Notes under the pieces: generated by a model
Told to the model about the DNA's origin: nothing
The model's input: only the letters and a program-made list of their open reading frames with translations
Databases searched by the model: none
Shown here: one piece after another, positions 1 through 64,000 of the stretch
How positions within the stretch are numbered: position 1 is the first letter of the stretch
Layout of the letters: each line of letters opens with the position of its first letter
Made by a program: the position numbers and the translations under genes
Source of the DNA: Candidatus Methylomirabilia bacterium
GTDB taxonomy: Bacteria > Methylomirabilota > Methylomirabilia > Rokubacteriales > CSP1-6
Direction of reading: 5' to 3'
DNA length: 64,000 bases
Assembly: GCA_041492755.1 (NCBI GenBank)
Contig: JBGPXN010000002.1
Location: 14,883-78,882 of the forward strand

Positions 1-1
1 C

Positions 2-1762
2 CGGCTCGGCGGCGGCCGCGACGAGGCGCGCACCCAGTACGATCTGGCGCGTGGTCTCGACGCCGCCGGTCCCACCGGGCGGCTGGCCACGTTTCGGTTG
101 GCCCAGGTGAACTTCGAGCTGCGCGAGTTCGCGCAGGCGGCCAGCGACGTCGCGCCGCTCGTCACGGAAGGCGGCGTGGCCGAAGACCTCCGCGCGTCCG
201 CGCTGCTCCTTCAGGGCGAAGCCGCCTACTACGCCGGCGATCACGCCACCGCGACCACGGCGTACCGCCGGGTGGCGGCGGAGTCTTCGGCCGGCGCGGG
301 CGCGCGACTGGCGCTGGCGTGGACGGCGCTGCGGCAGGGGCAGGCCGCCGACGCGCGCCGGCAGTTCCTCGAGTTCGCCACCGCGGCGCCGTCCGACCCT
401 CACGCGGCCGACGCGTTCGTTCTCGCGTCGGAGCTGATGCTCGGTGCCGGCGATCTCAAGGCCGCGGACGCGACCCTCGAGCAGATCGTGACGCGGTACG
501 CCTCGAGCCCGCGCGCCGACTTCGCACGGCTCAATCGGGCGATCCTCCTCGTCCGCGCGGGCCAGGGTGCGGCGGCGGAGGCGCCGCTGCGCGATTGGAT
601 CGCGCGCTCCCCGTTCCCGCCGCTGCTCGGCCGCGCCTACGGCGCGCTCGGCGCCGCGCTGCTGGCCAGCGGCAAGGCGGCCGAGGCCGGAGGCGAGTTC
701 ACGCTCGCCCAGCGCGAAGGCCTCGGCCCACTCGCGTCGCTCGGCCTCGGCTCGGTCGGGGTCGCGCAGCGCCGCTGGGACGATGCCGCGCGCGATTTCG
801 GCGACGCACGGGACACCGGCCCGGCGCCGATCGCGGCCCAGGCCGAGTACGGCCTGGCCGTGGTGGCGTTTCAGCGGGGCCGGCCGGCCGACTTCGTCAA
901 ATTCGCGCGCGTCGCGCTCGACGCGAATCCGCGCGGGCCGATGGCGCCCCGGCTGCTCTACGCGATGACGGCCGTGGGCGCCGACCAGAAGGACTGGAAC
1001 GCCGCGCTGGGCGCCGCCAAGCGACTCGTCACGGACTTTCCGGCTGCGCCCACCGCCGATGACGCGCTCGCGCGCGTCGGCATCGCCGCCACCAAGGCCG
1101 GCGCCTGGCCCGTGGCCCAGGAGGCGTGGACCCTCCTGCGCGCCAGGTACCCGCAGAGCCCGTTCGTCGAGGACTCGCGCCTCGCGTTCGCCGACGTCCA
1201 GATGCAGACGGGCAACATCACCGAGGCGCGGGTCGAGCTCGAGCGCTTCGTGGCCGTCAATCCGACCGACCCGCGTACGGGCGCGGCGTGGCTCGCCCTT
1301 GGTCGGGCGCGCGCACAGACCGGCGATGCCGCCGGCGCGCTCGAAGCGTTCAAGCGCGCGCCCCCGGAGAGCGCGACCGCGCCCTGGCCGCGCGACACGG
1401 TTCTGAGCTACGCGCGCCTGCTCGCGCAAGCGCGCCGGTGGGCGGAAGCGCGCACGGTGGTGGAGCGCGTCCTCCGCGACAACGACGCCGCCCTCGCGGC
1501 CGAGGCGGCGGCGGTGATGGGCGACACGTATCAGGGACAGGGTGAGCACCTCGCCGCCGTGGAGTACTACATGACGGCCGCCTACGTGGCGCCGCAGACG
1601 CCGGCGGGCCGCCAGGCGCTGCTGGGCGCGGGCCGCGCCTTCGCCGCGCTGAAGCAGGTGGATGCGGCCGAAAAGGTGTATCGCAAGCTCCTCGCTCAGG
1701 GGAACCTGCCGGGCGACCTGGCCGATGCGGCGCGGCGCGGTCTGGCCGAGATCAAGCGGTAG
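2..1762 (+). CDS. TPR-repeat protein (5' end outside window)
   Basis: ORF 98..1762 stays open in the same frame back to base 2. It has degenerate ~34-aa Ala/Leu/Arg-rich helical repeats (GEAAYYAGDHATATTAYRRV, AEYGLAVVAFQRGR, AAWLALGRARAQTGD, AVEYYMTAAYVAPQ) typical of tetratricopeptide proteins. Confidence 0.6.
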   Translation, partial: RLGGGRDEARTQYDLARGLDAAGPTGRLATFRLAQVNFELREFAQAASDVAPLVTEGGVAEDLRASALLLQGEAAYYAGDHATATTAYRRVAAESSAGAGARLALAWTALRQGQAADARRQFLEFATAAPSDPHAADAFVLASELMLGAGDLKAADATLEQIVTRYASSPRADFARLNRAILLVRAGQGAAAEAPLRDWIARSPFPPLLGRAYGALGAALLASGKAAEAGGEFTLAQREGLGPLASLGLGSVGVAQRRWDDAARDFGDARDTGPAPIAAQAEYGLAVVAFQRGRPADFVKFARVALDANPRGPMAPRLLYAMTAVGADQKDWNAALGAAKRLVTDFPAAPTADDALARVGIAATKAGAWPVAQEAWTLLRARYPQSPFVEDSRLAFADVQMQTGNITEARVELERFVAVNPTDPRTGAAWLALGRARAQTGDAAGALEAFKRAPPESATAPWPRDTVLSYARLLAQARRWAEARTVVERVLRDNDAALAAEAAAVMGDTYQGQGEHLAAVEYYMTAAYVAPQTPAGRQALLGAGRAFAALKQVDAAEKVYRKLLAQGNLPGDLADAARRGLAEIKR

Positions 1763-1791
1763 CTCGGCCAACTTCGATCGGTCACCCGTCT

Positions 1792-1854
1792 CGGCGGGAG
1801 GGGGACGGGTCGCTGCGCTAACTATTCGCTCCGCGACCCGTCCCCCTCCCGCCG
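1792..1854. repeat. Perfect long palindromic element (22-bp arms, 19-nt loop), possible terminator/REP-like element
   Basis: CGGCGGGAGGGGGACGGGTCGC (1792..1813) is the exact reverse complement of GCGACCCGTCCCCCTCCCGCCG (1833..1854). It lies 30 nt after the TPR gene stop. Confidence 0.85.
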
Positions 1855-1883
1855 GTTGGGCCGCTCGCTCTTGCTGGGCGCGG

Positions 1884-1947
1884 GCTAACTGCTTCGATTC
1901 CGGCAGGCGCATTCGCTGCGCGACCTGTCTCCACTCCCTCCCGCCGG
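1884..1947. repeat. Degenerate second copy of the loop plus right arm of the 1792..1854 element
   Basis: GCTAACT...ATTCGCTGCGCGACCTGTCTCCACTCCCTCCCGCCGG parallels GCTAACTATTCGCTCCGCGACCCGTCCCCCTCCCGCCGG of the first copy. It lacks the left arm. Confidence 0.6.
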
Positions 1948-2028
1948 GCAATCGGCTCGTGCTGAGCTCAGGCCATCGGATCGAGTGCAGCCCCCCGGAT
2001 GCTTGCGAAAGCGGCTAATCTAGGGCGC

Positions 2029-3849
2029 ATGAAGGGTTATGGGGGGCGGCTGCTGTTCGTGGATCTGGCGCGGGGGGCGTCGCGGATCGAGGCGCTCGAG
2101 GAGTCCGTCGCGCGGGCGTTTCTCGGGGGGAACGGGCTGGCGGCGCGGGTGCTGTACGACCACGTGCCGGCGGGGATCGATGCGCTCGATCCGGCGAACG
2201 CGGTGGTGTTCGCGGTGGGGCCGATCACGGATACGACGGTGCCGGGCAATAGCCGGGCGTGCGTGGTGGCGAAGTCGCCGCTCACCGGGTTGTTCTTCGA
2301 CTCGACGTTCGGCGGACGCTTTCCGGCGACGCTCAAGCGCACGGGGTTCGACGCCGTGGTGCTGCAGGGGCGCGCGCCGGCGCCGTGTTACGTGCTCGTG
2401 ACCGACGCGGGGGCGGAGATCAAGCCGGCGCATGAGCTGTGGGGGCGCACGACGACGCGCGAGGCCGTCAATGCGCTCGTCGCCGCCGAGGGCGCCGACG
2501 CCGACGCGATTGCGATCGGGCCGGCGGGCGAGCACCGCGTGCGGTTCGCGGCGCTCGCGCACTACTGGAAGAACCGCGAGGGCGTCGCCGGGCGTGGCGG
2601 TCTCGGCGCGGTGCTCGGCGCCAAGAACGTGAAAGCGGTCGTGGTCCGCGGCGCGCGCAAGACCGAGATTGCCGATCCCCCCGCGCTCAAGGCGCTGATC
2701 GACGGCACCCGCGCGCCGCTGAAGACGGGTACGCAGGCGCTGTCGACGTTCGGCACGCCGTTCCTGGTCGGCCCGATCAACGCGCTGGGCGGGCTCGGCG
2801 CCTACAACCTGCGCGCCGAGACCTTTGCCGAGGCGCGGGTGATCGGCGGCGAGGACATGAAGACGCACTTCCACGACCGGGACACCACGTGCCTGAAGTG
2901 TCCGGTCGCGTGCGGCAAGCAATACGCGATCCGCGAGGGCGAGTTCGCGGGCACGAAGGCGAAGATGCCCGAGTACGAGACGATCTTCGCGCTCGGTCCC
3001 ATGCTCGGGAACGCCAACCCCGAATCGCTGATCCTCGCCAACGACCTCTGCGACCTGCTCGGCATGGACACGATCTCGATGGGCGTGACGCTGGCCTTCG
3101 TGGCCGAGGCGGTCGAGCGCGGCTGGCTCACCGCCGCCGACATCGGCCTGCCCTTCGGCTGGGGCGACTGGCGGTCGATGTTGAAGCTGGTGGAGATGAC
3201 GGCGCGTCGCGAAGGCTTCGGCGACCGACTCGCCGAAGGCGCCTGGCGTCTCGCGGCGTCCATCAATTCGGAGGCGACCCGGGCGGTCTACGCCGTGAAA
3301 GGACTGGAGCTTCCCGCCCACTCCGCGCGGGCGCTCAAGGGCATGTCGATCGGTTACGCCACGGCGACGCGCGGCGGCAGCCATCACGACACGCGCCCGA
3401 CGCCCCAGTACGCGGCCGGATTCGACCGGAAGAGTCCCGACGGCAAGCCCGCGTTCGCCGCGCGCAGCCAGCACTTCACCGCCGTGGGCGATTCGCTCGT
3501 GATGTGTCGCTTCACCTCCGAGCGCGGCTTCGGCCTCTTCGTGGGCGAGCCGTACGCGGCGATGGTGCGCGCGGTGACCGGCTGGGACGTCACCGTCGAG
3601 GAGCTCGAGCGGGTGGGCGAGCGCATCATCAATCTCGAGCGCCTCTTCAACGTGCGCGAAGGCGTCCGGCGCGCCCAGGACGTGCTGCCGTGGCGGGTGA
3701 TGCACGAGCCCATCACCGAGGGCCCGTCGGCCGGGATGTACTGCCCGCCCGCCGAGCTCGACGCGATGCTGGACGAGTACTACGCCCTCCGCGGGTGGGA
3801 CGGGGACGGCGTTCCCACCCCCGCGCGCCTCTCCAGCCTCGGCCTCTAG
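2029..3849 (+). CDS. Aldehyde:ferredoxin oxidoreductase (AOR) family, tungsto/molybdopterin enzyme
   Basis: ORF 1999..3849, with the likely start at ATG 2029 (MKGYGGRLLFVDL). It has an AOR N-domain-like sequence (FLGGNGLAARVLYD, VGPITDT, KSPLTG), a CLKCPVACGK Fe-S motif and a long AOR catalytic-domain-like C-terminus. Confidence 0.9.
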   Translation: MKGYGGRLLFVDLARGASRIEALEESVARAFLGGNGLAARVLYDHVPAGIDALDPANAVVFAVGPITDTTVPGNSRACVVAKSPLTGLFFDSTFGGRFPATLKRTGFDAVVLQGRAPAPCYVLVTDAGAEIKPAHELWGRTTTREAVNALVAAEGADADAIAIGPAGEHRVRFAALAHYWKNREGVAGRGGLGAVLGAKNVKAVVVRGARKTEIADPPALKALIDGTRAPLKTGTQALSTFGTPFLVGPINALGGLGAYNLRAETFAEARVIGGEDMKTHFHDRDTTCLKCPVACGKQYAIREGEFAGTKAKMPEYETIFALGPMLGNANPESLILANDLCDLLGMDTISMGVTLAFVAEAVERGWLTAADIGLPFGWGDWRSMLKLVEMTARREGFGDRLAEGAWRLAASINSEATRAVYAVKGLELPAHSARALKGMSIGYATATRGGSHHDTRPTPQYAAGFDRKSPDGKPAFAARSQHFTAVGDSLVMCRFTSERGFGLFVGEPYAAMVRAVTGWDVTVEELERVGERIINLERLFNVREGVRRAQDVLPWRVMHEPITEGPSAGMYCPPAELDAMLDEYYALRGWDGDGVPTPARLSSLGL

Positions 3850-3897
3850 CCTCTTCCCTCCTCCTGTACGCTGGGACTCAGGGGCGGAGGGAGACGT

Positions 3898-4715
3898 ATG
3901 CATCCGTTCATCCACCCGGGATCATCGTCGCCAGCGCGCTCGGCGCTCTCGTCATCTGCCTCATCGTCGTCCGTTACGGTCTCACTCCGTCGACGGACGC
4001 CGAATCCGACGCCGACGTCCGAGGCCGCCTGCTGGTCCGTTTCGGCCACGCGATGGCCGCGGTGTGCTTCGCCGTCACCGCCATGCTTGCCACCGTCGCC
4101 CTCGTCCACCAGGGCCAGGTCGTCGTGCCGGCCGCCGTACCCGGCGAGCTCGAGCAGAATCTCGCCGAATTGACCGACCAGGCGCGCGCGGCCGAGCAGC
4201 GGATAGGCCCCGTGGAGGGGCGCGTCGACCGCGTGGAGACGACGCTTCGCAAGGTCAGCGAGGACCTCACCCTGACGTCGACCCGGTTGCGTCAGGTCGA
4301 GCGCTTCGTGGCGAGCGCCGACCGCGAGCGGGTCACCCCCGCGCCCCGCCCACCGGAGGCAGCGCCAGCCGCGCCGCGCATCGAGCCGCCGCCCACTGTC
4401 CCACGCCCGAACGTCGAGCCCCGGCCCGCCACCGCGACGCCTCCGCCGCCCACCCGCTACAACCGTCCGCCCGCGCTCGCGCCCGCGCGACCGGACTCGT
4501 CTCGAACCATGGCGCCCGCGGCCGGCGCACGTCGCCCCGAGGCGTCGGCCGCACCCAGCCCGCCGGCCGCCGCGTCGGTCGAGATGCCCGAGAAGCTGCG
4601 CGAGGACTGGAAGGTGATCCGCCAGGGATTTCGCGAGGCGGGCACGGAGATCAGGAACTTCTGGGCCCGCCTGAGCCGTCGGGCCAGCGAGGTGATGGAG
4701 AGCGACCGCCGCTGA
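3898..4715 (+). CDS. Membrane-anchored coiled-coil / Pro-rich hypothetical protein, apparent -1 frameshift near 3918..3920
   Basis: The tail of ORF 2439..4715 gives two TM helices (IIVASALGALVICLIVV, AMAAVCFAVTAMLATVALV), a coiled coil (LEQNLAELTDQARAAEQRIGPVEGRVDRVETTLRKV) and a Pro/Ala-rich region. The only strong RBS plus ATG (GGAGGGAGacgtATG, 3898) is one frame off and would join if GGG 3918..3920 were GGGG. An in-frame alternative start is ATG 4053. Confidence 0.5.
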
Positions 4716-4745
4716 GGTACCATCGAGCGACGGTCCACGCGGCCC

Positions 4746-4821
4746 GGGCGGATAGCTCAGCTGGGAGAGCGCGGCCCTTACAAGGCCGAGGTCGCAGGTT
4801 CGATCCCTGCTCCGCCTACCA
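4746..4821 (+). tRNA. tRNA-Val (anticodon TAC)
   Basis: 76-nt cloverleaf: acceptor GGGCGGA/TCCGCCT, D arm GCTC-AGCTGGGA-GAGC, anticodon arm CGGCC-CTTACAA-GGCCG, T arm GCAGG-TTCGATC-CCTGC, encoded ACCA end. Confidence 0.95.
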
Positions 4822-5203
4822 CTCAATCGACCAGCCACTACGCTTCGCCGGAGCCGGGGCGGCGCGGCGATCGGGGTTCGTGGTGTCAGCTGCCGGCCAA
4901 TGGAGACGATCGACGCCAATGAGATGCCCCGATGAGCAGCGCGTTCAGGAGCATCAGGCGCCGGGACATCGGTCGAGTCCCCACCCCGACGGAGGTCATC
5001 GGTGAGCGCTGTGTCTCAGCGCCCACCGATGCCCTGTAAAGCAACCTGCGATCAGTGACCGCGCGGTGCGCCCTACCTTCTGTATGCGGGAACCGTACGG
5101 GAGCGTGCTAGAAATGTGATGCAGACAGGCCGGGGCCGCGCGAGGAGCCGTCTGCGCGAGCCTTCGGCGCGCAGCACATCAAATCCTTCCACGGGAGGGA
5201 CGC

Positions 5204-5698
5204 ATGGCCAACATCTGGATCCCCGAGGTATCCATCGCGGAGAAGATCTTGCGATCGGTGGCGATCTACGCGTTCCTGTTGCTCGCCTTTCGTTTCACGG
5301 GCAAGCGCCAGGTCGGGCAGCTCACGCCGTTCGATCTGGTTGTACTGCTCATCATCTCCAATGTCGTGCAGAACGCGGTGATTGGACCCGACAATTCCCT
5401 CGGCGGCGGCGTGATCGGTGCCCTGGCGATCTTGGGGCTGAACCGCGCGGTGGTCGAGGTCACCTGGCGGTGGAAGAAGGCCCGGCGCCTGCTCGAGGCT
5501 GCCCCAACCGTGCTTGTGCACAACGGGCGTATCCTCCACGATCACTTGGCGCAGGAGCGGATCACGCTCGACGACCTCCATGCCGCGCTTCGCCGCGCGG
5601 GGGTGGCCACCGTCGCCGATGTGCGTTTTGCGATGCTGGAGGAGAACGGCGGTATCAGCGTGGTCCCACGTGGGGCGGTCCCACCAGCCCAGTCCTAA
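5204..5698 (+). CDS. DUF421/YetF-like membrane protein
   Basis: 164-aa ORF with RBS GGGAGGGA upstream. It has N-terminal TM helices and the motif FRFTGKRQVGQLTPFDLVVLLIISN typical of YetF/DUF421 proteins. Confidence 0.75.
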   Translation: MANIWIPEVSIAEKILRSVAIYAFLLLAFRFTGKRQVGQLTPFDLVVLLIISNVVQNAVIGPDNSLGGGVIGALAILGLNRAVVEVTWRWKKARRLLEAAPTVLVHNGRILHDHLAQERITLDDLHAALRRAGVATVADVRFAMLEENGGISVVPRGAVPPAQS

Positions 5699-5875
5699 AG
5701 TGAGCTCCACGTCGTCAGCCTCGAAGTCGACCCGGCGGCCGGGTTCCTCATGGCCAGCGTCGAGGGGCTGGGGGCCGAGCACGTCCGCGGGATATCCACG
5801 GCGTTCTTTCAGTCCGCCTCACCGGGCATCCGGAGGCACCGACGCACTGGAGCCTGCAACAAGGGGAGGGTGTCG

Positions 5876-6457
5876 ATGCCAGAGGATCCGGAGATCCAGA
5901 CCGACGACCTGCAGGAAGCGATCCGGAGGGAGCTCGACGGTGAAAGCGGCGCGCTCATGCGGCGCATCGCTCTCACCACGGCCATCCTCGCCGCGCTCGC
6001 CGCAATCGCCGCCCTTCGGGCCGGGGCCACCGTCAACGAAGCCCTGATCCTGAAAACCGAGGCCACGCGCCTGCAAGCCGAGGCATCCGACCAGTGGGCC
6101 TACTACCAGGCCAAAGGAGTGAAGCAAGCCGTTCAGGAGGCATCGAAGTCGTCGTGGCGGGCGATCGGGAAAGAGCCGCCGGCTGCCTTTGCCGCCGAGC
6201 AAGCGCGCTACGTTGCGGAGCAGACCGACATTCAGAAAAAGGCCCGGGAGCTCGAACGGCAGCGTGACGAGCGATCCGCCGAGGCCGACCACCTCTTTCG
6301 CCGTCATCACGGGTTTGCGAACGACGTCGCGATCTTCCAAATCGCCATCGCGCTCGGCGCCGTCGCCGCCCTGACGAGACTCCGCCTGGTCTGGTATGGA
6401 TCGCTCGCCCTTGGAGTGGCCGGCATCATCGTCTTCGTCGTCAGTGTCCTGCGCTGA
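5876..6457 (+). CDS. DUF4337-like membrane protein
   Basis: ATG 5876 preceded by AAGGGGAGGG. It has a TM helix, then ASDQWAYYQAKGVKQ and a C-terminal TM pair, as I recall for DUF4337. Confidence 0.65.
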   Translation: MPEDPEIQTDDLQEAIRRELDGESGALMRRIALTTAILAALAAIAALRAGATVNEALILKTEATRLQAEASDQWAYYQAKGVKQAVQEASKSSWRAIGKEPPAAFAAEQARYVAEQTDIQKKARELERQRDERSAEADHLFRRHHGFANDVAIFQIAIALGAVAALTRLRLVWYGSLALGVAGIIVFVVSVLR

Positions 6458-6507
6458 CTCGGCGGGCGGCTATGGCGATCCGAAGGGACAGGACGACAGT
6501 GCCCGCG

Positions 6508-7122
6508 TCACTTCCGCTCGTCGTGGTGCCGGTAGCCGGGCATCTGTGCGCACTCGGCGTGACCCGCGAGCTCGACCCCCCGCTCGACGGCTTTCCCGAA
6601 GTCTTCGTTCAGCAGCGCCACGTTGATGCGCGGGCGAAAATAGTCCGCCCAAATGAATTCGGCGAACGGCTTCTGGCTCTTGTCGTAGCCACCCGCGTAG
6701 CGAACGTAGGCCGCCAGGCTGCGGTAGGGATCGTCGCGGAGCAGTTTCACGTGATGCGGTATCAAGTCGTAGAGTTGCTTGTGGCCCTGTTCGTCGTAGG
6801 GATGAACCCAGTTCTGGCGATCCATCTCGCGCCAGAAGTCCTGAAGGTCGAGGTCCGAGAGGTCCGCCACGATTTCCAATGACGCGCCGTCGATCTCCAC
6901 TTCCCACAGCGCGCGGCCCAGATGATGATGATCGATGACGAAGTACTTCTCATTGGGTCCCGTCACCACCGGGATCGGGTGCTCGGCGAGGAACTCCTTC
7001 AATCGGTGATGATGGTCACTGATCTTCGCGAGATGCGTCTTTTTCTCGTGAACTTCGATCATGCCGACGGTGATCTGAGTCGGCCGCAGGTGGTTGACGG
7101 CAATGCCGTGGATCGTTGCCAT
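6508..7122 (-). CDS. ParB-like nuclease domain protein (ParBc_2-like)
   Basis: 204-aa ORF. The N-terminal HLRPTQITVG motif and overall layout resemble the putative ParB-like nuclease family. Its GC content is markedly lower than the surroundings. Confidence 0.6.
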   Translation of the reverse strand: MATIHGIAVNHLRPTQITVGMIEVHEKKTHLAKISDHHHRLKEFLAEHPIPVVTGPNEKYFVIDHHHLGRALWEVEIDGASLEIVADLSDLDLQDFWREMDRQNWVHPYDEQGHKQLYDLIPHHVKLLRDDPYRSLAAYVRYAGGYDKSQKPFAEFIWADYFRPRINVALLNEDFGKAVERGVELAGHAECAQMPGYRHHDERK

Positions 7123-7207
7123 CTCCCCATCTCCTTGAGCTGATTCGGCTCCCTCCGAACCAAAGGTACACGACCACGGGCGGGCGGTTGAGGGCCGGCG
7201 CGCCCGC

Positions 7208-8398
7208 TTACTGCGTCCGCCCGCGCATGGAGGCCGGCTGGCCCGGGAGCTTGAGCTTCTTGCCGGTGTCGGTGATCGTGGTGCCGTCCACCTTGAGGAT
7301 GGACACGTTGCTGTCCGTATAGTTGCCGACGTAGAGGTACTTGCCGTCGGGGCTGAAGACCGCGCCCTCGGGCAGGCCGCCCACCTCGACCTCGCCCACC
7401 TTGGTTACCTTCTTGTCCTCGATCTTGAGCACGGCCAGGCTGCCGTTCCTCTTGGTGTTGAACCACATGCTCTTCGGCACGCTGGCCCCACCCAGGAGCA
7501 CGGCCACGGCGACGTCACCCTTGGGGCTGATCACAAAGCCCTCGGGGGCATCCCCCACGACCACGCGGTCGATGACCTTCGGCGGGTTGTTCCCGAGGTC
7601 GATGATGCTGACGGTGTCGATGTGGCCGTCCGGCGCGCCGGAATTGCCGTTGTCCGCGCTGATGGCGATCCGGCCGTTGGGCGTGACGTCGATGTTATAG
7701 GGCCAGAGGCCCACCGGCATGTCGTGCTTGGTATAGGTCACCTTCTGCCCGTTGATCTCGAGAAGCGCGATCTTGTGCGCGGCGAACTTGGTGGCGAGCG
7801 CGCGCTTGCCGTCGGGGGTGATGGCGACGGAAGCGACCTCGTCCCCCATCGCCACCGTGTCGATGAGCTTGACCTCGTTGCCCTGGATGGAGAGGACGCT
7901 GATGGACTTGTCGTTCCGGTTCGCGACCAGGGCCAGGTCCCCGGCCCGGTTGATCGCCAGCCCCGAGGGCTGCTTGCCGATCTCGACGGTCGCGATATGA
8001 CTCGGCGGGCTCGCCTTCAGATTGAAGACGTAGAGCTTGGTGTCGGGTGCGGGCTTCCAGGCGGCCCCGTCCGGAACCCAGTCCACGGAGTTCGCCACGA
8101 TGGCCAGGCGCTCGTCGGGGGTGATGGCGAGATTGGTCGGGGGGCCGAAGATCGAGTTCATCAAGGGGAAGCTCACGAGGATCTTCGGCGCCTCGCGGTC
8201 GGTGATGTCCACGACGGAGATGGTGTCCTTCCCCGGCGCGACGAATTGCCGCTTGCCCTCCGCGTCGAAGACGACCTTCGCGTCGTTGCCGATGATCATC
8301 AAGTCGGCGTGGGCCGCGGGCACGAGCGCCGTCAGGCCCGCGACCAGAACCAGGAGCAGTTGGGGGAGGACGACGATGCTGCGGCCGTGAGGTGTCAT
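7208..8398 (-). CDS. Secreted YVTN/lactonase-type beta-propeller repeat protein
   Basis: The real start is probably ATG 8398 (RBS GGAGGAG), giving the signal peptide MTPHGRSIVVLPQLLLVLVAGLTALVPAAHA. It has repeated blades of the form xPxGLAIxPDGKxLYVAN (ITPDERLAIVAN, INRAGDLALVAN, ITPDGKRALATK, FSPDGKYLYVGN). Confidence 0.7.
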   Translation of the reverse strand: MTPHGRSIVVLPQLLLVLVAGLTALVPAAHADLMIIGNDAKVVFDAEGKRQFVAPGKDTISVVDITDREAPKILVSFPLMNSIFGPPTNLAITPDERLAIVANSVDWVPDGAAWKPAPDTKLYVFNLKASPPSHIATVEIGKQPSGLAINRAGDLALVANRNDKSISVLSIQGNEVKLIDTVAMGDEVASVAITPDGKRALATKFAAHKIALLEINGQKVTYTKHDMPVGLWPYNIDVTPNGRIAISADNGNSGAPDGHIDTVSIIDLGNNPPKVIDRVVVGDAPEGFVISPKGDVAVAVLLGGASVPKSMWFNTKRNGSLAVLKIEDKKVTKVGEVEVGGLPEGAVFSPDGKYLYVGNYTDSNVSILKVDGTTITDTGKKLKLPGQPASMRGRTQ

Positions 8399-8590
8399 GG
8401 GAGGCTCCTCCTTGAGCGTTCTGGTCAAGATCATCGCGGGCTCTCGCCCGCCGCCGGGGGCGATGGTGGCACAAGCGCCTGCCGTCTGTATAGTAGGCGG
8501 CGCCGGAGATCCTGCTCGGCTTCGGCCCCGCGCTGTCGAAGCTGACCGACTCCGCCGCAGCGCCGCCGACCAACACGACGCACAACAGCA

Positions 8591-8812
8591 GTGCACTACG
8601 ACGATCACCCGCCACCCCCCTTCCATGTTCAATACGGCGACGACAGCGCGACAATGGATATCGACACCATGCGGATTACTGATGGTTACCTTCCGCCCCG
8701 AGTGCTCGGTTTTGTGACCGAATGGGGCGTGCGCCATCGGGCGCTGCTGCGCGAGAATTTTCGTCGCGCCCTGGAACACAGGGCGCCTGAACTCATCCCG
8801 CCCCTGGAATGA
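8591..8812 (+). CDS. DUF4160-family protein, N-terminally truncated or diverged copy
   Basis: HYDDHPPPPFHVQYGD...VTEWGVRHRALLRENF parallels the full copy at 9200..9460 but lacks the MPxVSRFxGIxVxM N-terminus. It has a GTG start. Confidence 0.55.
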   Translation: MHYDDHPPPPFHVQYGDDSATMDIDTMRITDGYLPPRVLGFVTEWGVRHRALLRENFRRALEHRAPELIPPLE

Positions 8813-8813
8813 T

Positions 8814-9071
8814 GTGCCGATGATCAAGCGCGTCGTGGAAGTTCGACCGCTCGGCGGTTATCGCCTCTTCATCAGGTTTGATGATGGCGTGCAAGGCGAA
8901 GTCGACATCGCGTCGTTCGTCCGCTTCGACGGCGTCTTCGAGCCGCTCCGCGATCCGGCCCGCTTCGCCGAAGCATTCGTCGATCTTGGTACGGTGTGCT
9001 GGCCCAACGAGCTCGACCTCGCTCCGGAAGTGCTGTACGAGAAGGTCTCGGGTCGCCCGCTCTCGGTCTAG
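8814..9071 (+). CDS. DUF2442-family protein
   Basis: 85-aa ORF starting 2 nt after the preceding stop. VVEVRPLGGYRLFIRFDDGVQGEVD...CWPNELDLAPEVLY matches the DUF2442 pattern and the paralog at 9453..9746. Confidence 0.7.
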   Translation: MPMIKRVVEVRPLGGYRLFIRFDDGVQGEVDIASFVRFDGVFEPLRDPARFAEAFVDLGTVCWPNELDLAPEVLYEKVSGRPLSV

Positions 9072-9199
9072 CTGACCCACCTCGCCGCGTCCGTTCGGAC
9101 GCGTCTCTTCAAGCGCGCCACCAGCGACCGGAACTTCTGGCTGTATCGATGATTGGACATTCTCAGCGAACGCGCGGTGCCCTACGGTCTCCCACGGCC

Positions 9200-9460
9200 A
9201 TGCCGCAGGTGAGCCGCTTCCGTGGAATCAGCGTGGAGATGTACCACGACGAGCACCCTCCGCCCCACTTTCACGTGTACTACGCGGACGAGAGCGCGAT
9301 AATCGAGATCGAGACGATGCAAATCATGGGAGGGCGATTGTCACCGCGCATACATCGGCTGGTCACCGAGTGGGGCCGCCGCCGCCGTGCGCAGCTACGA
9401 GAAAACTGGCGGCGCGTTGTCGCGCACGAGCCGCCGCTCTGGATCGAGCCTGATGAGTGA
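9200..9460 (+). CDS. DUF4160-family protein
   Basis: ATG 9200. MPQVSRFRGISVEMYHDEHPPPHFHVYYADESAIIEI is the canonical DUF4160 N-terminus. Confidence 0.75.
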   Translation: MPQVSRFRGISVEMYHDEHPPPHFHVYYADESAIIEIETMQIMGGRLSPRIHRLVTEWGRRRRAQLRENWRRVVAHEPPLWIEPDE

Positions 9461-9746
9461 CTGGTTGAGGACCGTCGTCGAGGTCAAGCCACTGGATGGG
9501 TACCGGGTCTTCTTGAGATTCGATGACGGCCTGGAAGGCGAGCTGGACCTCGAAGTCTTTCTCATGCCGTTCAAAGGTGTATTCGCGCCGCTCCGTGACC
9601 TCGCGCGTTTCCGCGAGGTCTTCGTTGATTGTCACACCGCATCGTGGCCGAACGGCGCCGATATCGCTCCGGAGGTCCTGTACTCCCAGGTCTCCGGTCG
9701 GCCGCTCCGCCGGCCGACCCACACTAAGGCAGAAGGTGGCCGATGA
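9453..9746 (+). CDS. DUF2442-family protein
   Basis: ATG 9453 overlaps the upstream stop (ATGAGTGA). VVEVKPLDGYRVFLRFDDGLEGELD...SWPNGADIAPEVLY. Confidence 0.75.
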   Translation: MSDWLRTVVEVKPLDGYRVFLRFDDGLEGELDLEVFLMPFKGVFAPLRDLARFREVFVDCHTASWPNGADIAPEVLYSQVSGRPLRRPTHTKAEGGR

Positions 9747-9938
9747 GGTAGAAGATCGCGCTGCGGAAGACGGACGAAGGTTACAGCGTGTCGGTCCCCG
9801 GCCTGCCGGGCTGTTTCGCAAGGTGCCACAGAGGATGAAGCCCGTGCGAACGTCCGGGACGCAATCCAGGAGTATCTGGCGGCTCGCGACCAGCTTCTGG
9901 ATGGGGCTACCGTGCGCGAGGTCGAAGTCACTACGTAG
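9743..9938 (+). pseudogene. HicB-like antitoxin pseudogene (in-frame TAG at codon 3 plus frameshift)
   Basis: Reads ATG AGG TAG AAG ATC... = MR*KIALRKTDEGYSVSVPGLPGCFA, then shifts frame at ~9812 into GATEDEARANVRDAIQEYLAARDQLLDGATVREVEVTT*. Together these reconstruct a typical HicB N-domain. Confidence 0.65.
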
Positions 9939-9964
9939 GCGGGTCCGGTATTACCGACACGAAC

Positions 9965-10312
9965 TCAGCGCGATCCGCTGTGAGTCTCCGCCAGCTCGAC
10001 GAACCGGCAGAGCGCGTTGATGAGCCGCATCTGATCCACCGTCCTCGCCCGTGACTCCAGCAGCCGTGGGCTTGCCACCACGTACGCCAGACACCGCGCG
10101 CGCGACACCGCCACGTTGAGGCGGTTCCGGGAAAGGAGGAACTCGAGACTGCGCGGCACGTCCTCCGCGCTCGACGTCGCCATCGAATAGAAGACCACCG
10201 CCGCCTCGCGCCCCTGGAACTTGTCGACCGTGCCGGCCTGAACGCGGCAGAGTCCGGCGGCATCCAGAGCCTGGCGCAGCCGGCGCACTTGCGCGTTGTA
10301 CAGCGCGACCAA
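9965..10312 (-). pseudogene. 3' fragment of an SF1 (Upf1/DNA2-like) helicase
   Basis: Only the last ~115 codons are present: YNAQVRRL, TVDKFQGREAAVVFYS, NRLNVAVSRAR (helicase motifs V/VI region). A TAG lies upstream in frame and there is no N-terminal ATPase domain. Confidence 0.65.
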
Positions 10313-10543
10313 TAGCTCCCGGCATGTTCTGCTACCGGGTTGCTACCAGACCACGCGGGACCACGCGGCATCACGCGAGTCACGGACTACCCCTGATCGT
10401 TGGTGTTCTGCGGGGTTTGAGGTGTCGTGGGGCGGCGTGGTGTGGTCCGAAGAGCAACGGCGGGCACCGCCGACTGATGGTGCGCCCAACCCGGCGTTAT
10501 GCTCACTCTATGTAACTCTCGATCGCTCGGTACGAATCCACCA

Positions 10544-10595
10544 GGGCGGACTTACAAGGCCGAGGTCGCAGGTTCGATCCCTGCTCCGCCTGCCA
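10544..10595 (+). pseudogene. Truncated tRNA-Val copy (acceptor 5' half fused directly to anticodon loop through the 3' end)
   Basis: GGGCGGA + CTTACAAGGCCGAGGTCGCAGGTTCGATCCCTGCTCCGCCT + GCCA. This is identical to tRNA-Val positions 1-7 and 32-72. The D arm and 5' anticodon stem are missing, and the discriminator is G instead of A. Confidence 0.8.
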
Positions 10596-10624
10596 TCCCA
10601 CCTTCATGTCGGGAGAGCGAACCC

Positions 10625-11110
10625 ATGGCACGAACGAAACGGGGAAGGGACTTTCTGGAGTGGCTCGCGCGATTGGTGACGGACTGGACGGGGCGGTCGG
10701 CGGCGTTCGCGCTGGCGCTCGGCACGATCGCCGTGTGGGGACTGACCGGGCCGCTCTTCGGCTTCTCCGACACGTGGCAGCTCGTCATCAACACCGGCAC
10801 GACGATCGTGACGTTTCTCATGGTGTTCCTGATTCAGCGCGCGCAGAACAAGGACGCGCTGGCGATCCACCTCAAGCTCAACGAGATCGTGGCCGCGCTC
10901 GAAGGCGCCAGCAACCGGCTCATCGCCGTCGAGGATCTGACCGAGCACGAGATCCAGGTCCTGCACGCGCACTTCCGCCAGCTCGCCGTCATGGCCAAGC
11001 GTGACGACGTGCTGACGCGGTCGCATTCGGTGGAGGAGGCCGAGCGGCGGCACGTCTACAAGCGGCGGCGCCGAGCGGTCGCCGACAAGGGCGAGGCGGC
11101 GAAGTCCTGA
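10625..11110 (+). CDS. Low-affinity iron permease family membrane protein
   Basis: ATG 10625. GPLFGFSDTWQLVINTGTTIVTFLMVFLIQRAQNKDALAIHLKLNEIV matches the conserved core of the low-affinity iron permease family (PF04120-like). Confidence 0.7.
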   Translation: MARTKRGRDFLEWLARLVTDWTGRSAAFALALGTIAVWGLTGPLFGFSDTWQLVINTGTTIVTFLMVFLIQRAQNKDALAIHLKLNEIVAALEGASNRLIAVEDLTEHEIQVLHAHFRQLAVMAKRDDVLTRSHSVEEAERRHVYKRRRRAVADKGEAAKS

Positions 11111-11454
11111 GCGCGGTGAGACGCGTCGCGCGTCAGCCCGGGAGCGTGCGACGGAAAAAGCGCGTCATGTCGTCGCGGAACAGGGCGGCCTGATCGCCCT
11201 GCGAGCCAGCACCCTCACCGCCGCCGCGACGTCGAACGCCGAGGCCGCGAACGAATACTGCGTCGGGTTCGACACCGTCGAGGTGACGTTGCGGGGCCCG
11301 AAGGAATCGAGCACGAAGGCCGCGATGCCGAGCATCATAGTCTTCAGGAACCGCGTCCCGACCGCCTCCGGGGTGGGGCCACGCGTCGGGGGGCGCCGCA
11401 CCTTCGTCAACGTTGTCTACGACACCCGCGATCAGGTCGATGGAGGGACGCGCC

Positions 11455-11847
11455 ATGGCCGCCGAACTCACGGTGATCCTGCGGGACGAGCCCGGTACCC
11501 TGGCCCGGCTCGCGGCGGCCCTGGGCGCCGCCCGGGTGAACATCGAAGCCATCCTGGGTTCGTCCCGTGAAGGCCATGGCGTCGTCCAGTTCGTGCCCAG
11601 CGAGCCCGACCGGGCCGCGCGTGCCCTCGACGCGGCCGGAATCGTCTACACCCGGCGCGAAGTCCTCATCGTCAGGGTCCTCGACGAACCCGGCACGCTG
11701 GGCGACGTGGCGCTGGTGATGTCGACGGCGGGCATCAACATCGATTCGGTCTATGCCACCACGCGCGGGCACATCGTGCTCGGCGTCGACGACCTGGATG
11801 GTGCCATCCAGGTCGCGGGCGGCATGGCGGTGATGATGCCCGATTGA
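11455..11847 (+). CDS. Tandem ACT-domain protein
   Basis: Two repeats of the LxVxLxDxPGxLAxL / NIxSVY pattern (LTVILRDEPGTLARLAAALGAARVNIEAI; LIVRVLDEPGTLGDVALVMSTAGINIDSVY). Confidence 0.65.
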   Translation: MAAELTVILRDEPGTLARLAAALGAARVNIEAILGSSREGHGVVQFVPSEPDRAARALDAAGIVYTRREVLIVRVLDEPGTLGDVALVMSTAGINIDSVYATTRGHIVLGVDDLDGAIQVAGGMAVMMPD

Positions 11848-11995
11848 GTACATGGGGGGCCCCGATAGGGCCCCCCATACCCCCCAAGACGCTCGGCGCG
11901 CCCCGGGGAACCCGTGGCGCGCCTCGAAACCCCTCAGCGCTCGGAGCGCCGCGGCGGAGCCGTGGCGCTCCTCGAATTCCCTCACACCCTCTGAG
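11845..11995. repeat. Intergenic repeat element copy A (three stem-loops)
   Basis: TGAGTACATGGGGGGCCCCGATAGGGCCCCCC...GGCGCGCC-N13-GGCGCGCC...GGAGCGCC-N13-GGCGCTCC...TTCCCTCACACCCTCTGAG. It is near-identical to 26115..26245 apart from a ~20-nt insertion. Confidence 0.85.
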
Positions 11996-12021
11996 CGAAG
12001 TCGGTCTGGCGGCGCCGGCCA

Positions 12022-12037
12022 TATGACCTACGTCATA
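12022..12037. promoter_or_regulatory. Candidate CRP/FNR-family (Dnr/NnrR-like) operator upstream of the molybdoenzyme operon
   Basis: Perfect inverted repeat TATGAC-CTAC-GTCATA. The core TGAC-N4-GTCA resembles the TTGAT/C-N4-G/ATCAA FNR-type box. Its centre lies ~76 nt upstream of ATG 12106. Confidence 0.3.
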
Positions 12038-12105
12038 CCGGCGCTCGCGCGATCGCGGGCAATGTGCGGGTGAGCCTCGGAGTGCGGGAGCAAGGAGGGC
12101 GCCCG

Positions 12106-13794
12106 ATGCCTCTGCGAGTGCGGCTGGTGATCCCGCTGTCGGTGGTTGCGTCGTTGGCGGCCGGGCTGTTCGGGTGTACGACCTCCCAGCCGGCACCTCC
12201 GTCGGCCGGAAGGCCGCCTGCCGTGGTCGGCGCGGGTGGGGCCGTGCAGTCGGGCACCGGCCAGCCGCTACCCGTGAAGCTCACGCCGTCTGTCACGCGG
12301 GAGGCGACGCCGGCGCTCCTCGCCCTCGGCCGGCGCGTTTACGACAAGCAATGCGCGGCCTGCCACGGCACGACGGGGCGCGGCGACGGCGAGGCCGCCT
12401 ACCTGCTGTATCCGAAGCCGCGCGACTTCACCACCGGCAACTACCGCAACGTCTCGACGTGGGAGCGCGCGCCGACGGACGAGGACCTCTACCTGACGGT
12501 CTCGCGGGGGATGCCGGGGTCGGCGATGCCGTCGTGGGGCCATCTGCCGGAGGACGAGCGCTGGGCCCTCGTCCACTACGTCAAGGGCTTCGCGGCCAAG
12601 CCGTGGACGATCGCGCCCGCCGTGGACGCCAAGGGCGAGGGGCAGACGGGCACGGGTGTCATTCGCGTCCCGCCCGCGCCGCCCTTCACCCCGGAGGCCA
12701 AGGCGCTCGCGCTCGAGCGGTACGCCGACGCGTGTGCGGCGTGCCACGGCAAGACGGGCAAGGGCGACGGCACCGAGGAGCAGAAGGACGATCTCGGCTA
12801 CCCGACGCGCCCGCGCGACCTGACCCTCGGCGTCTTCAAGGGCTCGCCCGACCCCGCGCACCTCTACCGTAGAATCGTCGCGGGGCTGCCGGGGACGCCG
12901 ATGCCGATGAGCGACTGGGCATACGGGGCCGAGGCGTGGCACCTCGTGAACCTGATCCGCTCCTGGTCGAGCGACAGCCAGCGCCGGCGCGCCGAGATGC
13001 AGAAGTTTCGCATCGTCGCCCGTCGTGTCCCGCAACTTCCGGAGCATCCCGACTCGGGGCTCTGGCGTCTGGCCCAGCCCGTGAACCTCCACGTGATGCC
13101 GCTCTGGTGGAGGACGGACCGGCCCGAGGAGATCACGGTGCGCGCGCTCCACGACGGCAGGCAGTTGGCGCTGCTCGCCGTGTGGTCAGACGCGACCCAC
13201 GACCACACGGCCATGCGGCCGCAGGACTTCCGCGACGCGGTGGCCGTGCAGTTCGCGCTCGATCCCGATCCGCCGTTCTTCGCGATGGGCAACCGCGACG
13301 GGTTCGTCAACATCTGGATGTGGAAGTCCGAGCGTCAGGCCGACATCGAGCCCGCATTCCAGGATCTCGAGAAGATCTACCCGAACCTCGGCATCGACTC
13401 CTATCCGAACTCGAAGGTGGCGGCCGCCGAGCAGCCCACGCGGCACGCGCTCACGCTCGGCTCGGACCCCGTCTTCATCAGCGGCTGGGCGGCGGGCAAC
13501 ATCGTCTCGGACCCGGCGCGGACGAGCCCGGCCGAGGACCTCGTCGCCCAGGGGTTCGGCACGCTCCGGGCCCGCCCGCGCGCCGATCAGGCGGTGGACG
13601 CGCGCGGCGTGTACGCCACCGATACCTACCGCGTGATGTTCCGTCGCGACCTGGTCGGTCGGGGCGGGCGGACGGTGACGCTCCGGCCGGGGACGACGGT
13701 GCCGGTCGGCTTCGCCGTGTGGAACGGCAGCGCCGGCGACCGCGACGGCAAGAAGTCGGTCACGATCTGGCAGGACCTCGTGCTCGAGCCGTGA
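12106..13794 (+). CDS. Gamma-type subunit: di-heme cytochrome c fused to an EB_dh (ethylbenzene-dehydrogenase-gamma-like) heme-b domain, possible lipoprotein
   Basis: ATG 12106 after AAGGAGGG. The signal ends in LFGC. There are two CAACHG heme-c motifs. The C-terminal half (VRALHDGRQLALLAVWSDATHD, DAVAVQFA, FAMGN, NIWMWKS, GFAVWNGSAGDRDGKKS) matches the EB_dh/NarI-independent gamma subunit pattern of type II DMSO-reductase enzymes. Confidence 0.8.
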   Translation: MPLRVRLVIPLSVVASLAAGLFGCTTSQPAPPSAGRPPAVVGAGGAVQSGTGQPLPVKLTPSVTREATPALLALGRRVYDKQCAACHGTTGRGDGEAAYLLYPKPRDFTTGNYRNVSTWERAPTDEDLYLTVSRGMPGSAMPSWGHLPEDERWALVHYVKGFAAKPWTIAPAVDAKGEGQTGTGVIRVPPAPPFTPEAKALALERYADACAACHGKTGKGDGTEEQKDDLGYPTRPRDLTLGVFKGSPDPAHLYRRIVAGLPGTPMPMSDWAYGAEAWHLVNLIRSWSSDSQRRRAEMQKFRIVARRVPQLPEHPDSGLWRLAQPVNLHVMPLWWRTDRPEEITVRALHDGRQLALLAVWSDATHDHTAMRPQDFRDAVAVQFALDPDPPFFAMGNRDGFVNIWMWKSERQADIEPAFQDLEKIYPNLGIDSYPNSKVAAAEQPTRHALTLGSDPVFISGWAAGNIVSDPARTSPAEDLVAQGFGTLRARPRADQAVDARGVYATDTYRVMFRRDLVGRGGRTVTLRPGTTVPVGFAVWNGSAGDRDGKKSVTIWQDLVLEP

Positions 13795-13817
13795 CGGCAC
13801 ACCGGGAGGAGACCACG

Positions 13818-16800
13818 ATGAGCGGAATGGAGCGCCGGGAGTTTCTCCGCTGGCTCGGCATCGGCGCCGGCACGGCCGCCGCGACGGAGCTCTCGCTACC
13901 GCTGAAGCTGCTCGCGGCCGCCGACCCCGACGAAAACCCGCTGGCGGGCTCGGTCGCGCGCGACTGGGAAAAGGTGTACCGCGACCAGTACACCTACGAC
14001 CGGTCGTTCGACTGGGTCTGCTCGCCGAACGACACCCACGCCTGCCGCGTACGCGCGTTCGTGCGCAACGGGATCGTCACGCGGCTCGGCAACACCTACG
14101 ACTACCAGACGTACGCCGATCTCGACGGCAACCACGCCACGGCGAACTGGAACCCGCGCCAGTGCGCCAAGGGCTACACCTTCCACCGGGTGCTCTACGG
14201 GCCCTACCGCCTCAAGCACCCGATCGTGCGCAAGGGCTGGAAGGCGTGGGCCGACGCCGGCTTCCCCGAGCTGACGGACGAGCTCCGGTCGAAGTATATG
14301 TTCGACAGCCGTGGCCAGGACGAGTTCGTCCAGATCTCGTGGGAGGACGCGTTCACCAGCATCGCGCGGGCGCTCGTCGCGATCGCCGAGCGGTACAGCG
14401 GCGAGGCGGGCAAGGCACGCCTGCTCGCGCAGGGCTACCAGCCCGAGATGGTCGAGGCGATGGGCGGAGCCGGCACGCGCACGCTCAAGATGCGGGGCGG
14501 CATGGGCCTCCTCGGGGTCATCGGCAAGTACGGGATGTACCGGCTCAACAATTCCCTGGCCCTGCTCGACGCCCAGATCCGCCGCGTGGGCCCGAAGGAC
14601 GCGAAGGCCGGCCGCAACTGGTCCAACTACACCTGGCACGGCGACCAGGCGCCGGGTCATCCGTGGGTGCACGGGCTGCAGGCGTCCGACTGCGACTTCA
14701 ACGACCTCCGCTTCTCGAAGCTCATCATCATGGACGGCAAGAACCTCGTGGAGAACAAGCTCACTGACTCCCACTGGTTCATCGAGACCATGGAGCGCGG
14801 CGCCAAGATCGTGGTGATCGCGCCGGAGTACGGTCCCCCGTCGACGAAGGCCGATTACTGGATCCCGATCCGACCGCAAACGGACGCGGCGCTCTGGCTC
14901 GGCGTCACGCGCCTCATGATCGACAACGGGTGGTACGACGAACCGTTCGTCACGGCGTTCACCGACTTTCCGCTCCTGGTCCGCACGGATACGCTGAAGC
15001 GCCTGCGGGCCCACGAGCTGTTCCCGGGCTACGTGACGACGCTCGCGCCGGACGGCCCGTCGATGAAGATCCAGGGTCTCACGGCCGACCAGCATGCCAG
15101 GCTCGGCGACTACGTGATCTGGGACGAGCAGGCCCAGACGCCACGGGCCCTCACGCGCGACGACGTCGGCGCGAGCATGCGGTCGAAAGGCCTCCAGCCC
15201 GCGCTCGAGGGAACGTGGAAGGTGAAGCTCGTCGACGGCAAGGAGGTCGAGGTCGCGACGCTCTGGACGCTCTACCGCACTCACCTGAAGGACTACGACC
15301 TGGACACCGTCGCCGAGATCACGCATGCGCCGAGGGACCTGATCCGCCAGCTCGCCCAGGACATCGGCGCGATGAAGCCGGTCTCGATCCACCAGGGCGA
15401 GGGGATCAACCACTGGTTCCACGCGACCGAGATGAACCGCGCGGCGTACCTGCCGCTCATGCTCACGGGGAACATCGGCAAGCCCGGCGCGGGCTGCCAC
15501 ACCTGGGCGGGGAACTACAAGGCCGCCCTGTTCCAGGGCTCGGCCGAGACCGGGCCGGGCTTCAAGGGCTGGGTGGCCGAGGATCCGTTCCACCCCAACC
15601 TCGATCCCGCCGCGCACGGGCGCGCCGTCGAGACCCACGCGTACACGAAGGACGAGGAGCCCGCGTACTGGAACCACGGCGACCTCGCGCTGATCGTGAA
15701 CACGCCGAAGTTCGGCCGCCGGAACTTCACGGGTGACACCCACATGCCGACGCCGAGCAAGGCGATCATCTTCAGCAACGTCAACTTGATCAACAACGCC
15801 AAGTGGGCGTACGGCATCATCAAGAACGTGAACCCCAAGGTGGAGATGATCTGCGCGATCGACCTCCAGATGACGGCGTCGATCGAGTACGCGGATATCG
15901 CGCTGCCGGCCAATAGCTGGCTCGAATTCGAGGACCTGGAGATCACGGCTTCCTGCTCGAATCCATTCCTGCAGATCTGGAAGGGCGGCATCCCGCCGGT
16001 CTTCGACAGCCGCGACGACCTGATGATCCTGGCCGGGATCGCGCAGGCGCTGGCCGAGGTGACCGGCGACCGGCGCTTCGCCGACTACTTCAAGTTCGCG
16101 CTCGAGGGCAAGCGCGCGGTCTACATCCAGCGGCTGCTGGACACGTGCACGACCACGGCCGGCTACCGGCTCGACGATGTCATGGCCGGCAAGTACGGGC
16201 CTCCCGGTGGCGCGCTCATGCTCTTTCGCACGTATCCGCGCATCCCGTTCTGGGAGCAGGTCCACGACTCCCTGCCGTTCCACACCGACACCGGGCGGCT
16301 GCACGCCTACGCCGACGTCCAGGAGGCGATCGACTACGGCGAGAACTTCATCGTTCACCGCGAAGGCCCGGAGGCGACGCCGTACCTGCCGAACGTCATC
16401 GTGTCGTCCAATCCCTGGATCCGCGCCGAGGACTACGGCATCCCCCTCGGCGCCGAGCACTGGGACGAGCGGACGATCCGCAACGTCAAGCTGCCGTGGA
16501 GCCAGGTGAAGGGGACGAAGAACTTCCTCTGGGAGAAGGGCTTCCGCTTCTACTGCCTCACGCCGAAGACCCGCCACCGGGTCCACTCGAGCTGGTCGAA
16601 CGTGGACTGGCACATGCTGTACGACTCGAATTTCGGCGACCCGTACCGCCTGGACAAGCGGGCGCCGTCGGTTGGCGAGCACCAGTTGCACATGAACCCG
16701 CAGGCGGCGCGCGACCTGGGCGTCAACGATGGTGACTACGTGTACGTGGACGCGAATCCCGCCGACCGGCCGTATCTGGGCGCCCGGCCCGACGACCCGT

Positions 16801-17264
16801 TCTACCGCGTGGCCCGCTGCATGCTGCGGGTGAAGTACAACCACGCGTATCCGTACAACTGCGTGATGATGAAGCACGCGCCGTTCATCGCGACCGAGCG
16901 GAGCGTCAAAGCCCACGAGACGCGGCCCGACGGCCGCGCGCTGTCCGAGAATACCGGCTATCAGGCGAACCTGCGCTACGGCTCGCAGCAGTCGGTCACC
17001 CGCAACTGGCACATGCCGATGCACCAGACCGACACCCTCTTCCACAAGTCCAAGGCCTTCATGAGCTTCCTCTTCGGGGGCGAGGCGGACAACCACGCGG
17101 TGAACACGGTCCCGAAGGAGACGCTCGTGAAGGTCACCAAGGCCGAGGATGGCGGTCTCGGCGGCAAGGGTATCTGGGCGCCGGCGACCACGGGCTTCAC
17201 CCCGGACAACGAGAACGACTTCATGAAGCGCTACATCGCCGGCGACCTCTACCGGAAGGCCTAG
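13818..17264 (+). CDS. Tat-exported molybdopterin alpha subunit, type II DMSO reductase family (NarG/NxrA-like)
   Basis: ATG 13818 after GGGAGGAG. It has the twin-arginine signal MSGMERREFLRWLG and an N-terminal C-x3-D-x3-C...C Fe-S motif (CSPNDTHAC at 14019..14045, then NPRQC). YTWHGDQAP aligns with the NarG WYCD(222)LPP Mo-ligand Asp region. It is 1148 aa long. Confidence 0.85.
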   Translation: MSGMERREFLRWLGIGAGTAAATELSLPLKLLAAADPDENPLAGSVARDWEKVYRDQYTYDRSFDWVCSPNDTHACRVRAFVRNGIVTRLGNTYDYQTYADLDGNHATANWNPRQCAKGYTFHRVLYGPYRLKHPIVRKGWKAWADAGFPELTDELRSKYMFDSRGQDEFVQISWEDAFTSIARALVAIAERYSGEAGKARLLAQGYQPEMVEAMGGAGTRTLKMRGGMGLLGVIGKYGMYRLNNSLALLDAQIRRVGPKDAKAGRNWSNYTWHGDQAPGHPWVHGLQASDCDFNDLRFSKLIIMDGKNLVENKLTDSHWFIETMERGAKIVVIAPEYGPPSTKADYWIPIRPQTDAALWLGVTRLMIDNGWYDEPFVTAFTDFPLLVRTDTLKRLRAHELFPGYVTTLAPDGPSMKIQGLTADQHARLGDYVIWDEQAQTPRALTRDDVGASMRSKGLQPALEGTWKVKLVDGKEVEVATLWTLYRTHLKDYDLDTVAEITHAPRDLIRQLAQDIGAMKPVSIHQGEGINHWFHATEMNRAAYLPLMLTGNIGKPGAGCHTWAGNYKAALFQGSAETGPGFKGWVAEDPFHPNLDPAAHGRAVETHAYTKDEEPAYWNHGDLALIVNTPKFGRRNFTGDTHMPTPSKAIIFSNVNLINNAKWAYGIIKNVNPKVEMICAIDLQMTASIEYADIALPANSWLEFEDLEITASCSNPFLQIWKGGIPPVFDSRDDLMILAGIAQALAEVTGDRRFADYFKFALEGKRAVYIQRLLDTCTTTAGYRLDDVMAGKYGPPGGALMLFRTYPRIPFWEQVHDSLPFHTDTGRLHAYADVQEAIDYGENFIVHREGPEATPYLPNVIVSSNPWIRAEDYGIPLGAEHWDERTIRNVKLPWSQVKGTKNFLWEKGFRFYCLTPKTRHRVHSSWSNVDWHMLYDSNFGDPYRLDKRAPSVGEHQLHMNPQAARDLGVNDGDYVYVDANPADRPYLGARPDDPFYRVARCMLRVKYNHAYPYNCVMMKHAPFIATERSVKAHETRPDGRALSENTGYQANLRYGSQQSVTRNWHMPMHQTDTLFHKSKAFMSFLFGGEADNHAVNTVPKETLVKVTKAEDGGLGGKGIWAPATTGFTPDNENDFMKRYIAGDLYRKA

Positions 17265-17268
17265 CGCG

Positions 17269-17541
17269 ATGCCGTACGCCGATCCGGATCCGACCGATCC
17301 CACCGAGCTGGTGGGCGTGGAGCTGCCGGCGCACGCGGAGGCGACGCGGGACATGGCCTGGGTCTTCGCCGAGGAGTTCGCGCGCATGGGCTTCGATGGG
17401 CGCCGGATCCTCGGGCTCTTCCGCTCGCCGTTCTACGCCGGGGCCCACCAGGCCCTGCGCGCGCTCGGCGAAGCCGAGGTCCTGGCCATCATCGAGGAGT
17501 GCGTCGGCGTCTTCGGCCGCCACGGGGAGACTCGCCTATGA
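17269..17541 (+). CDS. Small conserved-looking hypothetical protein between alpha and beta subunits
   Basis: 90-aa ORF starting 4 nt after the alpha stop. Its stop overlaps the beta start (ATGA at 17538..17541). It has normal acidic/helical composition, unlike off-frame ORFs. Confidence 0.55.
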   Translation: MPYADPDPTDPTELVGVELPAHAEATRDMAWVFAEEFARMGFDGRRILGLFRSPFYAGAHQALRALGEAEVLAIIEECVGVFGRHGETRL

Positions 17542-18803
17542 CCGCCGTCCACAACTGGCAACTCGGTCGTGAGATCGCCTACCCGTACGAGGCCGCGTAT
17601 CCCGAGCGGCAATTCGCGTTCGTCTTCAACATCAACCGCTGCATCGCCTGCCAGAGCTGCACGATGGCTTGCAAGTCCACCTGGACCTTCTCGAAGGGCC
17701 AGGAGCACATGTGGTGGGCCAACGTCGAGACCAAGCCGTACGGCGGCTACCCGATGTTCTGGGACATGAAGATCCTCCAGCTGCTCGACCGCGCGAACCC
17801 GGACGGCGTGAAGTGGACGGGCGCGCCGTCGGCCGACCGCCGGAGCCCCTACGGGACGTTCGAGGGCCGCACGGTCTTCGAGGCGCAGCGGATGCTGACG
17901 CCCGACAGCGCGCGCGTCCTCGGGTATCTCCCGACCGACGAGGAATGGAACTCGCCCAACATCTACGAGGACAACCCGGTCGGTGAGCGCGGCAAGCCCG
18001 GCGAGTTCCACCGGACCGGCGCGGTGCTGCCCGAGCACAAGACGTGGTTCTTCTACCTCGCGAGGATCTGCAACCATTGCCAGTACCCGGCGTGCCTGGC
18101 CGCCTGCCCGCGCAAGGCGATCTACAAGCGGCCCGAGGACGGCATCGTCCTCATCGACCAGGCGGAGTGCCGCGGCTACCGGAAATGCGTCGAGGCCTGC
18201 CCGTACAAGAAGTCCATGTACCGGGGCAACACGCGCGTGTCCGAGAAGTGCATCGCGTGCTACCCGCGCGTCGAGGGCAAGGACCCCGAGGCGGGCGGCG
18301 TCCCGCTCGAGACGCGCTGCATGGCGGCCTGCATCGGCCACATCCGCATGCAGGGTCTCGTGAAGCTCGACCGTGACGGCACGTGGGCGGAGGACCGCCA
18401 GCATCCGCTCTACTACCTCGTCCACGTCGCGAAGGTGGCGCTGCCGCTCTATCCGCAGTTCGGCACCGAGCCCAACGGCTACTACATCCCGCCGCGCTGG
18501 GTGCCGCGCCCCTATCTCCGCCAGATGTTCGGCCCGGGCGTGGACCAGGCGATCGAGCGCTACGAGAACCCCGACCGCGAGCTCACGGCCGTGCTCCAGC
18601 TCTTCCGCCGGTCGAACAAGATGATCTTTGGCTACAAGGTCGTGGACGGGCCCAAGATTTACGAGGGAACGCTCCGCGGGCGCACGGTCACGCTCTACAA
18701 CGACACGGTGATCGCGTACGGGAAAGACGGCAAGGAGCTCTTCCGGACGACGGTCGAGGAGCCGATCTATGTCCGCGCCGCCAAGCACGCCAACTCGATC
18801 TGA
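17538..18803 (+). CDS. Four-cluster Fe-S beta subunit (NarH/NxrB-like)
   Basis: MTAVHNWQLGREIAYPYE...FAFVFNINRCIACQSCTMACKSTW, CNHCQYPACLAACP, CRGYRKCVEACP, CIACYPR. It is 421 aa long, close to the periplasmic NxrB size class as I recall it. Confidence 0.85.
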   Translation: MTAVHNWQLGREIAYPYEAAYPERQFAFVFNINRCIACQSCTMACKSTWTFSKGQEHMWWANVETKPYGGYPMFWDMKILQLLDRANPDGVKWTGAPSADRRSPYGTFEGRTVFEAQRMLTPDSARVLGYLPTDEEWNSPNIYEDNPVGERGKPGEFHRTGAVLPEHKTWFFYLARICNHCQYPACLAACPRKAIYKRPEDGIVLIDQAECRGYRKCVEACPYKKSMYRGNTRVSEKCIACYPRVEGKDPEAGGVPLETRCMAACIGHIRMQGLVKLDRDGTWAEDRQHPLYYLVHVAKVALPLYPQFGTEPNGYYIPPRWVPRPYLRQMFGPGVDQAIERYENPDRELTAVLQLFRRSNKMIFGYKVVDGPKIYEGTLRGRTVTLYNDTVIAYGKDGKELFRTTVEEPIYVRAAKHANSI

Positions 18804-19539
18804 ACCGCCGCCGGCCGGGACCGAGCTGGCACTCTGCCGGAGCGGACTCTGGGAGGCGCTGGCGCTCGGCTTCCGTCCACCGACCTCGGAGACGGTGATC
18901 CGGCTCGCCTCTTCCGAGGGCACCCGCGCCCTGGCCGCCCTCGCCGTGACCCTCGACGCCGCCGACGGCAGCGCGCTCGGGCCGCACGCCGCGGCGCTGC
19001 CGCGTCGATCCTTGTCGGCGCTCGATCTGGGCTACGGGCGCCTCTTCGGCCACACTGCGCGGGGCGCGGTGTCGGCCTACGAGACCGAGCATGGCGAGGA
19101 CTCGATCTGGGAGCCGCAGCGCGAGATGAGTGACCTCGGCGCGTTCTACCGCGCGTTTGGCCTCCGCGTCGATCCGCGGGGGCACGAGCGCCCGGACCAC
19201 ATCGCCTGCGAGTGTGAGTTCCTGCTTGTCCTCGCGCGCCGGGACGCGCGGGCCCGGGCGCTCGGTGATGCGCCCGCGCAGGAGGCGACGTGTCGCGCGG
19301 TGCGTCTGTTTCTCCGCGACCACCTCGGACGCTGGGCGCCCGCGCTCGGCGCCCGGCTCACCCGGCTCGACCCGGAGGGCTTCTATGGCGCCCTGGGTCG
19401 ACTCCTCGCGGCGTTTGTCGTCGCCGAGTGCCGGCGCGCGGGCGTCGGCGTCGGGCCCGAGTTCCTGCGCCTGCGCTCGGCCGAGCCCGACGCGACGCCG
19501 ATGGCGTGCGGGCCACTCGCCGCCGCGCCGGAGACGTGA
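18769..19539 (+). CDS. TorD/NarJ/DmsD-family redox-enzyme maturation chaperone (delta)
   Basis: 256-aa ORF after GAGGAG. YGRLFGHTARGAVSAYETEH, PDHIACECEFLLVL and LFLRDHLGRWAP are characteristic TorD-family blocks. Confidence 0.75.
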   Translation: MSAPPSTPTRSEPPPAGTELALCRSGLWEALALGFRPPTSETVIRLASSEGTRALAALAVTLDAADGSALGPHAAALPRRSLSALDLGYGRLFGHTARGAVSAYETEHGEDSIWEPQREMSDLGAFYRAFGLRVDPRGHERPDHIACECEFLLVLARRDARARALGDAPAQEATCRAVRLFLRDHLGRWAPALGARLTRLDPEGFYGALGRLLAAFVVAECRRAGVGVGPEFLRLRSAEPDATPMACGPLAAAPET

Positions 19540-19541
19540 GC

Positions 19542-20429
19542 ATGGCGCGCCTCGAGCTCGAGTGGGATCCGGCGCTCGTGGAGGGCGCCGTCCTCGCCGC
19601 GATCAGCGGGCCGACCGAGACGCGGCGGTTCCACGCGGAGCGCGATGGGCTCTACCGGATCGCCGAGCCTGAGCCCCGCGAGGCGGCGTTCGCGGCGCTG
19701 CACGCGCGCTGGTTCGTGCGTCTCGGTCTCGGCCGGCCTTTCAGTCTGGCGCTTGCGGAGCGGCCGGAGATCGCCGAGCGCTGCGGGCGCTGGCTCGTCG
19801 CGCGCGCCCGCGCCCGGCGCGACGAAGCGGCCGATCTCCTCGTGGCCTCGGGCGTCCTTCCCACGCTGCTGGTCCGGGTCACCGCGGAGACGGTCGCGAC
19901 GGCCGGGCGACTGCAGATCCTGCTCCGCCACGAGCTGCTCTGCGTGTCCGACATGCTCGACCCGCGCTTCGCCTACGCGCCGTCCCTGCGGGAGGACGCG
20001 GCCGGTGGCGCCCGCGAGCGAGTCGTGCGCGACAACTACCGTGTCCTGTGGAGCGTATTCGTGGACGGCCGGCTCCTCCGCGCGGGCCTGGCCCCGGGCG
20101 CCGTTCGCCGCGAACGCCTGCGTGAGTTCCTCGCCGCTTTTCCGCACCTGGGCGATCGCGGCGAGGCGGCCTTCGAGCGCTTCTTCGACGGGCGGGGGCT
20201 GACCCACGCCGCTCTCCTCGCCGCGGCGGCCGGGGGCCCGGACGGCACGCCGTCGCCCCGCTGCCGGCTCTGCGATCTGCCCACACCCGAGATCGAGGCC
20301 GCCGCGGAGGCGCTGCCGCACGACGTGCTGGCCGCGATCGTGCGCGACTTCCCGTCGTGGCGTCCGGCGGACGGGGTGTGTGGTCGCTGTGCGGAGCTCT
20401 ACGCGTCACGCGTGGCGATGCGCGCCTGA
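19542..20429 (+). CDS. Hypothetical protein with C-terminal CxxC...CxxC zinc-ribbon-like motif
   Basis: ATG 19542 lies 2 nt after the chaperone stop. CRLCDLP...x36...CGRCAELY sits at the C-terminus. I do not recognise the family. Confidence 0.5.
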   Translation: MARLELEWDPALVEGAVLAAISGPTETRRFHAERDGLYRIAEPEPREAAFAALHARWFVRLGLGRPFSLALAERPEIAERCGRWLVARARARRDEAADLLVASGVLPTLLVRVTAETVATAGRLQILLRHELLCVSDMLDPRFAYAPSLREDAAGGARERVVRDNYRVLWSVFVDGRLLRAGLAPGAVRRERLREFLAAFPHLGDRGEAAFERFFDGRGLTHAALLAAAAGGPDGTPSPRCRLCDLPTPEIEAAAEALPHDVLAAIVRDFPSWRPADGVCGRCAELYASRVAMRA

Positions 20430-20456
20430 CCCCGCGCCCGATCGCGCGGCTTCTCG

Positions 20457-21371
20457 TCAGGTCGCGGAGGTCTCGCCGTGCTGGACGAGCATCACCGGGA
20501 CGCGCGTGGCTCGCTCCACGCGCTCGGCGACGCTGCCCTTGACGATGCGTTCGAGGCCGCTCCGGCGATGGCTGGCCATCGCGATCATGGCGGGGCCCGT
20601 GGCCGCGGCTTCCTTGACGATCTCGTCGGCCGGTTCGCCGAAGCGAACGGCCAGGTCGACCTCGACCCCGTACAGGCGCTCGCCGACGCGCCGCAGGTAG
20701 GCGAGCATCTCGGCCTCGACCCGGGCCGTCTCCTGATCCGCGTAGGCGATCACGCGGTCGTCGTTCGCGCGCACCTCCCCGGGCGGCTGCGCGACGAACA
20801 GCAGGCGAACGCGTGCGCCCTCGGCCCGCGCCAGCTCGCCGACAGCCGGGAGCACCGCTTCACTGCCGGCGGCCCCGTCGAGCGGGACCAGGATCGTCGG
20901 CGGAGCGGCCTCGCGCCGGTCGGCGCCGGCCACGTCCAGGCCCGGGATTCCGAGAACCGAGGCGAACGCCCGGAGCACGTCGATCTCGGTGATGATGCCG
21001 ACGAGCCGCCCGTGCTCAACCACCGGCAGGGCCCCGATCTTCTGCTCCAGCATCTGGCGTACCGCCTCGGCGAGCGGCGCCTCGGGCTCGACGATCAGCA
21101 CACGGCGGGTCATCACCTCGCCCACGGTCAGCCGCTCGAGCAGGAAGCGGATCTCGCCGACCGAGAACGACGTCGCCGGCGACGGCAGCACCGTCCGGAG
21201 ATCTCGATCGGTGATGATTCCCACCAGGCGCCCATCGTCCATCACCGGGAGATGGCGCAGGCGCCGGAGACTCATCATCTCGTGCAGACCGGCGACCGGA
21301 GTGGTCGGAGTGACGGTGATGGGCGAGGGCGTCATCCATTCCCTGATACGCATGGCGATGATCGTCGGCAT
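20457..21371 (-). CDS. CBS-pair plus universal stress protein (USP) fusion
   Basis: Start ATG 21371 (RBS GGAGGAG) or 21353. It has two CBS motifs (HLPVMDDGRLVGIITDRDL, ALPVVEHGRLVGIITEIDV) followed by a USP domain (ILVPLDGAAGSE...MIAMASHRRSGLERIVKGSVAERV). Confidence 0.8.
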   Translation of the reverse strand: MPTIIAMRIREWMTPSPITVTPTTPVAGLHEMMSLRRLRHLPVMDDGRLVGIITDRDLRTVLPSPATSFSVGEIRFLLERLTVGEVMTRRVLIVEPEAPLAEAVRQMLEQKIGALPVVEHGRLVGIITEIDVLRAFASVLGIPGLDVAGADRREAAPPTILVPLDGAAGSEAVLPAVGELARAEGARVRLLFVAQPPGEVRANDDRVIAYADQETARVEAEMLAYLRRVGERLYGVEVDLAVRFGEPADEIVKEAAATGPAMIAMASHRRSGLERIVKGSVAERVERATRVPVMLVQHGETSAT

Positions 21372-21430
21372 CGGGCTCCTCCTCGCGCCACATCCTGCGC
21401 GAGCCGGGTGGTGCGCGGATATGACGGCGA

Positions 21431-22555
21431 TCATACATCCTCGAGGAGCAGGAGGGACGGCAAGCTCACCGCGCCTTCGCCGATCGACGCGGCGACCGCG
21501 GGGTGCACGATCTTCCCGCGCCACACGTTGACGCCGGCGGCCAGGGCGGCGTCGCGTCGGACGGCCTCGACCAGCCCGTGGTCGGCGATCGCCATGACGT
21601 AGGGCGCCGTCGCGTTCGTCAGCGCGAAGGTCGACGTGCGCGGCACCAGCGCCGGCATGTTCGCGACGCCGTAGTGCACGACGCCGCCGACCCGGTACAC
21701 CGGCTCCATCAGCGTGGTCGGGTGGATCGTCTCCACGCATCCTCCCTGATCCACCGCGACGTCCACGATGACCGCGCCTTCTTTCATCTGCCGCACCATG
21801 GCTTCGGTCACCAGCACTGGCGCCCGCGCGCCCGTGACCAGCACGGCGCCGATCAGCAGATCGGCGCGCTGGATGACGCGCTCGAGGTTGTACCGGCTCG
21901 AGTACAGCGTCACGATCTGGCCGCGGAAGAGGTCGTCGCAGTCGCGAAGCCGGTCGAGACGCAGATCGACGATCGACACGTCCGCGCCGAGGCCGACCGC
22001 CGTCTTCGCGGCGTTCACGCCCACGGTGCCCGCGCCCAGGATCACGACGTTGCCGCGGGGCACGCCGGGGACGCCCGAGAGCAGGATGCCGCGGCCGCCG
22101 TGGGCGCGCCCGAGGTAGAACGCGCCCTCCTGCACGGCCAGCCGCCCGGCCACTTCGCTCATCGGCGTGAGCAGCGGAAGGCTGCCGTCCGGCAGCTGCA
22201 CGGTCTCGTACGCGATCGCGATCACGTCGGCCTTCTGCAGGGCCCGGGTGAGCTGGGGGTCCGGCGCGAGGTGCAGGTACGTGAAGAGCACCTGGCCCGA
22301 GCGCATCCGCGGCCATTCCGCCGGCAGCGGCTCTTTCACCTTGAGCACGAGATCGGCTTGCGCCCAGACCGCGTCGATGCTCGCCAGGGTGGCGCCGACG
22401 TGCGTGTACTCGTCGTCGCGGATCGCGCTGCCTTCGCCCGCGCTGCGCTCGACGACGACCCGGTGGCCGTGCTCGATCAGCTCGGCGGCGCCGCTCGGAG
22501 CGAGCGCAATCCGCTGCTCGCCCGGCTTGATCTCCCGCGGGACTCCGACGACCAT
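21431..22555 (-). CDS. ald: Alanine dehydrogenase
   Basis: [20 protein letters not shown]..., [23 protein letters not shown] Rossmann motif and 374 aa, typical of Ald. Confidence 0.9.
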
Positions 22556-22572
22556 CGTTCGCGCGCCTCGGG

Positions 22573-23028
22573 TCAGCGCCCGGCCCGACCGCGTACGGTC
22601 AGGACGGGGCAGGGCGCCGTGCCCACCACGCGTTCCGCCACGCTCCCCAGGAACACTCGGGCCAGACCCGTCCGGCCGTGCGTGCCCATGACGATCACGT
22701 CGGCACGCTGGGACTTGGCGGCCCTGGCGATCTGGGTCGCCGCGACGCCCTCGAGCAGCAGGCCGCGCGCGCGAGTCCCGGCTTTGCGCGCGCGGGCCAC
22801 GGCCGCGTCGAGCTGCGTCTGGCCCTGCGCACGTGCCGCCCGCTGCACTTCGTCGAACGCCGCCGGCGAGACGTAGCCTTCGCCGATCATCGGTACGACG
22901 ACGGCCAGCGCGTGCACGATCAGGAGCTCGGCCTTGTCTCGGCGTGCCACTTCGATCGCGCAGTCGAATGCCCGGCGGCTCGCCGGCGAGAAGTCGGTCG
23001 GATGCAGAACGCGCCGGATCTTCATCAT
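22573..23028 (-). CDS. Universal stress protein
   Basis: RBS AGGAGG. ILHPTDFS...LIVHAL...VIVMGTHGRTGLARVFLGSVAERV is the USP signature. Confidence 0.85.
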   Translation of the reverse strand: MMKIRRVLHPTDFSPASRRAFDCAIEVARRDKAELLIVHALAVVVPMIGEGYVSPAAFDEVQRAARAQGQTQLDAAVARARKAGTRARGLLLEGVAATQIARAAKSQRADVIVMGTHGRTGLARVFLGSVAERVVGTAPCPVLTVRGRAGR

Positions 23029-23084
23029 CGTTGGCCTCCTTCAGCCCTGGCGTTGGCTACGAGTTAACATCGCGTCGCCACGTC

Positions 23085-24232
23085 ATGTCCAGACTGCTCC
23101 CTATCGTGGTCGCCCTCGTCATCGTCCACGGGCTCGTGCTGGCGTCGCTCCGCCCGTACGGCGGCAATCTCTCGGCGATGATGCGCATCGGCGAGAGCGA
23201 GGAGCGCGAGCAGGTCGTGCGCGAGTACTTCCAGCCGGGATTCGTGATCTTCACCGGCGAGGGTGGGTACGACGGTCAGGCCTACTACTACGTCGCGATG
23301 GACCCGCTCGCGACGAAGGGGCTGTATCGCAATCCCTATCGGTACCAGCGCATCCTCTATCCGCTCGTGGCCCGGGGGTTGGCCCTGGGCCAGCCGCGGC
23401 TGCTGCCGCTCACGCTGTACCTCGCCAACCTCCTGGCCCTCGCGGCCGGCATGGCCGTGATGATCACGTTACTCCGCGGCCAGGGACGGTCGCCGTGGTG
23501 GAGCCTGTTCGCCGGCCTCTGCCCGGCCGCGATCATGACGATCCAGTACGATTTGCCCTCGCCGCTGGCGATCGCGTTGCTGCTCGGCGCGGTCGCCGCC
23601 TACGGGCGCGACAGAGTCGTCGTCGCGAGCGGGCTCATCGCGCTCGCGTTTCTCACGCGCGAGGACGCCGTGATGGTGCTGGTGCCGCTGCTGGCGTGGG
23701 AGGTGTGGGCGCACCGCTCGCGGCGTCGGGCGGCGATGCTCGCGGCGTCGGTGACGCCGTTCGTGGCGTGGCAGGCGTTCGTGACGTCCCGCCGGGGGGC
23801 GTGCCCGCCGCCGAGTCATTGGCCGTTATCCAGCCGGTCCCGTTCGCGGGTCTCGCCGGCTACTTCGCGAGCCTGCGCGGCAACGCGGGCGCGACGGCGT
23901 GGCTCAAGCACGCGGCGGTGCTTGCCGTCGCGTGCTTCCTGCTCGCCGTGGGCGTGATCGTCCTGCGCCGGCTTCGTCGCGCGCCGCACCTCTACTACGT
24001 CCTGGCGGCCGCGTACCCGCTGCTCGCGGTCTTCACGGTGCCGTCGCAGTGGGACAACTACAACGGCCTGCTGCGCCTGTTCTACGGGCTCTTCCCGTTC
24101 CTGACCCTCGCCTACGGGGTCGAGCGCGCGCGCTCGGTACAGTACGCCGTGTTCGCCATCGCGGTGTTGAGTATGCTCGCCGCCCTGCGTGTGCTGCTCG
24201 TCAGTCCGGTCTACCCGTTCAGGATCGCCTGA
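23085..24232 (+). CDS. Polytopic membrane protein (glycopolymer/glycosyltransferase-like), apparent -1 frameshift in G6 run 23794..23799
   Basis: ATG 23085. It has many TM helices and a GEGGYDGQAYYYVAMDP motif. The frame switches from the 22833 ORF to the 22934 ORF exactly at CGGGGGGC, and one extra G restores ...QAFVTSRRGGVPAAESLAVIQPVPFAGL... Confidence 0.6.
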
Positions 24233-24263
24233 GCGCTTCGAGTCGGACGGTGGCACTCGTGGC

Positions 24264-25556
24264 TCAGGCGGCGCCGTCCCGGCCGACGCCATCCCGCGCC
24301 GCGCCGTCGCGCGCCACGCCGTCGCCCGCCACGACGTCGCGGGGGGCGGCGTTGCGGGCCGCGCCGTCGGGTATCGAGCGCTCGGCGGAATCTTGGTCGC
24401 GATCCAGGCCGTACTCTTCGATCTTCGAGAGCAGCGATTTGTAGCTGATTTCCAGGATTCGCGCGGCCCGCGTGCGGTTCCAACGGACGCGGCCCAGTAC
24501 CTCGTGGATGACGGCGCGTTCGGCCGCGCGCGCGGCCTGGCGCGCCACCTGCTTGAGCCCGCCCGGCACGTCGATGATGAGTCCGAGGTCGTCGGACGAG
24601 GTCTTCGCGGGCCGCTCGGTCCGGATTCGCGTGAGCAGCTCCGTGTGCACGGCGGCGGCTCCGTCGAGGACGACCATGCGCCGGACGACGTTCTCGAGCT
24701 CGCGCACGTTGCCGGGCCAGCCGTACGTGGCAAAGACCTCCAGCGTCTCGGGAGGGATCATGACCTTGCGGCCGTACTCCGCGTTGAAGCGCTCCAGGAA
24801 GTGCGCGGCCAGCACGGGGATCTCGTCGCGCCGCTCGCGGAGCGGCGGCACGTGGATCTCGATGACCTTGAGGCGGAAGTAGAGGTCCTCACGGAACTCG
24901 CCGTCGCGCATGGCGGATTCGAGATCGCGGTTCGTGGCGGCGATGAGGTGGACGTCGACTTCCACCGGTTGGTCGCCGCCCACGCGGCAGAACCGGCCGT
25001 CCTGCAACACGTGGAGCAGCTTGGCCTGGAGCGCGGGGGCCAGCTCGCCAATCTCGTCCAGGAGCAAGGTGCCCCGGTGGGCGACCTCGAACTTCCCCTG
25101 ACGACGGCGATGGGCCCCGGTGAACGCCCCCTTCTCGTGGCCGAACAGCTCCGACTCCAGCAGCTCGGCCGGCAGCGCTGCGCAGTTGACCTTCACGAAC
25201 GGCTGACCCGCGCGCGGTGACGCGCGATGGATGGCGTGCGCGACGACTTCCTTGCCTACGCCGCTCTCGCCCCGGAGCAGGACGGTGGCGCTCGCGCGGG
25301 CGACCTTGCCGATCAGCTCGCGCAGGCCGCGGAGCGCGCGGCTCTCCCGCACCCAGGCGCCGTCGCCGACGACGGAGGCGAGCCAGACGGCGCCGACACT
25401 GGACCACGCGCCGAGCGACCGCCGGACGGCGCTGACGGCGGCGAGGGCTTGCGGATCGCCCACGACGTGCTCGATGACGCGCCTGGTGACGAAGACCATC
25501 GGGATTGCGGCCGCGGCGAGGCCGCAGCGGAGCCACAAACGGGAACGCGTGTTCAT
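24264..25556 (-). CDS. Sigma54-dependent transcriptional activator (bEBP), no receiver domain
   Basis: AAA+ core with Walker A GESGVGKE, the GAFTGA motif (HEKGAFTGA) and a C-terminal Fis-type HTH ([19 protein letters not shown]). The ~95-aa N-terminus has two hydrophobic segments, and the C-terminal tail carries ARDG repeats. Confidence 0.85.
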
Positions 25557-25718
25557 CCTTGGTTCACCCCCGTGTCGGTGAGACGGGTGCGGGCGCTGGT
25601 GGCATTCGAGTCGAGGAGTCGTGTGAGGAGAAATTGCATTGCAGGAATTGCCGTGACGGGCGATGACGCGAGCGATGGTTCCTGGACGGGGCCGATCGCC
25701 GGGCGTACGCTGCCAAGC

Positions 25719-26117
25719 ATGAGGCGGATGCCACCGTCCATCGTCGGCGTCCTGCTCCTACTCGTTGTTTACGTGGTGATGGCCACCGCTCATCAGCAGC
25801 TCAAACCCCTCGTGACCGGCTGGGAACAGTTCTTCAAATTGGAATGGGAAGCCGCCGAGCGGAAGGGCAAACCGATCGTCCGCGGGTACATCAAGAACGA
25901 GTCGGGCATGACTGCTGCCAACGTCCGCCTTCTCGTCGACGGGCTGGATCCCTCCGGCCAGGTGGTCAGCCAGACGGTGGGCTGGCTCGGGACCGACCTC
26001 ACCCCCGGCACGCGAGCGTACCTCGAAGTGCCGGTGGAGCGGCCCGCGCCGGCCTACCGGGTCAGCGTCTTTTCCTTCGACTTCGTCCAGCACGGCGGTC
26101 CGCGCCGCCGCTTTTGA
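25719..26117 (+). CDS. Small membrane-anchored hypothetical protein
   Basis: ATG 25719. It has one N-terminal TM helix ([15 protein letters not shown]) followed by a beta-rich ~100-aa domain. I am not confident of the family. Confidence 0.5.
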
Positions 26118-26245
26118 GTACATGGGGGGCCCCGATATGGCCCCCCCTACCCCCATCGCTCGGACGCGCCCCGGGAAACCCGGGGCGCGCCTCGACATCC
26201 GCGGCGGAGCCGTGGCGCTCCTCGAATTCCCTCACACCCCCTGAG
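26115..26245. repeat. Intergenic repeat element copy B
   Basis: TGAGTACATGGGGGGCCCCGATATGGCCCCCCC...GCGCCCCGGG-AAA-CCCGGGGCGC...GGAGCGCC-N13-GGCGCTCC...TTCCCTCACACCCCCTGAG. This is the second copy of the element at 11845..11995. Confidence 0.85.
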
Positions 26246-26341
26246 TCCCGCCCGGGCCTTCGTGGGCGCGGGTCGCCGTCTGGACAGCCGCGCCCATCCC
26301 CACTACCTTCTTTGGGGCCCCCCATTCAAGGAGACATCGCG

Positions 26342-28243
26342 ATGAAGAGCGTGTACGAGAGCGTGTATCAGCACGCCGCCAGGGATCCGGAGAGCTTCTG
26401 GGCGGCGGCCGCCGAGGACCTGTACTGGGACCGCCGATGGGACCGCGTCCTCGACGACTCGCGCAAGCCGTTCTACCGGTGGTTCCCGGGGGGCCGGCTC
26501 AACACCTGCTACAACGCGCTCGACATCCACGTCGACCGGGGCCGCGGCAAGCAGCGCGCGCTCGTGTACGACAGTCCTGTCACCGGCACCGTGCGCGCGT
26601 TCACCTATCAGGAATTGCGTGACGAGGTCGCGCGCTGCGCGGGCGCGCTCCGGCGGCAAGGCATCACGGCCGGCGACCGCGTCATCGTCTACATGCCGAT
26701 GGTGCCGGAGGCCGTCGTCGCCATGCTCGCGTGCGCCCGGATCGGCGCCATCCACTCCGTCGTTTTCGGCGGGTTCGCCGCGAACGAGCTCGCCAAGCGC
26801 ATCGACGACGCCGGGCCGCGGCTGATCCTCTCCGCGTCGTGCGGCATCGAGGTCAACCGCGTCGTGCCCTACAAGCCGCTGCTCGATGGCGCCTGCGCGA
26901 TGGCCGCGCACAAGGTCGAGCGATGCGTGATCCTCCAGCGGCCGCAAGAGAAGGCCACGCTCGTGAAAGGCCGGGATCTCGACTGGGGTGATTTTCTCGA
27001 CGGCGCCCCACCCGCGGAGTGCGTGCCGGTGGAGGCCACCGATCCCCTCTACGTCCTGTACACGTCGGGCACGACCGGCATCCCCAAGGGCGTCGTCCAC
27101 GACAACGGCGGCCACGCGGTCGCGCTCAAGTGGTCGATGAGCGGCGTCTACGGCATGGGCGCGGGCGAGACCTACTGGGCCGCCTCCGACATCGGCTGGG
27201 TCGTCGGCCACTCGTACATCGTCTACGCGCCGCTGCTCAAGGGCTGCACGACGATCCTCTACGAGGGCAAGCCCGTCGGCACGCCGGATCCCGGCGCGTT
27301 CTGGCGGCTCATCAGCCAGCACGGCGTCAACGCGCTCTTCACGGCGCCGACCGCGTTCCGCGCCATCAAGAAGGAGGATCCCCAGGGGACGTACATGCGC
27401 ACGTACGACCTTTCGCGCTTCCGGACGTTGTTCCTGGCCGGGGAGCGCTGCGATCCCGACACGCTGCTGTGGGCGCGCGAGCATCTGGGCGTGCCCGTGA
27501 TCGATCACTGGTGGCAAACGGAGACGGCGTGGCCGATCGCCGCGAACTGCGTGGGGCTCGGCATGCTGCCCGTCAAGCCGGGCTCGCCCACCAAGCCGGT
27601 GCCGGGCTACGACGTGCGCGTGCTGGACGACGCCAACCGCGAGATGCCCGCCGAGCAGATCGGCTCGATCGCGATCACGCTGCCACTGCCGCCCGGCTGC
27701 CTGCCCACGCTGTGGAACAACGACGCCGGCTACGAGAAGTCGTATCTCACCAAGCACCCGGGCTTCTACCTGACCGGCGACGCCGGCTACAAGGACGCCG
27801 ACGGGTACGTCTACATCATGAGTCGCGTGGACGACATCATCAACGTCGCCGGCCACCGGCTGTCCACGGGTGGGATGGAAGAGGTGCTCGCGGCGCATCC
27901 CGACGTCGCCGAGTGCGCGGTGGTCGGCGTGGCCGACGACATCAAGGGCGAGGTCCCGGTCGGCTTCGTGGTGACGAAGGCGGGCGTCGAGCGATCCGAG
28001 GCCGACATCGTGAAGGAGCTGGTGGAGCGGATCCGGCAGCAGATCGGCCCGGTGGCGGCGTTCAAGACGGCGATGGTCGTCCAGCGCCTGCCCAAGACGC
28101 GCTCGGGCAAAATCTTGCGCGGCACGATGAAGAAGATCGCCGACGGCGCCACCTGGACGATGCCGGCCACCATCGACGATCCCCTCATCCTCGACGAGAT
28201 CACGTCCGCCCTGCAGGGCGTCGGCTACCCCAAGAACGCGTGA
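26342..28243 (+). CDS. prpE: Propionyl-CoA synthetase-like acyl-CoA ligase (AMP-forming)
   Basis: ATG 26342. The N-terminus (YESVYQHAARDPESFWAAAAEDLYWDRRWDRVLDDSRKPFYRWFPGGRLNTCYNALD) and the AMP-binding motifs (YTSGTTGIPKG, YWAASDIGW, LTGDAGYKDADGYVYIMSRVDDIINVAGHR) fit PrpE/Acs-type enzymes. The substrate is not certain. Confidence 0.75.
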   Translation: MKSVYESVYQHAARDPESFWAAAAEDLYWDRRWDRVLDDSRKPFYRWFPGGRLNTCYNALDIHVDRGRGKQRALVYDSPVTGTVRAFTYQELRDEVARCAGALRRQGITAGDRVIVYMPMVPEAVVAMLACARIGAIHSVVFGGFAANELAKRIDDAGPRLILSASCGIEVNRVVPYKPLLDGACAMAAHKVERCVILQRPQEKATLVKGRDLDWGDFLDGAPPAECVPVEATDPLYVLYTSGTTGIPKGVVHDNGGHAVALKWSMSGVYGMGAGETYWAASDIGWVVGHSYIVYAPLLKGCTTILYEGKPVGTPDPGAFWRLISQHGVNALFTAPTAFRAIKKEDPQGTYMRTYDLSRFRTLFLAGERCDPDTLLWAREHLGVPVIDHWWQTETAWPIAANCVGLGMLPVKPGSPTKPVPGYDVRVLDDANREMPAEQIGSIAITLPLPPGCLPTLWNNDAGYEKSYLTKHPGFYLTGDAGYKDADGYVYIMSRVDDIINVAGHRLSTGGMEEVLAAHPDVAECAVVGVADDIKGEVPVGFVVTKAGVERSEADIVKELVERIRQQIGPVAAFKTAMVVQRLPKTRSGKILRGTMKKIADGATWTMPATIDDPLILDEITSALQGVGYPKNA

Positions 28244-29067
28244 CGCGCGCGCTCGACGGCGGTCGCGCGGTGGAGCGATTTACCACCGACGACCTCGCGC
28301 GCCCGCTCGCGCTCGGGCCGGGCGCCCGGCGCATCGTGTCGCTCGCGCCTTCGTGCACGGAGAGCCTGCTCGCGCTCGGCGCGGGTGACCGCCTCGTGGG
28401 TGTGGAGGAGCACTCCGAGCTGCCGCCGGCCCTCGCCCATCTGCCCCGCATCGGCGGCTTCAAGTACCTCGATCTCGCCCGCATCGTCGCCCTCGAGCCC
28501 GATCTCGTCGTGGCGGCGTCGCTGCACGCGGTCGCTGTGGTCCCGCGGCTCGCGGCCGATGGGTTACGCGTGTTCGCGTTCCTGCCGCGCACGCTCGACG
28601 ACGTCGTGGACGGCTTGGCGCGCCTGGCCGCGCGCGCGGCCGGCGGCGGGGTGGCTCGCCGCAGCCCGGGCTCGGATCGCGCGGGTGGTGGAGCGCACCG
28701 TGCGCGGGGGGCGCCGGCCGCTCGTCTACGTCGAGCTCTCCCCGCGCGGGCACACCGGGGGGCCGCAGAGCTTCGTGCACGACCTGGTCACCAAGGCCGG
28801 CGGCGTCAACGCGGGCGGGCTCGCGCGCGTGGAGTGGCCGGTGCTCTCGGCGGCGACGGTGTGCCGCCTCGATCCCGAGGTGATCGTCCTCGCGGCTATC
28901 CGGGCAGCGCGACCGCCGAGACGCTCGCCGCCCGCGACGGCTGGGCGGGCCTCGCCGCCGTCAAGACCCGGCGAGTGTTCGAAGTGCCGTCACCGACGCT
29001 GAAGCATCCGGGACCACTGGCCATCGACGGTCTCGAGTGCGTCGCGGCCCTCCTCGCTCGTGACTAG
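28240..29067 (+). pseudogene. BtuF/FhuD-like periplasmic substrate-binding protein with two compensating frameshifts
   Basis: Frame A reads RIVSLAPSCTESLLALGAGDRLVGV...DLARIVALEPDLVVA. The middle reads correctly only in another frame (RPLVYVELSP...GPQSFVHDLVTKAGGVNA...WPVLSAATVCRLDPEVIVLA, ~28640..28893). It returns to frame A after GCGGCTAT (one G apparently missing) for YPGSATAETLAARDGWAGLAAVKTRRVFEV. Confidence 0.55.
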
Positions 29068-29348
29068 ACCGGCCGGCCACCGACTTGCCTACCGCCCGGC
29101 GACACGCCGAGAGGGCTTGATGGCGCGATGCCGGGAGGGCGCTGGCGCTCTGGCGTGGGCGCGCTTGAGCCTTCATTTCGCCGAGCGCTGAGCCGTCGGT
29201 CCAGTGTCGGACCGGCAGGATCGGCCGGCCGGTGCCGCGGTGGGAGAGAGAGCGGATTTCGCGCGCCGTGCAAGAATTTATGCGCCCCCACCAGTTGTGT
29301 CAGTTCTTCGCTTGCCTCTCCCCGCCGAGGTTGGGTATAACCTTTTAC

Positions 29349-30992
29349 GTGAAGCGCGTCCTCGCGGCGGTTCTCGTCGCCCTGCTTCTCTGTCCCGCCA
29401 TCCCAGCTTCGGTCCGGGCGCAGACGACCGAGGCCGACGTCTACGTCGCCCAGGCCATCATCGACTTCGAGGAGAAGCGCTACCCGGACGCGCTCGAGAA
29501 CCTCAGGAAAGCGTCGGAGCTCGAGCCGGATCACGTCGAGGCCCTCTACTACACGGGCGTGATCGCCATGACCCAGGGCCGGACGCCCGAAGCCATCGCG
29601 CCGCTGGAGCGGGCGCGGGCCAAGGCGCCGGGCGACCCGTCGGTGGCGTTCCAGCTCGGCCTCGCCTACTTCGGACAGCAGCAGTACGACAAGGCGCAGC
29701 CGCTCCTCGAAGAGGTGTTCCGGGGGCAGCCGACGCTCGACGGCCTCGGGTACTACGTCGGGTTCATGCGATACCGCAAGAAGGATTACCGCAACGCGCT
29801 CGCCGCCTTCCGTGCCGGACGCTCCGCGGACCCCGAGCTGCAGCAGCTCACGCGGCTCTACAGCGGCCTCACCCTCGCCGTGCTCGGTCTGCCCACGCAG
29901 GCGGCGGCCGAGGTCGAGCAGTCGCTGCGATTGGCCCCGGGCTCCGCGCTCACCGGTCCCTCCGAACGATTGCGCGACACGATCGCGCAGGCGCGCTCGA
30001 AGGAAAAGCGACTCGCGATCGACCTGCGCTTCGGCTTCCTGTACGACGACAACGTCCGGGTCACGCCGGACCCGAGCAACCAGGAGCCGATCGTGCGCCC
30101 GCTCCTCCACCCGAAGCGCGATTCGCCGGGGGAGGTGGCCGGGGTCAACATCAACTACACCTTCTTCCGGACGGACTCGTGGGACGCCAGCGCCGGGTAC
30201 TCGTTCTTCGGGACGTACTACAACGACCTCACCAGCTTCAACACGACCGACCACCTGGTGAATTTCGGGCTGACCCACAAGACGGCTCTGTCGGCCACGT
30301 TTCCCTGGATCGGCGAGATCAACATGCCGGCGCAGCTCGGCGCCCAGTACGCGTTCGACGTGCTCTACCTGCGCGAGGACCAGTTCATCCAGCGGCACAC
30401 CGGGACGGTCTACGCCGCGGTCGTCGAGAACGATCTCCTGCTGACCCAGGCCTTCATGCGCTACCAGCGCAAGGACTTCACCGAGCCCGACATCCGCCCG
30501 CCTCGCGAGGAGATCCGCGACGCCGACAACTACATGGTCGGCTTCGTCCAGCTCTTCCGCTTCGAGGAGGACCGGCACTTCATCAAGCTGGGATACCAGT
30601 TCGACTACGAGGAGACGTCCGGGAAGAACTACGAGTACCGCGGGCACCGGCTCACCGCGGGCGGCCAGTACACGCTGCCCTGGTATGGCATCCGGCTGAA
30701 GTACGACATGGATGCGCACATCCGCGGCTACGTCCACAAGAACAGCCTGCTGCCGACCGTCGATGAGACCGGTGTCCCCGGATCCGGGCAAGACAAAAAG
30801 CGCCGGCGCGACCACGAGATCACGCACGTCATGCGCGTAGAGTGGCCGCTGCCGTGGAAGCCCCGGCTGTTCGACCGCGACACCGAGTTCGTGCTGGCGG
30901 GGGAGCACCAGAACACCGGCGCTCACTCCAACATCCAGGTCTTCGACTACGATCGCCGCGTGACCTCGCTGATCCTGTCCTGGTCCTTCTGA
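29349..30992 (+). CDS. Outer-membrane protein: N-terminal TPR domain plus C-terminal beta-barrel
   Basis: GTG 29349 gives the signal peptide VKRVLAAVLVALLLCPAIPASVRA. TPR repeats cover ~residues 25-230 (YPDALENLRKASELEPDHVEALYYTGV...). The C-terminal ~300 aa has alternating amphipathic strands and ends in LILSWSF (terminal aromatic). The architecture is like Slam/DUF560 or BcsC/PgaA-type exporters. Confidence 0.65.
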   Translation: MKRVLAAVLVALLLCPAIPASVRAQTTEADVYVAQAIIDFEEKRYPDALENLRKASELEPDHVEALYYTGVIAMTQGRTPEAIAPLERARAKAPGDPSVAFQLGLAYFGQQQYDKAQPLLEEVFRGQPTLDGLGYYVGFMRYRKKDYRNALAAFRAGRSADPELQQLTRLYSGLTLAVLGLPTQAAAEVEQSLRLAPGSALTGPSERLRDTIAQARSKEKRLAIDLRFGFLYDDNVRVTPDPSNQEPIVRPLLHPKRDSPGEVAGVNINYTFFRTDSWDASAGYSFFGTYYNDLTSFNTTDHLVNFGLTHKTALSATFPWIGEINMPAQLGAQYAFDVLYLREDQFIQRHTGTVYAAVVENDLLLTQAFMRYQRKDFTEPDIRPPREEIRDADNYMVGFVQLFRFEEDRHFIKLGYQFDYEETSGKNYEYRGHRLTAGGQYTLPWYGIRLKYDMDAHIRGYVHKNSLLPTVDETGVPGSGQDKKRRRDHEITHVMRVEWPLPWKPRLFDRDTEFVLAGEHQNTGAHSNIQVFDYDRRVTSLILSWSF

Positions 30993-31090
30993 TTAATGAG
31001 CGACGACCGCCCCCGACGGGCGGTCAGGCAGGAGTCGCCGACTTCGCAGCCTTCGTGATCTTCAGGGGGTCTTCGGGGTCTCCGTGACCT

Positions 31091-31471
31091 TCACGGGGCC
31101 TTCTTCATCTTGACGTAACGCTGGCGGTTGTTCTCGAAGGCCCACTCGTTGGTGTCCTTCACGTCCACCCGCTGCTTCTTGCCCGCGTCCTCGATCAGCT
31201 TCTTGCGCTCGTCGAGCAGGCCCTTGAGCTCGTTCTGCATGTCCTGGGCCTGCCGCTGGAGCAGCGCGAAGTTGGCGAGGATGGCGGACATCTTCGCCTC
31301 CGTCGCCGCCGCCTTCAGCGTGGTCTGCTCGTCGAGGCGGATCTCCTCGCCGGGCCCGGGCTGGGGCGTGGTGGCCTGAGCGAGTTGGACCGGGCTGGGT
31401 TGCGCTGCCACCGGCGCGACCACGAGCGTGGTTGCGGTGAGCGCCACGGCCATCGACACGACAGCCTTCAT
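31091..31471 (-). CDS. Small secreted coiled-coil protein
   Basis: Signal peptide MKAVVSMAVALTATTLVVAPVAAQ, then a heptad-like helical region (AILANFALLQRQAQDMQNELKGLLDERKKLIEDAGKK). It lies 52 nt downstream of the giant FecR-domain gene. Confidence 0.6.
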   Translation of the reverse strand: MKAVVSMAVALTATTLVVAPVAAQPSPVQLAQATTPQPGPGEEIRLDEQTTLKAAATEAKMSAILANFALLQRQAQDMQNELKGLLDERKKLIEDAGKKQRVDVKDTNEWAFENNRQRYVKMKKAP

Positions 31472-31523
31472 TCGGAATCCTTCTCCTCTGTCCCGAGTTC
31501 TTCTTACCGCAACGCGACGTCCA

Positions 31524-34500
31524 TCACCCGCCGCCGTTGCCGCCGGTACCCGTGATGACGAGCCGGCTGTTGGCCCCGCTCAGGATGACGTCGGCGGTGC
31601 TGATGGCGCTCCGGGTGATGGTCCCCGAGCCCGCGATCCCGCCCCCGCTCCCCACACTGATGTTGGAGGAGGAGGCGCCGTTCTGGATGGCGACGTTGAG
31701 GCCGCCAAAGCTGAGGCACGACGTGCCGCAGGCCGTGTTGGTGATGTTGACGGTGTTGCTACCGGTCCCGAACCGGTACATCACACCGGTGATGTTCACC
31801 ACCGCGGTGCCGCTGATCGACAGCGGTGCGCCGTTGCTCACGCGGAGGGTGCTGCCGCTGCTGAGGGAAAAGAGGTCGCCGCTGACTCGCAGCAGGCTGT
31901 CGTTCACACGCACGGCGGCTCCGCTGTTGACGGTCAGGGTGCTCGCGATGAGCTCGACCAGGTTCCCCGCCGCGGTGAGCTTCGCCTTGTTGCTGAGATC
32001 GATGGCGTCGAGCGCGGTCGTGAGGCTACTGCCGGGCGCGCCCGTCGCGGAGGTCAGTCGCAGGATCGGCATGCTGGCTTGCACCAGCGCATCGTCTTGT
32101 AGATAGAACTTCTGGGGCACGGTCGATCCCGACCCGAACGTGGCGTCCTTGGCCTCCATGAAGACGCCGCCGTGCGACAGCGGGACGTCCGTGCCCGTCG
32201 TGACGTTCACGGCGCCCGCGCTCGTCTCGCCGCCCACGGCTTCGGTGGTGAAGGCGGTGGTCCGGCCGCTGAGGCGGAACATCGCGGAGTCCGTCGCGAT
32301 CGCCGTCGCGATAGCGTGCGTCCCGCCCGTGAAGCTCGTCAGCGGGTCTGTCGACCCGTTCACTTGCAGGTTGGCGTTCTCCTGCACCCTGACCAAGCCG
32401 TGCGTCGCGTTCAGGATGCTGCCAACGGAGAGCAGCGGCCCGTTCAGCGTTACCGTAGCCGGCGATCCCGAACTCACCGGGCCCCCCAGCGCGCTGATGC
32501 TCAGCACGCGACCGTCGAAGCCGGCCGAGCCGGCGTTCAGCGTCGAGTTGCTGAGCGTGATCAGCGGCGACGTCGTTGTGCTCGTGAGCTGCCCACCTTG
32601 GAACACGCCGATCACGTCACTGCTGAAGGTCGAGGTCGTGGAGCCCGTCGCGGAGAGGAGCGGGCCGGCCAGAGTCACCGTGGACAGCGTTGAACCCGTG
32701 GATCCGCTGACGTTCAGCAACCGACCGCCGATCGAGCCCGAGCCGGCGCTGAGGGTGGAGGTGCCGATGAGGGAGATCAATGGCGCCGTCGTTGTGCTCG
32801 TCAGTCTGGCGCCGCTCAATACGCCGATCACGTCATTGGTGAAGCTCAAGTCCGGCGAGATCGTCGCCGGCAACGGCCCGGCCAAGAGGACCGGGCCGGC
32901 CAGCGTCACCGCCGCCGTCGCGGAACCCGTGGTCCCTCCTGCGCCACTGACGCTCAGCAGCCGCCCGCTGAACGCGGTAGACCCGGCGCGAAGCGTCGTT
33001 CCGCCGCTCAGGGTCACCAACGGCGCCGTCGTCGTGCTCGCCAGGGTCGCGCCATTGAACACGCCGATCACGTCACCCGTGAAGCTCAGCGTGGAGCTGG
33101 TCGCCGAGAGCAGCGGGCCGGCCAGAGACACGCTGGTCGCCAGCGCCGCGACGTTGGCCGTCGGCTGGTTGGCAAGGAGCAGGGCGCCGTAGGTCGTGGT
33201 GCCGTCGATCACGTTGGTGCCGCCGGCGGTCAACGTCGACGAGTCGGTCACGGTCATGAGGGCGACCGGGCTCGTGCTGGTGAAGCTCGACTGATTCACG
33301 GACAACGTGGAGAACAGCGAGGTCAACCTGCTGGCCGCCGGGTTCGGCGTCGCTTGGGTCACCGGATCCTTCGCCATCGACAACAGCGGGCCGGCGAGGT
33401 TGACGCTGGCGGAGGCGGTGAGGGACTCGCCCAGGTTCGTGGCCGTCACGTGAAAGAAGGTGCCACCCGACTGGCTGTCGGGGCCCGCGCTGAAGGTGGA
33501 GCTCGTGAGCTGGATCAGGGCACCGGCGCCGGTTCCGGTGAGACGGCCTCCCTGACCGATGAAGAACCCGCTGCAGCAAGCCGACCGCGAGCCGCCGGGG
33601 AGGAATCCGAGGCTCGTGGTGTTGAAGCTGCTGTTGTTGCTCGCCACCAGCAGCGGGCCCGCGATGCTCATCGACGGGATGGCCTGGCTCAGGGTGTTGC
33701 GCAGGGTCAGGATGTTGGCCGACGTGTCCACGGTCGTGTTGCTGAACGACATCAGCGGCCCGGTGCCGGTGCTCGTGAAGCTCGTGCCGTTGCCGATGAA
33801 GACGAAGCTCTGGGTGTTACTGGTCGGCAGGCCGTTCTGGATGGTGGTGTTCGCCGCAGCGACGAGCGGCCCCGCCAGGGTGATCGAGACGGGGGCGTTG
33901 CCTGCCGCCGAGGACGCGGTGAAGAAGTTACCCGTGCCCCCCGCGGTGGCGGAGCCGCCGGTGATCGAGATCAACGGCTCGCCCGACGTGCTGGATAACG
34001 TCGAGCCGTCGAAGATCCCGAAGGCGTCGTCGGTCGTCAGGATCGTGGCGTTGGTCGACTTCCACAGTGGCCCACGGAGGCTGACATTCGTGAGCGCAGG
34101 GTTGCCCGTCGAGTTGCTGAGCGCCAGCGTTACGAGCCGGCCCGTCGTCGTGGACCCGTCGATCGGGCTGGGCCCGCCGATGTTGATGGTCGTGCCGTCG
34201 AACGCCAGCAGCGGATCGGTGGTCGTGCTCGAGAGCGTGCCGCGGAAGACGCCCAGCACGTTCTGGAGCGCCGCGACAGTGCCACCCGTCATGCTGAGCA
34301 GCGCGCCTGCCAGCGTCACCGATGGCGTCGCCACGACCGTTGGCTCACCCAGGATCGACGTGAAGTCGAAGATGCTGATCACGCGGTTGCCGAGGTTGAG
34401 CGCCGTGCCGTTGAGCTGGATGAGCGGCGTGGTGGTCGTGCTCGTGAAGCGCGTGCCCTGACCGACCGCGAGCAGGTTGCAGCAGAGCTGCCGGGCGCCC

Positions 34501-36167
34501 GACTGATCGAAGAAGGCCGAGCTGAAGGACCGGAAGCTCCCACCGGCGGCTCGGAGCAGCGGCCCCGCGAGATCCACGGTCGGCGCCGGGCCGCCGAAGC
34601 GATTCCGCGCGGTGAAGAGGCTGCCCGAGCTGCTGACCGTGCTGTTCGTGAGCTGGACGAACGGGTCGCTGCTGGTGCCGCGGATAACGGCCCCATCACC
34701 GGCAAGGGCGAAAGCCAGCGCGTTGGCGTTCGGCCCGCTTTCCACGCCATTGACGAGGGTGCTGCCGTCGGCCGTGAGCAAGGCCCCGGCCAGGGTGAGG
34801 CGGCCATTCTCGATGAACGCGAAGTTCGCGCCGGCGTTCAACGTGCTGTTCCTGAACTGCACGAGCGTTCCGTTGTCGTTGCCGGTCACGATGGCGCCCC
34901 GGAGGAGCAGTGCCTCACGCGGAAGGTTAATGATGCTGTTGGCTACGGTCAGCAGGGGCGACGCCAGCGTGAGGTTGGCGCCTGCGAGGGCCGCGATCGC
35001 GGGGTCAGCGGTCAAGAGATTGAGGGTCGCACTATTGCTGATCTGGGCCAGCGCAGCCAAAGAGGTGCGGTTCAGCGTGGTACTGAAGCGGAAAACAGAG
35101 TTCTGAACGTTGAGCGTTCCTCCGGACAGAACGAACGGGTCACCCTGCAGTGGACCAGCGATCGTGATAGGGAACTGCAGTACGCCGGCGGTGGTGGTGA
35201 AGAACGGTATGCCGGAGAGAGCGACAAAGCTGCAGCCCTGTGCGCTACACAGTGGCGGTGCCACTGCGGCCTGGGCTGTTGCTATGACCGCCATCAGCGT
35301 TTCGCATTGCTGCGATCCGTTACACAGTGCGTTGTACTCCGTGTGTAGCGTGTTTGTCGTCGTGGTCACGGGCTGGATCGGCAGGGGCGCTGGCGCCGAA
35401 AGGCCCCCACCGGGCGTGGGACCCACCAGCCTGTTCACGAGGTTCGTGGCTGTTAACACCGCCTGCTCACGGACCTGTGCGCGATTGCCCGCCTCGGTGG
35501 CCTGCACACCCTGCGGCTGCAGACCCGACGTCACCTGCTGCACCTGCTCGGGCGGGATCGGAGCGATCCGTGGCGGCGCGTTGCCGGTGGCGGTGAAAGA
35601 CTGCAGCACGTTGAGCGGCTGCGGCGGCCCCACGGGCGCCCGCGTGACCGGATCGAGCTGGGTGGCGAGCACCGTGCCGCGGAGCACGTAGAAGTTCGTG
35701 GTGACCGCCGGCGCGCCGGCGCCGGCCTGGGCGCTGGCGCGCAGGACCTCGGCGACGACGACCGTACCGCGCACGGCGGCGACCGCGTTGGGGGTGCGGA
35801 TCTCGATCTGCTCACCGGGGCGCAGCTTCTCGCGGGCGACGGCCAGCGCGATCTTGCCGGATTCCAGGTCGACCGTGGACCGGCCAGGCACCTCGGTGAT
35901 GTTGAGGATGGAGCGCTCGCGGACGGTAACGACCGCCTTGCCGCCCAGGAGCATGCGGGCCAGCGACCGATCGCCGGTGGTGATGCGGTCGCGCAGGAAG
36001 ACGTCGTCCTTGAACTTGAGGGACACGGGCGCGGTACCGCGGGTGGCGGTGACGGTGCCTTCGAGGGTGGTGACGACGCCGGCTTTCTCCTGCTGGGCCA
36101 GAACCAGCGTGGGCCAGAAGGTAAACAGCGCGAGGAGGGTGGCGAGCGCACGACGGAACATCACCAT
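31524..36167 (-). CDS. Giant secreted FecR-domain protein with Thr/Ser/Gly/Ala-rich beta-helix-like repeats (1547 aa)
   Basis: ATG 36167 after GGGAGG. Signal MVMFRRALATLLALFTFWPTLVLAQ. FecR-like N-domain (AGVVTTLEGTVTATRG...DDVFLRDRITTGDRSLARMLLGGKAVVTVRERS...IEIRTPNAVAAVRGT). It then has at least nine ~65-aa units of the form VTLAGPLLSA..S.F..DVIGVF.G..L.STTT.PL..L....L.AGS...GRLL.VSG. Confidence 0.8.
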   Translation of the reverse strand: MVMFRRALATLLALFTFWPTLVLAQQEKAGVVTTLEGTVTATRGTAPVSLKFKDDVFLRDRITTGDRSLARMLLGGKAVVTVRERSILNITEVPGRSTVDLESGKIALAVAREKLRPGEQIEIRTPNAVAAVRGTVVVAEVLRASAQAGAGAPAVTTNFYVLRGTVLATQLDPVTRAPVGPPQPLNVLQSFTATGNAPPRIAPIPPEQVQQVTSGLQPQGVQATEAGNRAQVREQAVLTATNLVNRLVGPTPGGGLSAPAPLPIQPVTTTTNTLHTEYNALCNGSQQCETLMAVIATAQAAVAPPLCSAQGCSFVALSGIPFFTTTAGVLQFPITIAGPLQGDPFVLSGGTLNVQNSVFRFSTTLNRTSLAALAQISNSATLNLLTADPAIAALAGANLTLASPLLTVANSIINLPREALLLRGAIVTGNDNGTLVQFRNSTLNAGANFAFIENGRLTLAGALLTADGSTLVNGVESGPNANALAFALAGDGAVIRGTSSDPFVQLTNSTVSSSGSLFTARNRFGGPAPTVDLAGPLLRAAGGSFRSFSSAFFDQSGARQLCCNLLAVGQGTRFTSTTTTPLIQLNGTALNLGNRVISIFDFTSILGEPTVVATPSVTLAGALLSMTGGTVAALQNVLGVFRGTLSSTTTDPLLAFDGTTINIGGPSPIDGSTTTGRLVTLALSNSTGNPALTNVSLRGPLWKSTNATILTTDDAFGIFDGSTLSSTSGEPLISITGGSATAGGTGNFFTASSAAGNAPVSITLAGPLVAAANTTIQNGLPTSNTQSFVFIGNGTSFTSTGTGPLMSFSNTTVDTSANILTLRNTLSQAIPSMSIAGPLLVASNNSSFNTTSLGFLPGGSRSACCSGFFIGQGGRLTGTGAGALIQLTSSTFSAGPDSQSGGTFFHVTATNLGESLTASASVNLAGPLLSMAKDPVTQATPNPAASRLTSLFSTLSVNQSSFTSTSPVALMTVTDSSTLTAGGTNVIDGTTTYGALLLANQPTANVAALATSVSLAGPLLSATSSTLSFTGDVIGVFNGATLASTTTAPLVTLSGGTTLRAGSTAFSGRLLSVSGAGGTTGSATAAVTLAGPVLLAGPLPATISPDLSFTNDVIGVLSGARLTSTTTAPLISLIGTSTLSAGSGSIGGRLLNVSGSTGSTLSTVTLAGPLLSATGSTTSTFSSDVIGVFQGGQLTSTTTSPLITLSNSTLNAGSAGFDGRVLSISALGGPVSSGSPATVTLNGPLLSVGSILNATHGLVRVQENANLQVNGSTDPLTSFTGGTHAIATAIATDSAMFRLSGRTTAFTTEAVGGETSAGAVNVTTGTDVPLSHGGVFMEAKDATFGSGSTVPQKFYLQDDALVQASMPILRLTSATGAPGSSLTTALDAIDLSNKAKLTAAGNLVELIASTLTVNSGAAVRVNDSLLRVSGDLFSLSSGSTLRVSNGAPLSISGTAVVNITGVMYRFGTGSNTVNITNTACGTSCLSFGGLNVAIQNGASSSNISVGSGGGIAGSGTITRSAISTADVILSGANSRLVITGTGGNGGG

Positions 36168-36232
36168 GGGGCCTCCCGGAAACCGTCGGCGAAGATTGGC
36201 GGCCGCGCGACTGACGAGACTTTCATCAACAG

Positions 36233-36284
36233 TCTCGCGATCATCGGCCGCGCGAGGTATTTTTGTCAACGAAGAATCGCGAGA
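36233..36284 (-). promoter_or_regulatory. Candidate promoter/operator of the FecR-domain gene
   Basis: On the coding (minus) strand, a perfect -35-like TTGACA (plus-strand TGTCAA 36264..36269) is bracketed by the 9-bp inverted repeat TCTCGCGAT (36233..36241) / ATCGCGAGA (36276..36284). The -10 is weak. Confidence 0.25.
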
Positions 36285-36413
36285 GTCCCCACCCAACGGC
36301 CGGGGCGCGCCGACAACCCCGCGGGATCGTTGATTCCACGCTGGCCGCGTGATAGCGTGATGGCGCTCAGCGTGCCCGTCGGGCACGCCTCCACGCACGA
36401 ATTCCGGCGGCGC

Positions 36414-36491
36414 GGGCTCGTGGTGCAGCCTGGTTAGCACACTGGACTGTCAATCCAGAGGCCGCGGGTTCAAATCCCGTCGAGCCCGCCA
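36414..36491 (+). tRNA. tRNA-Asp (anticodon GTC)
   Basis: Acceptor GGGCTCG/CGAGCCC, D arm GTGC-AGCCTGGTTA-GCAC, anticodon arm CTGGA-CTGTCAA-TCCAG, T arm GCGGG-TTCAAAT-CCCGT, encoded GCCA end. Confidence 0.9.
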
Positions 36492-36500
36492 CTAATCCAA

Positions 36501-36537
36501 ACACGTAGGGCCGGGGTGAGCACCCGGCCCTACGTGT
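36501..36537 (+). terminator. Perfect 15-bp-stem hairpin immediately after tRNA-Asp
   Basis: ACACGTAGGGCCGGG-GTGAGCA-CCCGGCCCTACGTGT. Only a short CTT follows, so rho-independent function is uncertain. Confidence 0.4.
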
Positions 36538-36792
36538 CTTGTAGCGGTTCTGTAGCGGTCAACGAGCCCGCCCCCTCGATCGCGCGACGCTTCTCGATGA
36601 TCGCGGCGAGTTCGGCATCGAGGTCCGGCGCCGGCCCGCGCGTCAGGCGGGTGAGGAGAATGGCGCGCGTCGTGCGCTCGATGGACAATCACAAATGCGG
36701 CCTGGGCACGGCGCAGCGTAGGCGGCGAGCGTGACGGAGGGCACTACCACGGATCGGATACCGTCGGGTTCCGCTCACACAACGTCCGGCGC

Positions 36793-37443
36793 ATGAGTCC
36801 TCGGTCGTCGCGATGGGCTATCGTCCTGGCCGTGGTCGTGTTGATCGGGGCCCTCATTGCTGGGCTCCCGACAACTCGAGAGCCGATTCTCAGGGCCGCT
36901 GGAGGGGTTCTCGTAGCCAGCGATCCGCTCGGGCCGGCCGAGATCATCGTCATCGCGGTGGATGCCGGCGGCGCCGGCGTGCTCGAAGCCGCGGACCTGG
37001 TTCACGGCGGTATCGCGCCGCGGGTCGCGATCTTCGCCGATCCTCCCGACGCTCTGGATCGCGAGTTCCTGCGCCGTGGACTCCCCTATGAAGACGCGGC
37101 CGCACGCTCCGCCCGTCAACTCCGGTCGCTCGGGGTGACCGCCGTCGAGCTGATCCCCAGAGCTGTCGCCGGAACCGAGGCCGAGGGGGAGGCGCTTCCC
37201 GGTTGGTGCGACCAGCATCAGTTCCGCTTCATCGTCGTCGTAACCTCAACCGACCATGCGCGGCGGTTACGCCGAGTCCTCCGCCGATCCATGAAGGGGC
37301 GTCAGACAACGGTCATGGTGCGACCCGCCCGCTACTCGGCATTCGATCCCGATCGATGGTGGGAAACTCGCGCGGGTCTCCGCGAGGGAATCATCGAGCT
37401 CCAGAAGCTGTTGCTCGACGTCGTGCGTCACCCGATTTCATGA
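36793..37443 (+). CDS. YdcF/ElyC (DUF218) family protein
   Basis: N-terminal TM anchor, then AEIIVIAVDAGG...GIAPRVAIFAD...FRFIVVVTSTDHARRLRRVL, the DUF218 layout. Confidence 0.6.
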   Translation: MSPRSSRWAIVLAVVVLIGALIAGLPTTREPILRAAGGVLVASDPLGPAEIIVIAVDAGGAGVLEAADLVHGGIAPRVAIFADPPDALDREFLRRGLPYEDAAARSARQLRSLGVTAVELIPRAVAGTEAEGEALPGWCDQHQFRFIVVVTSTDHARRLRRVLRRSMKGRQTTVMVRPARYSAFDPDRWWETRAGLREGIIELQKLLLDVVRHPIS

Positions 37444-38281
37444 GGTATACCGCGTCGCGGGTCAAGCCAGCATTGGCACCCGGCCGATCACCGCCGCCGA
37501 CCGCGGTCCGCCGCTCTGGGCCTCGCCGGTACGACCACCCGGCGCGACTTCACGGCCTCGGCCCTCACCGCGTCCGGCGTGTTGGTGAGCGCAGCAGCCA
37601 TGTCTTCGACGGCACGATGCGATCGCGCCGGTTGATCGAGTCTGCTCCTCACCGCCCTCCGGGTCCTTCCGGCGGCGCGCGTCAGGCGAAGGGAAAGCAC
37701 GGCCCGGATCAACGGCCGCGCGGAATTTCCCCTCCCGGGCTCGGCCACGCGGCGCGCGTGTCATGGGCCAACCGTCCGCGCGTGCGTACGCTGCGAACGT
37801 GGCCCCAGGGGTCGTCGCAGTACCCATTGCAGCCCTCGTGCGGGCCGGTCAGCTTGAACAGCAGCAACGACAGCGCACCGATCAGTCGCTTCATATCCAC
37901 CTCCGAATTCGACGCCAGGGGACCAGGGATGGCGGCAAATATCACGCCAAAGCCCGAATAGGACGATCCCATCGGCTCCCGGCCATTTCCGCAACACCCC
38001 ATGGCCGACCGATACGCGAATCATTCACTGGGTGCGCAACGGTGTTGCAGGCTCCGCAGAGACTTGCCTCAGGTGACCCGTAACCGGGCGCGGCGTGCCC
38101 ATCGACCAACGGGCGCGCTGATGGCGACCTGCCGCGACCGTCTTGACCTTGGTTGGGTGTGGGCGCAGTATCCCAGCCGTTGATCGAGGCCTTCACCGAT
38201 CCTCATCGACGTGTGGCGCGGCCAGCCCCCGACAGGAGCCCGGCGAGCCCGCACGTCCAACGAGCACCATGCGGAGGTCCC

Positions 38282-39298
38282 ATGAGCACCAGCAGGCGCA
38301 CGTTTCTGACGACCGCCACCGCCGCCGCAGTGATGGCTTCCTCGCCGCGTGTCTTCGCCGAGTGGGAGCCCAGTCAGCGGTATCCGGATCCCGCCGTCAA
38401 GCTGATCGATCCGAGCTTTGGGCGCTATCGGCTGAACCTGGCGAGGGTCGAGCGTTTGGGGACAGGGTTCCGCTGGTGCGAGGGGCCGGTGTGGTTCGGG
38501 GACGGACGCTATCTGCTCTGGAGCGACATCCCGAACAACCGGATCATGCGCTGGGACGAAGAGACGGGGGCCGTCAGCGTCTACCGCAAGCCGTCGAATT
38601 TCTCCAACGGCAACACGCGCGACCGCCAGGGGCGACTCGTCACGTGCGAGCACGGCACTCGGCGGGTCACACGCACGGAGTACGACGGCAGCGTCACCGT
38701 CATCGCCGACAAGTTCGAGGGCAAGCCGCTCAACTCGCCGAACGACGTGGTGTGCAAATCCGACGGCTCGATCTGGTTCAGCGATCCACCGTTCGGCATC
38801 CTCGGTTTGTACGAGGGCTACGTCGCCAAAGTGGAACTGCCCACGAACGTGTATCGCGTCGACGGCAAGACCGGGAACATCACGGTCGCGGCGGGCGACG
38901 TGAACCGGCCGAACGGACTGTGCTTCTCACCGGACGAGTCGAAGCTCTACATCATCGAAGGCGGCGTCACTCCGCGCATCATCCACGCCTACGACATGGT
39001 CGATGGCGGCACCCGGCTCGCCAACAAGCGCAAGCTCATCGACGCCGGGCCGGGGACGCCGGACGGCATGCGCTGCGACGTGGACGGCAACATCTGGTGC
39101 GGCTGGGGCATGGGGCAGGAGGGGCTCGACGGTGTCTGGGTGTTCAACCCCGACGGCAAGCACATCGGCCGTATCGACCTGCCCGCGCGCTGCGCCAACC
39201 TCTGCTTCGGCGGCGTGCAGCGCAACCGGCTGCTCATGTGCGGCAGCACGGCGATGTACTCGCTCTACGTCAACACGCAGGGCGCGGTCGGCGGCTGA
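38282..39298 (+). CDS. Tat-signal SMP-30/gluconolactonase/LRE-family beta-propeller
   Basis: MSTSRRTFLTTATAAAVMASSPRVFA twin-arginine signal. CEGPVWFGDGRYLLWSDIPNNRIMRWD, NSPNDVVCKSDGSIWFSDP, RPNGLCFSPDESKLYI and PDGMRCDVDGNIW are the classic blades. Confidence 0.85.
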   Translation: MSTSRRTFLTTATAAAVMASSPRVFAEWEPSQRYPDPAVKLIDPSFGRYRLNLARVERLGTGFRWCEGPVWFGDGRYLLWSDIPNNRIMRWDEETGAVSVYRKPSNFSNGNTRDRQGRLVTCEHGTRRVTRTEYDGSVTVIADKFEGKPLNSPNDVVCKSDGSIWFSDPPFGILGLYEGYVAKVELPTNVYRVDGKTGNITVAAGDVNRPNGLCFSPDESKLYIIEGGVTPRIIHAYDMVDGGTRLANKRKLIDAGPGTPDGMRCDVDGNIWCGWGMGQEGLDGVWVFNPDGKHIGRIDLPARCANLCFGGVQRNRLLMCGSTAMYSLYVNTQGAVGG

Positions 39299-39321
39299 GG
39301 CGCATCGCCCCTTCGAGGGGC

Positions 39322-39957
39322 ATGATCGACGCGCTGTCACGGCCGGCCGCACTGAGCATGCGCGGACTTCGGCTCCTCGGCGCGGCCGCGTTGCTCGCCT
39401 TCCTTGCCGTCGCGTTCACGCCGCTCGCCGACACGCTGGCGCACCGGCTCGTCGAGCCGGCCCCGCTCGGCCCGGCCGACGCCATCATCGTGCTCGGCGC
39501 GGGGCTCGGGGCCGATGGCGGGCTCAGCGATCAGTCCCTCGGCCGCTTCGTGTACGGCGTGCGTCTCTATCGCCGCGGCCTGGCTCCCGTCCTCGTGTTC
39601 ACGGGTGGTCCGGCGGCGCGCGGACGACCGGAGGCCGAAGTGCGGGCGGCGCTGGCGCGTGAGCTCGGAGTGCCCGCTACGGACATCATCGTGGTCGCCG
39701 CGGCCCGCACGACGCGCGAAGAAGCGCTCCGCGTGAAGGACGATCTCGGTGCCCGCGGGGTGAGCCGGATCCTGCTCGTGACGGGCGGCAGTCACATGGA
39801 GCGAGCCCGTGCGCTGTTCAGGCGGGCCGGGTTCACCGTGCAGGCCGCGCCGCTGACCGAGGCAGCCACCTCGCCCGAGGACCGCCTGGATCTCATGCGC
39901 CGCGTGCTTCAGGAAGTCGTGGCACGCGCCTACTATCGGCTCGCCGGCTGGCTCTGA
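39322..39957 (+). CDS. YdcF (DUF218) family protein
   Basis: TM anchor, DAIIVLGAG, APVLVFTGG, EAEVRAALARELGVPATDIIV, RILLVTGGSHMERARALF. Confidence 0.75.
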   Translation: MIDALSRPAALSMRGLRLLGAAALLAFLAVAFTPLADTLAHRLVEPAPLGPADAIIVLGAGLGADGGLSDQSLGRFVYGVRLYRRGLAPVLVFTGGPAARGRPEAEVRAALARELGVPATDIIVVAAARTTREEALRVKDDLGARGVSRILLVTGGSHMERARALFRRAGFTVQAAPLTEAATSPEDRLDLMRRVLQEVVARAYYRLAGWL

Positions 39958-39960
39958 GGC

Positions 39961-40266
39961 ATGCGCGAGGCCAGCCTCGTCATCGCGGTGCTCGTGGCGA
40001 GCTCGGTCGCCGCTTACCTGATCGGCACACGCCGCCGCGGGGTGCGCATGAGGGACGTGCCGGCGGCCGTCGGCTTCACGCTCGAGTCGCTGGGCCTGGG
40101 CGTCATCTTCTTCGCCGTGAACGTCGGCGTGGGGATGGCGGTCGGCATCGCGAGCCGGGCCCTCGGCGTCGCGTTCATCCCGCTGTACCTCATCGGCGAC
40201 TGGACGCTGCCGGTGCTCTCGCTTCTTCAGGGGCTGACGTTCCGGCGCTGGCTCGCGTCGCGCTAG
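39961..40266 (+). CDS. Small integral membrane protein, hypothetical
   Basis: 101-aa ORF starting 3 nt after the previous stop, with three predicted TM helices. Confidence 0.5.
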   Translation: MREASLVIAVLVASSVAAYLIGTRRRGVRMRDVPAAVGFTLESLGLGVIFFAVNVGVGMAVGIASRALGVAFIPLYLIGDWTLPVLSLLQGLTFRRWLASR

Positions 40267-40370
40267 CGCCTCGCACCCGATTTCACGATTGGGTGGCGCG
40301 GGGTCTCGGCGGCATCCCGCTTGCTCCCGCAGTCCCACACTTGCGCCGATGCGGGGCGCAAATCGGGACG

Positions 40371-40610
40371 ATGGGAGGGAACGTCGTGGTTGGCAGCTTC
40401 ATGCTCGGCATGATCGTGGGCGGTGCGGCCGTGTGGTTCTGGGGCGAGCAGATGCGCGAGTACGTCGACGACAAGACGTGGGCGATGCGTGCTCGGGCGG
40501 CCGAAGGGTTGGGGGCGGCGGCTGACACCTTGCAGTCTGCCCGAGAGACGGTCGAGGGTGGGTTGTCCGGTGCCTCGCCTGGGCCGGGTGGGCGGGAGAC
40601 TGCCGCCTGA
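40371..40610 (+). CDS. Small membrane-anchored hypothetical protein (YtxH-like layout)
   Basis: ATG 40371. One TM helix (VVVGSFMLGMIVGGAAVWFW) followed by a helical tail. Confidence 0.4.
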   Translation: MGGNVVVGSFMLGMIVGGAAVWFWGEQMREYVDDKTWAMRARAAEGLGAAADTLQSARETVEGGLSGASPGPGGRETAA

Positions 40611-40629
40611 CCTCTCGTTGTTTCGGGCC

Positions 40630-40692
40630 GGGGTGCGGCATCGACTCCGAGCGACTTCGTCTGCGCGGAGCGAGGGGTCGATGCCGCACCCC
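40630..40692. repeat. Palindromic element (16-bp perfect arms) between convergent genes
   Basis: GGGGTGCGGCATCGAC (40630..40645) and GTCGATGCCGCACCCC (40677..40692). The 31-nt loop contains a nested CTCCG...CGGAG stem. Likely a bidirectional terminator or REP. Confidence 0.7.
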
Positions 40693-40803
40693 CGACCCGG
40701 GCAAGCGGCTCACCCCGTCACTCGGCGCCAGCGGCCATGCGCGCATGGAAGGGCCGCTCCCGCGGGACTCACCGGAACGGGGGTGGGTATCAGCGCCGGT
40801 CGG

Positions 40804-41241
40804 TCAGCCTGTGGAGCCGAAGCCTCCGGCGCCGCGAGTGGTGGACGGGAGTTCGTCGACCGGGGTCAGCGTGACGTGTTCGATGCGCTGGACGACGAGT
40901 TGGGCGACGCGATCGCCACGCGCCACCGCCACCGCGGCGCGAGGGTCGTGGTTCACCAACAGGACTTGGACCTCGCCGCGGTAGCCGGCGTCGATGAGGC
41001 CGGGAGCGTTGAGGACGGTCAGGCCGTGGCGCAGGGCGAGACCGGAGCGGGGAAGGACGAAGCCGGCGTGGCCGTCGGGGATGGCGATGGCGAGGCCGGT
41101 GCGGACCAGGGCGCGCGCGCCGGCTTCGATCGTGACCGACTCCGCGGCGTAGAGATCGAGGCCGGCATCCGATTCGCGGGCGTAGGCCGGGAGTGGTAGC
41201 GAGGGATCGAGCCTCGTGACGAGCACGCGGAGCGGGCTCAC
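40804..41241 (-). CDS. dut: dUTP diphosphatase
   Basis: GTG start. [28 protein letters not shown] and [10 protein letters not shown] are the dUTPase motifs. Confidence 0.9.
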
Positions 41242-41322
41242 GGCGAGCGCATACTAGCACGCGGTCTTCGTGTGCCTTGCGTGGCCTCGCGCCACGCGGG
41301 AGCGTCGAACGTCGTGTCCACG

Positions 41323-41571
41323 TCCGCGCTCGCCGGTGTGACCGTGCTCGATCTCGCCACCTTCCTCGCGGCCCCGTGTGCGCCATGCTGCTCGGTGAAT
41401 TCGGCGCCGACGTCATCAAAGTGGAGCACACGTCCGGGCGCGAGAGAACATCGTGTGGATGGCGGTGGAAGACCTCGGCGTGCTGCTGATGCCGGGCCGT
41501 CCCAGCCGGGGCAGGACAACGAGGAAATCTACGGAGGGCGGCTCGGCCTGGCTTTCGCGGCGAGGGCCGTT
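41323..41571 (+). pseudogene. Remnant of a family III CoA-transferase (CaiB/BaiF-like) with frameshift and large internal deletion
   Basis: LAGVTVLDLATFLAAP (one frame) continues as VCAMLLGEFGADVIKVEH in the -1 frame (a missing G at ~41369..41372). About 60 nt later only the C-terminal-like GQDNEEIYGGRLGL remains, so ~300 codons are absent. Confidence 0.55.
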
Positions 41572-43534
41572 ACTTCTCGGAGCCCGGACGCTCCTGGTCG
41601 GTGGCGACCACCATCTCGGACAGGCGCTTGAGCACTTCCATGGTGAGCTCGGGACGGTTGCGGATCAGCCACTCCAGCCGCTGATACTTCAGCACCAGCA
41701 GCTCGGTGTCGTTGGTGGCGATGGCGGACGCGGACCGGGCGGCCTTGCGGAAGAGCGCCATCTCGCCGAAGAGGTCGCCTTCGCCATACTTGGCCAGCGT
41801 GCGCTCCGAGCCGTTGAAGCGCTTCTTGATCTCGACCACCCCGGAGTGCACCACGTACGCCTCGCCCTTGGCGTCGTCACCTTCGTTGAAGATCACGGTC
41901 GACGGCCCGTACTTCCGGCGCTCGACGTCGCCGAGCGTGAGGTTCTTGTAGATCTCGAGCCCGATCGACGGCAGGTGGCCCTTGGACTCGACCGGCAGGC
42001 GCGCGTTCGTCCATCCGCCCAGTCCGCCCTTGAGGATGCGCGCGCCCGTGTAGCCGGTGGCGTGCAGCTTGTGGACGACCTTCTCGCTCGTCTGCTCCTC
42101 CGGGCTCGTACAGTACGCCACGATCATCTGCTTCTTGTCGGCGTCGAGATTGAAGCGGCCGGCCAGCGCCTCGTCGGGATCGATGCGGATGGAGCCGGGC
42201 AGCTTGAGCGGACTGGTGTCGTAATCGCTCTGGGTGCGGACGTCGACGAGCAGCGGGTTCGCGCCCTTCTCGATCGCCGCGATGACCTGCCTGGGGAGGA
42301 TGCGGAATCGGTTCTTCCACCAGCGCCGGCCCCACATGCCGCCGTAGACGCCCCCGCTCAGCAGCGTCACGCCGAGGGTTGCCAACGCCCACGGAAACGG
42401 CCGTGGCGGCGGGTTCTTGACCTTCTCCTCCGCGTCGTCGAGGGCGCGCTTGACGTCGGTCAGGTTCGGCAGCAGCTTGTTGGCTTCGCCGATCTTGGCC
42501 GCCGCCGTCGCGTAGCGCTCCCCGAACAGCGCGGTAACGCCCGCGGCCCACGGTTCGTTGAACCGGCTGTCGCCGGGCTTCTGGACGGGGGTGTCGGCGA
42601 GGAATTTCAGGACGTCCTTGGCCGGGATCAGGAAATTGAAGCCCTGCACGATGGCGCCGCCGCTCTGCGACAGCGACACGAACGTCAGGACGGCGGCCAC
42701 CGCGGCCTCGTTGTCGATGGCGGGCCCACCGCTGTTGCCGTGGGCGGCCGGCGCGTCGGACTGGATCACGTCCTGCCCGATGGCGTCCGTCTGGAACCCG
42801 GACACGGCCCCGTTCGTGGCGGACGACTGGATCGCCACGCTCTGGTTCAGCAGCTCGTTGGAGAGGACGACGCCCGGAAAGCCGAGGATGTGGAGGGGAT
42901 CGCCGATCTTCGCGGCCTTGGTCGAGATCGGCAGTGCGGGATAGACACCGTCCTTCACCTTGAGCAGGGCGAGGTCGCGTCCCGAGTCCTTCAGGGGCTG
43001 GTTCGCCGTGTCGAGGTAGAGCGGCGGGCTGAACTTCTTGACCTCGGCCTCGAGCCGGGTCCCGTTCGAGAGCAGCACGCTGATCTGCGGTATGGGGGTG
43101 AACTTGGCGTTCGCCAGCGCGCGGTCACCGGCGTCCCGCCGGATCTGATCTTCGAGGTCGGGGCGCTGCCCGCGCATCAGGCCGCGGGCGCGCAGCACCG
43201 GCTCCACGCACGCCTGATCCACCGCGCTCTTCTTGAGCTCGTGGGTGACCCAGGGTGGTAGGCGATGCGCCGGGTCGACGACATGGGCGTTGGTGACCAG
43301 GTAGCCGCGGCCGTCGACGAACCAGCCGGTGCCGGTTTCCACGAACGGCGCCGGCTTCACCGTCGTCGGCCCCTGGCCGCAATTCATGGTGATCTCGGCG
43401 TCGACGCGGGTGGTGATGAGCGCGACCGCCGGCTTCGCCCTGAGGATAGCTTCCTGGACGCTGAGAGCGAGCGCGGGGAGCGGCGCGGCGATCCAGGCTA
43501 GCGCCAGCGCACTCTCGAGCAACAGCCGCTTCAT
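41570..43534 (-). CDS. Multidomain protein: secreted trypsin-like Ser protease - TM - rhodanese - cyclic-nucleotide-binding domain
   Basis: ATG 43534 gives the signal MKRLLLESALALAWIAAPLPALA. The S1 triad context is present (TNAHVV, DLALLKV, GNSGGPA), followed by a TM segment (WALATLGVTLLSGGVYGGMW). The rhodanese domain has LVDVRTQSDYD...IVAYCTSPEE and the cNMP domain has FNEGDDAKGEAYVVHSGVVEI...GEGDLFGEMALF...RSASAIA. Confidence 0.8.
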   Translation of the reverse strand: MKRLLLESALALAWIAAPLPALALSVQEAILRAKPAVALITTRVDAEITMNCGQGPTTVKPAPFVETGTGWFVDGRGYLVTNAHVVDPAHRLPPWVTHELKKSAVDQACVEPVLRARGLMRGQRPDLEDQIRRDAGDRALANAKFTPIPQISVLLSNGTRLEAEVKKFSPPLYLDTANQPLKDSGRDLALLKVKDGVYPALPISTKAAKIGDPLHILGFPGVVLSNELLNQSVAIQSSATNGAVSGFQTDAIGQDVIQSDAPAAHGNSGGPAIDNEAAVAAVLTFVSLSQSGGAIVQGFNFLIPAKDVLKFLADTPVQKPGDSRFNEPWAAGVTALFGERYATAAAKIGEANKLLPNLTDVKRALDDAEEKVKNPPPRPFPWALATLGVTLLSGGVYGGMWGRRWWKNRFRILPRQVIAAIEKGANPLLVDVRTQSDYDTSPLKLPGSIRIDPDEALAGRFNLDADKKQMIVAYCTSPEEQTSEKVVHKLHATGYTGARILKGGLGGWTNARLPVESKGHLPSIGLEIYKNLTLGDVERRKYGPSTVIFNEGDDAKGEAYVVHSGVVEIKKRFNGSERTLAKYGEGDLFGEMALFRKAARSASAIATNDTELLVLKYQRLEWLIRNRPELTMEVLKRLSEMVVATDQERPGSEK

Positions 43535-43707
43535 GGCCTCGAACCCTACCACGGAGAGCCGGTGTGTTGCTAGGTTCGTCGGGCGCGGCGCGTCCGGCCG
43601 GTCCCGGGGTGACGGCATCCTGACGTCCAGCGTCAGCCGATGACACGCTGACGCGACGTCGAGCGGCGGGATCCGAGCCGCCCCGCCCGAAAGTCGGCGG
43701 TTCCTCC

Positions 43708-44133
43708 GTGCAATTCGCCACGCGGTCTTGGCATGCTGGCTGCTACCACGGGTCCGGCGTGAGAGGCCAACGCGGATTCACCCTGATCGAGCTCATGATC
43801 GTCGTCGCGATCATCGGGATCCTCGCGTCGACCGCGGTGCTCGTTTTCGCGAACGTCACGAATCGAACACGGGGCGCGAAAGCGCAGGCGGACGTTCGAT
43901 CGCCGTCGACCGCCATCGTCGTGTCCAGCGCCCACGTGTCGGACTTTCCGCCGACGCTGGATGCGCTCACCGCCGTCGCCACCAACGCCCAGGGGTTGAC
44001 GGCCGGACCGTTCCTGGGCACGGTCCCGGTGCCGCCGGAGGGATGGGGCGCCGCCTATGGGTACGCGACGGCGGTGACCGGCACCTTCACCATTTCCGCC
44101 GCGGGCGACAACACGACCGTCTCCGGGCCGTAG
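43708..44133 (+). CDS. Type IV pilin / pseudopilin with prepilin N-terminal methylation motif
   Basis: GFTLIELMIVVAIIGILAS class III signal. The start is uncertain (GTG 43708 or GTG 43759). Confidence 0.75.
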   Translation: MQFATRSWHAGCYHGSGVRGQRGFTLIELMIVVAIIGILASTAVLVFANVTNRTRGAKAQADVRSPSTAIVVSSAHVSDFPPTLDALTAVATNAQGLTAGPFLGTVPVPPEGWGAAYGYATAVTGTFTISAAGDNTTVSGP

Positions 44134-44159
44134 ACCTCGGCGGGGGCAGCGCCCGACCG

Positions 44160-46736
44160 TCAGCGCTGCGCGAGGTAGGCGCTCAACGCGGCGCCTTCGC
44201 GCTCGCGGAGGGAGACGGCGATTCGGAGCTGTTCGAGGTATTGCTCGAGGGTCCTGCCCCCGAGGTGAATGTGTCGGGTGGTGAAGAAGTCGCGGACGTC
44301 GCGTTCCAGCTCGGGGGTGGCCAGGCCGGTCACGCCTTCACACATGCGCCGCAACCCGTGCTTCGGATACAGACGGTCCATCTCGGCCCAGTGCTCCTTC
44401 GCGAATCGCCAGGTCAGCTCGCGCGACGCGACGCTCATCAGTATCGTGCGCAGGACGAAGGGCGCGTCTTGCGTGCGGATCTCGCCGTTGATGGTGCGGG
44501 CGAGCGTCGCCTCCACCAGCGCGGGTGGCCGGAACGCGGCCAGGGCGTAGAGATACCGCTGTTCTTCCTGCGGCGTGCGCGCGTTGCGGAAGCGGGTGAG
44601 GAACTCGTGGTAACGGGAGGCGTCGCCCGCATGGGCCAGGGTCGCGATGAGGCTCGGCAGCACGTTGGGATCGACCGCGGTGGGATCGTGCTGAGCGCGC
44701 GCGTAGAGTCGAGCCGCTTCGGCTTGCGTGGTGGCGTCGTTGCCCAGGACGCCGAACGCGCGCAGCAGATCGCCGCGTAGCTGCCGCGTCAGCTCGTCCT
44801 CGCCGGGAGCCGGCGTCCACCCGAGGGCGGCCACCGCCGGCGCCAGCAGCCGGCGCACGAACGCCTCGAAATTCGCGCAATCTTCGGGGCGGACGATCCG
44901 GTTCACCGCGCCGAGCGACGCGACCAGGGTCGTCCACACGTTCCGATCGCGCTCGTCCACGAAGCGCGTCGTGAGGTCGAGATACTCGGTGAGCGGCGTG
45001 AGACCGCCCAGCGTGGCGGCCCAGGCGTCGTTGGCGAGGTTGAAGCGCTCGATGGGCTGCAGACCGGCCCGGCGGGCGAGCAGTCGCTCGCGCAGGTCGC
45101 GCTCGTAGCGCACCCGGTAGAAGCCATGTCCGCCCTCGTTGACCAGCGCCCACGCCAGCCCCGCCGGCGCGGGCACGCGCACCTCGTCGGTGTCGAGCAG
45201 GACCCGGCGGATCTCCTCGCCGCCGGTGCCGGCCAGCCGCAGCTGCACGGGGACGTGCCAGCGAGTCGTCGACGGTGGATCAAGCGGCGTCGCGCCCGGC
45301 AGCGGAGGTGGCGGCGCCGCCAGGAACGTGAAGCGCTGCTGGGTGAGGACCAGGTCGTTGCCGTCCCGCCGTACGCTGACGAGCGGATATCCGGGGCGGA
45401 AGATCCAGCCGTCCATGACGGCGGGGATCGGCTGGCCGGACGCCCGGCCGAGGGCCGCCCACAGGTCGCCGGTGTCGGCGTTGGCGTAGGCATGCGTGCG
45501 CAAGTATTCGCGCACGCCCTCGCGGAACACCGGCGGGCCCAGATACTGCTCGAGCATGCGGAGCACGGACGCGCCCTTCTCGTACGTCAGCACGTCGAAC
45601 ATGGCGTCGGCGTCGCGCGGCGCGCGCACGGGGAACTCGATCGGCCGCGTGTTCCAGAGACCGTCCACGGCGAAGGCGGCCGCGCGCGACACCCCGAACG
45701 TCGTCCAGCGCTGCCACTCCGGCTTCCACGCGTCGACGGCGAGCATCTCCATGAACGTCGCGAACGCTTCGTTGAGCCAGATCCCGTTCCACCAGGTCAT
45801 GGTCACGAGATCCCCGAACCACATGTGGGCGTTCTCGTGGGCCACGACGTCGGCCACCCGCTCCTGCTCGGCGTGAGTGGCGGCCGTCTCGTCCACGAGC
45901 AGCGCGGTCTCGCGGAACGTGATGGCGCCGAGGTTTTCCATGGCGCCGGCCGCGAAGTCGGGGATGGCGAGCAGGTCGAGCTTCTCGGCGGGGTACGCAA
46001 GGCCGTAGTAGTCCTCGAAGAACCGGAGCGACGCGGCGCCGATCTCGCGACCGAAGCCGGTGAGCCGAAGCTTGCCCGGCACGCACCAGACGCGCAGGGG
46101 CGCCCGACCGACCATGACCGGCTCGGTCGCCTCCAGCTCGCCGACGATGAACGCGACCAGGTACGTCGACATCCGGATCGAGTCGGCGAAGCGGATCACC
46201 TTCTTTCCGCCCTCGCGCCGCTCCTGCCGCACCGGCGTGTTGGACACCGCGGTCAGCGCCTCATCGATCACGAGTGTCGGCGCGAAGACGGCCTTGAAGT
46301 CGGGCTCGTCCCAGCACGGAAACGCGCGCCGCGCGTCGGTCGCCTCGAACTGGGTCGCCGCCAGCGCGTGGGTGGCGCCCGCGGGGTCCTTGTACGTGCT
46401 GCGGTAGAAGCCGCGCAGCTTGTCGTTGAGCGTGCCGCGGAACGTGAGCCGCAGCCGCCAGGGGCCCGGTGTCGCGGCCTGCGGGAACGTCAGCCGGGCG
46501 CGCTCGAGCGCCTCGTCCGACTCCGCGGTGCCGACGAGCCGCCCGCCCGCGTCGTTTTCGAGCACCACGCTCGTGATCGCGATCTCGGCGGCGTTGAGGA
46601 CGATCTCCCGCGTGGGCTCGTGCACGGTGACCGCCACCGTCTCCTCGCCGGCGAACGTGGACGTGACGAGATCCGGCTCCAGCCTCAAGTCATAACGCGA
46701 CGGCACGACGACGCGCGGCAACCGGTAGGGATCCAC
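44160..46736 (-). CDS. pepN: Aminopeptidase N (M1 family)
   Basis: GTG start after GGGAGG. It has the GAMENLG exopeptidase motif and the HENAHMWFGD...WLNEAFA zinc site, and is 858 aa long. Confidence 0.9.
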   Translation of the reverse strand: MDPYRLPRVVVPSRYDLRLEPDLVTSTFAGEETVAVTVHEPTREIVLNAAEIAITSVVLENDAGGRLVGTAESDEALERARLTFPQAATPGPWRLRLTFRGTLNDKLRGFYRSTYKDPAGATHALAATQFEATDARRAFPCWDEPDFKAVFAPTLVIDEALTAVSNTPVRQERREGGKKVIRFADSIRMSTYLVAFIVGELEATEPVMVGRAPLRVWCVPGKLRLTGFGREIGAASLRFFEDYYGLAYPAEKLDLLAIPDFAAGAMENLGAITFRETALLVDETAATHAEQERVADVVAHENAHMWFGDLVTMTWWNGIWLNEAFATFMEMLAVDAWKPEWQRWTTFGVSRAAAFAVDGLWNTRPIEFPVRAPRDADAMFDVLTYEKGASVLRMLEQYLGPPVFREGVREYLRTHAYANADTGDLWAALGRASGQPIPAVMDGWIFRPGYPLVSVRRDGNDLVLTQQRFTFLAAPPPPLPGATPLDPPSTTRWHVPVQLRLAGTGGEEIRRVLLDTDEVRVPAPAGLAWALVNEGGHGFYRVRYERDLRERLLARRAGLQPIERFNLANDAWAATLGGLTPLTEYLDLTTRFVDERDRNVWTTLVASLGAVNRIVRPEDCANFEAFVRRLLAPAVAALGWTPAPGEDELTRQLRGDLLRAFGVLGNDATTQAEAARLYARAQHDPTAVDPNVLPSLIATLAHAGDASRYHEFLTRFRNARTPQEEQRYLYALAAFRPPALVEATLARTINGEIRTQDAPFVLRTILMSVASRELTWRFAKEHWAEMDRLYPKHGLRRMCEGVTGLATPELERDVRDFFTTRHIHLGGRTLEQYLEQLRIAVSLREREGAALSAYLAQR

Positions 46737-46820
46737 CTGAACCTCCCGAAGGATGGCAGTCTCCGTACTCTATCAGGCTGCCCGCGCCGTTTCCCCGCCT
46801 AGTTGCGCGGAGGAAGCCGA

Positions 46821-47642
46821 CTACGTTCGGCCAAGCGCGCCCAGTCCGGCGACGAAGCCGGTGAGCATGTCCCAGCCGGAGGAATGGCCGATGCGCGTGA
46901 GCCGGCGGGCGGCGTCGAGGATCTCCTCGCGCGGCCGCGCGCCCGCGGCCCGCCCGGCGAGATCGTGCAGGGGGGCGTGGCCTTCGCCATCGAGCAGGTC
47001 ACCCAGGAGCGCGGCGCTGATGGGATGCGTGCGCGCCGGCGCGCGCCGGCGGATCTCGTTCGCCGCCCGTCGCCAGTCATCGGCGTCGCGATGCTCGAGC
47101 CGGTCGACGACGGCGCGCGCGAAGAAGGCGCCGCCGACGAAATCGTCCCCGGCGGGCGTGAGGCCGGGCCCGAGACCGAGCAGCGGCGCCGCGGCGCGCC
47201 CGGCGGCGTGGGCGTCGTCGCTCGCGCACGCACGGGCCAGCGCCATCGCCGCCGGCACCGCGCTCTCGAGCGGGAAGGCGGGGACGCGTCCGAGGAGCAA
47301 CGCGCCGAGGCCGTCGGGGACGCCGACCTCGGCCGCGGCCCTCGACAGATCACGCGCGGCCGCACGGAGCGCCGCCGCCGCGTCCGAGCCGTCGGGCAGC
47401 GCCGGCGCGCGCCAGCGCCGGGCGGCGTGCAGCGTGAGGCGCGGACGGTCGCCGGCCGGAAGCGGGTCGGCGGTCAGCATCGCGCGCGGATGCAGCGACG
47501 AGCCGGGCGGGCCGAGCCAGACGATCTCACCGTCGATGGTGAGATACACGGACGCCGAGAGCGCGGCGAGCACATGAACGGAACCGGGCGCGCGTTCAAC
47601 CGCGCGTTCTGCTCGCCACCCGACGTCGCTGACCACGATCAC
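46821..47642 (-). CDS. Hypothetical protein, DUF2877-like
   Basis: 273-aa ORF with a GTG start. The GLGPGLTPAGDDFVGG motif resembles the DUF2877 / AllH-like family as I remember it. The assignment is weak. Confidence 0.4.
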   Translation of the reverse strand: MIVVSDVGWRAERAVERAPGSVHVLAALSASVYLTIDGEIVWLGPPGSSLHPRAMLTADPLPAGDRPRLTLHAARRWRAPALPDGSDAAAALRAAARDLSRAAAEVGVPDGLGALLLGRVPAFPLESAVPAAMALARACASDDAHAAGRAAAPLLGLGPGLTPAGDDFVGGAFFARAVVDRLEHRDADDWRRAANEIRRRAPARTHPISAALLGDLLDGEGHAPLHDLAGRAAGARPREEILDAARRLTRIGHSSGWDMLTGFVAGLGALGRT

Positions 47643-47668
47643 GTCGGGCGTCTGCTAAGGTACGCGGG

Positions 47669-48877
47669 ATGCTCCGCCGTCTGCGCGACGCGGCCGGGCT
47701 CGTGCTGCTGCTCCTGGGCGCGGCGGGCGCGACCGGCGGCGACTCCGTCACCGAGTTCCTCGGCCGCCACTGGCGACGTCCCCTCGCGCCGCAAGGCGAT
47801 GCGCCGGCACGCTTCAGTCCGGTGGAGGCCTCGCTGCATCCCGAAGCGTGCGGCACCTGCCATCCCATCCAGCTCGCCGACTGGCGCACGAGCCTGCACG
47901 CGGCGTCGATGGGACCGGGCGTGGCCGGGCAGATCGTCGAAATGCTCGCGACCGATCCCGCCAGTGCGCTCGGCTGCCTCGGCTGCCATGCGCCACTCGC
48001 CGAGCAAGCGCCGCTGGCGGGCCGCATCGACGCGCTCGTCGACAACCCGGTGCACGACCGCGCGCTCGGCGGCAAGGGCGTGGTCTGCGCCGCCTGCCAC
48101 GTGCGCGAGCACGAACGCTTCGGTCCGCCGCGCCGCGACGGCAGCCTGACCGCCCGCGCGCCGCGCGACACCCTGCCGCACGCCGGGGTGACGCGAACCC
48201 CCGCGTTCCTGGCCTCGGGGTTTTGCCGCTCGTGCCACCAGTTCCAGCCCGACGGCCTGGCCCTGAACGGCAAGTTGCTGGAGGACACCTACGACGAATG
48301 GCAGGCGAGTCGCTTCGCGCGCTCGAACGTGCACTGCCAGGACTGCCACATGCCGGACCGCCGGCACCTGTGGCGCGGCATCCACGACCGCGACATGGTC
48401 CGTGGCGGCGTCACCATCACGCCGCGGGTCCGAATGGAGCGGCCGGGCCCGGCCCGGCTGGTGAACGTCTCGCTCACCCTGCGGAACACGCGGGTCGGCC
48501 ACGCCTTTCCGACGTACATTCCGCCCCGGGTCGTCATGCGCGTGGAGCTGCGCGATGCGGCCGGGGTTCCGGTGCCGGGCGGCGTCGAGGAATACACGAT
48601 CGGCCGCGACGTGTCGCTCGACATGGCGCAGGAGCTGAGCGACACGCGGGTTCAGCCCGGGCAGACGGCGACGGTGCATCTCCGCCGGCAGGTGGATCAG
48701 CGCGGCTCGATCGTTCGCGCCACCGTGACCGTGTACCCGGACGCCTTCTACACGCGCTTCTTCGAGACGTTGCTGGAGCAAGGCGCCGGGCGTGGCGAAC
48801 CGCTGATCCGCCGGGCGCTGGAGGCCACCCGGCGCTCGTCGTTCACGATTTACGAGCAGGAGTGGCCCGTGCGCTGA
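47669..48877 (+). CDS. Secreted pentaheme c-type cytochrome
   Basis: Signal-like N-terminus and five CxxCH motifs (CGTCH, CLGCH, CAACH, CRSCH, CQDCH). Confidence 0.8.
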   Translation: MLRRLRDAAGLVLLLLGAAGATGGDSVTEFLGRHWRRPLAPQGDAPARFSPVEASLHPEACGTCHPIQLADWRTSLHAASMGPGVAGQIVEMLATDPASALGCLGCHAPLAEQAPLAGRIDALVDNPVHDRALGGKGVVCAACHVREHERFGPPRRDGSLTARAPRDTLPHAGVTRTPAFLASGFCRSCHQFQPDGLALNGKLLEDTYDEWQASRFARSNVHCQDCHMPDRRHLWRGIHDRDMVRGGVTITPRVRMERPGPARLVNVSLTLRNTRVGHAFPTYIPPRVVMRVELRDAAGVPVPGGVEEYTIGRDVSLDMAQELSDTRVQPGQTATVHLRRQVDQRGSIVRATVTVYPDAFYTRFFETLLEQGAGRGEPLIRRALEATRRSSFTIYEQEWPVR

Positions 48878-48906
48878 TCCCGAGTGCGACGCGGCCGGCC
48901 CGCCGG

Positions 48907-49692
48907 TCACGCCGACGTGAGCACGGCGCGCCCATCGTCGTCGCGCTCGTGCGAGGCGACGCGGAGCCCGGCCGCGGCTGCTTCGCGCTCGAGCTCGCCC
49001 ACCTGAAACTGATGCTCGTAGTGGATGGAGCGCCAGTCGTCGCCGGCCCAGATCTTGTCGCCGGGCTCCGGTCGCCAGTCCGCGCCGCACACCGACGCGG
49101 CCAGCGCGGTCAGCCGGCGGGGGAGCGTGCGCTCGGGCCCGTCCGTGGCCACGTAACTGAGGAGGATGCGGCCGCCCGGCGCGAGCACGGCACGAAGTCG
49201 GGCGAGCGTGGCCGTGCGCAGCGCGAGCGAGGGGATGTACGAATAGGCGTACCAGGAGAAGACGATCGCGTCGTACGGCCCGCGGAGCGGCGCCGTCTCC
49301 ACCGCGCCCGTGATGACCTCCGCGCTGAGCCCGAGCTTCACGAGCATCGCGCGCGCCCGGGCGGCGCTCGCCGGCACGAGCTCGAGCCCGTCGACGCGGT
49401 AACCGAGGCGGAGCAGCGCGATCAGATCGCGTCCGGTCCCGCATCCGACGAGCAGCGCGTGATCCTCGGGCCGCAGCTGGCCGGGATACCACCTCTTCTC
49501 CCAGTCCATGAGTCCGGAGAGGATCTGCGCCTCGTTGCCGGCGTGGCCGTCCCAGCGCGCTGCCACCGCCGCGCTCAGCTCGCTACGCGGAAGCGTGCCC
49601 GCGGCCAGGCACACCACGGCGCGCGCACCGCGATCGAGGACGCGCCCGGCGACCTGGAGCGTGACGAACGCGGCCCGCCGCATGATCGCCAT
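48907..49692 (-). CDS. Class I SAM-dependent methyltransferase
   Basis: ATG 49692 lies 5 nt after the GGT stop. It has motif I LLVGCGTGRDL and the post-I/II pattern YDAIVFSW, PGGRILL. Confidence 0.7.
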   Translation of the reverse strand: MAIMRRAAFVTLQVAGRVLDRGARAVVCLAAGTLPRSELSAAVAARWDGHAGNEAQILSGLMDWEKRWYPGQLRPEDHALLVGCGTGRDLIALLRLGYRVDGLELVPASAARARAMLVKLGLSAEVITGAVETAPLRGPYDAIVFSWYAYSYIPSLALRTATLARLRAVLAPGGRILLSYVATDGPERTLPRRLTALAASVCGADWRPEPGDKIWAGDDWRSIHYEHQFQVGELEREAAAAGLRVASHERDDDGRAVLTSA

Positions 49693-49697
49693 CGAGC

Positions 49698-51329
49698 CTA
49701 CCGGCCGAGCGCGGCGCCGTCGGCGCGCGGGTCCGAGCCGCCGCGCAGGCCGTCGGCGTCGATCGCGATCACGTGGGCGTGACCCATGAGGTCGCTCCAC
49801 TCCTCCACCACGCGCACCTCGTGACCACGGGCGCGCAACCCGTCCACCACTTCGGCGCCGAAGCGCGCCTCGATCTTCAGGTCGCGCGAGGCCGCTCCCC
49901 ACGTCCGGCCCCACAGCCAGCGCGGCGCCTCCACCGCGGCTTGCGGGCCGAGGCCGCGGTCGACGATCCGCGTCACCAGCGCGGCCTGCGTCTGGGGCTG
50001 GCCTTCGCCGCCCATGGTGCCGTAGACCAGCCGCGGCCGGCCGCCGACGAGATACATCGACGGGATCAGCGTGTGCGCCGTCTGCTTGCGCGGAGCGAGC
50101 GCGTTGGGATGCGCGGGATCGAGCGAGAAGAAGGCGCCTCGGTTTTGCAGCAGGACGCCGGTGTCGCCCGCGATCACGCCGGAGCCGAACTCGTGATAGA
50201 GGCTCTGGATGACCGCGACCGCGTTGCCGGCGGCGTCCGCGGTCACGATCGCGATCGTGTCGTCGCCGGCCGCTCGCCCCGCGCCCTCGGGCGTGGCGGC
50301 GCGGCGTCTGGAGATGCGTTCGCGCCGTCGGGCCAGGCGCGCGAGATCCAGGCACCGGTCCACCGGGACCGGTACGACCGTGGGGTCGGCCAGATAGCGA
50401 TCGCGGTCCTCGAACGCGACCTTGGTGGCTTCCACCAGCACGTGCACGTATTCCGTCTCGTCCAATCCGGCGATATCGAAGCCCTCGAGCAGCGCAAGGA
50501 TCGCCAGCGCGGCGAAGCCCTGCGTCGGCGGCGGAAAGCTCACGGCTTCGCCGCGGCGGTACGGCACGCGCAGCGCGTCGACCCACTCCGCGCGATGCGC
50601 GGAGAAGTCTTCGGCCCGAAGCGGGCTCCCCAGCGCTTCCGCGGCGGCCGTGATGCGGCGGGCGAGCGCGCCGCGATAGAACTCGTCGGCCCCGCCCTCG
50701 GCGATTGCCGCCAGGGTCCGGCCGAGATCGGCCTGTACGAACCGCTCGGTGTTCAGGCGGTGGGGGTGATAGCCGGGCCAGAGCGTCTTGCGAACCTCGT
50801 CGGGCGCGCCGTCGGAGAACAGGTCGTGTGCAGCGGCGGTGACCCGCCGCTGGCCTGGAGACGGCGCGATTCCTTCGCGCGCGTGGACGATGGCGTGTTC
50901 GAGGAGGGTGCGCCAGCCCAGCGGCGAGCCGAGCCGCGTACGGCTGTACTCATGAACGGCCCACCAGCCGGACACCGCGCCGGGGACGGTGAGAGCGGCG
51001 GCGCCGCCCCGGACCGGAATGGTCATACCGAACCGGGTACGGTACTCGGCCAGTTCGGCGGCCCGCGCCGAGCGCCCGGCGGCGTTGAGCCCGGCGACGG
51101 TGCGGCGGTGGGAGTCGTAAACGAGCCAAAAGCTGTCGCCCCCGATGCCTGTCATGTGGGGGTACACCACTGCGATGGTTGCGGCGGTGGCCACGGCGGC
51201 ATCCGCGGCGGTACCGCCAGCGGCCAGGGCGGCGAGCCCAGCTTCCGAGGCGAGCCGGTGCGGCGAGGCCACCATGCCAAGGTTTGCGCGGGTTTCCGGC
51301 CAGCGGGTGGGGGTCGGCACGGCGCCCAT
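49698..51329 (-). CDS. ggt: Gamma-glutamyltransferase family protein
   Basis: MVASPHRLASEAGLAALAAGGTAADAAVA...HMTGIGGDSFWLVY, the GDDTIAIVTAD autoprocessing Thr region and TMGGEGQPQT. ATG 51329 is preferred over TTG 51395. Confidence 0.85.
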   Translation of the reverse strand: MGAVPTPTRWPETRANLGMVASPHRLASEAGLAALAAGGTAADAAVATAATIAVVYPHMTGIGGDSFWLVYDSHRRTVAGLNAAGRSARAAELAEYRTRFGMTIPVRGGAAALTVPGAVSGWWAVHEYSRTRLGSPLGWRTLLEHAIVHAREGIAPSPGQRRVTAAAHDLFSDGAPDEVRKTLWPGYHPHRLNTERFVQADLGRTLAAIAEGGADEFYRGALARRITAAAEALGSPLRAEDFSAHRAEWVDALRVPYRRGEAVSFPPPTQGFAALAILALLEGFDIAGLDETEYVHVLVEATKVAFEDRDRYLADPTVVPVPVDRCLDLARLARRRERISRRRAATPEGAGRAAGDDTIAIVTADAAGNAVAVIQSLYHEFGSGVIAGDTGVLLQNRGAFFSLDPAHPNALAPRKQTAHTLIPSMYLVGGRPRLVYGTMGGEGQPQTQAALVTRIVDRGLGPQAAVEAPRWLWGRTWGAASRDLKIEARFGAEVVDGLRARGHEVRVVEEWSDLMGHAHVIAIDADGLRGGSDPRADGAALGR

Positions 51330-51599
51330 CTTACTCGCTTGCCGAGCCACTGTGGCCGCGCCGATGTCAGCGTGGCTAACGCACGGCGTTCCCAATCCGG
51401 CGTCGAGCGTCCGCCTTAACGTGTTGTGAAACCGTTACATATCCGGCGGCGCTGGCGAGCCCGGGGGGGAGTAGACAAAGAGTTGCAGGGCGAGTAGGCA
51501 CGAACTTTCACACCGGATGCTACGATGACCCTACGTTGAACAGGACGGCGGCGCGAATGTAGTAGGGGCGCCCATTTAGGAAGCGACGCACATTTACCA

Positions 51600-54500
51600 A
51601 TGAACAGGAATGGTGCTCTCGTGACCCGACCGAATCTCATGAACGGCGTCCGGGGCTTGCTGCTCGGCCTCGTCGCCCTCGGGACCAGCTACCTGGCCGC
51701 CGGCTCGGCCGATGCCGCGGTCCTCAAGCGCGTCCACACCGGTGTCCGGAACGTCCCGAGCGCAACGGCCGTCACGGTGGTCTTGGATCTACCCGACGCG
51801 TCCAAAGCCTTCGTCGTGTGCTATCCCCGCAGCAGCACCACGAGCTCGCACCAGCGCGTGACCTGCGTCCTCGGCGACAACCTGCTCACGATCGACGGCG
51901 GGACGAACGTCGGCGCCAACGTCACCGTCTCCTTCTACGTCGCCGAGTTCGATTCCGGAGTGTTCGTCCGGCGCGGCACCTCGAGCTTCGCCGCCGCGGG
52001 GACGACGCCGACCGCGGCCCCATCGTTCAGCGCGGTGGACTGCACGTCCAGCTTCATCGTCTGGGGTGGCGAGCAGACGAATGCCTCCGCGAGCAACAAC
52101 AACGACGAAGAGTTCACCTTCCGCGCGATCCTGGGCACGGTCGCTTCGCCCTGCACCAGCGGGACGACCAGCACGCTGTCGATCGATCGACTCGACGGCG
52201 CGACGGCGGCCACCGTGGCCTGGCAGATCGTCACCATGGACAGCGCGGTGGTGCAGCGGAACGTGGCGAGTCTCGCCAATAACGCGACCACCACCACCGC
52301 TGCCATCACCTCGGTCGACACGACCAAGTCGTTCGCGCAGATCACCCGGACCGGCGGCACCGCGATCGCCGGCGTCGAGAACCTGTACCTGACGCGGGTG
52401 ACCTTCTCGGCCGCCAACCAGCTCACGTTCACGCGGGGCGCGCAGACGGGCGCCGCCAACACGGGGGTGAGCATCGCGTGGGAGGTCGTGTCGTTCTTCG
52501 ACGGTACGACCGTGACGTCCGGGACGACCACCGGCACGGGCACCCACACCCAGATGAGCACGGCGCTGTCAGGGGTCAGCACGGGACGGGCCGTGCCGTT
52601 GTACGCGCAGTCGACCGCCGTCGCGGGCAACAACATCTGGTCGGCCGCGGCCTGGTCGGTGCAGGTGGTGAGCAACCCGAGTTTACAGATCCTGTTCACG
52701 CGCGGCGCCAGCAGCAACAGCGTCGTGTCGGCGAGCTGGTACGTCGTGTCCTTCAACCGTTGCACCAACGATCCGCTCTGCCAGGTCGGCGCCAATGCCG
52801 GCTCGGGTCAGGTGCGGCTGGCCACCACGACTTACACTGACCCCGGGTGCCCCGTGTTCGGCTGCGGGTACCTGGTGCTGCGCCGGACGGCCTCGATCAC
52901 CGACGCGCCGGTGAATGGCACGCAGTACGCGGTAGGGGGCACGATCGGGAGCTCGACGGTCGTCTACAACGCGCACCAGACGAGCAACACCAACGCGAAC
53001 GCCGCCAATGCGACCAGCTTGACGGTCGGGTCGACGACCGGCTTCCCGTCGTCCTGCAACAGCAACTGCCGCGCATACGTCTTCGACGCGACCACGCTGG
53101 CCGTCGACGAGTTCACGTATACCGGCACCACGGCGACGACCTTCACGGGCATCCCGAACTCGGGCGCGCTGGCCATGCTGGCCCACCCCGTCGGCTCCAT
53201 CGTCCGCGCGTATCCGGGCAGCCAATCGAGCGGGAACATCACGATGCCGCAGACGACGACGTCCGCCGCGCTCGGCTTGACCAGCACGACGGGGGCGATC
53301 ACCGTGGCGTCCACCACGATCACCGTCGCGTCCACGACGAACTTCGCCTCGTCGGGGACCGCCTTCATCAACAAGACCGACGCGTTCACGTACACGGGGA
53401 CGACGGCGACGTCGTTCACCGGCGTGTCGGGGATCGACGCGTCCTACGCCGCCGGCGCTGGCATCAACGCCTTCGGCACGACGATCACCGTGGCCTCGAC
53501 GGCCAACTTCCCGTCGGCGGGTACCGCCTACGTCAGCGCCAGCGATTCGTTCACCTACACGGGGACCACCGCCACGTCGTTCACCGGAGTTCAGGGCGTG
53601 AGCGCCTCCTACACGTCCGGGGTGGCCATCACCGCGGAGGGCTTCCGGGAGACCGGCCTCAGCAACGGGACGACCTACTTCTACAAGGTGTTCCCGAAGA
53701 CCGGGAGCAGCACGTACGTGACGACGCTGACGAACGCGCAGAGCCAGGTGACCGCGGTCCCCGACGCGGGCCAGACGACGTGGAGCTTCGCGACGACGTC
53801 GGGCTCGACCATGAACTTCCCGGTCGCGGGGAACACCGGCATCTTCGTGTCCGCGAACAACACGACGATCACGACGCTCAACCCGGCCGACGGGACGCAG
53901 ATGGCGCAAGCGAACACGGAGGGGGCGGTCCAGAGCTACGTGACGTGGGGCGTCGACAGCGGCGGCGCGGGCGAAAGCGTCACCGGCGCGGACTCGGTCG
54001 GCATGATCTACCAGCTCGACGCCAGCACCGGGGACCCGCGGTGGTCGACCGCCTTCCCGAATCTCCAGGCCGGAGACTACATCCAGGCCGGCATCTCCGC
54101 CCAGGTCCTCGACTACTCGGACGCGACGTTCCAGGGCCAGTTCTCGACGGACGTGCTCTTCGTCGGCACCACGGGCGACGGCACGAACACGACCAACCAT
54201 GCGGTGGCGGCGTTTCGCGCTGACACCGGCGCGCTGCTGTGGGAGTTCCGGCCGAACCCCACGGGAGTCGGCGCGCCCATGGGCGAGGTGATCGGCCAGC
54301 CGTGGGTCGACTATGAGCGCAACCGGCTCTACGTCACCACCCGCAATGGCGTGTTCGGCGGTCAGAACGGCCTGTGGGTGCTGCGCACGGTCCAGGAAGG
54401 CGCGAACGCCGCGGGCACGCTCGTCACCTCGTTCGGCACCGTCGGTGATTCCCAGATCCCCCCCACGGCCAGCTACAACGGCCAGGTCCTCTACCTCGCC

Positions 54501-55013
54501 GACGTGCCGGATCAGAGCGCAGGCTTCACGGCGGGCACGCTGCACGCGTTCAACCTGAATGGCGGAACGCCGGCTCAGAAATGGGCGGGCGGTATGGCCA
54601 TCCAGAGCCCGCTCGGTTACCCGAAGGGCCTGGTCTGGGAGGACTTCGGCGTGAACCCCGGGGGCGAGCGACGGCTGTACGTCGTGACCGACGACAATGC
54701 CCGGGACGGGATCCGCTGCATCCAGGACGATGGCGCGAGCGGCTCGCCGTGCTGGCATCGGCCGCATCCGGCGTCGGGCGGGCGATTCCGGAGCATGGTC
54801 ATCGGCGACGATGCTCTCTACGTGGGGAGCTCCGATGGCCGTCTCTACCAGATCGACTACGTGACGGGGAGCATCGTGACGTGCTACGCGGTCTCCGGCA
54901 GTCCCGACCTTGGCGACGCCAGCACCTCGGATGGTCAGCAGATCTTCCTCGGGAGCGCGGGCGGGCGCGTGTACCGTATCGAGCTTCCGCTCCCGGTGGT
55001 GAGCTGCCCATGA
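51600..55013 (+). CDS. Giant secreted protein: Thr/Ser-rich N-region, triple FTYTGTTATSFTG repeat, C-terminal PQQ/BamB-like beta-propeller
   Basis: Signal (GLLLGLVALGTSYLAAGSADA). There are three ~45-aa repeats at ~53010..53640. The C-terminal propeller blades include RLYVTTRNG, QVLYLADV, RLYVVTDD, ALYVGSSDGRLYQID and IFLGSAGGRVYRI. The stop overlaps the next start (ATGA 55010..55013). Confidence 0.75.
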   Translation: MNRNGALVTRPNLMNGVRGLLLGLVALGTSYLAAGSADAAVLKRVHTGVRNVPSATAVTVVLDLPDASKAFVVCYPRSSTTSSHQRVTCVLGDNLLTIDGGTNVGANVTVSFYVAEFDSGVFVRRGTSSFAAAGTTPTAAPSFSAVDCTSSFIVWGGEQTNASASNNNDEEFTFRAILGTVASPCTSGTTSTLSIDRLDGATAATVAWQIVTMDSAVVQRNVASLANNATTTTAAITSVDTTKSFAQITRTGGTAIAGVENLYLTRVTFSAANQLTFTRGAQTGAANTGVSIAWEVVSFFDGTTVTSGTTTGTGTHTQMSTALSGVSTGRAVPLYAQSTAVAGNNIWSAAAWSVQVVSNPSLQILFTRGASSNSVVSASWYVVSFNRCTNDPLCQVGANAGSGQVRLATTTYTDPGCPVFGCGYLVLRRTASITDAPVNGTQYAVGGTIGSSTVVYNAHQTSNTNANAANATSLTVGSTTGFPSSCNSNCRAYVFDATTLAVDEFTYTGTTATTFTGIPNSGALAMLAHPVGSIVRAYPGSQSSGNITMPQTTTSAALGLTSTTGAITVASTTITVASTTNFASSGTAFINKTDAFTYTGTTATSFTGVSGIDASYAAGAGINAFGTTITVASTANFPSAGTAYVSASDSFTYTGTTATSFTGVQGVSASYTSGVAITAEGFRETGLSNGTTYFYKVFPKTGSSTYVTTLTNAQSQVTAVPDAGQTTWSFATTSGSTMNFPVAGNTGIFVSANNTTITTLNPADGTQMAQANTEGAVQSYVTWGVDSGGAGESVTGADSVGMIYQLDASTGDPRWSTAFPNLQAGDYIQAGISAQVLDYSDATFQGQFSTDVLFVGTTGDGTNTTNHAVAAFRADTGALLWEFRPNPTGVGAPMGEVIGQPWVDYERNRLYVTTRNGVFGGQNGLWVLRTVQEGANAAGTLVTSFGTVGDSQIPPTASYNGQVLYLADVPDQSAGFTAGTLHAFNLNGGTPAQKWAGGMAIQSPLGYPKGLVWEDFGVNPGGERRLYVVTDDNARDGIRCIQDDGASGSPCWHRPHPASGGRFRSMVIGDDALYVGSSDGRLYQIDYVTGSIVTCYAVSGSPDLGDASTSDGQQIFLGSAGGRVYRIELPLPVVSCP

Positions 55014-55480
55014 CCAGACGCGCGCTGACCGGAGCACTGGCCGCCCTCGCCCTCCTCGTGGTCTCGGCGACGCCCCCCGCGCAGGCGAAGAACGGATGCC
55101 GAGGCGACCACGAGCGGATCGAGCACCATCGTGGGGACCCCCGCGCGCGGATCACGTTCATCGGGATGACGCGCGACGGCCACCCGCACCACGGCGACCA
55201 CTTCCATGGACGCTCGGTGGCGGTGGTGCGGATCATCGTCGACTGGCGCCGACTCGGCACGCCGGGCACGCAACGACTCGACGTCTTCACGCCCAACGGC
55301 GACCTGTACCGGAGCTTCACCGCCACCGCGACCGACGACGCCGTGGTGGAGACACGGCTGCCCGTCGCCGGGACCTGGATCACCCAGCACTCCATGTTCG
55401 GCGCGTGGTGCGCCGAGGTGTCGTTGGTGGGCGAAGAGGGGCCGGTCGCGCGGGACGGCTTCGTCCTGGCTCCACGCTGA
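55010..55480 (+). CDS. Small secreted His-rich hypothetical protein
   Basis: Signal MTRRALTGALAALALLVVSATPPAQA, then HERIEHHRGD...HPHHGDHFHG and a beta-rich domain. It is translationally coupled on both sides. Confidence 0.55.
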   Translation: MTRRALTGALAALALLVVSATPPAQAKNGCRGDHERIEHHRGDPRARITFIGMTRDGHPHHGDHFHGRSVAVVRIIVDWRRLGTPGTQRLDVFTPNGDLYRSFTATATDDAVVETRLPVAGTWITQHSMFGAWCAEVSLVGEEGPVARDGFVLAPR

Positions 55481-55929
55481 GTCTCCCCCCCGCGCTCGCC
55501 GCCGACCTCGCCGGTCACCTGCTGCGCCGCGGCGACACGGTGACGATCCGCGCGCGCGGCGCGAGCATGCTGCCGTTCCTGCGCGACGGTGATCTCGTGC
55601 GAATCGTTCCCCGACCGGTCGGCGCCGTCCTGACGGGTGACGTTGTGTGCTACGCTGCCGCGAATGCGTTGTTCCTCCACCGCGTCGTCGATCGACCGGG
55701 TCACTTCGTGGTCAAGGGCGATGCCGTGACGTTCGCGGACGTGGTCCCGGCCGCCGAGGTACTCGGGCTGGTGACGGCGGTGGAACGCCACGGCCGCGTC
55801 CGGCGGATGGACACGCGGGCCGCGCGCCTGCGAAACCGCGTGATCGCCTCGTTGTCTCCGCTGCTCTCCGCCGTCGTTCCTGCCGGTGTGGCCATCGTGC
55901 GGCGCCTCCTCCGGCGAGGCGGTGCATGA
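55477..55929 (+). CDS. S24/S26 (SipW-like signal peptidase) family peptidase
   Basis: GASMLPFLRDGDLVRI (catalytic Ser-Met), GDVVCY, LFLHRVV, VKGDA. The start is uncertain: there is no ATG/GTG upstream of the conserved N-region, so it is either CTG 55477 overlapping the previous TGA (CTGA) or GTG 55540. Confidence 0.6.
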   Translation: MSLPPALAADLAGHLLRRGDTVTIRARGASMLPFLRDGDLVRIVPRPVGAVLTGDVVCYAAANALFLHRVVDRPGHFVVKGDAVTFADVVPAAEVLGLVTAVERHGRVRRMDTRAARLRNRVIASLSPLLSAVVPAGVAIVRRLLRRGGA

Positions 55930-56723
55930 GCGGTTCGGCGCGCGAAGTGCGCATCGAGATCGGTGGTCTTCGCGCGGCTCTCGAAACCGAGGGCGGTGAG
56001 CTCACGGCGCTGGCCGAGCGACGGTACGCGGGGTTTCTCTCGCGGGCGCGTCCCGACTGGCGCTTCCGCGTCGGCCGGCGGGAGCACGGTCTGGTGCCGC
56101 TCGCCGACGTGGTCGTCCGTCAGCCCCACGGAACTGGGCGGATCGAGCTCGAACGGCACGACTTTCTCGCGACACTGGACGTCCGCCGTCGCGTCGGCGA
56201 CGTCGCTCTGGGCGAGATGGACGAGATCGCGCTGGACGCCTTCTTGCGGGTCGCCTACTCCATCGCGTTGCTCGATGCCGGTGCGCTGTTGCTGCACGCC
56301 TCGAGCGTGGCGCGGGATGGCCGCGGCTACGTCTTCCCGGGGCGCTCCGGCAGCGGCAAGACGACGGTAACGCGACTGTCGCCCGGCGCCACCCTGCTGA
56401 GCGACGAGCTGTCGATCGTCGGGCGCGAGGGTCGCTGTTACGGCACACCGTTCTGGGGTGAGCTCGCCAGGGCTGGGGAGAACCGCTCGGTCCCGGCCGC
56501 CGGGCTCTATCTTCTGCGCCAGGCGGATCACCATGCCGCCACGCCGCTTCGCGCGCCGCAGGCGCTGGCCGCGCTATTGCCGAACGTCGTCTTCTTCGCC
56601 CGCGACCCCGGGCTGGTCGCGCGAGTCTTCGACGTCGCGGCCGACGTGGTCGAGCGCGTGCCATGCTTCGACCTCGCGTTCCGGCGGGATCCGGGGTTCT
56701 GGGACGTCATCCAGCGTGACTGA
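55926..56723 (+). CDS. HPr-kinase-related protein (HprK-related kinase A/B type)
   Basis: ATGA overlap with the upstream stop. LLLHASSVARDGRGYVFPGRSGSGKTTV is the HprK-like P-loop block, and FWGEL follows downstream. Confidence 0.7.
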   Translation: MSGSAREVRIEIGGLRAALETEGGELTALAERRYAGFLSRARPDWRFRVGRREHGLVPLADVVVRQPHGTGRIELERHDFLATLDVRRRVGDVALGEMDEIALDAFLRVAYSIALLDAGALLLHASSVARDGRGYVFPGRSGSGKTTVTRLSPGATLLSDELSIVGREGRCYGTPFWGELARAGENRSVPAAGLYLLRQADHHAATPLRAPQALAALLPNVVFFARDPGLVARVFDVAADVVERVPCFDLAFRRDPGFWDVIQRD

Positions 56724-57006
56724 GCACTACCCGACGCAGAATCCCCGGGCGGCGTGGCGAGTCTACGAGGGCGAAGCCGTCATCGTGTCACCCGAGGACA
56801 GCCGGTTCCACACGCTGAATGCCGTCGGCACCTTGATCTGGGAAGCCGCCGACGGGCGCACACCGCTCGGGGCGATCGTGACTCGGATCTGCGCGGAGTA
56901 CGCCGTCGAACCGGACGCCGCCGTAAGCGACGCGAGCGCGTTCGTGTCCGCGCTCTGTGCCCGTGGGCTGATGGAGCTCCGCGAGACCCCGGCCGAGACG
57001 GGGTGA
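56716..57006 (+). CDS. PqqD-family protein (RiPP recognition element)
   Basis: GTG 56716 overlaps the kinase end by 8 nt. AVIVSPEDSRFHTLNAVGTLIWEAADGRTPLGAIVTRICAEYAVEPDAAVSDASAFVSALCARGLM is the canonical PqqD pattern. Confidence 0.8.
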   Translation: MTEHYPTQNPRAAWRVYEGEAVIVSPEDSRFHTLNAVGTLIWEAADGRTPLGAIVTRICAEYAVEPDAAVSDASAFVSALCARGLMELRETPAETG

Positions 57007-57016
57007 GGAGGTCGCG

Positions 57017-57175
57017 ATGGATGCCAATGGCGAACGTCGTGGCGAGGGCGATGGCCGGAAGCCCTACGAGCCACCCCAGATCGTGAGCGAGGACATCTTC
57101 GAGACGACCGCTCTGGCGTGCGGCAAGAAGCCGATGCAGGGCGGCAACTGCGCGGCCCGCGCGAAGGCCTCCTGA
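57017..57175 (+). CDS. Candidate RiPP precursor peptide (52 aa), not in the supplied ORF track
   Basis: GAGGAGGtcgcgATG. The translation is MDANGERRGEGDGRKPYEPPQIVSEDIFETTALACGKKPMQGGNCAARAKAS. It has a YxxPxI leader motif, two Cys and a C-terminal Ser, and its stop lies 1 nt before the radical SAM start. Confidence 0.6.
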   Translation: MDANGERRGEGDGRKPYEPPQIVSEDIFETTALACGKKPMQGGNCAARAKAS

Positions 57176-57176
57176 C

Positions 57177-58286
57177 GTGTCCGCTCTCGCCGAGCGCGTG
57201 GCCGACCTCAGCATGGCGCGACGGATCCCGCTGTCCGTCCACGTCGATCTCACCATGCGCTGCAACGAGACGTGCGTGCACTGCTACCGCGTCATCGAGC
57301 GCCGCGACGAGCTCACCACGGCCGAAGTCACCGCGCTGCTCCACGAGCTGGCCCGGGCGGGCACGCTCTATCTCACGTTCAGCGGGGGTGAGGTTTTTCT
57401 GCGGCGCGACCTGTTCGAGCTCATCGAGGTCGCCAAGCGGCTGCGCTTCGACCTTCGGCTCAAGACCAACGCGCTGCTCGTCACGCGGGAGCGGGCGGAG
57501 CGCCTCCGCGCGCTCGGCGTCCGGCAGGTGGACATCAGCATCTACAGCGCCGATCCGGCCGTGCACGATCAGGTCACCCGCGTCCCCGGCTCGCTCGCCC
57601 GGTCGCTGCAGGGCGTCCAGCATCTGACGGCGGCCGGGCTCCGAGTTCGCCTCAACTGTCCGTTGATGGCCCATACGGCGGCCACCTACCGGGACGTGCG
57701 CGCCCTGGCGGAACGGCTCGGCGTCACGTGCGGCTTCGATCCCATGATCACCGCCCGCAACGACGGCGATCGCCGGACGGTCGGCCTGCGCATCCGGCCC
57801 GCTGAGCTGCGTCGGGTGCTTCAGGACCCGGTGCTGAATCCGCCGGCACCCTCCGGGACGAAGCCGCCCGCCGCCGACCCAGCCCCGCCGGCCGGCGCGC
57901 GCGCCGACCTCGACGACATCGCGTGCGGCGCCGGCCACAACGCCTGTTACGTGAGTGCCTACGGAGACGTCATGCCCTGCGTGGCCATGCCGATCGCCTG
58001 CGGCAGCATTCGGGACGCGTCGTTCATGGAGATCTGGTCACGCTCGCCGAAGATGCAGGAGGTCCGAGCCGTCCGGATCCGTCACCTGCATACCTGCGCC
58101 ACCTGCGAGGTCGCCTCGTTCTGTTCACGCTGCCCCGGCCAGGCCCTGGTCGAGGACGGCGACCTCTACGGACCCTCGACGGCTGCCTGTGAACACGCCG
58201 CCGTCGCCGCGGGACTTGCTGGCATTGCCGCGGTCCCGGCCTCGTGGCGAGGGCGAGACGGTCTGCCCTCCCGCATCGCGCCGTAA
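57177..58286 (+). CDS. Radical SAM / SPASM-domain peptide-modifying enzyme
   Basis: GTG start. It has the CNETCVHC (CxxxCxxC) cluster motif, the FSGGEVFL SAM-binding block and the C-terminal SPASM cysteines (CGAGHNACYVSAYGDVMPC, CATCEVASFCSRCPG). Confidence 0.85.
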   Translation: MSALAERVADLSMARRIPLSVHVDLTMRCNETCVHCYRVIERRDELTTAEVTALLHELARAGTLYLTFSGGEVFLRRDLFELIEVAKRLRFDLRLKTNALLVTRERAERLRALGVRQVDISIYSADPAVHDQVTRVPGSLARSLQGVQHLTAAGLRVRLNCPLMAHTAATYRDVRALAERLGVTCGFDPMITARNDGDRRTVGLRIRPAELRRVLQDPVLNPPAPSGTKPPAADPAPPAGARADLDDIACGAGHNACYVSAYGDVMPCVAMPIACGSIRDASFMEIWSRSPKMQEVRAVRIRHLHTCATCEVASFCSRCPGQALVEDGDLYGPSTAACEHAAVAAGLAGIAAVPASWRGRDGLPSRIAP

Positions 58287-58459
58287 GCTCGTACAAAGCA
58301 AGCTGAAGTAGCTTCTTATCACCCCTAGTCCGGGTCTCGGGGTTTCTCCCGCCCAAAATACGGGCGGCGCCGGATCGACGCCACTTCAGAACTTTCCTAT
58401 CCTGTTCACACCCGCCGAAAAACTTTTCACATGGAAGTGCACATGCGCCCTTCTTCGAC

Positions 58460-61400
58460 ATGAAGCGAGCCTGGTTCCTGGCTCTCCTGCTGGCCTTGAC
58501 CAGCCCGGTGGCTCGCGCCGAAGAGGCCCAGGCGGACGATTGCGCCCGCCTGAGTGGGGTCGTGGTCGATTCTGGTCTGACCTCGGAGTGCCGGATCGCC
58601 ACCCAGGTCAACGCCAGCGGCGCCTATAACATCGCCACGGCGCTCCGCATCATGTCCACGGGGCAAATCGTGGTTCCCCCGGTGGCCACCGGGAACTCGC
58701 TGACACTGAACGTCGCCGGCGCTCTCACCTTCGAAGTCCCAACGCTGGCGGGCGCGGCGTCGATCGTGGGCGACACCGACGTATTTGGCCCGAACCCCGG
58801 CGGCATCGGCGCCAGCCTGACGATCACCGCTACGGGCGATGTCGTCCTGCGCGGCGACGGCTCCAAGGGCGCCATCGTGTCCGCCAACTCGGATCCTGCC
58901 GGCTGCACCGGGAACGGCAAGGCCGGAACCATCGTCATCGGCTCGACGCTTGGTCAGGTCACGGTGGAGAACGGCGGGAGCATCGAGGCCTCCGGGCAGT
59001 GCCCGGCAGGTGAAATCTCCATCGTCACCGACGAGGGCGACATCCGGATCGACGGAGTGGTGGAGGCCGCGAGCGGGACCTCGGGGAGCGGCGGCGTTAC
59101 CCGACCGCGCGGGGGCCCGATCACCATCTCGGCGGCCTGCAAGCTCACCATCGACAAGAACGGTCGTGTCAGCTCCAAGGGACTCAGTCCCGGTGCCGAC
59201 CTCGTCCACCTCGAGAGCGGCTGCGACACGGAAATCCTCGGCCGCGTCGAGTCCGTCGCGGGGGTCGTCCCGGACGGGATGCCGAACCGGTGTACCGCGC
59301 CGTTCCGGCCGGACAAGCCGACCAACGCCACCGCGTGCATCGAGGTCTGGGCGGGCGGAAAGCTCGTCGTCACGACGATCACGCCGAACAACGGATACGT
59401 CGTGGCGGAGACCGGCGCCGGAGTGAGCGCCGCGCTTCCCGGCATCTGCTGTACGTGGATCGACCTCTTCGCCAACGGCGACGTCACGATCCAGGGCCGG
59501 CCAACGAGTGTGCGCGGCCAGCCCTACGCGATCGCCGCCCGTCAGACCGCGGCGAACGCCAAGGGCGGGTCCATCGACGTGAAGTCCGTGAAGGGCAAGG
59601 TCACCACGAGCGGCCGAGCCCTGGTTGCCGACGCCATCACCGCGCCCGGTGGCACCGGCGGCAGCATCACGATCGAAGCGGGCGGACCGACGACGTATCC
59701 GCCGAACCTCGTGCACCCGGCCGACCCGGCATCGAACGTCGACCTGGGCGACACGTCGGTGCGTGCGGTGGGGGGCGCTCAGATCACGCCGCCCGGCCGC
59801 GGCAGCATCGCGGTCCGGTCCTTCAACGGTCAGATCACGGGGGGTGGCCTGACCAATGGTGCGCCCGACATCAACAAGGGGCATCTCGATGCCTCCGGCG
59901 GCGGTACGGCCGTGGTCATCGACGTCCGCCTCTGCGAAGGCGATCTCTACATCGGCCCCATTCTCCCGGGGGCGACGCGGAGCTCGCTGGCCTGCGGCGG
60001 CAATCCGACGCCACCCTCGTTCGTGGACGTCCCGGTGTTCGTGCCGCGACCGACCGTCACGATCTCGAGTCCGGCCGGCTGCCAGAACTTCGTGTGCGTC
60101 TTCAACGCGGCACCTCGCCCTGCCACGGCGCTCGCGACCGGCACCCAGGGCGAGCCGCTCTCGCCGGTGAACGTCACGTACGCCTTCAACGGCAACCCCG
60201 TGACGGTACCACTCGCCGTCGGCGACTACGTCGTGACCGCGACGTTCCCGGGCAACGCGAATTACCGGTCGGCTTCGGCCACCGCGATCGTCACGGTCAT
60301 CGGCGGTAACCTGCCGGTCCCGACGCTCAGCGTGACGGGGGGGACGTTCACCTATGACCGCGCGCCGCATTCGGCGACGGTCACCCTGTTGGGCAATGGC
60401 TTGCCGCTCGCCGGAGCCATCGTCACCTACAACGGCTCGCCGGCCCCGCCGGTGAACGCCGGGATGTACGCGGTCGTCGCCTCGTACGCCGGCAGCTCGC
60501 TCTTCCTGCCCGCCGGACCGGTCCAGACGACGATCACGATCAACCAGGCGACGCCCGTGGTGAGCGTGTCGTCGTTCTCCGCCCTCTACGACGGCAACCC
60601 GCATCCGGCCAGCGGCTTGGTCACGGGCGTCGGCGGCGAGAGCCTCGGCGCCCCGACGTTCACCTACAGCGGATCGCCGAGCGCGCCGCGCTTCGCGATC
60701 GGCAGCTACACCGTCGTCGGAACCTACGCCGGCAGCACCAACTACTCGGGCGCGACCGGCACGGGCACGATTACGCTGACGCCGGCGACGCCGCTGGTGA
60801 CCGTGAGCCACCTGACGTTCCTGTACGACGGCCAGCCCCATCCCGCCACGGGCAGCGTCATCGGTGTGAACGGCGAAGTGCTGAGCGGCCTGGCGTTCAC
60901 GTACGACAACTCCCCGGCGGCGCCCACCACGCGGGGCTTCTACCCGGTCACCGGCGCGTTCACGGGCGGCGGCAACTACGGGCCCGCGACCGGCGTCGGG
61001 TCGGTGACCATCGTTGGCCTGCCGGTGACCGTCACGGTGACGGGCGCCAGCGTCACGTACGACGGGCAGCCGCATCCGTCCACGGCCACGGTGACGGACG
61101 CCAGCAACGTCGTCATCGCCATCGTTCCCCTCGTCTACAACGACCTGGACGCCGGCGGCTCCGTGCCGATCCCCGTCGACGCCGGGACGTACGACGTCGT
61201 GGCCTCCTATCCGGGCGACGACGTCAACGCGCCCGCGGAGGGCTCGGCCCAGACCGTGATCGCGCCGTTCACCACGCAGATGACCCTCACCGGCGGCTCG
61301 TTCACCTACGATGGCCAGGCGCATCCCACCGTGGTGACCGTGACCGGCGTCGGCGGCCAGCCGCTGAGCCCGGTGGACGTGACGTACAACGGCGTGCCGG

Positions 61401-63112
61401 ATCCGCCCGTCGCCGTGGGCACCTACACGGTCGTCGCCACGTTCGCGGCCACGCGCAACTACGCGGGCGTCACGCGCTCGGCAACGATCACGATCCGGGC
61501 GCTGCCGGCCACGGTCAGCGTCACCGGCGGTTACTTCGCCTTCGACGGTCAGCCGCACCCGGCGACGGGCACCGTGACCGGCGTGAGCGGCGAGCCCCTC
61601 GCGCCACTGACGTTCACCTACAACGGCCTCCCCGACGCGCCGGTGAACGCCGGCACGTACCAGGTGGTAGGCACGTTCCCCGGCAACGACCTGTACGGCC
61701 CGGCCACGGCGACGGCCGTGATCCGGATCGTGTCCGGCGACGAGGCCGGCGAGACCTGTGTGCTCGTGGACTTCCGGGAGATCACCTACTTCCGGAACCA
61801 GACGGTGATCACGTCGTCGGATGCCGGCATCCGCCTGCGCAGCGGGATCGGCGGGCCGTTCAACCCGGCGCTGTGGCCGTACGACGCGAACGGCGCTGCG
61901 GGGAAGACGCGCTCGCGGGGAACGCTGTTCCGCATCTACGGCTTCAAGGCGGACCAGCTCGGCGCGCGCATTCCGGACGCCGACAACCCGCTGAGCTATC
62001 CGGTGGTCGCGGACCCGAACATTCCCGGCGCGTACTACATCGATCTCGGCGGCAAGCCGGCGCGGGTGACGGTGTGCGTCCCGCAGTTGCAGACGAATCT
62101 CCTCGACGGGTCGCTCGATGACGCCGGCGTGCTCCCCGGCAGCCCCCGGCTGACCGACGCGCAGAAGAACGTGCCGGGCATCATGCTCACCCACAACGCG
62201 GTCAAGCTCTCGATCCCGTCGCGCGTGCGCACCGAGCTGCGCGCTCTCGGCATGCCGCTGGTGGACCAGCGCGGGCGCGACGTGGCGTACGGATACATCC
62301 ACTACGTCGGTTTCCAGCTCTGGGGCCACGGAAACGAGAGCCTGCGCGAGTTCGTCGACGTCCGGGTGGAGTTCGTCAACGACGACGCCACCGACCGGCG
62401 GCTCCACTACGAGTACGGCTTCCATACCGTGAAGAACGACGACTTCGAGAGCCCGGCCGGCTGCAACTACATGGACCGCAACCCCGGTAACGACGGCCTG
62501 CGATTCAACGACGTGTGGGAAGGCACGCGCGTCGGGGACCCGGACTATGGCCCGGCCTGCGGCGCGCGGGAGCCGTCGCAGAACCAGAAGGTGCGCGCGA
62601 ACTACGCGGTGCCGTTCAATGGCGTGCAGCTCCTGACCGCGGTGAACACCCACGACGACACCGTGCGCATCTTCTTCGGCGAGATCCGGCCGGTGCCGCC
62701 GGCGAATCGTGCCCCGGCCCTGACCTCGCCGGGTAACCGGACGGTGACAGTGGGCTCGGCGCTCACGTTCACGCTCCAGGCGACGGATGCCGACGGCGAC
62801 GCCCTGACCTACGGCGCCACCGGCCTGCCGGCGGGCGGCACGCTGAACGCCGCGACCGGCGCGTTCGCGTGGACGCCGACATCCACCCAGGTGGGCGCCT
62901 TCAGCATGACCTTCACCGTGACCGATGCGGGCGGGTTGCGCGACTCCAGGACGGTCGTCCTGACGGCGCAGCGCAAGCGCACGGGGGACAAGGACTCCGA
63001 GCCCGACGACGACGAGCGCTCGCACAGGCAAAAGACGGGCGAGCGGTCTCGAGACGACGATGACGATCGCCCGGCGTCCCGAAAAGCAGGTGAATTATCG
63101 CGCGACGACTGA
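58460..63112 (+). CDS. Giant secreted adhesin-like protein: beta-helix N-region, seven MBG-like repeats, He_PIG/cadherin-like Ig domain, acidic tail (1550 aa)
   Basis: Signal MKRAWFLALLLALTSPVARA. Seven ~73-aa units of the form FTYDGQPHPATG.VTGV.GE.L....FTYNG...PV.AGTY.VV.TF.G..NY at ~60090..61730. He_PIG-like block: LTSPGNRTVTVGSALTFTLQATDADGDALTYGATGLPAGGTLNAATGAFAWTP. Asp/Arg-rich C-terminus. Confidence 0.8.
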   Translation: MKRAWFLALLLALTSPVARAEEAQADDCARLSGVVVDSGLTSECRIATQVNASGAYNIATALRIMSTGQIVVPPVATGNSLTLNVAGALTFEVPTLAGAASIVGDTDVFGPNPGGIGASLTITATGDVVLRGDGSKGAIVSANSDPAGCTGNGKAGTIVIGSTLGQVTVENGGSIEASGQCPAGEISIVTDEGDIRIDGVVEAASGTSGSGGVTRPRGGPITISAACKLTIDKNGRVSSKGLSPGADLVHLESGCDTEILGRVESVAGVVPDGMPNRCTAPFRPDKPTNATACIEVWAGGKLVVTTITPNNGYVVAETGAGVSAALPGICCTWIDLFANGDVTIQGRPTSVRGQPYAIAARQTAANAKGGSIDVKSVKGKVTTSGRALVADAITAPGGTGGSITIEAGGPTTYPPNLVHPADPASNVDLGDTSVRAVGGAQITPPGRGSIAVRSFNGQITGGGLTNGAPDINKGHLDASGGGTAVVIDVRLCEGDLYIGPILPGATRSSLACGGNPTPPSFVDVPVFVPRPTVTISSPAGCQNFVCVFNAAPRPATALATGTQGEPLSPVNVTYAFNGNPVTVPLAVGDYVVTATFPGNANYRSASATAIVTVIGGNLPVPTLSVTGGTFTYDRAPHSATVTLLGNGLPLAGAIVTYNGSPAPPVNAGMYAVVASYAGSSLFLPAGPVQTTITINQATPVVSVSSFSALYDGNPHPASGLVTGVGGESLGAPTFTYSGSPSAPRFAIGSYTVVGTYAGSTNYSGATGTGTITLTPATPLVTVSHLTFLYDGQPHPATGSVIGVNGEVLSGLAFTYDNSPAAPTTRGFYPVTGAFTGGGNYGPATGVGSVTIVGLPVTVTVTGASVTYDGQPHPSTATVTDASNVVIAIVPLVYNDLDAGGSVPIPVDAGTYDVVASYPGDDVNAPAEGSAQTVIAPFTTQMTLTGGSFTYDGQAHPTVVTVTGVGGQPLSPVDVTYNGVPDPPVAVGTYTVVATFAATRNYAGVTRSATITIRALPATVSVTGGYFAFDGQPHPATGTVTGVSGEPLAPLTFTYNGLPDAPVNAGTYQVVGTFPGNDLYGPATATAVIRIVSGDEAGETCVLVDFREITYFRNQTVITSSDAGIRLRSGIGGPFNPALWPYDANGAAGKTRSRGTLFRIYGFKADQLGARIPDADNPLSYPVVADPNIPGAYYIDLGGKPARVTVCVPQLQTNLLDGSLDDAGVLPGSPRLTDAQKNVPGIMLTHNAVKLSIPSRVRTELRALGMPLVDQRGRDVAYGYIHYVGFQLWGHGNESLREFVDVRVEFVNDDATDRRLHYEYGFHTVKNDDFESPAGCNYMDRNPGNDGLRFNDVWEGTRVGDPDYGPACGAREPSQNQKVRANYAVPFNGVQLLTAVNTHDDTVRIFFGEIRPVPPANRAPALTSPGNRTVTVGSALTFTLQATDADGDALTYGATGLPAGGTLNAATGAFAWTPTSTQVGAFSMTFTVTDAGGLRDSRTVVLTAQRKRTGDKDSEPDDDERSHRQKTGERSRDDDDDRPASRKAGELSRDD

Positions 63113-63158
63113 AGCGGGCGCCACCGATCGGGCGGTGGCCCGCCGTACAATCGCATCG

Positions 63159-64000
63159 ATGCCGTTAGGGCCTTTCCGCGCCGTTGACCAGTGGTTGACC
63201 CGCTGCCTGCACGACGCCGGCCGCGGGATTCCGGCTCCCGGCGGCCCGGCGCCCGATGACTGGAGCGCCGTGCTGGCGACCGCGGAGCGCCACGGCCTCG
63301 GCGCGGCGCTCGGCTGGGCCGTCCGCGCACGCGGTGACGTGCCGGCCGCCGTCCGTGCAGCAGGCGAACGTCATCTCGCGCACGGCGCGGCGCGCCACCT
63401 CCTCATGACCAACGGGCTCGTGCAGGTCCTGCGCGCGTGCGCCGCCGACGGAATCCCGGTGATACCGCTGAAGGGCCCGGCGCTCGCCGAGGCGCTCTAT
63501 CCCCATCCGGGCATGCGTCCCTGCAACGACGTCGACATCCTCGTGCGTCCCGCCGACGTGCGTCGCGCGGACGCCGCCTTGCGGCGCCTCGGATACGCGT
63601 CGTACGACGACGCGCATTCCTGGGACTTCGACCTCGCGTACGACCACGCGACGCTGTACGAGCGCACCGACGGCGTGCGCCTGGACCTGCACTGGCGCCT
63701 GCTCAACGATCCGCGCTACACCGGCGACGTCGACGCCGGCATCTGGGACCGCGCCACCGAGCAGGAGATCGCCGGCCTCCGGGCCCGCGTCCTCGGCCGG
63801 GAGGACGTGCTCCTCTATCTGGCTGTGCACCTCGCCGTGCACCACGCCCTGGACGGTCTGGTCTGGTACTGGGACCTCGCGCTCCTCGTCGACCGCTGGC
63901 GCCCGGAGATCGACTGGCAGGCCGTGGTGACGCGCGCGCTCGCCGGCCACGTCCGACGCGCGCTCTTCCACGCGCTCGCCGGTCTGCACGCCACGTTCGG
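63159..64000 (+). CDS. Nucleotidyltransferase family protein (pfam14907/NTP_transf_5-like), 3' end outside window
   Basis: ATG 63159 opens a frame with no stop to base 64000, which is probably why it is absent from the ORF track. My own translation gives IPVIPLKGPALAEALYPHPGMRPCNDVDILVRPADVRRADAALRRLGY...LDLHWRL...LLYLAVHLAVHH. The listed 63165..63989 minus ORF is its antisense shadow. Confidence 0.7.
   Translation, partial: MPLGPFRAVDQWLTRCLHDAGRGIPAPGGPAPDDWSAVLATAERHGLGAALGWAVRARGDVPAAVRAAGERHLAHGAARHLLMTNGLVQVLRACAADGIPVIPLKGPALAEALYPHPGMRPCNDVDILVRPADVRRADAALRRLGYASYDDAHSWDFDLAYDHATLYERTDGVRLDLHWRLLNDPRYTGDVDAGIWDRATEQEIAGLRARVLGREDVLLYLAVHLAVHHALDGLVWYWDLALLVDRWRPEIDWQAVVTRALAGHVRRALFHALAGLHATF

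Follow-up and report, generated by a model that had tools for sequence, protein, structure and literature searches.

An uncultured Rokubacteria genome (Methylomirabilota/Rokubacteria) carries, behind a tRNA-Val gene, a 5.7-kb foreign-looking block that ends in a second copy of the tRNA 3' part, and the locus raises the question of how this DNA came to lie there and what it now is. The window, meaning the whole stretch of DNA that was analysed, has 64,000 nucleotides, and all positions below are counted from its first letter. An earlier note had taken the block for a likely decayed integrative island. The reading favoured here, with a probability of roughly 0.8, is that site-specific recombination at the tRNA-Val(TAC) anticodon loop brought in DNA whose integrase was later lost and whose remains now occupy positions 4822-10550.

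The tRNA gene, its repeat and the enclosed block

The tRNA-Val gene starts 30 nt past a conserved hypothetical gene, with the same spacing context in relatives, and a copy of its final 45 nt lies at 10551-10595. The two stretches match at 44 of 45 positions (98%), and the lone mismatch is the discriminator base, which is A in the tRNA-Val gene and G in the downstream copy. This copy is the sole additional occurrence of the 45-nt sequence in the 4.97-Mb assembly, neither ARAGORN nor Rfam calls a tRNA there, and no further tRNA-Val fragment was found in the window with up to 8 mismatches in 45 allowed. Directly 5' of it, positions 10544-10550 read GGGCGGA, equal to tRNA positions 1-7 and also alignable to tRNA positions 24-30 (5/7 plus a 1-nt gap). 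Two independent assemblies of this species contain the block together with both repeats, and three more contain the right-hand repeat, which makes an assembly artefact unlikely. The features of the locus are as follows.

4746-4821, + strand: tRNA-Val(TAC) gene (ARAGORN; Rfam RF00005, 68.5 bits)
4777-4821, + strand: putative attL-side identity block, the tRNA-Val 3' part, tRNA positions 32-76 (direct repeat search)
4822-5203: left non-coding arm, 382 nt, GC 0.665 (no Pfam match at E<=1 in six frames)
5204-5698, + strand: DUF421/YetF membrane protein gene, cargo (PF04239, E=1.6e-18)
5750-6457, + strand: DUF4337 membrane protein gene, cargo (PF14235, E=7e-37)
6508-7122, - strand: ParBc_2 (ParB-like nuclease) gene (PF08857, E=3.5e-56)
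7208-8398, - strand: secreted beta-propeller (lactonase-like) gene (PF10282 and other propeller families; signal-like N-terminus)
8591-8812, + strand: DUF4160 gene, 5'-shortened (PF13711, E=1.3e-10)
8814-9071, + strand: DUF2442 gene, paired with the first DUF4160 (PF10387, E=1.7e-16)
9200-9460, + strand: second DUF4160 gene (PF13711, E=8e-17; gene calls in conspecific contigs)
9453-9746, + strand: second DUF2442 gene, paired with the second DUF4160 (PF10387, E=2.8e-13; gene calls in conspecific contigs)
9743-9938, + strand: HicB-like antitoxin pseudogene with an in-frame stop and a frameshift (PF15919, E=1e-9 on the joined reading)
9965-10312, - strand: C-terminal helicase fragment of 115 aa, the 3' piece of a gene (PF13087 positions 115-193 of 195)
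10313-10550: right non-coding arm (no Pfam match in six frames)
10551-10595, + strand: putative attR-side identity block, the displaced tRNA-Val 3' fragment (44/45 identical)
10625-11110, + strand: low-affinity iron permease gene, the first gene beyond the block (PF04120, E=9e-50)

The enclosed block, 5,729 bp at 4822-10550, has a GC content of 0.648, compared with 0.697±0.016 for the genome, which places it at the 0.24th percentile of the genome's 5.7-kb windows, and its tetranucleotide distance lies at the 98th percentile. GC is uneven inside it (0.60-0.68), with its minimum of 0.602 in the ParBc_2 gene, and the GC3 values of the DUF421, DUF4337 and ParBc_2 genes fall at the 8th-16th percentile of the genome (for DUF421, 0.83, the 16th percentile among the genome's genes). 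What the earlier note had observed is borne out by these data: the repeat of the last 45 nt with its discriminator mismatch was recovered by the repeat search; the att-type footprint at the tRNA 3' end has the correct orientation and side; both composition measures deviate in a block called lower in GC; the ParB-like gene does have the low GC ascribed to it; and Pfam returned the listed genes, namely DUF421, DUF4337, a ParB-like nuclease, a propeller, two DUF4160/DUF2442 pairs, a HicB pseudogene and a helicase 3' fragment.

The last two of these, at the right end, agree with the erosion that was also proposed. The full-length helicase gene encodes about 1100 aa (PD-(D/E)XK, RNase H-like and SF1 helicase parts), with weak similarity to MkoA (Mokosh); here its 5' 90% is gone, homology is cut sharply at window position 10311 in all alignments, and the remainder is absent throughout this assembly. 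The surviving fragment matches the full-length genes of 43 other family genomes (44/159 with the present one) at 80-91% amino acid identity, and the HicB-like pseudogene is collinear with an intact hicB beside the helicase in relative G013. As for the arms, the left one (4822-5203) has no second copy in the genome or in the relatives' loci compared, while 10330-10462 in the right one recurs once in the genome, at 77% identity (G000:C144:7484-7614), and is found in no other family genome.

The integrase and excisionase had been said to be gone, and no tyrosine recombinase (PF00589) was detected across the whole 86-kb contig. A search for remnants at 4822-5200 had been proposed, and six-frame Pfam profiles of that arm, as of the right one, returned no match at E<=1; tblastn with the relatives' integrases as queries gave no signal. 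Several tyrosine recombinases are encoded elsewhere in the same genome. The block's proteins include no phage, conjugation or replication functions, and nothing left of a relaxase, coupling protein or T4SS, so the kind of element is not indicated. PHROGs matches are confined to families of unknown function (the DUF4160/DUF2442 proteins, the propeller and the helicase tail), and a prophage remnant was rejected because PHROGs revealed no phage structural, lysis or replication genes or remnants of them.

The same site in related genomes

The order AFOR, hypothetical gene, tRNA-Val is syntenic in relatives, and the orthologous tRNA-Val always lies downstream of AFOR, so the tRNA's 5' half has kept its ancestral position. 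What follows the tRNA differs in nearly every genome: the 30 family relatives whose sequence continues for 1 kb or more beyond tRNA-Val all lack the block's genes at this position and have other DNA instead. Four of these 30 carry tRNA-Val 3' repeats of their own, 42-48 nt long.

G009: repeat starts at tRNA position 29, 5.4 kb downstream
G124: repeat starts at tRNA position 30, 1.4 kb downstream
G118: repeat starts at tRNA position 29, 4.9 kb downstream
G060: repeat starts at tRNA position 32, 3.9 kb downstream

The G060 repeat is perfect and agrees with that genome's own divergent T arm, which indicates that the relatives' repeats arose in place; a tRNA-Val fragment in G017 begins at position 26. 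Among the four, only G009 has an integrase in its bracketed block, and it is split. With the present one, the family has five bracketed blocks, of 1.4-5.7 kb, and those of different genomes have no arms or cargo in common. A metagenome contig 82% identical to the locus retains tRNA-Val positions 1-38 and then continues into unrelated DNA, the break falling exactly past the anticodon loop. In this Rokubacteria family, tRNA-Val is a putative recurrent integration site. Five brackets of this size, four without a recombinase and one with a split one, together with near-perfect att copies, also hint that the site might capture cassettes, a reading taken up below as improbable.

Judging from the sequence comparison, the block makes up the tRNA-Val end of a longer variable interval, a candidate plasticity zone, which extends to tRNA-Asp and differs throughout from genus to genus. 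The distance from tRNA-Val to tRNA-Asp is 31.6 kb here versus 0.7-11.6 kb in nine relatives, and synteny is restored only past tRNA-Asp. The iron permease gene occurs in 14 of 40 relatives, never adjoining tRNA-Val, and the flank from this gene onward is not conserved at the locus; since it is variable DNA, an original host flank cannot be demonstrated. An empty site with tRNA-Val joined to the iron permease gene had been predicted. Neither that junction nor one with the sequence right of 10595 was found in relatives or any assembly, an exact-pattern scan of metagenome contigs gave no match, and in the nearest relative (AFOR 91%) tRNA-Val is followed by different DNA, on a contig that ends 3 kb on; such a site may exist only in very close strains.

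The affinities of the enclosed genes are discordant. ParBc_2 is present in only 1 of 159 family genomes, namely this one, and its closest homologues (65-68% identical) lie on porin-bearing contigs in unrelated contexts. The top family homologue of DUF4337 is 66% identical and belongs to another genus, the remaining ones being at most 41% identical, while the helicase/hicB piece is 90% identical to G013 and G017. The beta-propeller shares 92% of amino acids and 91.6% of nucleotides with a copy in G051, of another genus, and this homology stops at the gene borders, whereas AFOR is only 82% identical to that of G051. That genes such as the propeller are far closer between genera than core genes is a further hint at a capture site.

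Proposed integration followed by decay, and competing readings

Under the favoured reading, which presumes that one element delivered the whole block, a tyrosine integrase would have exchanged strands in or beside the anticodon loop, the 7-nt CTTACAA at tRNA positions 32-38. A new 3' half, carried by the incoming DNA, would then have completed the functional tRNA at 4746-4821 (attL), and the original 3' half would have been displaced 5.7 kb downstream to 10551-10595 (attR), where the unselected copy could later have changed its discriminator base. Loss of the integrase, and of an excisionase or transfer genes if there were any, would have come afterwards, most probably through a right-end deletion that also took the 5' 90% of the helicase gene; further decay would have turned hicB into a pseudogene and shortened DUF4160. 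Several points weigh against this course of events. The GGGCGGA before the repeat is not predicted by a plain att duplication, four of five bracketed blocks without integrase would be a striking coincidence if all had decayed, no precise empty site is available, and no gene tells the element type. Moreover, with discordant gene affinities and homology that ends at gene borders, several events fit at least as well as one. The term decayed integrative island is upheld in its att repeat, composition, accessory cargo, pseudogenes and missing integrase and excisionase, and the repeats of the four relatives, with their left boundary likewise at tRNA positions 29-32, support it independently, but the gene-by-gene mosaic is not what one would expect of a single element's coherent remnant.

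This mosaic leads to the most serious competitor, which refines the favoured reading rather than replacing it and is possible, if clearly less probable. The block may never have been one element, but an accretion of several events in the tRNA-Val/tRNA-Asp plasticity zone, through successive integrations at the regenerated tRNA, tRNA-anchored homologous recombination and small indels; the 45-nt repeat would then mark, as attR, just a single event that may be old, and the bulk of the content would have arrived or been replaced later. The lengthened interval with its late return of synteny, the flank that changes from genome to genome, the ParBc_2 gene from outside the family beside a propeller, a helicase/hicB piece and a DUF4337 gene of three other affinities, the propeller homology confined to gene borders and the varying internal GC are all consistent with such a history. 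However, the single tRNA-Val fragment in the window leaves no internal att scars of separate integrations, the 98% identity that the repeats still share speaks against a bracket of great age with much younger DNA inside, and mosaic cargo is normal for one island circulating among related hosts.

It is rather unlikely that the block can still be mobilised, whether by an integrase acting in trans from another locus or in cis once a neighbour has integrated. The almost intact att-like copies, the small size of all five family blocks and the lack of an integrase in four, and the recombinases elsewhere in the genome would suit it, as would the definition of a cis-mobilizable element (CIME), which keeps attL and attR and loses integration and transfer genes (PMC5704250). 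But no circular junction was seen in any assembly, nor was an empty site, the pseudogenes and the truncated gene at the right end are signs of neglect, and the blocks of different genomes, sharing neither arms nor cargo, give no sign of a common cassette family. Slightly less likely still is the broader proposal that tRNA-Val(TAC) downstream of AFOR is a capture site for small integrase-less cassettes exchanged in trans; if true, the block would not be a dead island but an array of cassettes that is, or recently was, live.

The least probable account, and a very improbable one, makes the copy a tRNA pseudogene from a tandem tRNA-Val pair whose downstream member would have lost positions 8-31 by internal deletion, with intervening DNA unrelated to integration: the 52-mer formed by 10544-10550 and the repeat equals the tRNA minus positions 8-31 and folds as an acceptor/T-arm minihelix (-19.9 kcal/mol), but this fold is no better than those of shuffles (z = -0.71), the copy has no Rfam or ARAGORN call, the four relatives' fragments start at positions 29-32 without a 5' acceptor match, the alternative fit of the 7-mer to positions 24-30 would simply carry the identity to where the fragment in G017 starts (position 26), and the intervening DNA is of deviant composition and missing in relatives. 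Tandem duplication is disfavoured by the missing positions 8-31 and by flanks of gene and copy that are unrelated on both sides.

Relation to known systems

Cryptic, defective prophage-like islands are known at E. coli tRNA genes, such as CP4-57 at ssrA and KpLE2 at leuX, and they still carry a tRNA-adjoining integrase and recognisable phage genes. The present block is likewise tRNA-linked, partly decayed and rich in toxin-antitoxin-like genes, but unlike them has neither an integrase nor phage genes.

Islander maps islands by the signature of an intact tDNA plus a 3' fragment (Hudson, Lau & Williams 2015, PMC4383910), with a 3' fragment in 3760 of 3919 islands and an anticodon-centred att site in 2083 (PMC4383910). 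An intact tRNA gene and its cognate fragment lie here on one replicon, the latter a 3' fragment on the same (+) strand 5.7 kb downstream of the gene, and the 45-nt identity, running from the anticodon loop to CCA, begins at loop base 1 (position 32), so that the probable crossover would fall at the canonical place of the anticodon-centred 'A' class. Deviant composition, accessory genes and reuse of the same tRNA in related genomes are further likenesses. Unlike Islander islands, the block is a small mosaic of 5.7 kb, has no phage or conjugation genes that would name its type, and, with no tyrosine integrase in the interval, would be rejected by Islander's own filter.

Another close counterpart is the CIME of streptococcal ICE/IME biology, in which attL and attR are kept and the integration and transfer genes lost (PMC5704250). 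The block differs in its phylum, Methylomirabilota/Rokubacteria, and in the absence of a relaxase, coupling protein or T4SS remnant that would mark ICE/IME descent. In common with CIMEs, it keeps a putative attL/attR pair (98% identical 45-nt blocks), is devoid of integration and transfer genes, and occupies a tRNA 3' end, a place open to the accretion of more elements. The block is best read as a CIME-like mosaic of cargo and toxin-antitoxin-like genes that lies between putative att sites and lacks a recombinase, an immobilised remnant of a mobile element, ordinary in kind, with similar insertions at the same site in related genomes.

The tRNA-Val repeat and the block it encloses

The tRNA-Val(TAC) gene of the window is followed by a displaced copy of its own 3' part. 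The 5,729 bp between the two (4822-10550) are interpreted here, with a probability of roughly 0.8, as the remnant of a site-specific integration at the anticodon loop of this tRNA, the integrase having been lost later. The features of the region are as follows:

4746-4821, + strand, tRNA-Val(TAC) (ARAGORN; Rfam tRNA model, 68.5 bits)
4822-5203, left arm, without recognisable coding remnant
5204-5698, DUF421/YetF gene (Pfam)
5750-6457, DUF4337 gene (Pfam)
6508-7122, - strand, ParBc_2 gene (Pfam PF08857)
7208-8398, - strand, beta-propeller gene (Pfam), with an N-terminal hydrophobic, signal-like segment
8591-9071, first DUF4160/DUF2442 pair (Pfam)
9200-9746, second DUF4160/DUF2442 pair (Pfam)
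9743-9938, HicB-like pseudogene (early stop, frameshift), matching PF15919 (E=1e-9) when its frames are joined
9965-10312, - strand, helicase 3' fragment, last 115 codons (Pfam)
10313-10550, right arm, without recognisable coding remnant
10551-10595, + strand, displaced tRNA-Val 3' fragment, 44/45 identical to 4777-4821 (repeat finder)

Both copies of the 45-nt direct repeat (4777-4821 and 10551-10595) correspond to tRNA positions 32-76, beginning with the first anticodon-loop base and ending with CCA; their sole mismatch is the discriminator base, which is A in the gene and G in the copy. ARAGORN, Rfam and the repeat finder thus confirm the tRNA and the repeat described in an earlier note on this DNA, and Pfam bears out every item of the gene list given there. 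A search tolerating as many as 8 mismatches in 45 found no further tRNA-Val fragment in the window, so there is no sign of tandem older islands, and the 4.97-Mb, 329-contig assembly holds no additional copy of the 45-nt repeat. The whole block with both repeats is also present in two independent conspecific assemblies (99.8-99.9% identical), and its right-hand end in three shorter contigs of the same species; because the structure recurs in independent assemblies, an assembly artefact is unlikely.

The GC content between the repeats is 0.648, compared with a genome mean of 0.697 (sd 0.016, 5.7-kb windows), which places it at the 0.24th percentile, and the tetranucleotide distance of the block from the genome lies at the 98th percentile. 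Both the lower GC seen earlier and the k-mer and GC comparison then proposed as a check are therefore upheld, as is the particularly low GC ascribed to the ParB-like nuclease gene (0.602, the lowest in the block). GC3 of the DUF421, DUF4337 and ParBc_2 genes falls at the 8th-16th percentile among the genes of the genome, with a smaller deviation for the propeller and the helicase tail.

The reported lack of an integrase also stands. The PF00589 domain occurs at 11 places in the genome and nowhere on the 86-kb contig, Pfam searches of six-frame translations of both arms gave no Pfam match of any kind at E<=1, and tblastn with the integrases of two relatives (G009 and G013) returned only noise. 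Moreover, PHROGs and PADLOC detected no phage, conjugation or complete defence system in the block, the lone defence-type match being a weak MkoA-like similarity of the helicase.

Histories of the cargo genes

The affinities of the individual genes differ from one another. PF08857 is found in 1 of the 159 family genomes, namely that of the window, and the nearest ParBc_2 homologues on contigs long enough to read are 65-68% identical and lie on porin-bearing contigs in unrelated contexts, each as a single gene with no conserved cluster around it in other organisms. DUF4337 has a 66% homologue in two genomes and, beyond those, a distant paralogue only. In the case of the propeller, a copy in G051 (L116, G051:C62; window 7209-8425) is 92% identical in amino acids and 91.6% in nucleotides, even though G051 belongs to a different genus and its AFOR, encoded by the conserved gene upstream of tRNA-Val, is just 82% identical. 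The propeller similarity does not extend beyond the gene, which suggests a single gene recently transferred within the family.

A protein of about 1100 aa, present in 43 other family genomes (44/159 with that of the window), matches the helicase tail at its C-terminus with 80-91% identity, and the full-length relatives carry PD-(D/E)XK, RNase H-like and SF1 helicase domains (e.g. L079, G013:C34, 9974-13264; L080-L088). Their genes always lie away from the tRNA-Val locus, and G013 has an intact hicB convergent with the helicase 3' end, the same arrangement as that of the pseudogene in the window. These proteins are weakly similar to MkoA (Mokosh) and may be defence genes; in relatives they are typically followed by the toxin-antitoxin genes HicB, BrnT and AbiEi. 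All helicase alignments terminate at window position 10311, and the missing 5' 90% of the gene is absent from the window's entire assembly; judged by these alignments, the right end of the block is truncated, by deletion or replacement. No relatives of the left arm (4822-5203) were found. Within the right arm, a non-coding sequence of 133 nt that includes 10-bp CACGCGG repeats (10330-10462) has one 77%-identical copy elsewhere in the window's genome (G000:C144:7484-7614), with no tRNA nearby and no Rfam match; the remaining 158 genomes of the family have no copy.

Given these differing affinities, the block is a mosaic of pieces with different histories. It is possible, if on balance rather doubtful, that its present content reflects several events and not one element, which would be a refinement of the integration reading and not a replacement of it. 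Of the decayed integrative island proposed earlier, the integration remnant is thus retained on geometry, composition and the comparison with relatives, while gene by gene the content looks more like a mosaic than like the coherent remains of one element.

The locus in other genomes of the family

Named homologues of AFOR assign the window's genome to Rokubacteria/Methylomirabilota, and its family is well sampled. Relatives share the gene order TPR protein, AFOR, small hypothetical gene, tRNA-Val(TAC), which shows that the tRNA 5' half has kept its ancestral position. The sequence directly after tRNA-Val is different in almost every relative's genome, and genes of the block are lacking after the tRNA in all 30 relatives whose sequence continues there for at least 1 kb. 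The empty site predicted by the earlier note, with tRNA-Val directly before the iron permease (10625), was not encountered in the relatives or the metagenome contigs scanned: the exact pattern of T arm plus right flank had no match in metagenome contigs, contigs that encode either this exact iron permease or the identical upstream protein all came from the same species and all had the block, and a metagenome scan with the upstream protein gave one 1.2-kb contig, in which tRNA-Val is broken and no empty site is present. The nearest other relative (AFOR 91%; one 41-kb contig, same genus) has different DNA after the tRNA, no empty site, and a contig end 3 kb further on. Contigs of many relatives' MAGs end 0-3 kb past AFOR or tRNA-Val (L049, L061, L063, L064, L095, L099, L100, L102, L108), as would be expected of strain-variable DNA in metagenome assemblies. 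Two Logan contigs that end at tRNA position 29 were discarded as island evidence, their ends being read as branching of the de Bruijn graph in conserved tRNA sequence.

In nine relatives, tRNA-Asp(GTC) follows tRNA-Val after 0.7 to 11.6 kb (L040, L048, L050, L051, L054, L057, L096, L097, L098), compared with 31.6 kb in the window, where it lies at 36414; the bracketed block is consequently the tRNA-proximal part of a larger variable interval. This interval (4821-36414) contains the iron permease, an NXR-type operon, alanine dehydrogenase, Usp, a sigma-54 activator, acetyl-CoA synthetase, a TPR protein and a 1638-aa FecR-domain protein, and synteny with relatives resumes only past tRNA-Asp, with homologues of the window genes at 40293-44960. 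In G013 (L040, G013:C24, 1024-2325), a 407-aa PF00589 integrase ORF ends directly beside the tRNA-Asp 3' end, and beyond it lie RadC and other accessory genes; given this adjacency, tRNA-Asp seems to serve the family as a second integration site. A tRNA-Thr(GGT) called by ARAGORN at 23718-23798 (81 nt) was rejected as an extra att target, being a probable false positive in GC-rich, coding-looking DNA with no tRNA-like features.

Four relatives carry a repeat of the 3' part of their own tRNA-Val downstream of the gene:

G009, 48 nt, starting at tRNA position 29, 5.4 kb downstream
G124, 42 nt, starting at tRNA position 30, 1.4 kb downstream
G118, 48 nt, starting at tRNA position 29, 4.9 kb downstream
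G060, 45 nt, perfect, starting at tRNA position 32, 3.9 kb downstream

The tRNA-Val of G060 differs in its T arm, and the G060 repeat shares this variant, so the repeats were generated in place and not carried in. Among the four, only the block of G009 contains an integrase, split into two ORFs near attR; none was found in those of G124, G118 and G060. In addition, a metagenome contig (L127, Ga0184633_10151733, 1.2 kb), whose positions 1-330 are 82% identical to window 4452-4783, continues from tRNA-Val positions 1-38 into unrelated DNA with a terminator-like hairpin and HTH/toxin-antitoxin-like genes; the tRNA is interrupted precisely at the end of its anticodon loop and is not restored, though the join may reflect a chimeric assembly. 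In G017 (L052, G017:C99), a tRNA-Val appears split into a 5' piece (3088-3121, positions 8-41) and a 3' piece (7125-7174, positions 26-76) that overlap over the anticodon stem-loop and are separated by a 4-kb insert encoding a 1125-aa ORF, and an intact tRNA-Val lies 2.5 kb further, at the contig end (9676-9751). Taken together, the relatives' repeats, L127 and G017 indicate a recombination hot spot at the tRNA-Val anticodon stem-loop. L051 and L058, too, have tRNA-Val 5' fragments, located upstream of the gene.

It is very improbable that the copy in the window is instead a pseudogene of a tandem tRNA-Val gene: the seven nucleotides before it, GGGCGGA (10544-10550), do equal tRNA positions 1-7, but all four relatives with repeats lack such a match, and the 52-mer of GGGCGGA plus copy folds as a minihelix no better than shuffles (z = -0.71) and is not called as a tRNA by ARAGORN or Rfam. 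The match to the tRNA 5' end is probably coincidental; GGGCGGA alternatively aligns to positions 24-30 (5/7 plus a one-base gap), which would just lengthen the identity block to about the start of the G017 fragment.

Probable integration at the anticodon loop and comparison with known elements

The integration reading draws on the geometry of the repeat, the anchored tRNA 5' half, composition, the absence of the block from relatives and the similar repeats in other genomes. An insertion at the anticodon loop would have regenerated the tRNA and displaced its old 3' half, with the discriminator change from A to G representing the drift expected of an unselected fragment. The integrase would have been lost after integration, and the abrupt end of the helicase gene, 239 bp short of attR, points to the attR end as the place of this loss; the integrase of G009 likewise lies near attR.

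The remnant alone is of little weight, as decayed tRNA-linked islands are textbook biology. To our knowledge, almost nothing is known about the mobile elements of Rokubacteria/Methylomirabilota, an uncultured soil phylum. The integration hot spot, mapped to a single base in the tRNA-Val(TAC) anticodon loop, is the first precisely mapped one in this uncultured Rokubacteria family, a modest added value, and the block supplies a concrete att sequence pair on which Rokubacterial integrases could be tested. Moreover, the variability of the tRNA-Val-tRNA-Asp interval between genera bears on whether its NXR-type molybdoenzyme operon came horizontally.

A hot spot at the tRNA-Val anticodon stem-loop corresponds to the 'A' (anticodon) sublocation of the Islander database, into which roughly half of its islands fall (PMC4383910). 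The block itself is an ordinary, immobilised tRNA-linked island remnant, and it resembles a CIME, an element that keeps attL and attR without integration or transfer genes (PMC5704250), in that both att sites are retained and the integration and transfer genes are missing, its descent from an ICE or IME being putative.

What the first reader, a model, noticed from the sequence alone, without database searches (positions are those of the whole stretch)
12106..20429. Complete periplasmic type-II DMSO-reductase-family operon resembling Nitrospira/anammox-type nitrite oxidoreductase / nitrate reductase
The gene order is gamma (cytochrome c-EB_dh), alpha, small ORF, beta, TorD-like chaperone, Zn-ribbon protein.
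- Alpha is Tat-exported (RREFLRW) and 1148 aa long. It carries a C-x3-D-x3-C N-terminal Fe-S motif (Asp in place of the usual His/Cys) and the WHGDQAP block that aligns with the Asp Mo-ligand region of NarG.
- Beta is 421 aa and begins MTAVHNWQLGREIAYPYE...FAFVFNINRCIACQSC.

From memory, these sizes and motifs fit the periplasmic NxrA/NxrB class better than the Ebd/Ser/Ddh/Pcr enzymes (alpha ~900-980 aa, beta ~330-350 aa) or cytoplasmic NarGH. The direction of catalysis (nitrite oxidation versus nitrate reduction) and even the substrate cannot be read from the sequence.
Basis: partly seen in the sequence, partly recalled or inferred. Interest (0 to 1): 0.7.

Follow-up and report, generated by a model that had tools for sequence, protein, structure and literature searches.

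The report
Rokubacterial periplasmic NXR-type nitrite/nitrate oxidoreductase operon
This is an intact six-gene operon for a periplasmic molybdenum enzyme of the same clade as the nitrite oxidoreductase of Nitrospira-type nitrifiers and anammox bacteria, found in an uncultured Rokubacteria/Methylomirabilota genome; it is one copy of a gene cassette spread across many uncultured phyla, and whether it oxidises nitrite or reduces nitrate there is still unknown.

Summary
Window 12106-20429 (+) holds six tightly packed genes:
- a lipoprotein-type dihaem-c::haem-b gamma subunit;
- a Tat-exported 1148-aa alpha subunit;
- a 90-aa ORF;
- a 421-aa four-cluster beta subunit;
- a TorD/NarJ chaperone;
- a 295-aa zinc-ribbon protein.

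Alpha and beta match the solved Kuenenia NXR over their full lengths (1759 and 597 bits; 61% and 60% identity). PcrA, EbdA and NarG score only 117-190 bits. All published NXR cofactor residues are conserved: FS0 ligands Cys68/Asp72/Cys76/Cys116, Asn71, the Mo ligand Asp276, and the haem-b ligands Met394/Lys550.

In a rooted tree alpha sits inside the NXR clade in 100/100 bootstraps, away from haloarchaeal pNarG and ClrA.

The source is a Methylomirabilota (Rokubacteria) MAG. The same six-gene order recurs in most of the 80 best loci, drawn from at least 586 species genomes in more than 10 phyla. Both unannotated ORFs are therefore real, conserved components with no Pfam family and no known fold.

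The direction of catalysis cannot be settled. Regulatory hints and host ecology lean slightly towards cytochrome-c-dependent nitrate reduction.

NXR genes in Rokubacteria have been reported since 2017, so this is a new member of a known kind. Interest is moderate.

The parts
12023..12036 (.). Perfect 14-bp palindrome ATGACCTACGTCAT (5-N4-5, FNR/CRP-type layout), about 70-83 nt upstream of the gamma start codon. Candidate regulator site.
   Evidence: Sequence read; position. The core TGA[CT]N4[AG]TCA occurs upstream of gamma in 10 of 60 loci, against about 1.9 expected. Function is inferred, not shown.
12106..13794 (+). Gamma subunit (562 aa) of the 'alternative NxrC' type. Features: signal peptide with lipobox LFGC (Cys24, nt 12166-12177); two CxxCH haem-c motifs (nt 12352-12366 and 12733-12747); EB_dh haem-b domain (nt 13126-13758) with Met394/Lys550 ligands. 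No transmembrane helix.
   Evidence: Pfam Cytochrome_CBB3/Cytochrom_C and EB_dh. Residues 74-287 match the dihaem cytochrome 6h5l_B (132 bits) and residues 344-561 match KsNXR-C 7b04_C (95 bits, 34% identity). The Met/Lys ligands align with KsNXR-C Met155/Lys305. Two haem-c motifs occur in 63 of 64 orthologs, and none has a C-terminal extension.
13818..17264 (+). Alpha catalytic subunit (1148 aa, NxrA-type). Features: Tat signal RREFL (nt 13833-13847); FS0 motif C68-x3-D72-x3-C76 (nt 14019-14045) plus C116; substrate Asn71; Mo ligand Asp276 (nt 14643-14645).
   Evidence: 7b04_B scores 1759 bits over residues 4-1145. Identity to KsNxrA is 61% over 956 columns. Residues checked. Inside the NXR clade in 100/100 bootstraps.
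17269..17541 (+). Small cytoplasmic protein (90 aa): conserved N-terminal MPYxDPDPxDP peptide followed by a four-helix domain. No signal peptide. Its stop overlaps the beta start (ATGA). Probably an assembly factor or small accessory subunit.
   Evidence: No Pfam or NCBIfam hit. 405 homologs, all 'hypothetical'. Present between alpha and beta in most of the 80 loci at 35-79% identity. D10, P11, E36, G41, F51 and G67 are conserved in at least 90% of 72 orthologs. AF2 core pLDDT is above 95. No PDB fold match.
17538..18803 (+). Beta Fe-S subunit (421 aa, NxrB-type), with 15 Cys in four ferredoxin-type groups (three [4Fe-4S] and one [3Fe-4S]). No signal peptide, so export is presumed to be by Tat hitch-hiking with alpha.
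   Evidence: 7b04_A scores 597 bits over the full length at 60% identity. Pfam Fer4_11. Cys positions.
18769..19539 (+). TorD/NarJ-family cytoplasmic maturation chaperone (256 aa; the start codon is uncertain because it overlaps the end of beta by 35 nt).
   Evidence: Pfam Nitrate_red_del, 4e-18. Best NCBIfam hit is DMSO_red_II_cha at 93.8 bits, below the 152.3 cut-off. Conserved downstream of beta in the loci.
19542..20429 (+). ORF6 (295 aa), a cytoplasmic protein of unknown function. It has an HExxH-like motif (H130-E131-L-L-C134, D137, D140; nt 19929-19961) and a C-terminal 4-Cys zinc ribbon (C241, C244, C280, C283; nt 20262-20390). Probably the 'putative zinc finger' protein of NXR gene clusters.
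   Evidence: No Pfam or NCBIfam hit. Present after the chaperone in most loci that extend that far. Motif frequencies in 52 orthologs: H130 37, E131 49, H134 44, D137 52; ribbon in 45 of 52. AF2 pLDDT 92.4. No significant PDB match; the weak top hits are HExxH zinc domains. The family has 1086 clusters at 50% identity. Lücker 2013 lists a zinc-finger protein in the conserved NXR gene set.

Best explanation
The operon encodes a periplasmic, Tat-exported nitrite:nitrate oxidoreductase of the NXR clade (Nitrospira/Nitrospina/anammox type) in a Methylomirabilota ('Rokubacteria') bacterium.

Proposed mechanism (inferred by homology to the Kuenenia structure):
1. In the cytoplasm, the TorD-like chaperone helps load Mo-bis-MGD and the Fe-S clusters into alpha/beta and holds the Tat signal. 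The 90-aa protein and the HExxH/zinc-ribbon protein probably assist in this step.
2. The folded alpha-beta pair is exported by Tat.
3. Gamma is exported separately by Sec, lipid-anchored at Cys24, and receives one haem b and two haems c.
4. Nitrite and nitrate are interconverted at the molybdenum, which is ligated by Asp276 with Asn71 positioning the substrate.
5. Electrons move through FS0 (3Cys/1Asp), FS1-FS4 in beta and the Met/Lys-ligated haem b, then through the two fused c-haems.

The complex has no quinol-binding membrane subunit. It therefore exchanges electrons only with the periplasmic or membrane c-type cytochrome pool: a cytochrome c oxidase if it oxidises nitrite, or bc1/alternative complex III if it reduces nitrate.

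The enzyme is expected to be reversible, like Kuenenia NXR. I judge nitrate reduction under low oxygen slightly more likely than nitrite oxidation as its main role in this organism, but this is not shown.
For: Shown by tools:
- Full-length matches of alpha, beta and the gamma C-terminal half to KsNXR-A/B/C, far above any other solved enzyme.
- 61% and 60% identity for alpha and beta.
- Every cofactor and active-site residue named for KsNXR is conserved.
- A Tat motif on alpha only, a lipobox signal on gamma, and no signal peptide on beta, the chaperone, the small ORF or ORF6.
- NXR-clade placement in 100/100 bootstraps.
- The six genes are syntenic in most of 80 loci from more than 10 phyla.
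- Gamma always has two haem-c motifs and never a membrane helix.
- The only recurrent neighbours are Moco-biosynthesis genes and an Rrf2 regulator.

From the literature:
- Kuenenia NXR catalyses both directions.
- 'alt_NxrC' proteins, a TorD-like chaperone and a zinc-finger protein belong to the gene set conserved among Kuenenia, Nitrospira and Nitrospina.

Hints towards reduction:
- An FNR/CRP-type palindrome upstream, with its core enriched about five-fold across loci.
- Flanking Usp and CBS-Usp genes, and an AFOR gene in the window.
- HemN and cytochrome b next to the cassette in a few loci.
- Hosts include Syntrophobacteraceae, Omnitrophota and groundwater Planctomycetota.
- Cultured nitrate respirers (Thermogutta, Limisphaera) carry distant homologs.
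Against: - No activity, expression or physiology data exist for this organism or for any member of this cassette clade. Every host is a MAG.
- The closest characterised relatives are all nitrite-oxidising enzymes.
- The high-potential Met/Lys haem b and c-type haems suit an oxidative chain just as well.
- The window holds no oxidase, bc1 complex, nitrite reductase or N-oxyanion transporter that could fix the direction.
- The FNR-like site is present in only 10 of 60 loci and has not been tested.
- I could not verify that the Thermogutta or Limisphaera enzymes belong to this cassette clade. They were not among the loci at 70% identity or above, and no supplementary sequences were available.
- My tree is neighbour-joining and lacks isolate Nitrospira and Nitrospina sequences.
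Confidence: 0.85

Rival explanations
1. The physiological role is nitrite oxidation. The organism is an unrecognised, probably mixotrophic, nitrite oxidiser that passes electrons from nitrite through the fused c-haems to a cytochrome c oxidase.
For: - Alpha and beta lie in the same clade as bona fide NXRs and share the FS0 Asp and the high-potential Met/Lys haem b.
- Cytochrome c is the expected acceptor of nitrite-derived electrons in nitrite oxidisers.
- Genome-resolved soil studies count such genes as NXR and find nxrAB highly transcribed in floodplain soils where Rokubacteria are active.
- Becraft 2017 and Suarez 2023 raise this possibility for Rokubacteria and Planctomycetota.
Against: - The window has no terminal oxidase, CO2-fixation genes or reverse-electron-transport genes.
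- The cassette occurs in many lineages that are likely anaerobes or heterotrophs.
- There is an FNR-like box and Usp neighbours.
- The transcript data are not resolved to this clade.
- The cassette clade is separate (83/100) from the group containing Kuenenia and the Nitrospinota MAG.
Confidence: 0.3
2. The physiological role is dissimilatory nitrate reduction. It is a cytochrome-c-dependent periplasmic nitrate reductase fed by bc1/ACIII, comparable in wiring to selenate reductase or haloarchaeal pNar, and used under low oxygen.
For: - Kuenenia NXR reduces nitrate in vitro.
- An FNR/CRP-type palindrome lies upstream and its core is enriched across loci.
- Usp/CBS-Usp flank the operon and an AFOR gene is in the window.
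- An Rrf2 regulator occurs in 21 loci, and HemN and cytochrome b neighbours occur in some.
- The host range is dominated by non-nitrifier phyla.
- Thermogutta and Limisphaera isolates with distant Nar/Nxr homologs respire nitrate.
- Rokubacteria are predicted to be heterotrophs with anaerobic respiration.
Against: - All hints are indirect.
- Only 26-30% identity to the experimentally established periplasmic NarG of Haloferax.
- No nitrite reductase or bc1 complex is linked in this window.
- Membership of the cultured organisms' enzymes in this clade is unverified.
Confidence: 0.45
3. The enzyme acts on a different substrate, for example chlorate/perchlorate, selenate or an organic compound as in the Ebd, Ser, Clr and Pcr enzymes. 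It only resembles NXR.
For: - It belongs to the broad type-II DMSO-reductase group, whose members use many substrates. The best NCBIfam hits are the DMSO_red_II models.
- No activity has been measured for this clade.
Against: - 61% identity to KsNxrA against 22-30% to ClrA and pNarG, and 117-190 bits to PcrA, EbdA and NarG.
- The substrate-positioning Asn71 is retained; it is Ile in EbdA.
- No chlorite dismutase or hydrocarbon-pathway genes lie nearby.
- 100/100 bootstrap support for the NXR clade.
Confidence: 0.05

Closest known systems
Kuenenia stuttgartiensis NXR-ABC (PDB 7B04; Chicano et al. 2021, PMC8387239)
   Same: - Alpha is 1148 aa in both, at 61% identity. Beta is 60% identical over its full length. 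The gamma haem-b domain is 34% identical.
- Both have a Tat signal on alpha, FS0 with 3Cys/1Asp ligation, a substrate Asn, a Mo-ligand Asp and a Met/Lys haem b.
- Neither has a quinol-binding membrane subunit.
   Different: - Gamma here is fused to an N-terminal dihaem cytochrome c and carries a lipoprotein signal. KsNXR-C is a soluble haem-b-only protein.
- There is no NXR-T tubule subunit, bd-like oxidase or cupredoxin gene here.
- The gene order differs (gamma first), and a 90-aa gene sits between alpha and beta.
- The host is not an anammox bacterium.
Nitrospira / Nitrospina periplasmic NXR gene sets, including 'alt_NxrC' (Lücker et al. 2010, 2013; PMC3578206)
   Same: - Same enzyme class.
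- Nitrospina encodes alt_NxrC proteins that combine 1-3 haem-c sites with the DMSO-reductase haem-b domain.
- The conserved gene set also includes a TorD-like chaperone and a putative zinc-finger protein.
   Different: - In Nitrospina the operon is nxrABC with a haem-b-only NxrC, and the alt_NxrC and accessory genes are encoded elsewhere. Here the alt_NxrC type is the only gamma and all accessory genes form one six-gene operon.
- I had no isolate sequences, so identity to these enzymes was not measured.
- The host is not a known nitrite oxidiser.
Putative NXR of uncultured Rokubacteria, KSB1, Planctomycetota, Acidobacteriota, Binatia, Omnitrophota etc. (Becraft 2017, PMC5712423; Suarez 2023, PMC10732223; database entries 'nitrate oxidoreductase subunit alpha')
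   Same: This is the group the window belongs to. Alpha identity is 70-92%, with the same six-gene order. The function is equally untested.
   Different: Nothing essential differs. The window copy has Cys instead of His at ORF6 position 134 and a lipobox on gamma that only part of the clade shares.
Haloarchaeal periplasmic nitrate reductase pNarGH (Haloferax mediterranei) and chlorate reductase ClrABC
   Same: Tat-exported type-II DMSO-reductase-family alpha/beta subunits, an EB_dh-type gamma and a TorD-like chaperone. Electrons are supplied through bc-type complexes or cytochrome c rather than NarI.
   Different: Only 22-30% identity, with shorter alpha subunits (914-984 aa). These enzymes fall outside the NXR clade in 100/100 bootstraps.

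Membership tests
Periplasmic NXR clade (Nitrospira/Nitrospina/anammox-type NxrABC) | Alpha is homologous over its full length to a characterised NxrA and much closer to it than to Nar, Ebd, Pcr or Clr | tested here: met
   7b04_B scores 1759 bits over residues 4-1145 at 61% identity. The next best are PcrA 190, EbdA 175 and NarG 117 bits. The NXR clade has 100/100 bootstrap support.
Periplasmic NXR clade (Nitrospira/Nitrospina/anammox-type NxrABC) | Twin-arginine signal on alpha (periplasmic orientation) | tested here: met
   MSGMERREFLRW..., with the RREFL motif at residues 6-10. No signal-peptide predictor was available, so the motif was read directly.
Periplasmic NXR clade (Nitrospira/Nitrospina/anammox-type NxrABC) | FS0 ligated by 3 Cys and 1 Asp (C-x3-D-x3-C ... 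C), a substrate Asn, and a Mo-ligand Asp | tested here: met
   C68, N71, D72, C76, C116 and D276 correspond to KsNxrA C67, N70, D71, C75, C115 and D275. They are invariant in alignment A1.
Periplasmic NXR clade (Nitrospira/Nitrospina/anammox-type NxrABC) | Beta with three [4Fe-4S] clusters and one [3Fe-4S] cluster, homologous to NxrB | tested here: met
   7b04_A scores 597 bits over the full length at 60% identity. There are 15 Cys in four groups.
Periplasmic NXR clade (Nitrospira/Nitrospina/anammox-type NxrABC) | Gamma with an EB_dh-type haem-b domain and Met/Lys ligation | tested here: met
   EB_dh, 5.6e-25. 7b04_C scores 95 bits. M394 and K550 align with Met155 and Lys305.
Periplasmic NXR clade (Nitrospira/Nitrospina/anammox-type NxrABC) | Catalyses nitrite oxidation in vivo (the host grows on, or gains energy from, nitrite) | not testable with these tools
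   The host and all close relatives are MAGs. The window holds no diagnostic respiratory genes.
NCBIfam 'DMSO reductase family type II enzyme' subfamily models (TIGR03479/03478/03477/03482) | Score at or above the curated cut-off for each subunit model | tested here: not met
   These are the best-scoring NCBIfam models, but all fall below their cut-offs: alpha 349 vs 984.75, beta 241 vs 480.7, gamma 111.4 vs 169.85, chaperone 93.8 vs 152.3. The operon is related to the curated subfamily but not a member of it.
Membrane-bound respiratory nitrate reductase NarGHI | narG/narH equivalog scores, a cytoplasmic alpha without a Tat signal, and the dihaem-b membrane subunit NarI | tested here: not met
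   narG 146 vs cut-off 1084; narH 170 vs 524. A Tat motif is present. There is no NarI-like gene in the operon or the window.
Ebd/Ser/Ddh/Clr/Pcr enzymes | Equivalog-level similarity to EbdA/B or close relationship to ClrA/PcrA; alpha of about 900-980 aa | tested here: not met
   EbdA 191 vs cut-off 2000; EbdB 197 vs 740. PcrA 190 bits. ClrA 22-28% identity and outside the clade. Alpha is 1148 aa.

The most novel reading that the evidence does not exclude
The six-gene cassette (dihaem-c::NxrC, NxrA, 90-aa protein, NxrB, TorD-like chaperone, HExxH/zinc-ribbon protein) may be a self-contained, horizontally spread 'plug-in' module. It would connect nitrite/nitrate interconversion directly to the cytochrome c pool of any host. 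In oxic soils and aquifers it would make Rokubacteria, Acidobacteriota, Binatia, Planctomycetota and others significant, unrecognised nitrite oxidisers. The two unannotated proteins would be NXR-specific maturation factors of new folds.
Probability: 0.2. Interest if true: 0.75.

Novelty: new member of a known kind. Interest (0 to 1): 0.35.

Why it matters
NXR is the only known biological source of nitrate, and nxrA/nxrB are widely used as marker genes for nitrite oxidation. This operon belongs to a very large set of NXR-clade genes carried by uncultured, non-nitrifier phyla: at least 586 species-level genomes.

If these enzymes oxidise nitrite, nitrification budgets in soil and groundwater miss major players. 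If they reduce nitrate, then nxr gene or transcript counts overestimate nitrite oxidation, and this is a widespread, overlooked cytochrome-c-dependent nitrate reductase.

The conserved cassette also points to two uncharacterised proteins, a 90-aa helical protein and an HExxH/zinc-ribbon protein. These are candidates for missing factors in heterologous production of NXR.

The individual finding, however, repeats what databases and papers already report for Rokubacteria.

Tried and rejected
1. Looked for respiratory partners in the 64-kb window. Pfam scans of about 45 ORFs found only housekeeping genes, Usp proteins, a sigma-54 activator, AFOR and one multihaem cytochrome. There is no oxidase, bc1 complex, nitrite reductase or transporter.

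2. Looked for operon paralogs in the window. None were found.

3. Clustered all flanking ORFs of the 80 loci to find a conserved redox partner. Only Moco-biosynthesis genes and an Rrf2 regulator recur. Cytochrome b appears in 4 loci, HemN in 3 and a cupredoxin-like protein in 7.

4. Ran sequence and fold searches for ORF6 and the small ORF against the PDB. There were no significant hits, with Foldseek E > 0.1 and TM < 0.3.

5. Searched for names for ORF6 family members. All are 'hypothetical'.

6. Tested the plasmid-borne mobility idea. No plasmid carries a close relative; the best is 37% identity.

7. Ran sigma-70 promoter and intrinsic terminator scans. They were uninformative in this 70% GC DNA.

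8. Tried to link the cultured nitrate reducers (Thermogutta, Limisphaera) to the cassette. No sequences or supplements were available.

9. Removed the L003 alpha in the first tree, which was an ORF-picking artefact.

10. Found nothing on sequence determinants of direction in a review on the NAR/NXR interplay.

11. Set aside Methylomirabilis 'Nxr' papers, which concern the unrelated cytoplasmic Nitrobacter-type enzyme.

Full report
**Observation**

The window is about 70% G+C, so mechanical ORF lists are crowded. Coordinates and start codons:
- gamma 12106-13794
- alpha 13818-17264
- small ORF 17269-17541
- beta 17538-18803
- TorD-like 18769-19539
- ORF6 19542-20429

All start with ATG, have GC3 of 0.87-0.95 and are separated by at most 23 nt or overlap. 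The next gene (CBS-Usp, 20457-21374) is on the opposite strand. This is one operon.

The quoted motifs are present: RREFL at alpha 6-10, CSPNDTHAC at 68-76, and WHGDQAP at 273-279.

**Identity of the enzyme**

Pfam and NCBIfam place the proteins in the type-II DMSO-reductase group. However, every curated NCBIfam model is missed by a wide margin (DMSO_red_II, EbdA-D, narG/H/J).

Comparison with solved structures is decisive. Alpha matches Kuenenia stuttgartiensis NXR-A (7B04) at 1759 bits over residues 4-1145. PcrA scores 190, EbdA 175 and NarG 117. Beta matches NXR-B at 597 bits, against 189 for PcrB. Identities are 61% for alpha over 956 columns and 60% for beta.

The Kuenenia paper names the following residues: FS0 ligands C67/D71/C75/C115, the substrate-positioning N70, the Mo ligand D275, and the NXR-C haem-b ligands Met155/Lys305. 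The window proteins have C68/D72/C76/C116, N71 and D276, and M394/K550 at the aligned positions. Beta has exactly 15 Cys in four groups.

The outgroups were Alicycliphilus ClrA, Haloferax mediterranei periplasmic NarG and a Natronococcus homolog, fetched. Results:
- The clade holding the window, its relatives and Kuenenia NxrA is recovered in 100/100 replicates.
- The window groups with two other Methylomirabilota in 100/100.
- The clade of loci sharing the window's gene order is recovered in 83/100.
- Kuenenia, a Nitrospinota MAG and three unnamed MAGs form a basal grade.

**Source and distribution**

The exact alpha protein lies on a contig of NCBI assembly GCA_041485185.1. Homologs at 91-92% identity are labelled Candidatus Rokubacteria, with the name 'nitrate oxidoreductase subunit alpha'. 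Homologs at 81-83% identity come from KSB1, Acidobacteriota, Binatia and Limnocylindrales.

The best 80 (70-91% identity) are all MAGs. They come from Methylomirabilota, Binatia, Syntrophobacteraceae, Acidobacteriota, Latescibacterota, Eiseniibacteriota, Myxococcales, Omnitrophota, many Planctomycetota, Verrucomicrobia, Sumerlaeota, Nitrospinota and Ca. Anammoxibacter.

No sequenced plasmid carries a close relative.

**A conserved six-gene cassette**

I ran tblastn of the six window proteins against the 80 loci. The same order (gamma, alpha, small ORF, beta, chaperone, ORF6) appears wherever the contig is long enough. The exceptions are three loci with gamma downstream and ORF6 upstream, and two Anammoxibacter loci without the small ORF. 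Both unannotated ORFs are therefore genuine, conserved genes.

*Gamma.* Residues 74-287 best match the dihaem cytochrome c partner of the Kuenenia HAO-like enzyme (6H5L chain B, 132 bits). Residues 344-561 match NXR-C (6H5L identified). In 64 orthologs gamma has two CxxCH motifs in 63 cases and never extends beyond the haem-b domain, so there is no membrane helix. A lipobox (LFGC in the window) is present only in part of the clade. This architecture corresponds to the 'alternative NxrC' proteins described for Nitrospina.

*Small ORF.* It has 405 homologs, all 'hypothetical', and no Pfam family. It has a conserved N-terminal MPYxDPDPxDP peptide and a confidently predicted four-helix domain. There is no structural match.

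*ORF6.* It has no Pfam family and belongs to a large family of 1086 clusters at 50% identity. The model is confident, with pLDDT 92, but has no significant structural match. The weak top hits are HExxH zinc-binding domains. Across 52 divergent orthologs the segment H130-E131-x-x-H134...D137...D140 is largely conserved; the window has Cys at 134. A C-terminal 4-Cys ribbon is present in 45 of 52. It is probably the 'putative zinc finger' protein that Lücker et al. list in the gene set shared by Kuenenia, Nitrospira and Nitrospina. I could not test this directly.

None of beta, the chaperone, the small ORF or ORF6 has a signal peptide. The last three therefore most likely act in cytoplasmic maturation (inference).

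**Context and direction**

The rest of the window encodes the following:
- AFOR
- small DUF2442/DUF4160 genes
- a helicase fragment
- an iron permease
- an ACT protein
- Usp and CBS-Usp proteins
- alanine dehydrogenase
- a sigma-54 activator
- acetyl-CoA synthetase
- peptidases
- a multihaem cytochrome c
- several very large surface proteins

There is no oxidase, bc1/ACIII, nitrite reductase, transporter or second copy of the operon.

Across the 80 loci the recurrent neighbours are:
- MoaA (22 loci)
- an Rrf2-family regulator just upstream of gamma (21 loci)
- MoaC-MogA, FmdE-MobB and MoeA
- a membrane Fe-S/TPR protein (10 loci)
- a cupredoxin-like protein (7 loci)
- cytochrome b (4 loci)
- HemN (3 loci)

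A perfect palindrome, ATGACCTACGTCAT, lies 70-83 nt upstream of gamma. Its core, TGA[CT]N4[AG]TCA, occurs upstream of gamma in 10 of 60 loci against about 1.9 expected.

These features, the host range and the nitrate-respiring isolates with distant homologs lean towards low-oxygen nitrate reduction. None is decisive. The enzyme's closest characterised relatives oxidise nitrite in vivo and are reversible in vitro.

**What is known already**

NXR genes in Rokubacteria were noted by Becraft et al. 2017. Comparable 'putative Nxr' genes in Planctomycetota/KSB1 MAGs were described by Suarez et al. 2023, who also could not assign a direction. Genome-resolved soil studies routinely count them as NXR. 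The alt_NxrC architecture and the accessory gene set were described in 2013.

What I did not find stated in the papers I read is that these parts form one fixed six-gene operon, including a 90-aa gene, across more than ten phyla. That is an incremental observation, not a new kind of system.

**Verdict**

This is a new member of a known, though functionally unresolved, kind. Interest is moderate. The interesting open question, whether this is nitrite oxidation or nitrate reduction in non-nitrifier phyla, is real. This window alone does not make it more testable than existing data do.

Noticed in passing
window 12023-12036: A perfect 14-bp palindrome, ATGACCTACGTCAT, with FNR/CRP-type 5-N4-5 layout, lies upstream of the operon. 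Its core motif is enriched about five-fold upstream of gamma across related loci (10 of 60 loci against about 1.9 expected).
   Followed up: partly
window 11853-11877: A GC-rich hairpin, GGGGGGCCCCGATAGGGCCCCCC, sits immediately after the stop of the ACT-domain gene. It may be a terminator or insulator between that gene and the NXR operon. The consensus terminator scan did not pick it up because it has no T tract.
   Followed up: no
window 1999-3849 (+): A complete aldehyde:ferredoxin oxidoreductase (AFOR_N + AFOR_C, a tungsten/molybdenum pterin enzyme typical of anaerobic metabolism) is encoded about 8 kb upstream of the NXR operon.
   Followed up: partly
window about 6000-10400: G+C dips to 0.64 against about 0.70 elsewhere. 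The stretch carries a ParB-like nuclease, small DUF2442/DUF4160 genes (toxin-antitoxin-like) and a truncated AAA_12/UvrD_C helicase fragment (9965-10312, -). It may be a remnant of a mobile or defence islet next to the operon.
   Followed up: no
window 20457-21374 (-) and 22573-23028 (-): A CBS-Usp fusion and a stand-alone universal stress protein flank the 3' end of the operon, with alanine dehydrogenase between them. A sigma-54 activator without an obvious receiver domain follows at 24264-25556 (-).
   Followed up: partly
window 47669-48877 (+): A multihaem c-type cytochrome (weak MtrC/MtrF-like, c554 and c552 Pfam hits), unlinked to the operon. It could be part of the periplasmic electron-transfer pool.
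   Followed up: no
window 31524-36440 (-), 51600-55013 (+), 58460-63112 (+): Three very long ORFs of 1638, 1137 and 1550 aa. The first has only a FecR domain. The second has almost no Pfam signal. The third carries MBG, He_PIG and Ig-like repeats and follows a radical-SAM/SPASM gene (57177-58286). The first two overlap shorter high-GC3 ORFs on the opposite strand, so their reality is uncertain.
   Followed up: no
loci L003, L004, L039, L046, L047, L051, L059, L060, L064, L066, L068, L069 and others, about 0.1-0.8 kb upstream of gamma: An Rrf2-family (NsrR/IscR-like, three-Cys) transcriptional regulator sits immediately upstream of gamma in 21 of the related loci. It is absent from this window, where an ACT-domain gene occupies that position.
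   Followed up: partly
L082 (Natronococcus occultus plasmid 2, NC_019976.1, 115169-118348): A 1068-aa ORF 37% identical to the window alpha is not listed in the PLSDB gene table, although its beta and TorD-like neighbours are. It is either an annotation gap or a pseudogene call in a haloarchaeal NXR/Nar-like cluster intermediate between the NXR clade and pNarG.
   Followed up: no
loci L045, L047, L059, L068, L069 (Planctomycetota/Sumerlaeota), between the small ORF and beta: These loci have an extra 0.7-kb spacer between the small ORF and beta that the window lacks. Only an antisense, low-complexity ORF clustered there, so its content is unresolved.
   Followed up: no

Follow-up and report, generated by a model that had tools for sequence, protein, structure and literature searches.

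An outer-membrane protein (OMP) and a giant FecR-headed protein, encoded convergently in the window (the whole 64,000-nucleotide stretch of DNA that was analysed, from a Rokubacteria/Methylomirabilota MAG), are real, conserved partners within a widespread, uncharacterised module. With a CHASE2 cyclase as its third member, this module most likely serves cell-envelope signalling rather than export alone. The OMP and the giant would be its extracytoplasmic half and a CHASE2 class III cyclase with a C-terminal PilZ domain its cytoplasmic-membrane half, an assignment that we consider somewhat more probable than its negation.

Architecture of the encoded proteins

The sequence-only reading had described three genes, for the OMP, a small coiled-coil protein and the giant; all were confirmed at their positions, as was the start of the coiled-coil gene 52 nt past the stop codon of the giant, on the same strand. 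The features are as follows.

29349..30992, + strand: OMP gene, 547 aa (signal peptide, TPR domain and 14-strand β-barrel)
29349..29420, + strand: OMP signal peptide, residues 1-24, cleavage after VRA (sequence reading)
29430..29996, + strand: OMP periplasmic TPR domain, residues 28-216, about 11 helices (Pfam, AlphaFold2, Foldseek)
30009..30986, + strand: OMP 14-strand β-barrel, residues 221-546 (AlphaFold2; SlipAM/DUF560 is the nearest Pfam family, sub-threshold)
31091..31471, - strand: small secreted coiled-coil protein, 126 aa, with signal peptide; clade-restricted accessory
31524..36167, - strand: giant FecR-headed protein gene, 1547 aa, single ORF, GC3 0.88
31527..32627, - strand: conserved C-terminal domain of the giant, residues 1181-1547, a β-solenoid with a conserved Cys pair that reaches the C-terminus
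32628..34967, - strand: variable Thr/Ser/Gly/Leu-rich repeat region of the giant, residues 401-1180 (composition, motif spacing)
34968..35387, - strand: linker of the giant, residues 261-400, with a Pro-rich stretch and two close Cys pairs (282/288, 307/312) (composition)
35388..36095, - strand: conserved FecR-N module of the giant, residues 25-260 (Pfam and identity among relatives)
35745..35990, - strand: Pfam FecR (PF04773) in the giant, residues 60-141
36096..36167, - strand: signal peptide of the giant, residues 1-24, cleavage after VLA (sequence reading)
36240..36269, - strand: sigma-70-like promoter match upstream of the giant gene, TTGACA-18-GATGAT (consensus scan, 10/12 positions; a consensus match only)

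A 1638-aa ORF reading of the giant was rejected as spurious; its extension crosses an opposite-strand tRNA-Asp gene at 36414-36491.

In the Pfam scan, TPR_2, TPR_16 and TPR_19 matched the OMP at E 1e-14 to 1e-17 (best 3.5e-17), and Foldseek likened its TPR region to MamA and CTPR (TMt 0.7-0.78). The AlphaFold2 model, built with 26 homologues and with a mean pLDDT of 77, consists of about 11 helices followed by 14 β-strands, and the folds closest to its barrel are the 14-strand CymA and OmpG (TMt 0.55-0.6, Foldseek). The last residue of the orthologues is aromatic (...SW.Y/F), a trait of outer-membrane barrels. The single Cys15 is not conserved in the consensus of the family, and thus the OMP is not a lipoprotein. 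The only annotation among its 884 homologues is 'TPR repeat protein'; a profile of the barrel retrieves 1774 representatives, and a tblastn search of all PLSDB plasmids with the barrel gave no match.

The giant carries a signal peptide followed by a FecR domain, as had been read from the sequence; PF04773 scores 34-37 bits on the FecR-N modules (34.3 for the giant), exceeding the cut-off of 24. These modules are 45-66% identical across paralogues and orthologues and weakly resemble the Leptospira surface adhesins Lsa33 and Lsa19. The middle of the giant, rich in Thr (15%), Ser (13%) and Gly (12%), is built of units of about 75 aa starting with LAGPLL, and in certain homologues YVTN/lactonase β-propellers replace this variable part. 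AlphaFold2 models the last 398 residues as an all-β solenoid of short strands (pLDDT 93, pTM 0.93) with neither barrel nor anchor, which bears out the earlier claim that both are missing at the C-terminus. No PDB fold matched the solenoid significantly (best E 0.014). There are 241 homologues of the giant; among the 120 listed, the N-terminal module occurs in all 120 and the C-terminal domain, at the very C-terminus, in 117 of these long proteins. The family members measure 1000-2600 aa and have paired cysteines, variable middles and tandem paralogue arrays.

The proposed likeness of the OMP to Slam/DUF560 proteins holds for the architecture, in which TPRs are followed by a 14-strand barrel and SlipAM/DUF560 (PF04575) is the sole non-TPR Pfam match, but not for the family thresholds, as SlipAM reached 19.2 bits (cut-off 22) and TPR_Slam 31.3 (cut-off 35.2). 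SlipAM is matched by 11 of 26 members of the OMP family (best E 6e-7), and certain distant relatives match BBP2_2 or DUF2860 instead. The likeness to BcsC/PgaA, also suggested previously, would make the OMP a TPR-porin of the BcsC/PgaA/PelB type that exports an exopolysaccharide, and the β-helix proteins periplasmic polymer-modifying enzymes like AlgG. BcsC does head the whole-chain Foldseek list for the OMP, the NCBIfam matches are PrsT, PgaA and BcsC, the BBP2_2 matches point the same way, and AlgG and glycosidases appear among the low-ranking fold matches of the solenoid. However, the TM-score to BcsC is just 0.32, the NCBIfam matches cover only the TPRs with scores far under the cut-offs, and the barrel is modelled with 14 strands instead of the 16 reported for PgaA-type porins (PMC8406197). 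Furthermore, Pfam found no glycosyltransferase or synthase domain among the window neighbours scanned or in the annotated loci of the sister clade (the screen of the Rokubacteria loci was by BLAST with a handful of queries only), and neither Pfam nor NCBIfam detected Beta_helix, CASH or lyase domains in the giant, whose fold matches are insignificant. Polymer export is accordingly very improbable.

The coiled-coil protein belongs to no Pfam or NCBIfam family and gives only weak coiled-coil matches in the PDB. Its homologues occur in just 4 of 61 genomes, three of them adjoining the OMP or a FecR gene, and hence it is not core to the module; it may be a lineage-specific periplasmic accessory.

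Gene linkage and co-occurrence with a CHASE2 cyclase

The expected co-occurrence in other genomes is borne out for the OMP and FecR genes; the coiled-coil gene is rare. Among 67 informative loci taken from species representatives, 55 have a gene for FecR-N or the C-terminal domain next to the OMP, and of these 42 are convergent with a gap of <350 nt and 6 divergent. Because the source genome has just two FecR-domain genes and one SlipAM-like barrel in total, their adjacency is not a matter of chance. The OMP and a FecR gene are both present in 23 of 61 relatives and both absent in 31. It might be argued that the convergent arrangement is an accident of neighbourhood with no functional link, as the OMP lacks a FecR neighbour in about 12 of the 67 loci, including its closest relatives (L062, L063, L065, L066, L073 and L077), where the FecR genes are unlinked from it. 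The synteny and co-occurrence data already contradict this idea: the genes are linked in more than one type of arrangement, a sister clade whose OMPs are just 30% identical to that of the source shows the linkage as well, the genes co-occur phyletically, and FecR genes are so few in the genome. Such an accident has next to no probability.

A gene combining CHASE2, Guanylate_cyc and PilZ domains (confirmed by Pfam) shares the OMP locus in 23 of 73 relatives. In the sister clade, four of the five contigs examined have a compact same-strand operon in the order cyclase, OMP, FecR, and a FecR-N homologue lies directly downstream in all five; the short FecR protein encoded in this operon and the FecR-N of the giant share 35% identity. 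All three genes are present in 22 of the 61 relatives and all absent in 31, the 8 exceptions being mostly incomplete MAGs (Fisher p 1e-9 to 1e-12, on counts that are not phylogenetically independent). Likewise, within the sister family, the OMP is confined to two genomes (G047 and G049), and FecR-N and the cyclase orthologue to the same two. The source genome has two CHASE2 genes, one of which is the cyclase orthologue; it is found on a different contig, with a class-II cAMP phosphodiesterase (PDEase_II-type) gene as its neighbour, and the 64-kb window contains neither this cyclase gene nor a remnant of it. This separation, like that of the FecR genes from the OMP in the closest relatives, counts against the signalling reading. 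This third partner, lying outside the window, was overlooked by the sequence-only reading.

The conserved partnership with an adenylate/guanylate cyclase puts the FecR domain back in a signalling role. Among the neighbours scanned, Pfam detected neither an ECF sigma factor nor a TonB-dependent receptor, nor any domain of a T1SS or T5SS, in agreement with what had been stated before. Short FecR-only proteins of 246-360 aa, with no fibre, retain adjacency to the OMP and the cyclase, which makes the FecR head, and not the fibre, the core unit.

Proposed signalling and probable fate of the fibres

In the signalling module proposed here, the OMP would be embedded in the outer membrane, its TPR domain facing the periplasm, and would bind, hold or pass the FecR-domain protein. 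The conserved FecR head may touch the periplasmic CHASE2 domain, and this contact would set cAMP/cGMP synthesis. In Rokubacteria, the FecR subunit appears to have been lengthened into a multigene family of β-helical or β-propeller fibres with a conserved C-terminal solenoid cap. Passing either through the Slam-like barrel or alongside it, the fibres most likely arrive at the cell surface, where they could act as a sensing or adhesive element; their exposure is probable given the rods of 1000-2600 aa, the paired cysteines, the variable middles, the paralogue arrays and the Slam-like barrel itself. Export or display of the fibre via the barrel is possible.

Dedicated export of the giant, as originally suggested, could be the whole function. 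The OMP would then be a type 11 (Slam-like) translocon that moves FecR-headed fibres, and perhaps the coiled-coil protein, as adhesins, and the link to the cyclase would be regulatory or incidental. The Slam-like architecture, the occurrence of one OMP per several paralogous fibres within a genome (as for a Slam with several cargo proteins), the conserved ends and variable middle of the fibres and the resemblance to Lsa33 and Lsa19 all agree with this explanation, and type 11 clusters with non-canonical partners are known, e.g., cluster 3 with DUF1194 (PMC12282271). Nevertheless, the giant ends in a solenoid, whereas type 11 cargo is defined by an 8-strand barrel (PMC8406197, PMC12282271), the SlipAM score is under the cut-off, and the FecR-only proteins retain the adjacency with nothing to display. 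Export alone also leaves unexplained the near-perfect co-occurrence with a single CHASE2 cyclase orthologue group, and is unlikely, albeit worth considering.

Alternatively, there may be no export at all, with the OMP serving as a receptor or anchor like NsrA of S. meliloti, and the FecR proteins, giants included, as periplasmic scaffolds or co-sensors for CHASE2. β-Helices have about 20-25 residues per turn and a rise of about 0.5 nm, and on these general figures rods of 1000-2600 aa would span tens of nanometres, a length similar to or exceeding the width of the periplasm, which argues against their confinement there. The hypervariable middles and the tandem arrays of paralogues are features typically seen in surface proteins, and the characterised SlipAM-family barrels are translocons for surface lipoproteins and proteins (PMC8406197); besides these, the family includes a PgaA-like polysaccharide-porin cluster. 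On the other hand, the compact cyclase-OMP-short FecR operons require no export step, the classical role of a FecR domain is that of a periplasmic partner to an outer-membrane transducer (PMC5498481), and the NsrA barrel is required upstream of CHASE2 cyclases (PMC7529298). A purely periplasmic complex appears a little less likely still than export alone.

Comparison with known systems

The two-partner secretion systems (FhaC/FHA) also combine a long β-helical fibre that has a conserved N-terminal domain with a dedicated barrel that has a periplasmic protein-binding domain. Pfam and NCBIfam found no POTRA domain, 16-strand Omp85 barrel or TPS domain in the source proteins, which are therefore not homologous, and the analogy is functional only.

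The Slam/type 11 OMPs (Neisseria Slam1/2, Xenorhabdus NilB/HrpB; PF04575) are closer, having an N-terminal periplasmic TPR domain and a 14-strand barrel of the Pfam family nearest to that of the source OMP, a gene that adjoins that of the secreted partner, and several partners per OMP. The differences are the scores under both gathering cut-offs, a partner without the C-terminal 8-strand barrel, the link to a cyclase and the phylum, Methylomirabilota, as the Slam family was described across Proteobacteria.

Fec-type signalling (FecA-FecR-FecI) shares the FecR domain, an outer-membrane barrel and a signalling output at the cytoplasmic membrane. However, neither a transmembrane nor an anti-sigma part is present in the source FecR protein, ECF sigma factor and TonB-dependent transducer are missing, and the output is a nucleotide cyclase. 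In the Burkholderia BiofilmReg operon, a LysM-FecR protein is paired with a CHASE2 histidine kinase (PMC5192318), which again places the gene of a secreted FecR-domain protein next to that of a CHASE2 sensor, although with a kinase output, a LysM domain and no outer-membrane partner described.

The gene cluster itself has already been noticed in Sinorhizobium and Campylobacterota, and the form found in Rokubacteria differs from both. In S. meliloti, cyaD1 (SMc02176, CHASE2), SMc02177 (FecR) and smc02178 lie in the same chromosomal region, and further participants in the CyaD1/CyaD2/CyaK cAMP cascade are SMb20495, a TPR protein, and NsrA, an outer-membrane barrel (PMC5498481, PMC7529298). As proposed for the source module, CHASE2 cyclases depend on an outer-membrane barrel, a FecR gene lies in the region of a cyclase gene, and the pathway includes a secreted TPR protein as well as a small periplasmic one. 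NsrA, with its barrel given as residues 600-1200, is far longer than the 547-aa OMP; TPR and barrel are seemingly separate proteins there and fused here, and a fibre is missing from the rhizobial FecR protein. For perceiving the one signal tested, S. meliloti did not require the FecR-domain and TPR proteins (PMC5498481), which counts against the signalling reading.

In Campylobacterota, a CHASE2 adenylate cyclase, a cAMP phosphodiesterase, a FecR-domain protein and a TPR protein form a cluster (Mo et al. 2022, PMC9239204), likened to the source module by component types and not by protein homology. The source genome has all four types, which are clustered in relatives. Its own module is divided between two contigs, its TPR protein has a modelled 14-strand outer-membrane barrel, its FecR subunit is a 1547-aa fibre of a multigene family, and its cyclase bears a PilZ domain.

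The convergent locus and its surroundings

The three genes are laid out as the sequence-only reading had described them. The gene for a giant FecR-headed protein converges on that for an outer-membrane protein (OMP) with TPR and barrel parts, and the coordinates confirm that the gene for a small coiled-coil protein follows the giant's gene on the same strand, 52 nt downstream.

Features of the locus and of the region upstream of the giant's gene
29349-30992, + strand: OMP gene (547 aa), on which the giant's gene converges
31091-31471, - strand: coiled-coil protein gene (126 aa), same strand as the giant
31524-36167, - strand: gene for the giant FecR-headed protein (1547 aa)
36240-36269: sigma-70-like match TTGACA-18-GATGAT, upstream of the giant
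36414-36491, + strand: tRNA-Asp(GTC), past the giant's promoter region and before the gene that follows

The tRNA gene was the sole match in an Rfam scan of positions 28000-38500. A longer, 1638-aa reading of the giant's ORF was rejected as an artefact, because its 5' extension runs over this tRNA-Asp gene on the other strand. Matches to the sigma-54 promoter pattern were no commoner than chance, and none lies upstream of the three genes. The Pfam-scanned neighbours in the window include a sigma-54 activator, an acyl-CoA synthetase, a Peripla_BP_2 binding protein and an SGL-type gluconolactonase-like protein; no ECF sigma, TonB-receptor, T1SS or T5SS domain was found among them, in agreement with what had been claimed for the surroundings.

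The G+C content of the region is about 65-72%, with 0.65-0.68 across 30-38 kb against 0.70-0.72 in the flanks. Given this lower stretch and the tRNA-Asp gene, the OMP/giant module might sit on an island that integrated next to the tRNA. The names of homologues include Candidatus Rokubacteria and Methylomirabilota; Rokubacteria are uncultured, and those met here come mainly from metagenomes of soil and groundwater.

In four of the compared loci (L028, L032, L035 and L038), the OMP gene is immediately preceded, in the same direction, by one for a sigma-54-dependent activator; the activator of L032 carries a receiver domain according to Pfam, and its gene shares 4 nt with the OMP gene. The activator of the window (24264-25556) lacks a receiver domain, and its gene is separated from that of the OMP by 3.8 kb and runs on the other strand. 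The window also encodes a 1601-aa protein (58307-63112, + strand) with MBG, He_PIG, Big_9 and Big_3_5 domains, which is unrelated to the FecR giant.

Architecture of the three proteins

The giant consists, in order, of a signal peptide, the FecR domain, a linker rich in Pro that contains two pairs of closely spaced Cys, a middle rich in Thr/Ser/Gly/Leu and built of units of about 75 aa, each opening with LAGPLL, and a C-terminal domain. A DNA tandem-repeat search in its gene found none, the repeats being evident at the protein level only. The FecR assignment (PF04773) passes the HMM check, with 34.3 bits (34-37 when relatives are included) against a cut-off of 24. An N-terminal module of about 250 residues containing this domain (FecR-N) is common to all of the 120 long homologues listed, with identities to the relatives' copies of mostly 45-66% (tblastn, genome search), and a C-terminal domain of about 360 residues, reaching the last residues, is found in 117 of the 120; the middle varies, and in some it is swapped for YVTN/lactonase beta-propellers. 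Neither the FecR-N module nor its profile gave a significant match among PDB sequences. The last 398 residues of the giant are modelled as a continuous beta-solenoid (pLDDT 93, pTM 0.93), for which Foldseek returned no PDB match at E<0.001, the top ones, all non-significant, being Ag43, SRRP, pertactin and phage tailspikes. The solenoid runs to the end with no barrel, anchor or sorting motif, as the sequence-only reading had it, and no TbpBBD-type domain was found in the giant by Pfam or NCBIfam. Across the homologues, the FecR subunit ranges from a small, presumably periplasmic protein up to a fibre of about 2600 aa.

On one metagenomic contig (L138, 1-13294), where the OMP is absent from the vicinity, four genes for FecR-headed proteins (about 1000-1100 aa) share one orientation, and three of the four follow each other in direct tandem; the arrangement resembles the paralogue arrays of variable surface proteins.

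Residues 25-200 of the OMP match TPR families strongly (Pfam; generic TPR families, E 1e-14 to 1e-17). The OMP had been likened to Slam/DUF560 exporters, and SlipAM/DUF560 (PF04575; residues 267-493) is indeed its nearest barrel family and its only non-TPR Pfam family, but the score of 19.2 bits (16.3 in the genome scan) stays under the cut-off of 22; TPR_Slam likewise falls short, reaching 31.3 bits where 35.2 are required. Among 26 close homologues, at E<=0.01, SlipAM was matched in 11 (best E 6e-7) and TPR_Slam in 23. NCBIfam matches concerned the TPR part alone and lay far under the cut-offs, and the OMP profile matched TPR proteins alone among PDB sequences. The AlphaFold2 model (26-homologue alignment, mean pLDDT 77) has about 11 helices (28-216) and then 14 strands (221-546), with a low-confidence hinge at residues 180-218, and the orthologues end in ...SW.Y/F. 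In Foldseek searches of the PDB, the helical part retrieved MamA and designed TPR proteins, and the barrel the 14-strand CymA and OmpG (TMt 0.55-0.6), with no Slam structure among the results. The barrel foreseen from the sequence is thus borne out by the model. Export of a polymer, which had been raised by likening the OMP to BcsC and PgaA, finds an echo in BcsC as the whole-chain match; with a TM of only 0.32 for that match, and 14 strands against 16 in PgaA-type porins, it is very improbable.

Searched against 1.84 billion proteins, a barrel-only profile found 1774 representatives (E<0.001). Fifty-seven distant full-length barrel relatives carry TPRs ahead of the barrel without exception (57/57), and their barrels match SlipAM in 10 cases, BBP2_2 in 9 and DUF2860 in 8. 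Judging from this breadth and these mixed matches, the OMP belongs to a large TPR-plus-barrel family, thinly covered by Pfam and apparently situated on the fringe of the Slam family. Its predicted architecture matches that of Slam, homology being hinted at by weak HMM scores. A profile built from the 57 distant OMPs gave matches dominated by TPR proteins beyond the sister clade (a group with OMPs 30% identical to that of the window), and a tblastn search of the OMP barrel against all PLSDB plasmids, aimed at NsrA-type genes on rhizobial megaplasmids, gave no match.

The coiled-coil protein matched no family in Pfam or NCBIfam and nothing significant among PDB sequences, where weak coiled-coil resemblances appeared. 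It had been read as one of a three-gene set, and homologues occur in only 4 of 61 genomes. In three of these four the gene either follows a FecR gene directly or adjoins the OMP, and in one of those three (L021/L062) FecR genes lie elsewhere. The protein is real, but by this distribution it is a clade-restricted accessory, not a core component; a role as periplasmic chaperone or adaptor is a guess. A homologue 43% identical (L137, contig C10 of relative G013, 2322-2681, - strand) lies apart from that genome's OMP, within a probably spurious 1420-aa ORF and about 670 nt from a phage-integrase gene, and was set aside as uninformative.

Linkage of the OMP, FecR and CHASE2 cyclase genes

The genome to which the window belongs contains two FecR-domain genes only and one SlipAM-like barrel only. 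The other FecR gene (L041, contig C278, 900-3191, - strand) encodes a protein whose middle is rich in Trp and whose long tail is made of Pro-rich repeats; it was set aside as a relative of the giant, the likeness being limited to the FecR domain.

In 20-kb stretches from 20 relatives, a FecR-N homologue adjoins the OMP orthologue in 16. A larger synteny set comprised 73 loci from species representatives, 67 of them informative, and a gene with FecR-N or the C-terminal domain lies beside the OMP in 55 of the 67. Of these linked loci, 42 are convergent with a gap of less than 350 nt and 6 divergent, and the FecR genes near the OMP often occur in two or three tandem copies. Across 61 relatives, raw counts that ignore shared ancestry gave 23 genomes with both genes, 2 with the OMP only, 5 with FecR-N only and 31 with neither; in the sister family, the OMP is present in two genomes only, and FecR-N in exactly those two. 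Because of this linkage and this phyletic co-occurrence, the association of OMP and giant suggested from the sequence holds in other genomes. Genomes carry up to six FecR-N paralogues and mostly one OMP (two full-length OMP matches in G028 and G029), and many of the paralogues lie away from the OMP, including four in tandem on one contig. An absence of any functional link between the OMP and FecR genes, set against the counts of linked loci, is scarcely credible.

A third gene recurs at these loci. At 23 of the 73, either the FecR gene, usually in divergent orientation, or the OMP gene has as its neighbour a gene for a protein of roughly 700 aa, which Pfam scans of the relatives' copies identify as CHASE2 + Guanylate_cyc + PilZ. 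The 64-kb window holds no CHASE2 gene or remnant. Its genome has two CHASE2 genes, one of which, the orthologue of the locus-linked cyclase, lies on contig C218 (L135, 1462-3588, + strand) as a divergent pair with a Lactamase_B/PDEase_II gene, class-II cAMP phosphodiesterase-like (648-1418, - strand; 39.8 bits, cut-off 23.7). Cyclase orthologues (E<1e-100) occur in 26 of the 61 relatives, namely in 23 of 25 OMP-positive and 25 of 28 FecR-N-positive genomes. With shared ancestry ignored, all three genes are present in 22 relatives and none in 31, the eight exceptions being mostly incomplete MAGs.

The sister clade lends independent support through a compact arrangement: the CHASE2 cyclase, the OMP and a FecR protein of 246-275 aa form, in that order, a same-strand operon in 4 of 5 contigs examined, and in 5 of 5 the OMP is followed by a FecR-N homologue, which shares 35% identity with the head of the giant. 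Several Rokubacteria, too, have OMP and cyclase accompanied by short FecR-only proteins made up of a signal peptide, FecR-N and a Pro-rich tail. Since such proteins accompany the same partners, the conserved unit is the OMP, the FecR head and the CHASE2 cyclase, with the fibre a lineage-specific addition to the FecR subunit.

Some further observations concern the neighbours of these genes. In the sister clade, the short FecR gene is followed by one for a large secreted protein of 839 to >1575 aa (L142, 9090-11642; L143, 8785-13509; L144, 8602-11118), directly in L143 and L144 and after an opposite-strand response-regulator gene in L142; Kelch-type beta-propeller matches occur in the proteins of L142 and L143, and Big_3_5 in that of L143. 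Because some Rokubacteria FecR giants have beta-propellers fused to the FecR head, these could be gene fusions of a short FecR and a large secreted protein. L059 has, immediately upstream of its CHASE2 cyclase, a gene whose N-terminus resembles that of the PDEase_II-type gene.

A trypsin-like protease + rhodanese + cNMP-binding protein is encoded in the window at 41570-43618 (- strand), 5.4 kb from the giant's start. Its orthologues, 63-71% identical, lie about 3-8 kb from the OMP in at least six loci (L063, L071, L074, L076, L078, L079), most of which also contain the CHASE2 cyclase. The protein may act as the module's cyclic-nucleotide effector, plain local synteny being the alternative.

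Proposed mechanism and comparison with known systems

The architectures, folds, gene linkage and co-inheritance are what comparison and prediction show, and together they point, somewhat more strongly than not, to a signalling module made of the OMP, the FecR protein and the CHASE2 cyclase. In such a module, the periplasmic TPRs of the OMP or its barrel would hold the FecR protein, whose head would contact the CHASE2 domain and thereby modulate cAMP/cGMP synthesis; the phosphodiesterase would reset the cAMP signal, and the PilZ domain of the cyclase may add a c-di-GMP input. The long fibres of Rokubacteria would probably emerge at the surface by way of the Slam-like barrel, since solenoid rods of such a size should be longer than the periplasm is wide, and since Cys pairs of the disulfide type and variable middles in multigene arrays are suggestive of the same location. 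A signalling module with its fibre exposed is quite possible, and we hold to it tentatively. A complex confined to the periplasm, with which the short FecR-only proteins beside OMP and cyclase would be compatible and the expected length of the rods would not, is distinctly unlikely.

A bolder version of the signalling module, which we regard as rather doubtful, makes the OMP a relative, from outside Proteobacteria, of the type 11 translocon, one that threads the Pro-rich linker of FecR proteins through the outer membrane, so that the fibre is on the surface, the FecR head is periplasmic and docked on CHASE2, and contact with or pulling on the fibre is converted directly into cAMP/cGMP. If true, the fibre would work as a tethered antenna at the surface, and a CHASE2 sensor would for the first time have a defined input. 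Pure export or display of the giant, as the sequence-only reading had proposed, would fit the Slam-like architecture and leave the co-inherited cyclase aside; it is unlikely.

CHASE2 is a widespread extracytoplasmic sensor domain, and we know of no direct ligand or partner defined for it. The signalling module would offer a concrete three-protein hypothesis for envelope or surface signal input to CHASE2 cyclases. The TPR protein of the CHASE2/FecR clusters is itself a predicted outer-membrane barrel of Slam-like architecture, and it is co-inherited with a FecR-domain protein and a single orthologue group of the cyclase. It would also give a proposed function to a large family of 'hypothetical' Rokubacteria giant proteins.

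Among known systems, type 11/Slam systems have been described across Proteobacteria, with cargo united by a C-terminal eight-strand barrel (PMC8406197, PMC12282271). The window's OMP shares with them the N-terminal TPR domain, predicted to be periplasmic, and the 14-strand barrel of the AlphaFold2 model, whereas the giant lacks a cargo-type C-terminal eight-strand barrel (TbpBBD / lipoprotein C type). DUF560 and FecR were not found together in the literature searched. The present case would extend Slam-like barrels past Proteobacteria and past such cargo. Fec-type signalling differs in that the giant has a signal peptide only, with no anti-sigma or transmembrane part, and that the scanned window neighbours include no ECF sigma factor or TonB-dependent transducer; two-partner secretion (T5bSS) differs in that neither giant nor OMP gave a TPS, POTRA or Omp85-type match (Pfam, NCBIfam).

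In the literature consulted, the links of CHASE2 to such proteins are genetic only, from the S. meliloti cascade (PMC5498481, PMC7529298) and from gene clusters noted in passing (PMC9239204, PMC5192318). In S. meliloti, the FecR-domain gene smc02177 adjoins smc02178, near cyaD1 (SMc02176) and clr, and the same cAMP cascade includes a TPR protein and the outer-membrane barrel NsrA (PMC5498481, PMC7529298, PMC13001267); in Burkholderia, secreted FecR-domain proteins adjoin CHASE2 sensors (PMC5192318). The nearest likeness is a four-gene cluster of Campylobacterota, mentioned in passing in a survey, with a CHASE2 adenylate cyclase, a cAMP phosphodiesterase, a FecR-domain protein and a TPR protein, for which a common pathway and horizontal spread were inferred (PMC9239204). 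The window's genome shares the CHASE2 class III cyclase gene, the secreted FecR-domain protein, the TPR-domain protein (the OMP) and the PDEase_II-type gene, but not their physical clustering, which is seen for the CHASE2, FecR and TPR genes in relatives (23 of 73) and in the sister clade (4 of 5 contigs). Because the same four component types recur, the module here, likened by those types, is best described as a variant of an already noticed, mechanistically uncharacterised cluster and not as a new class.
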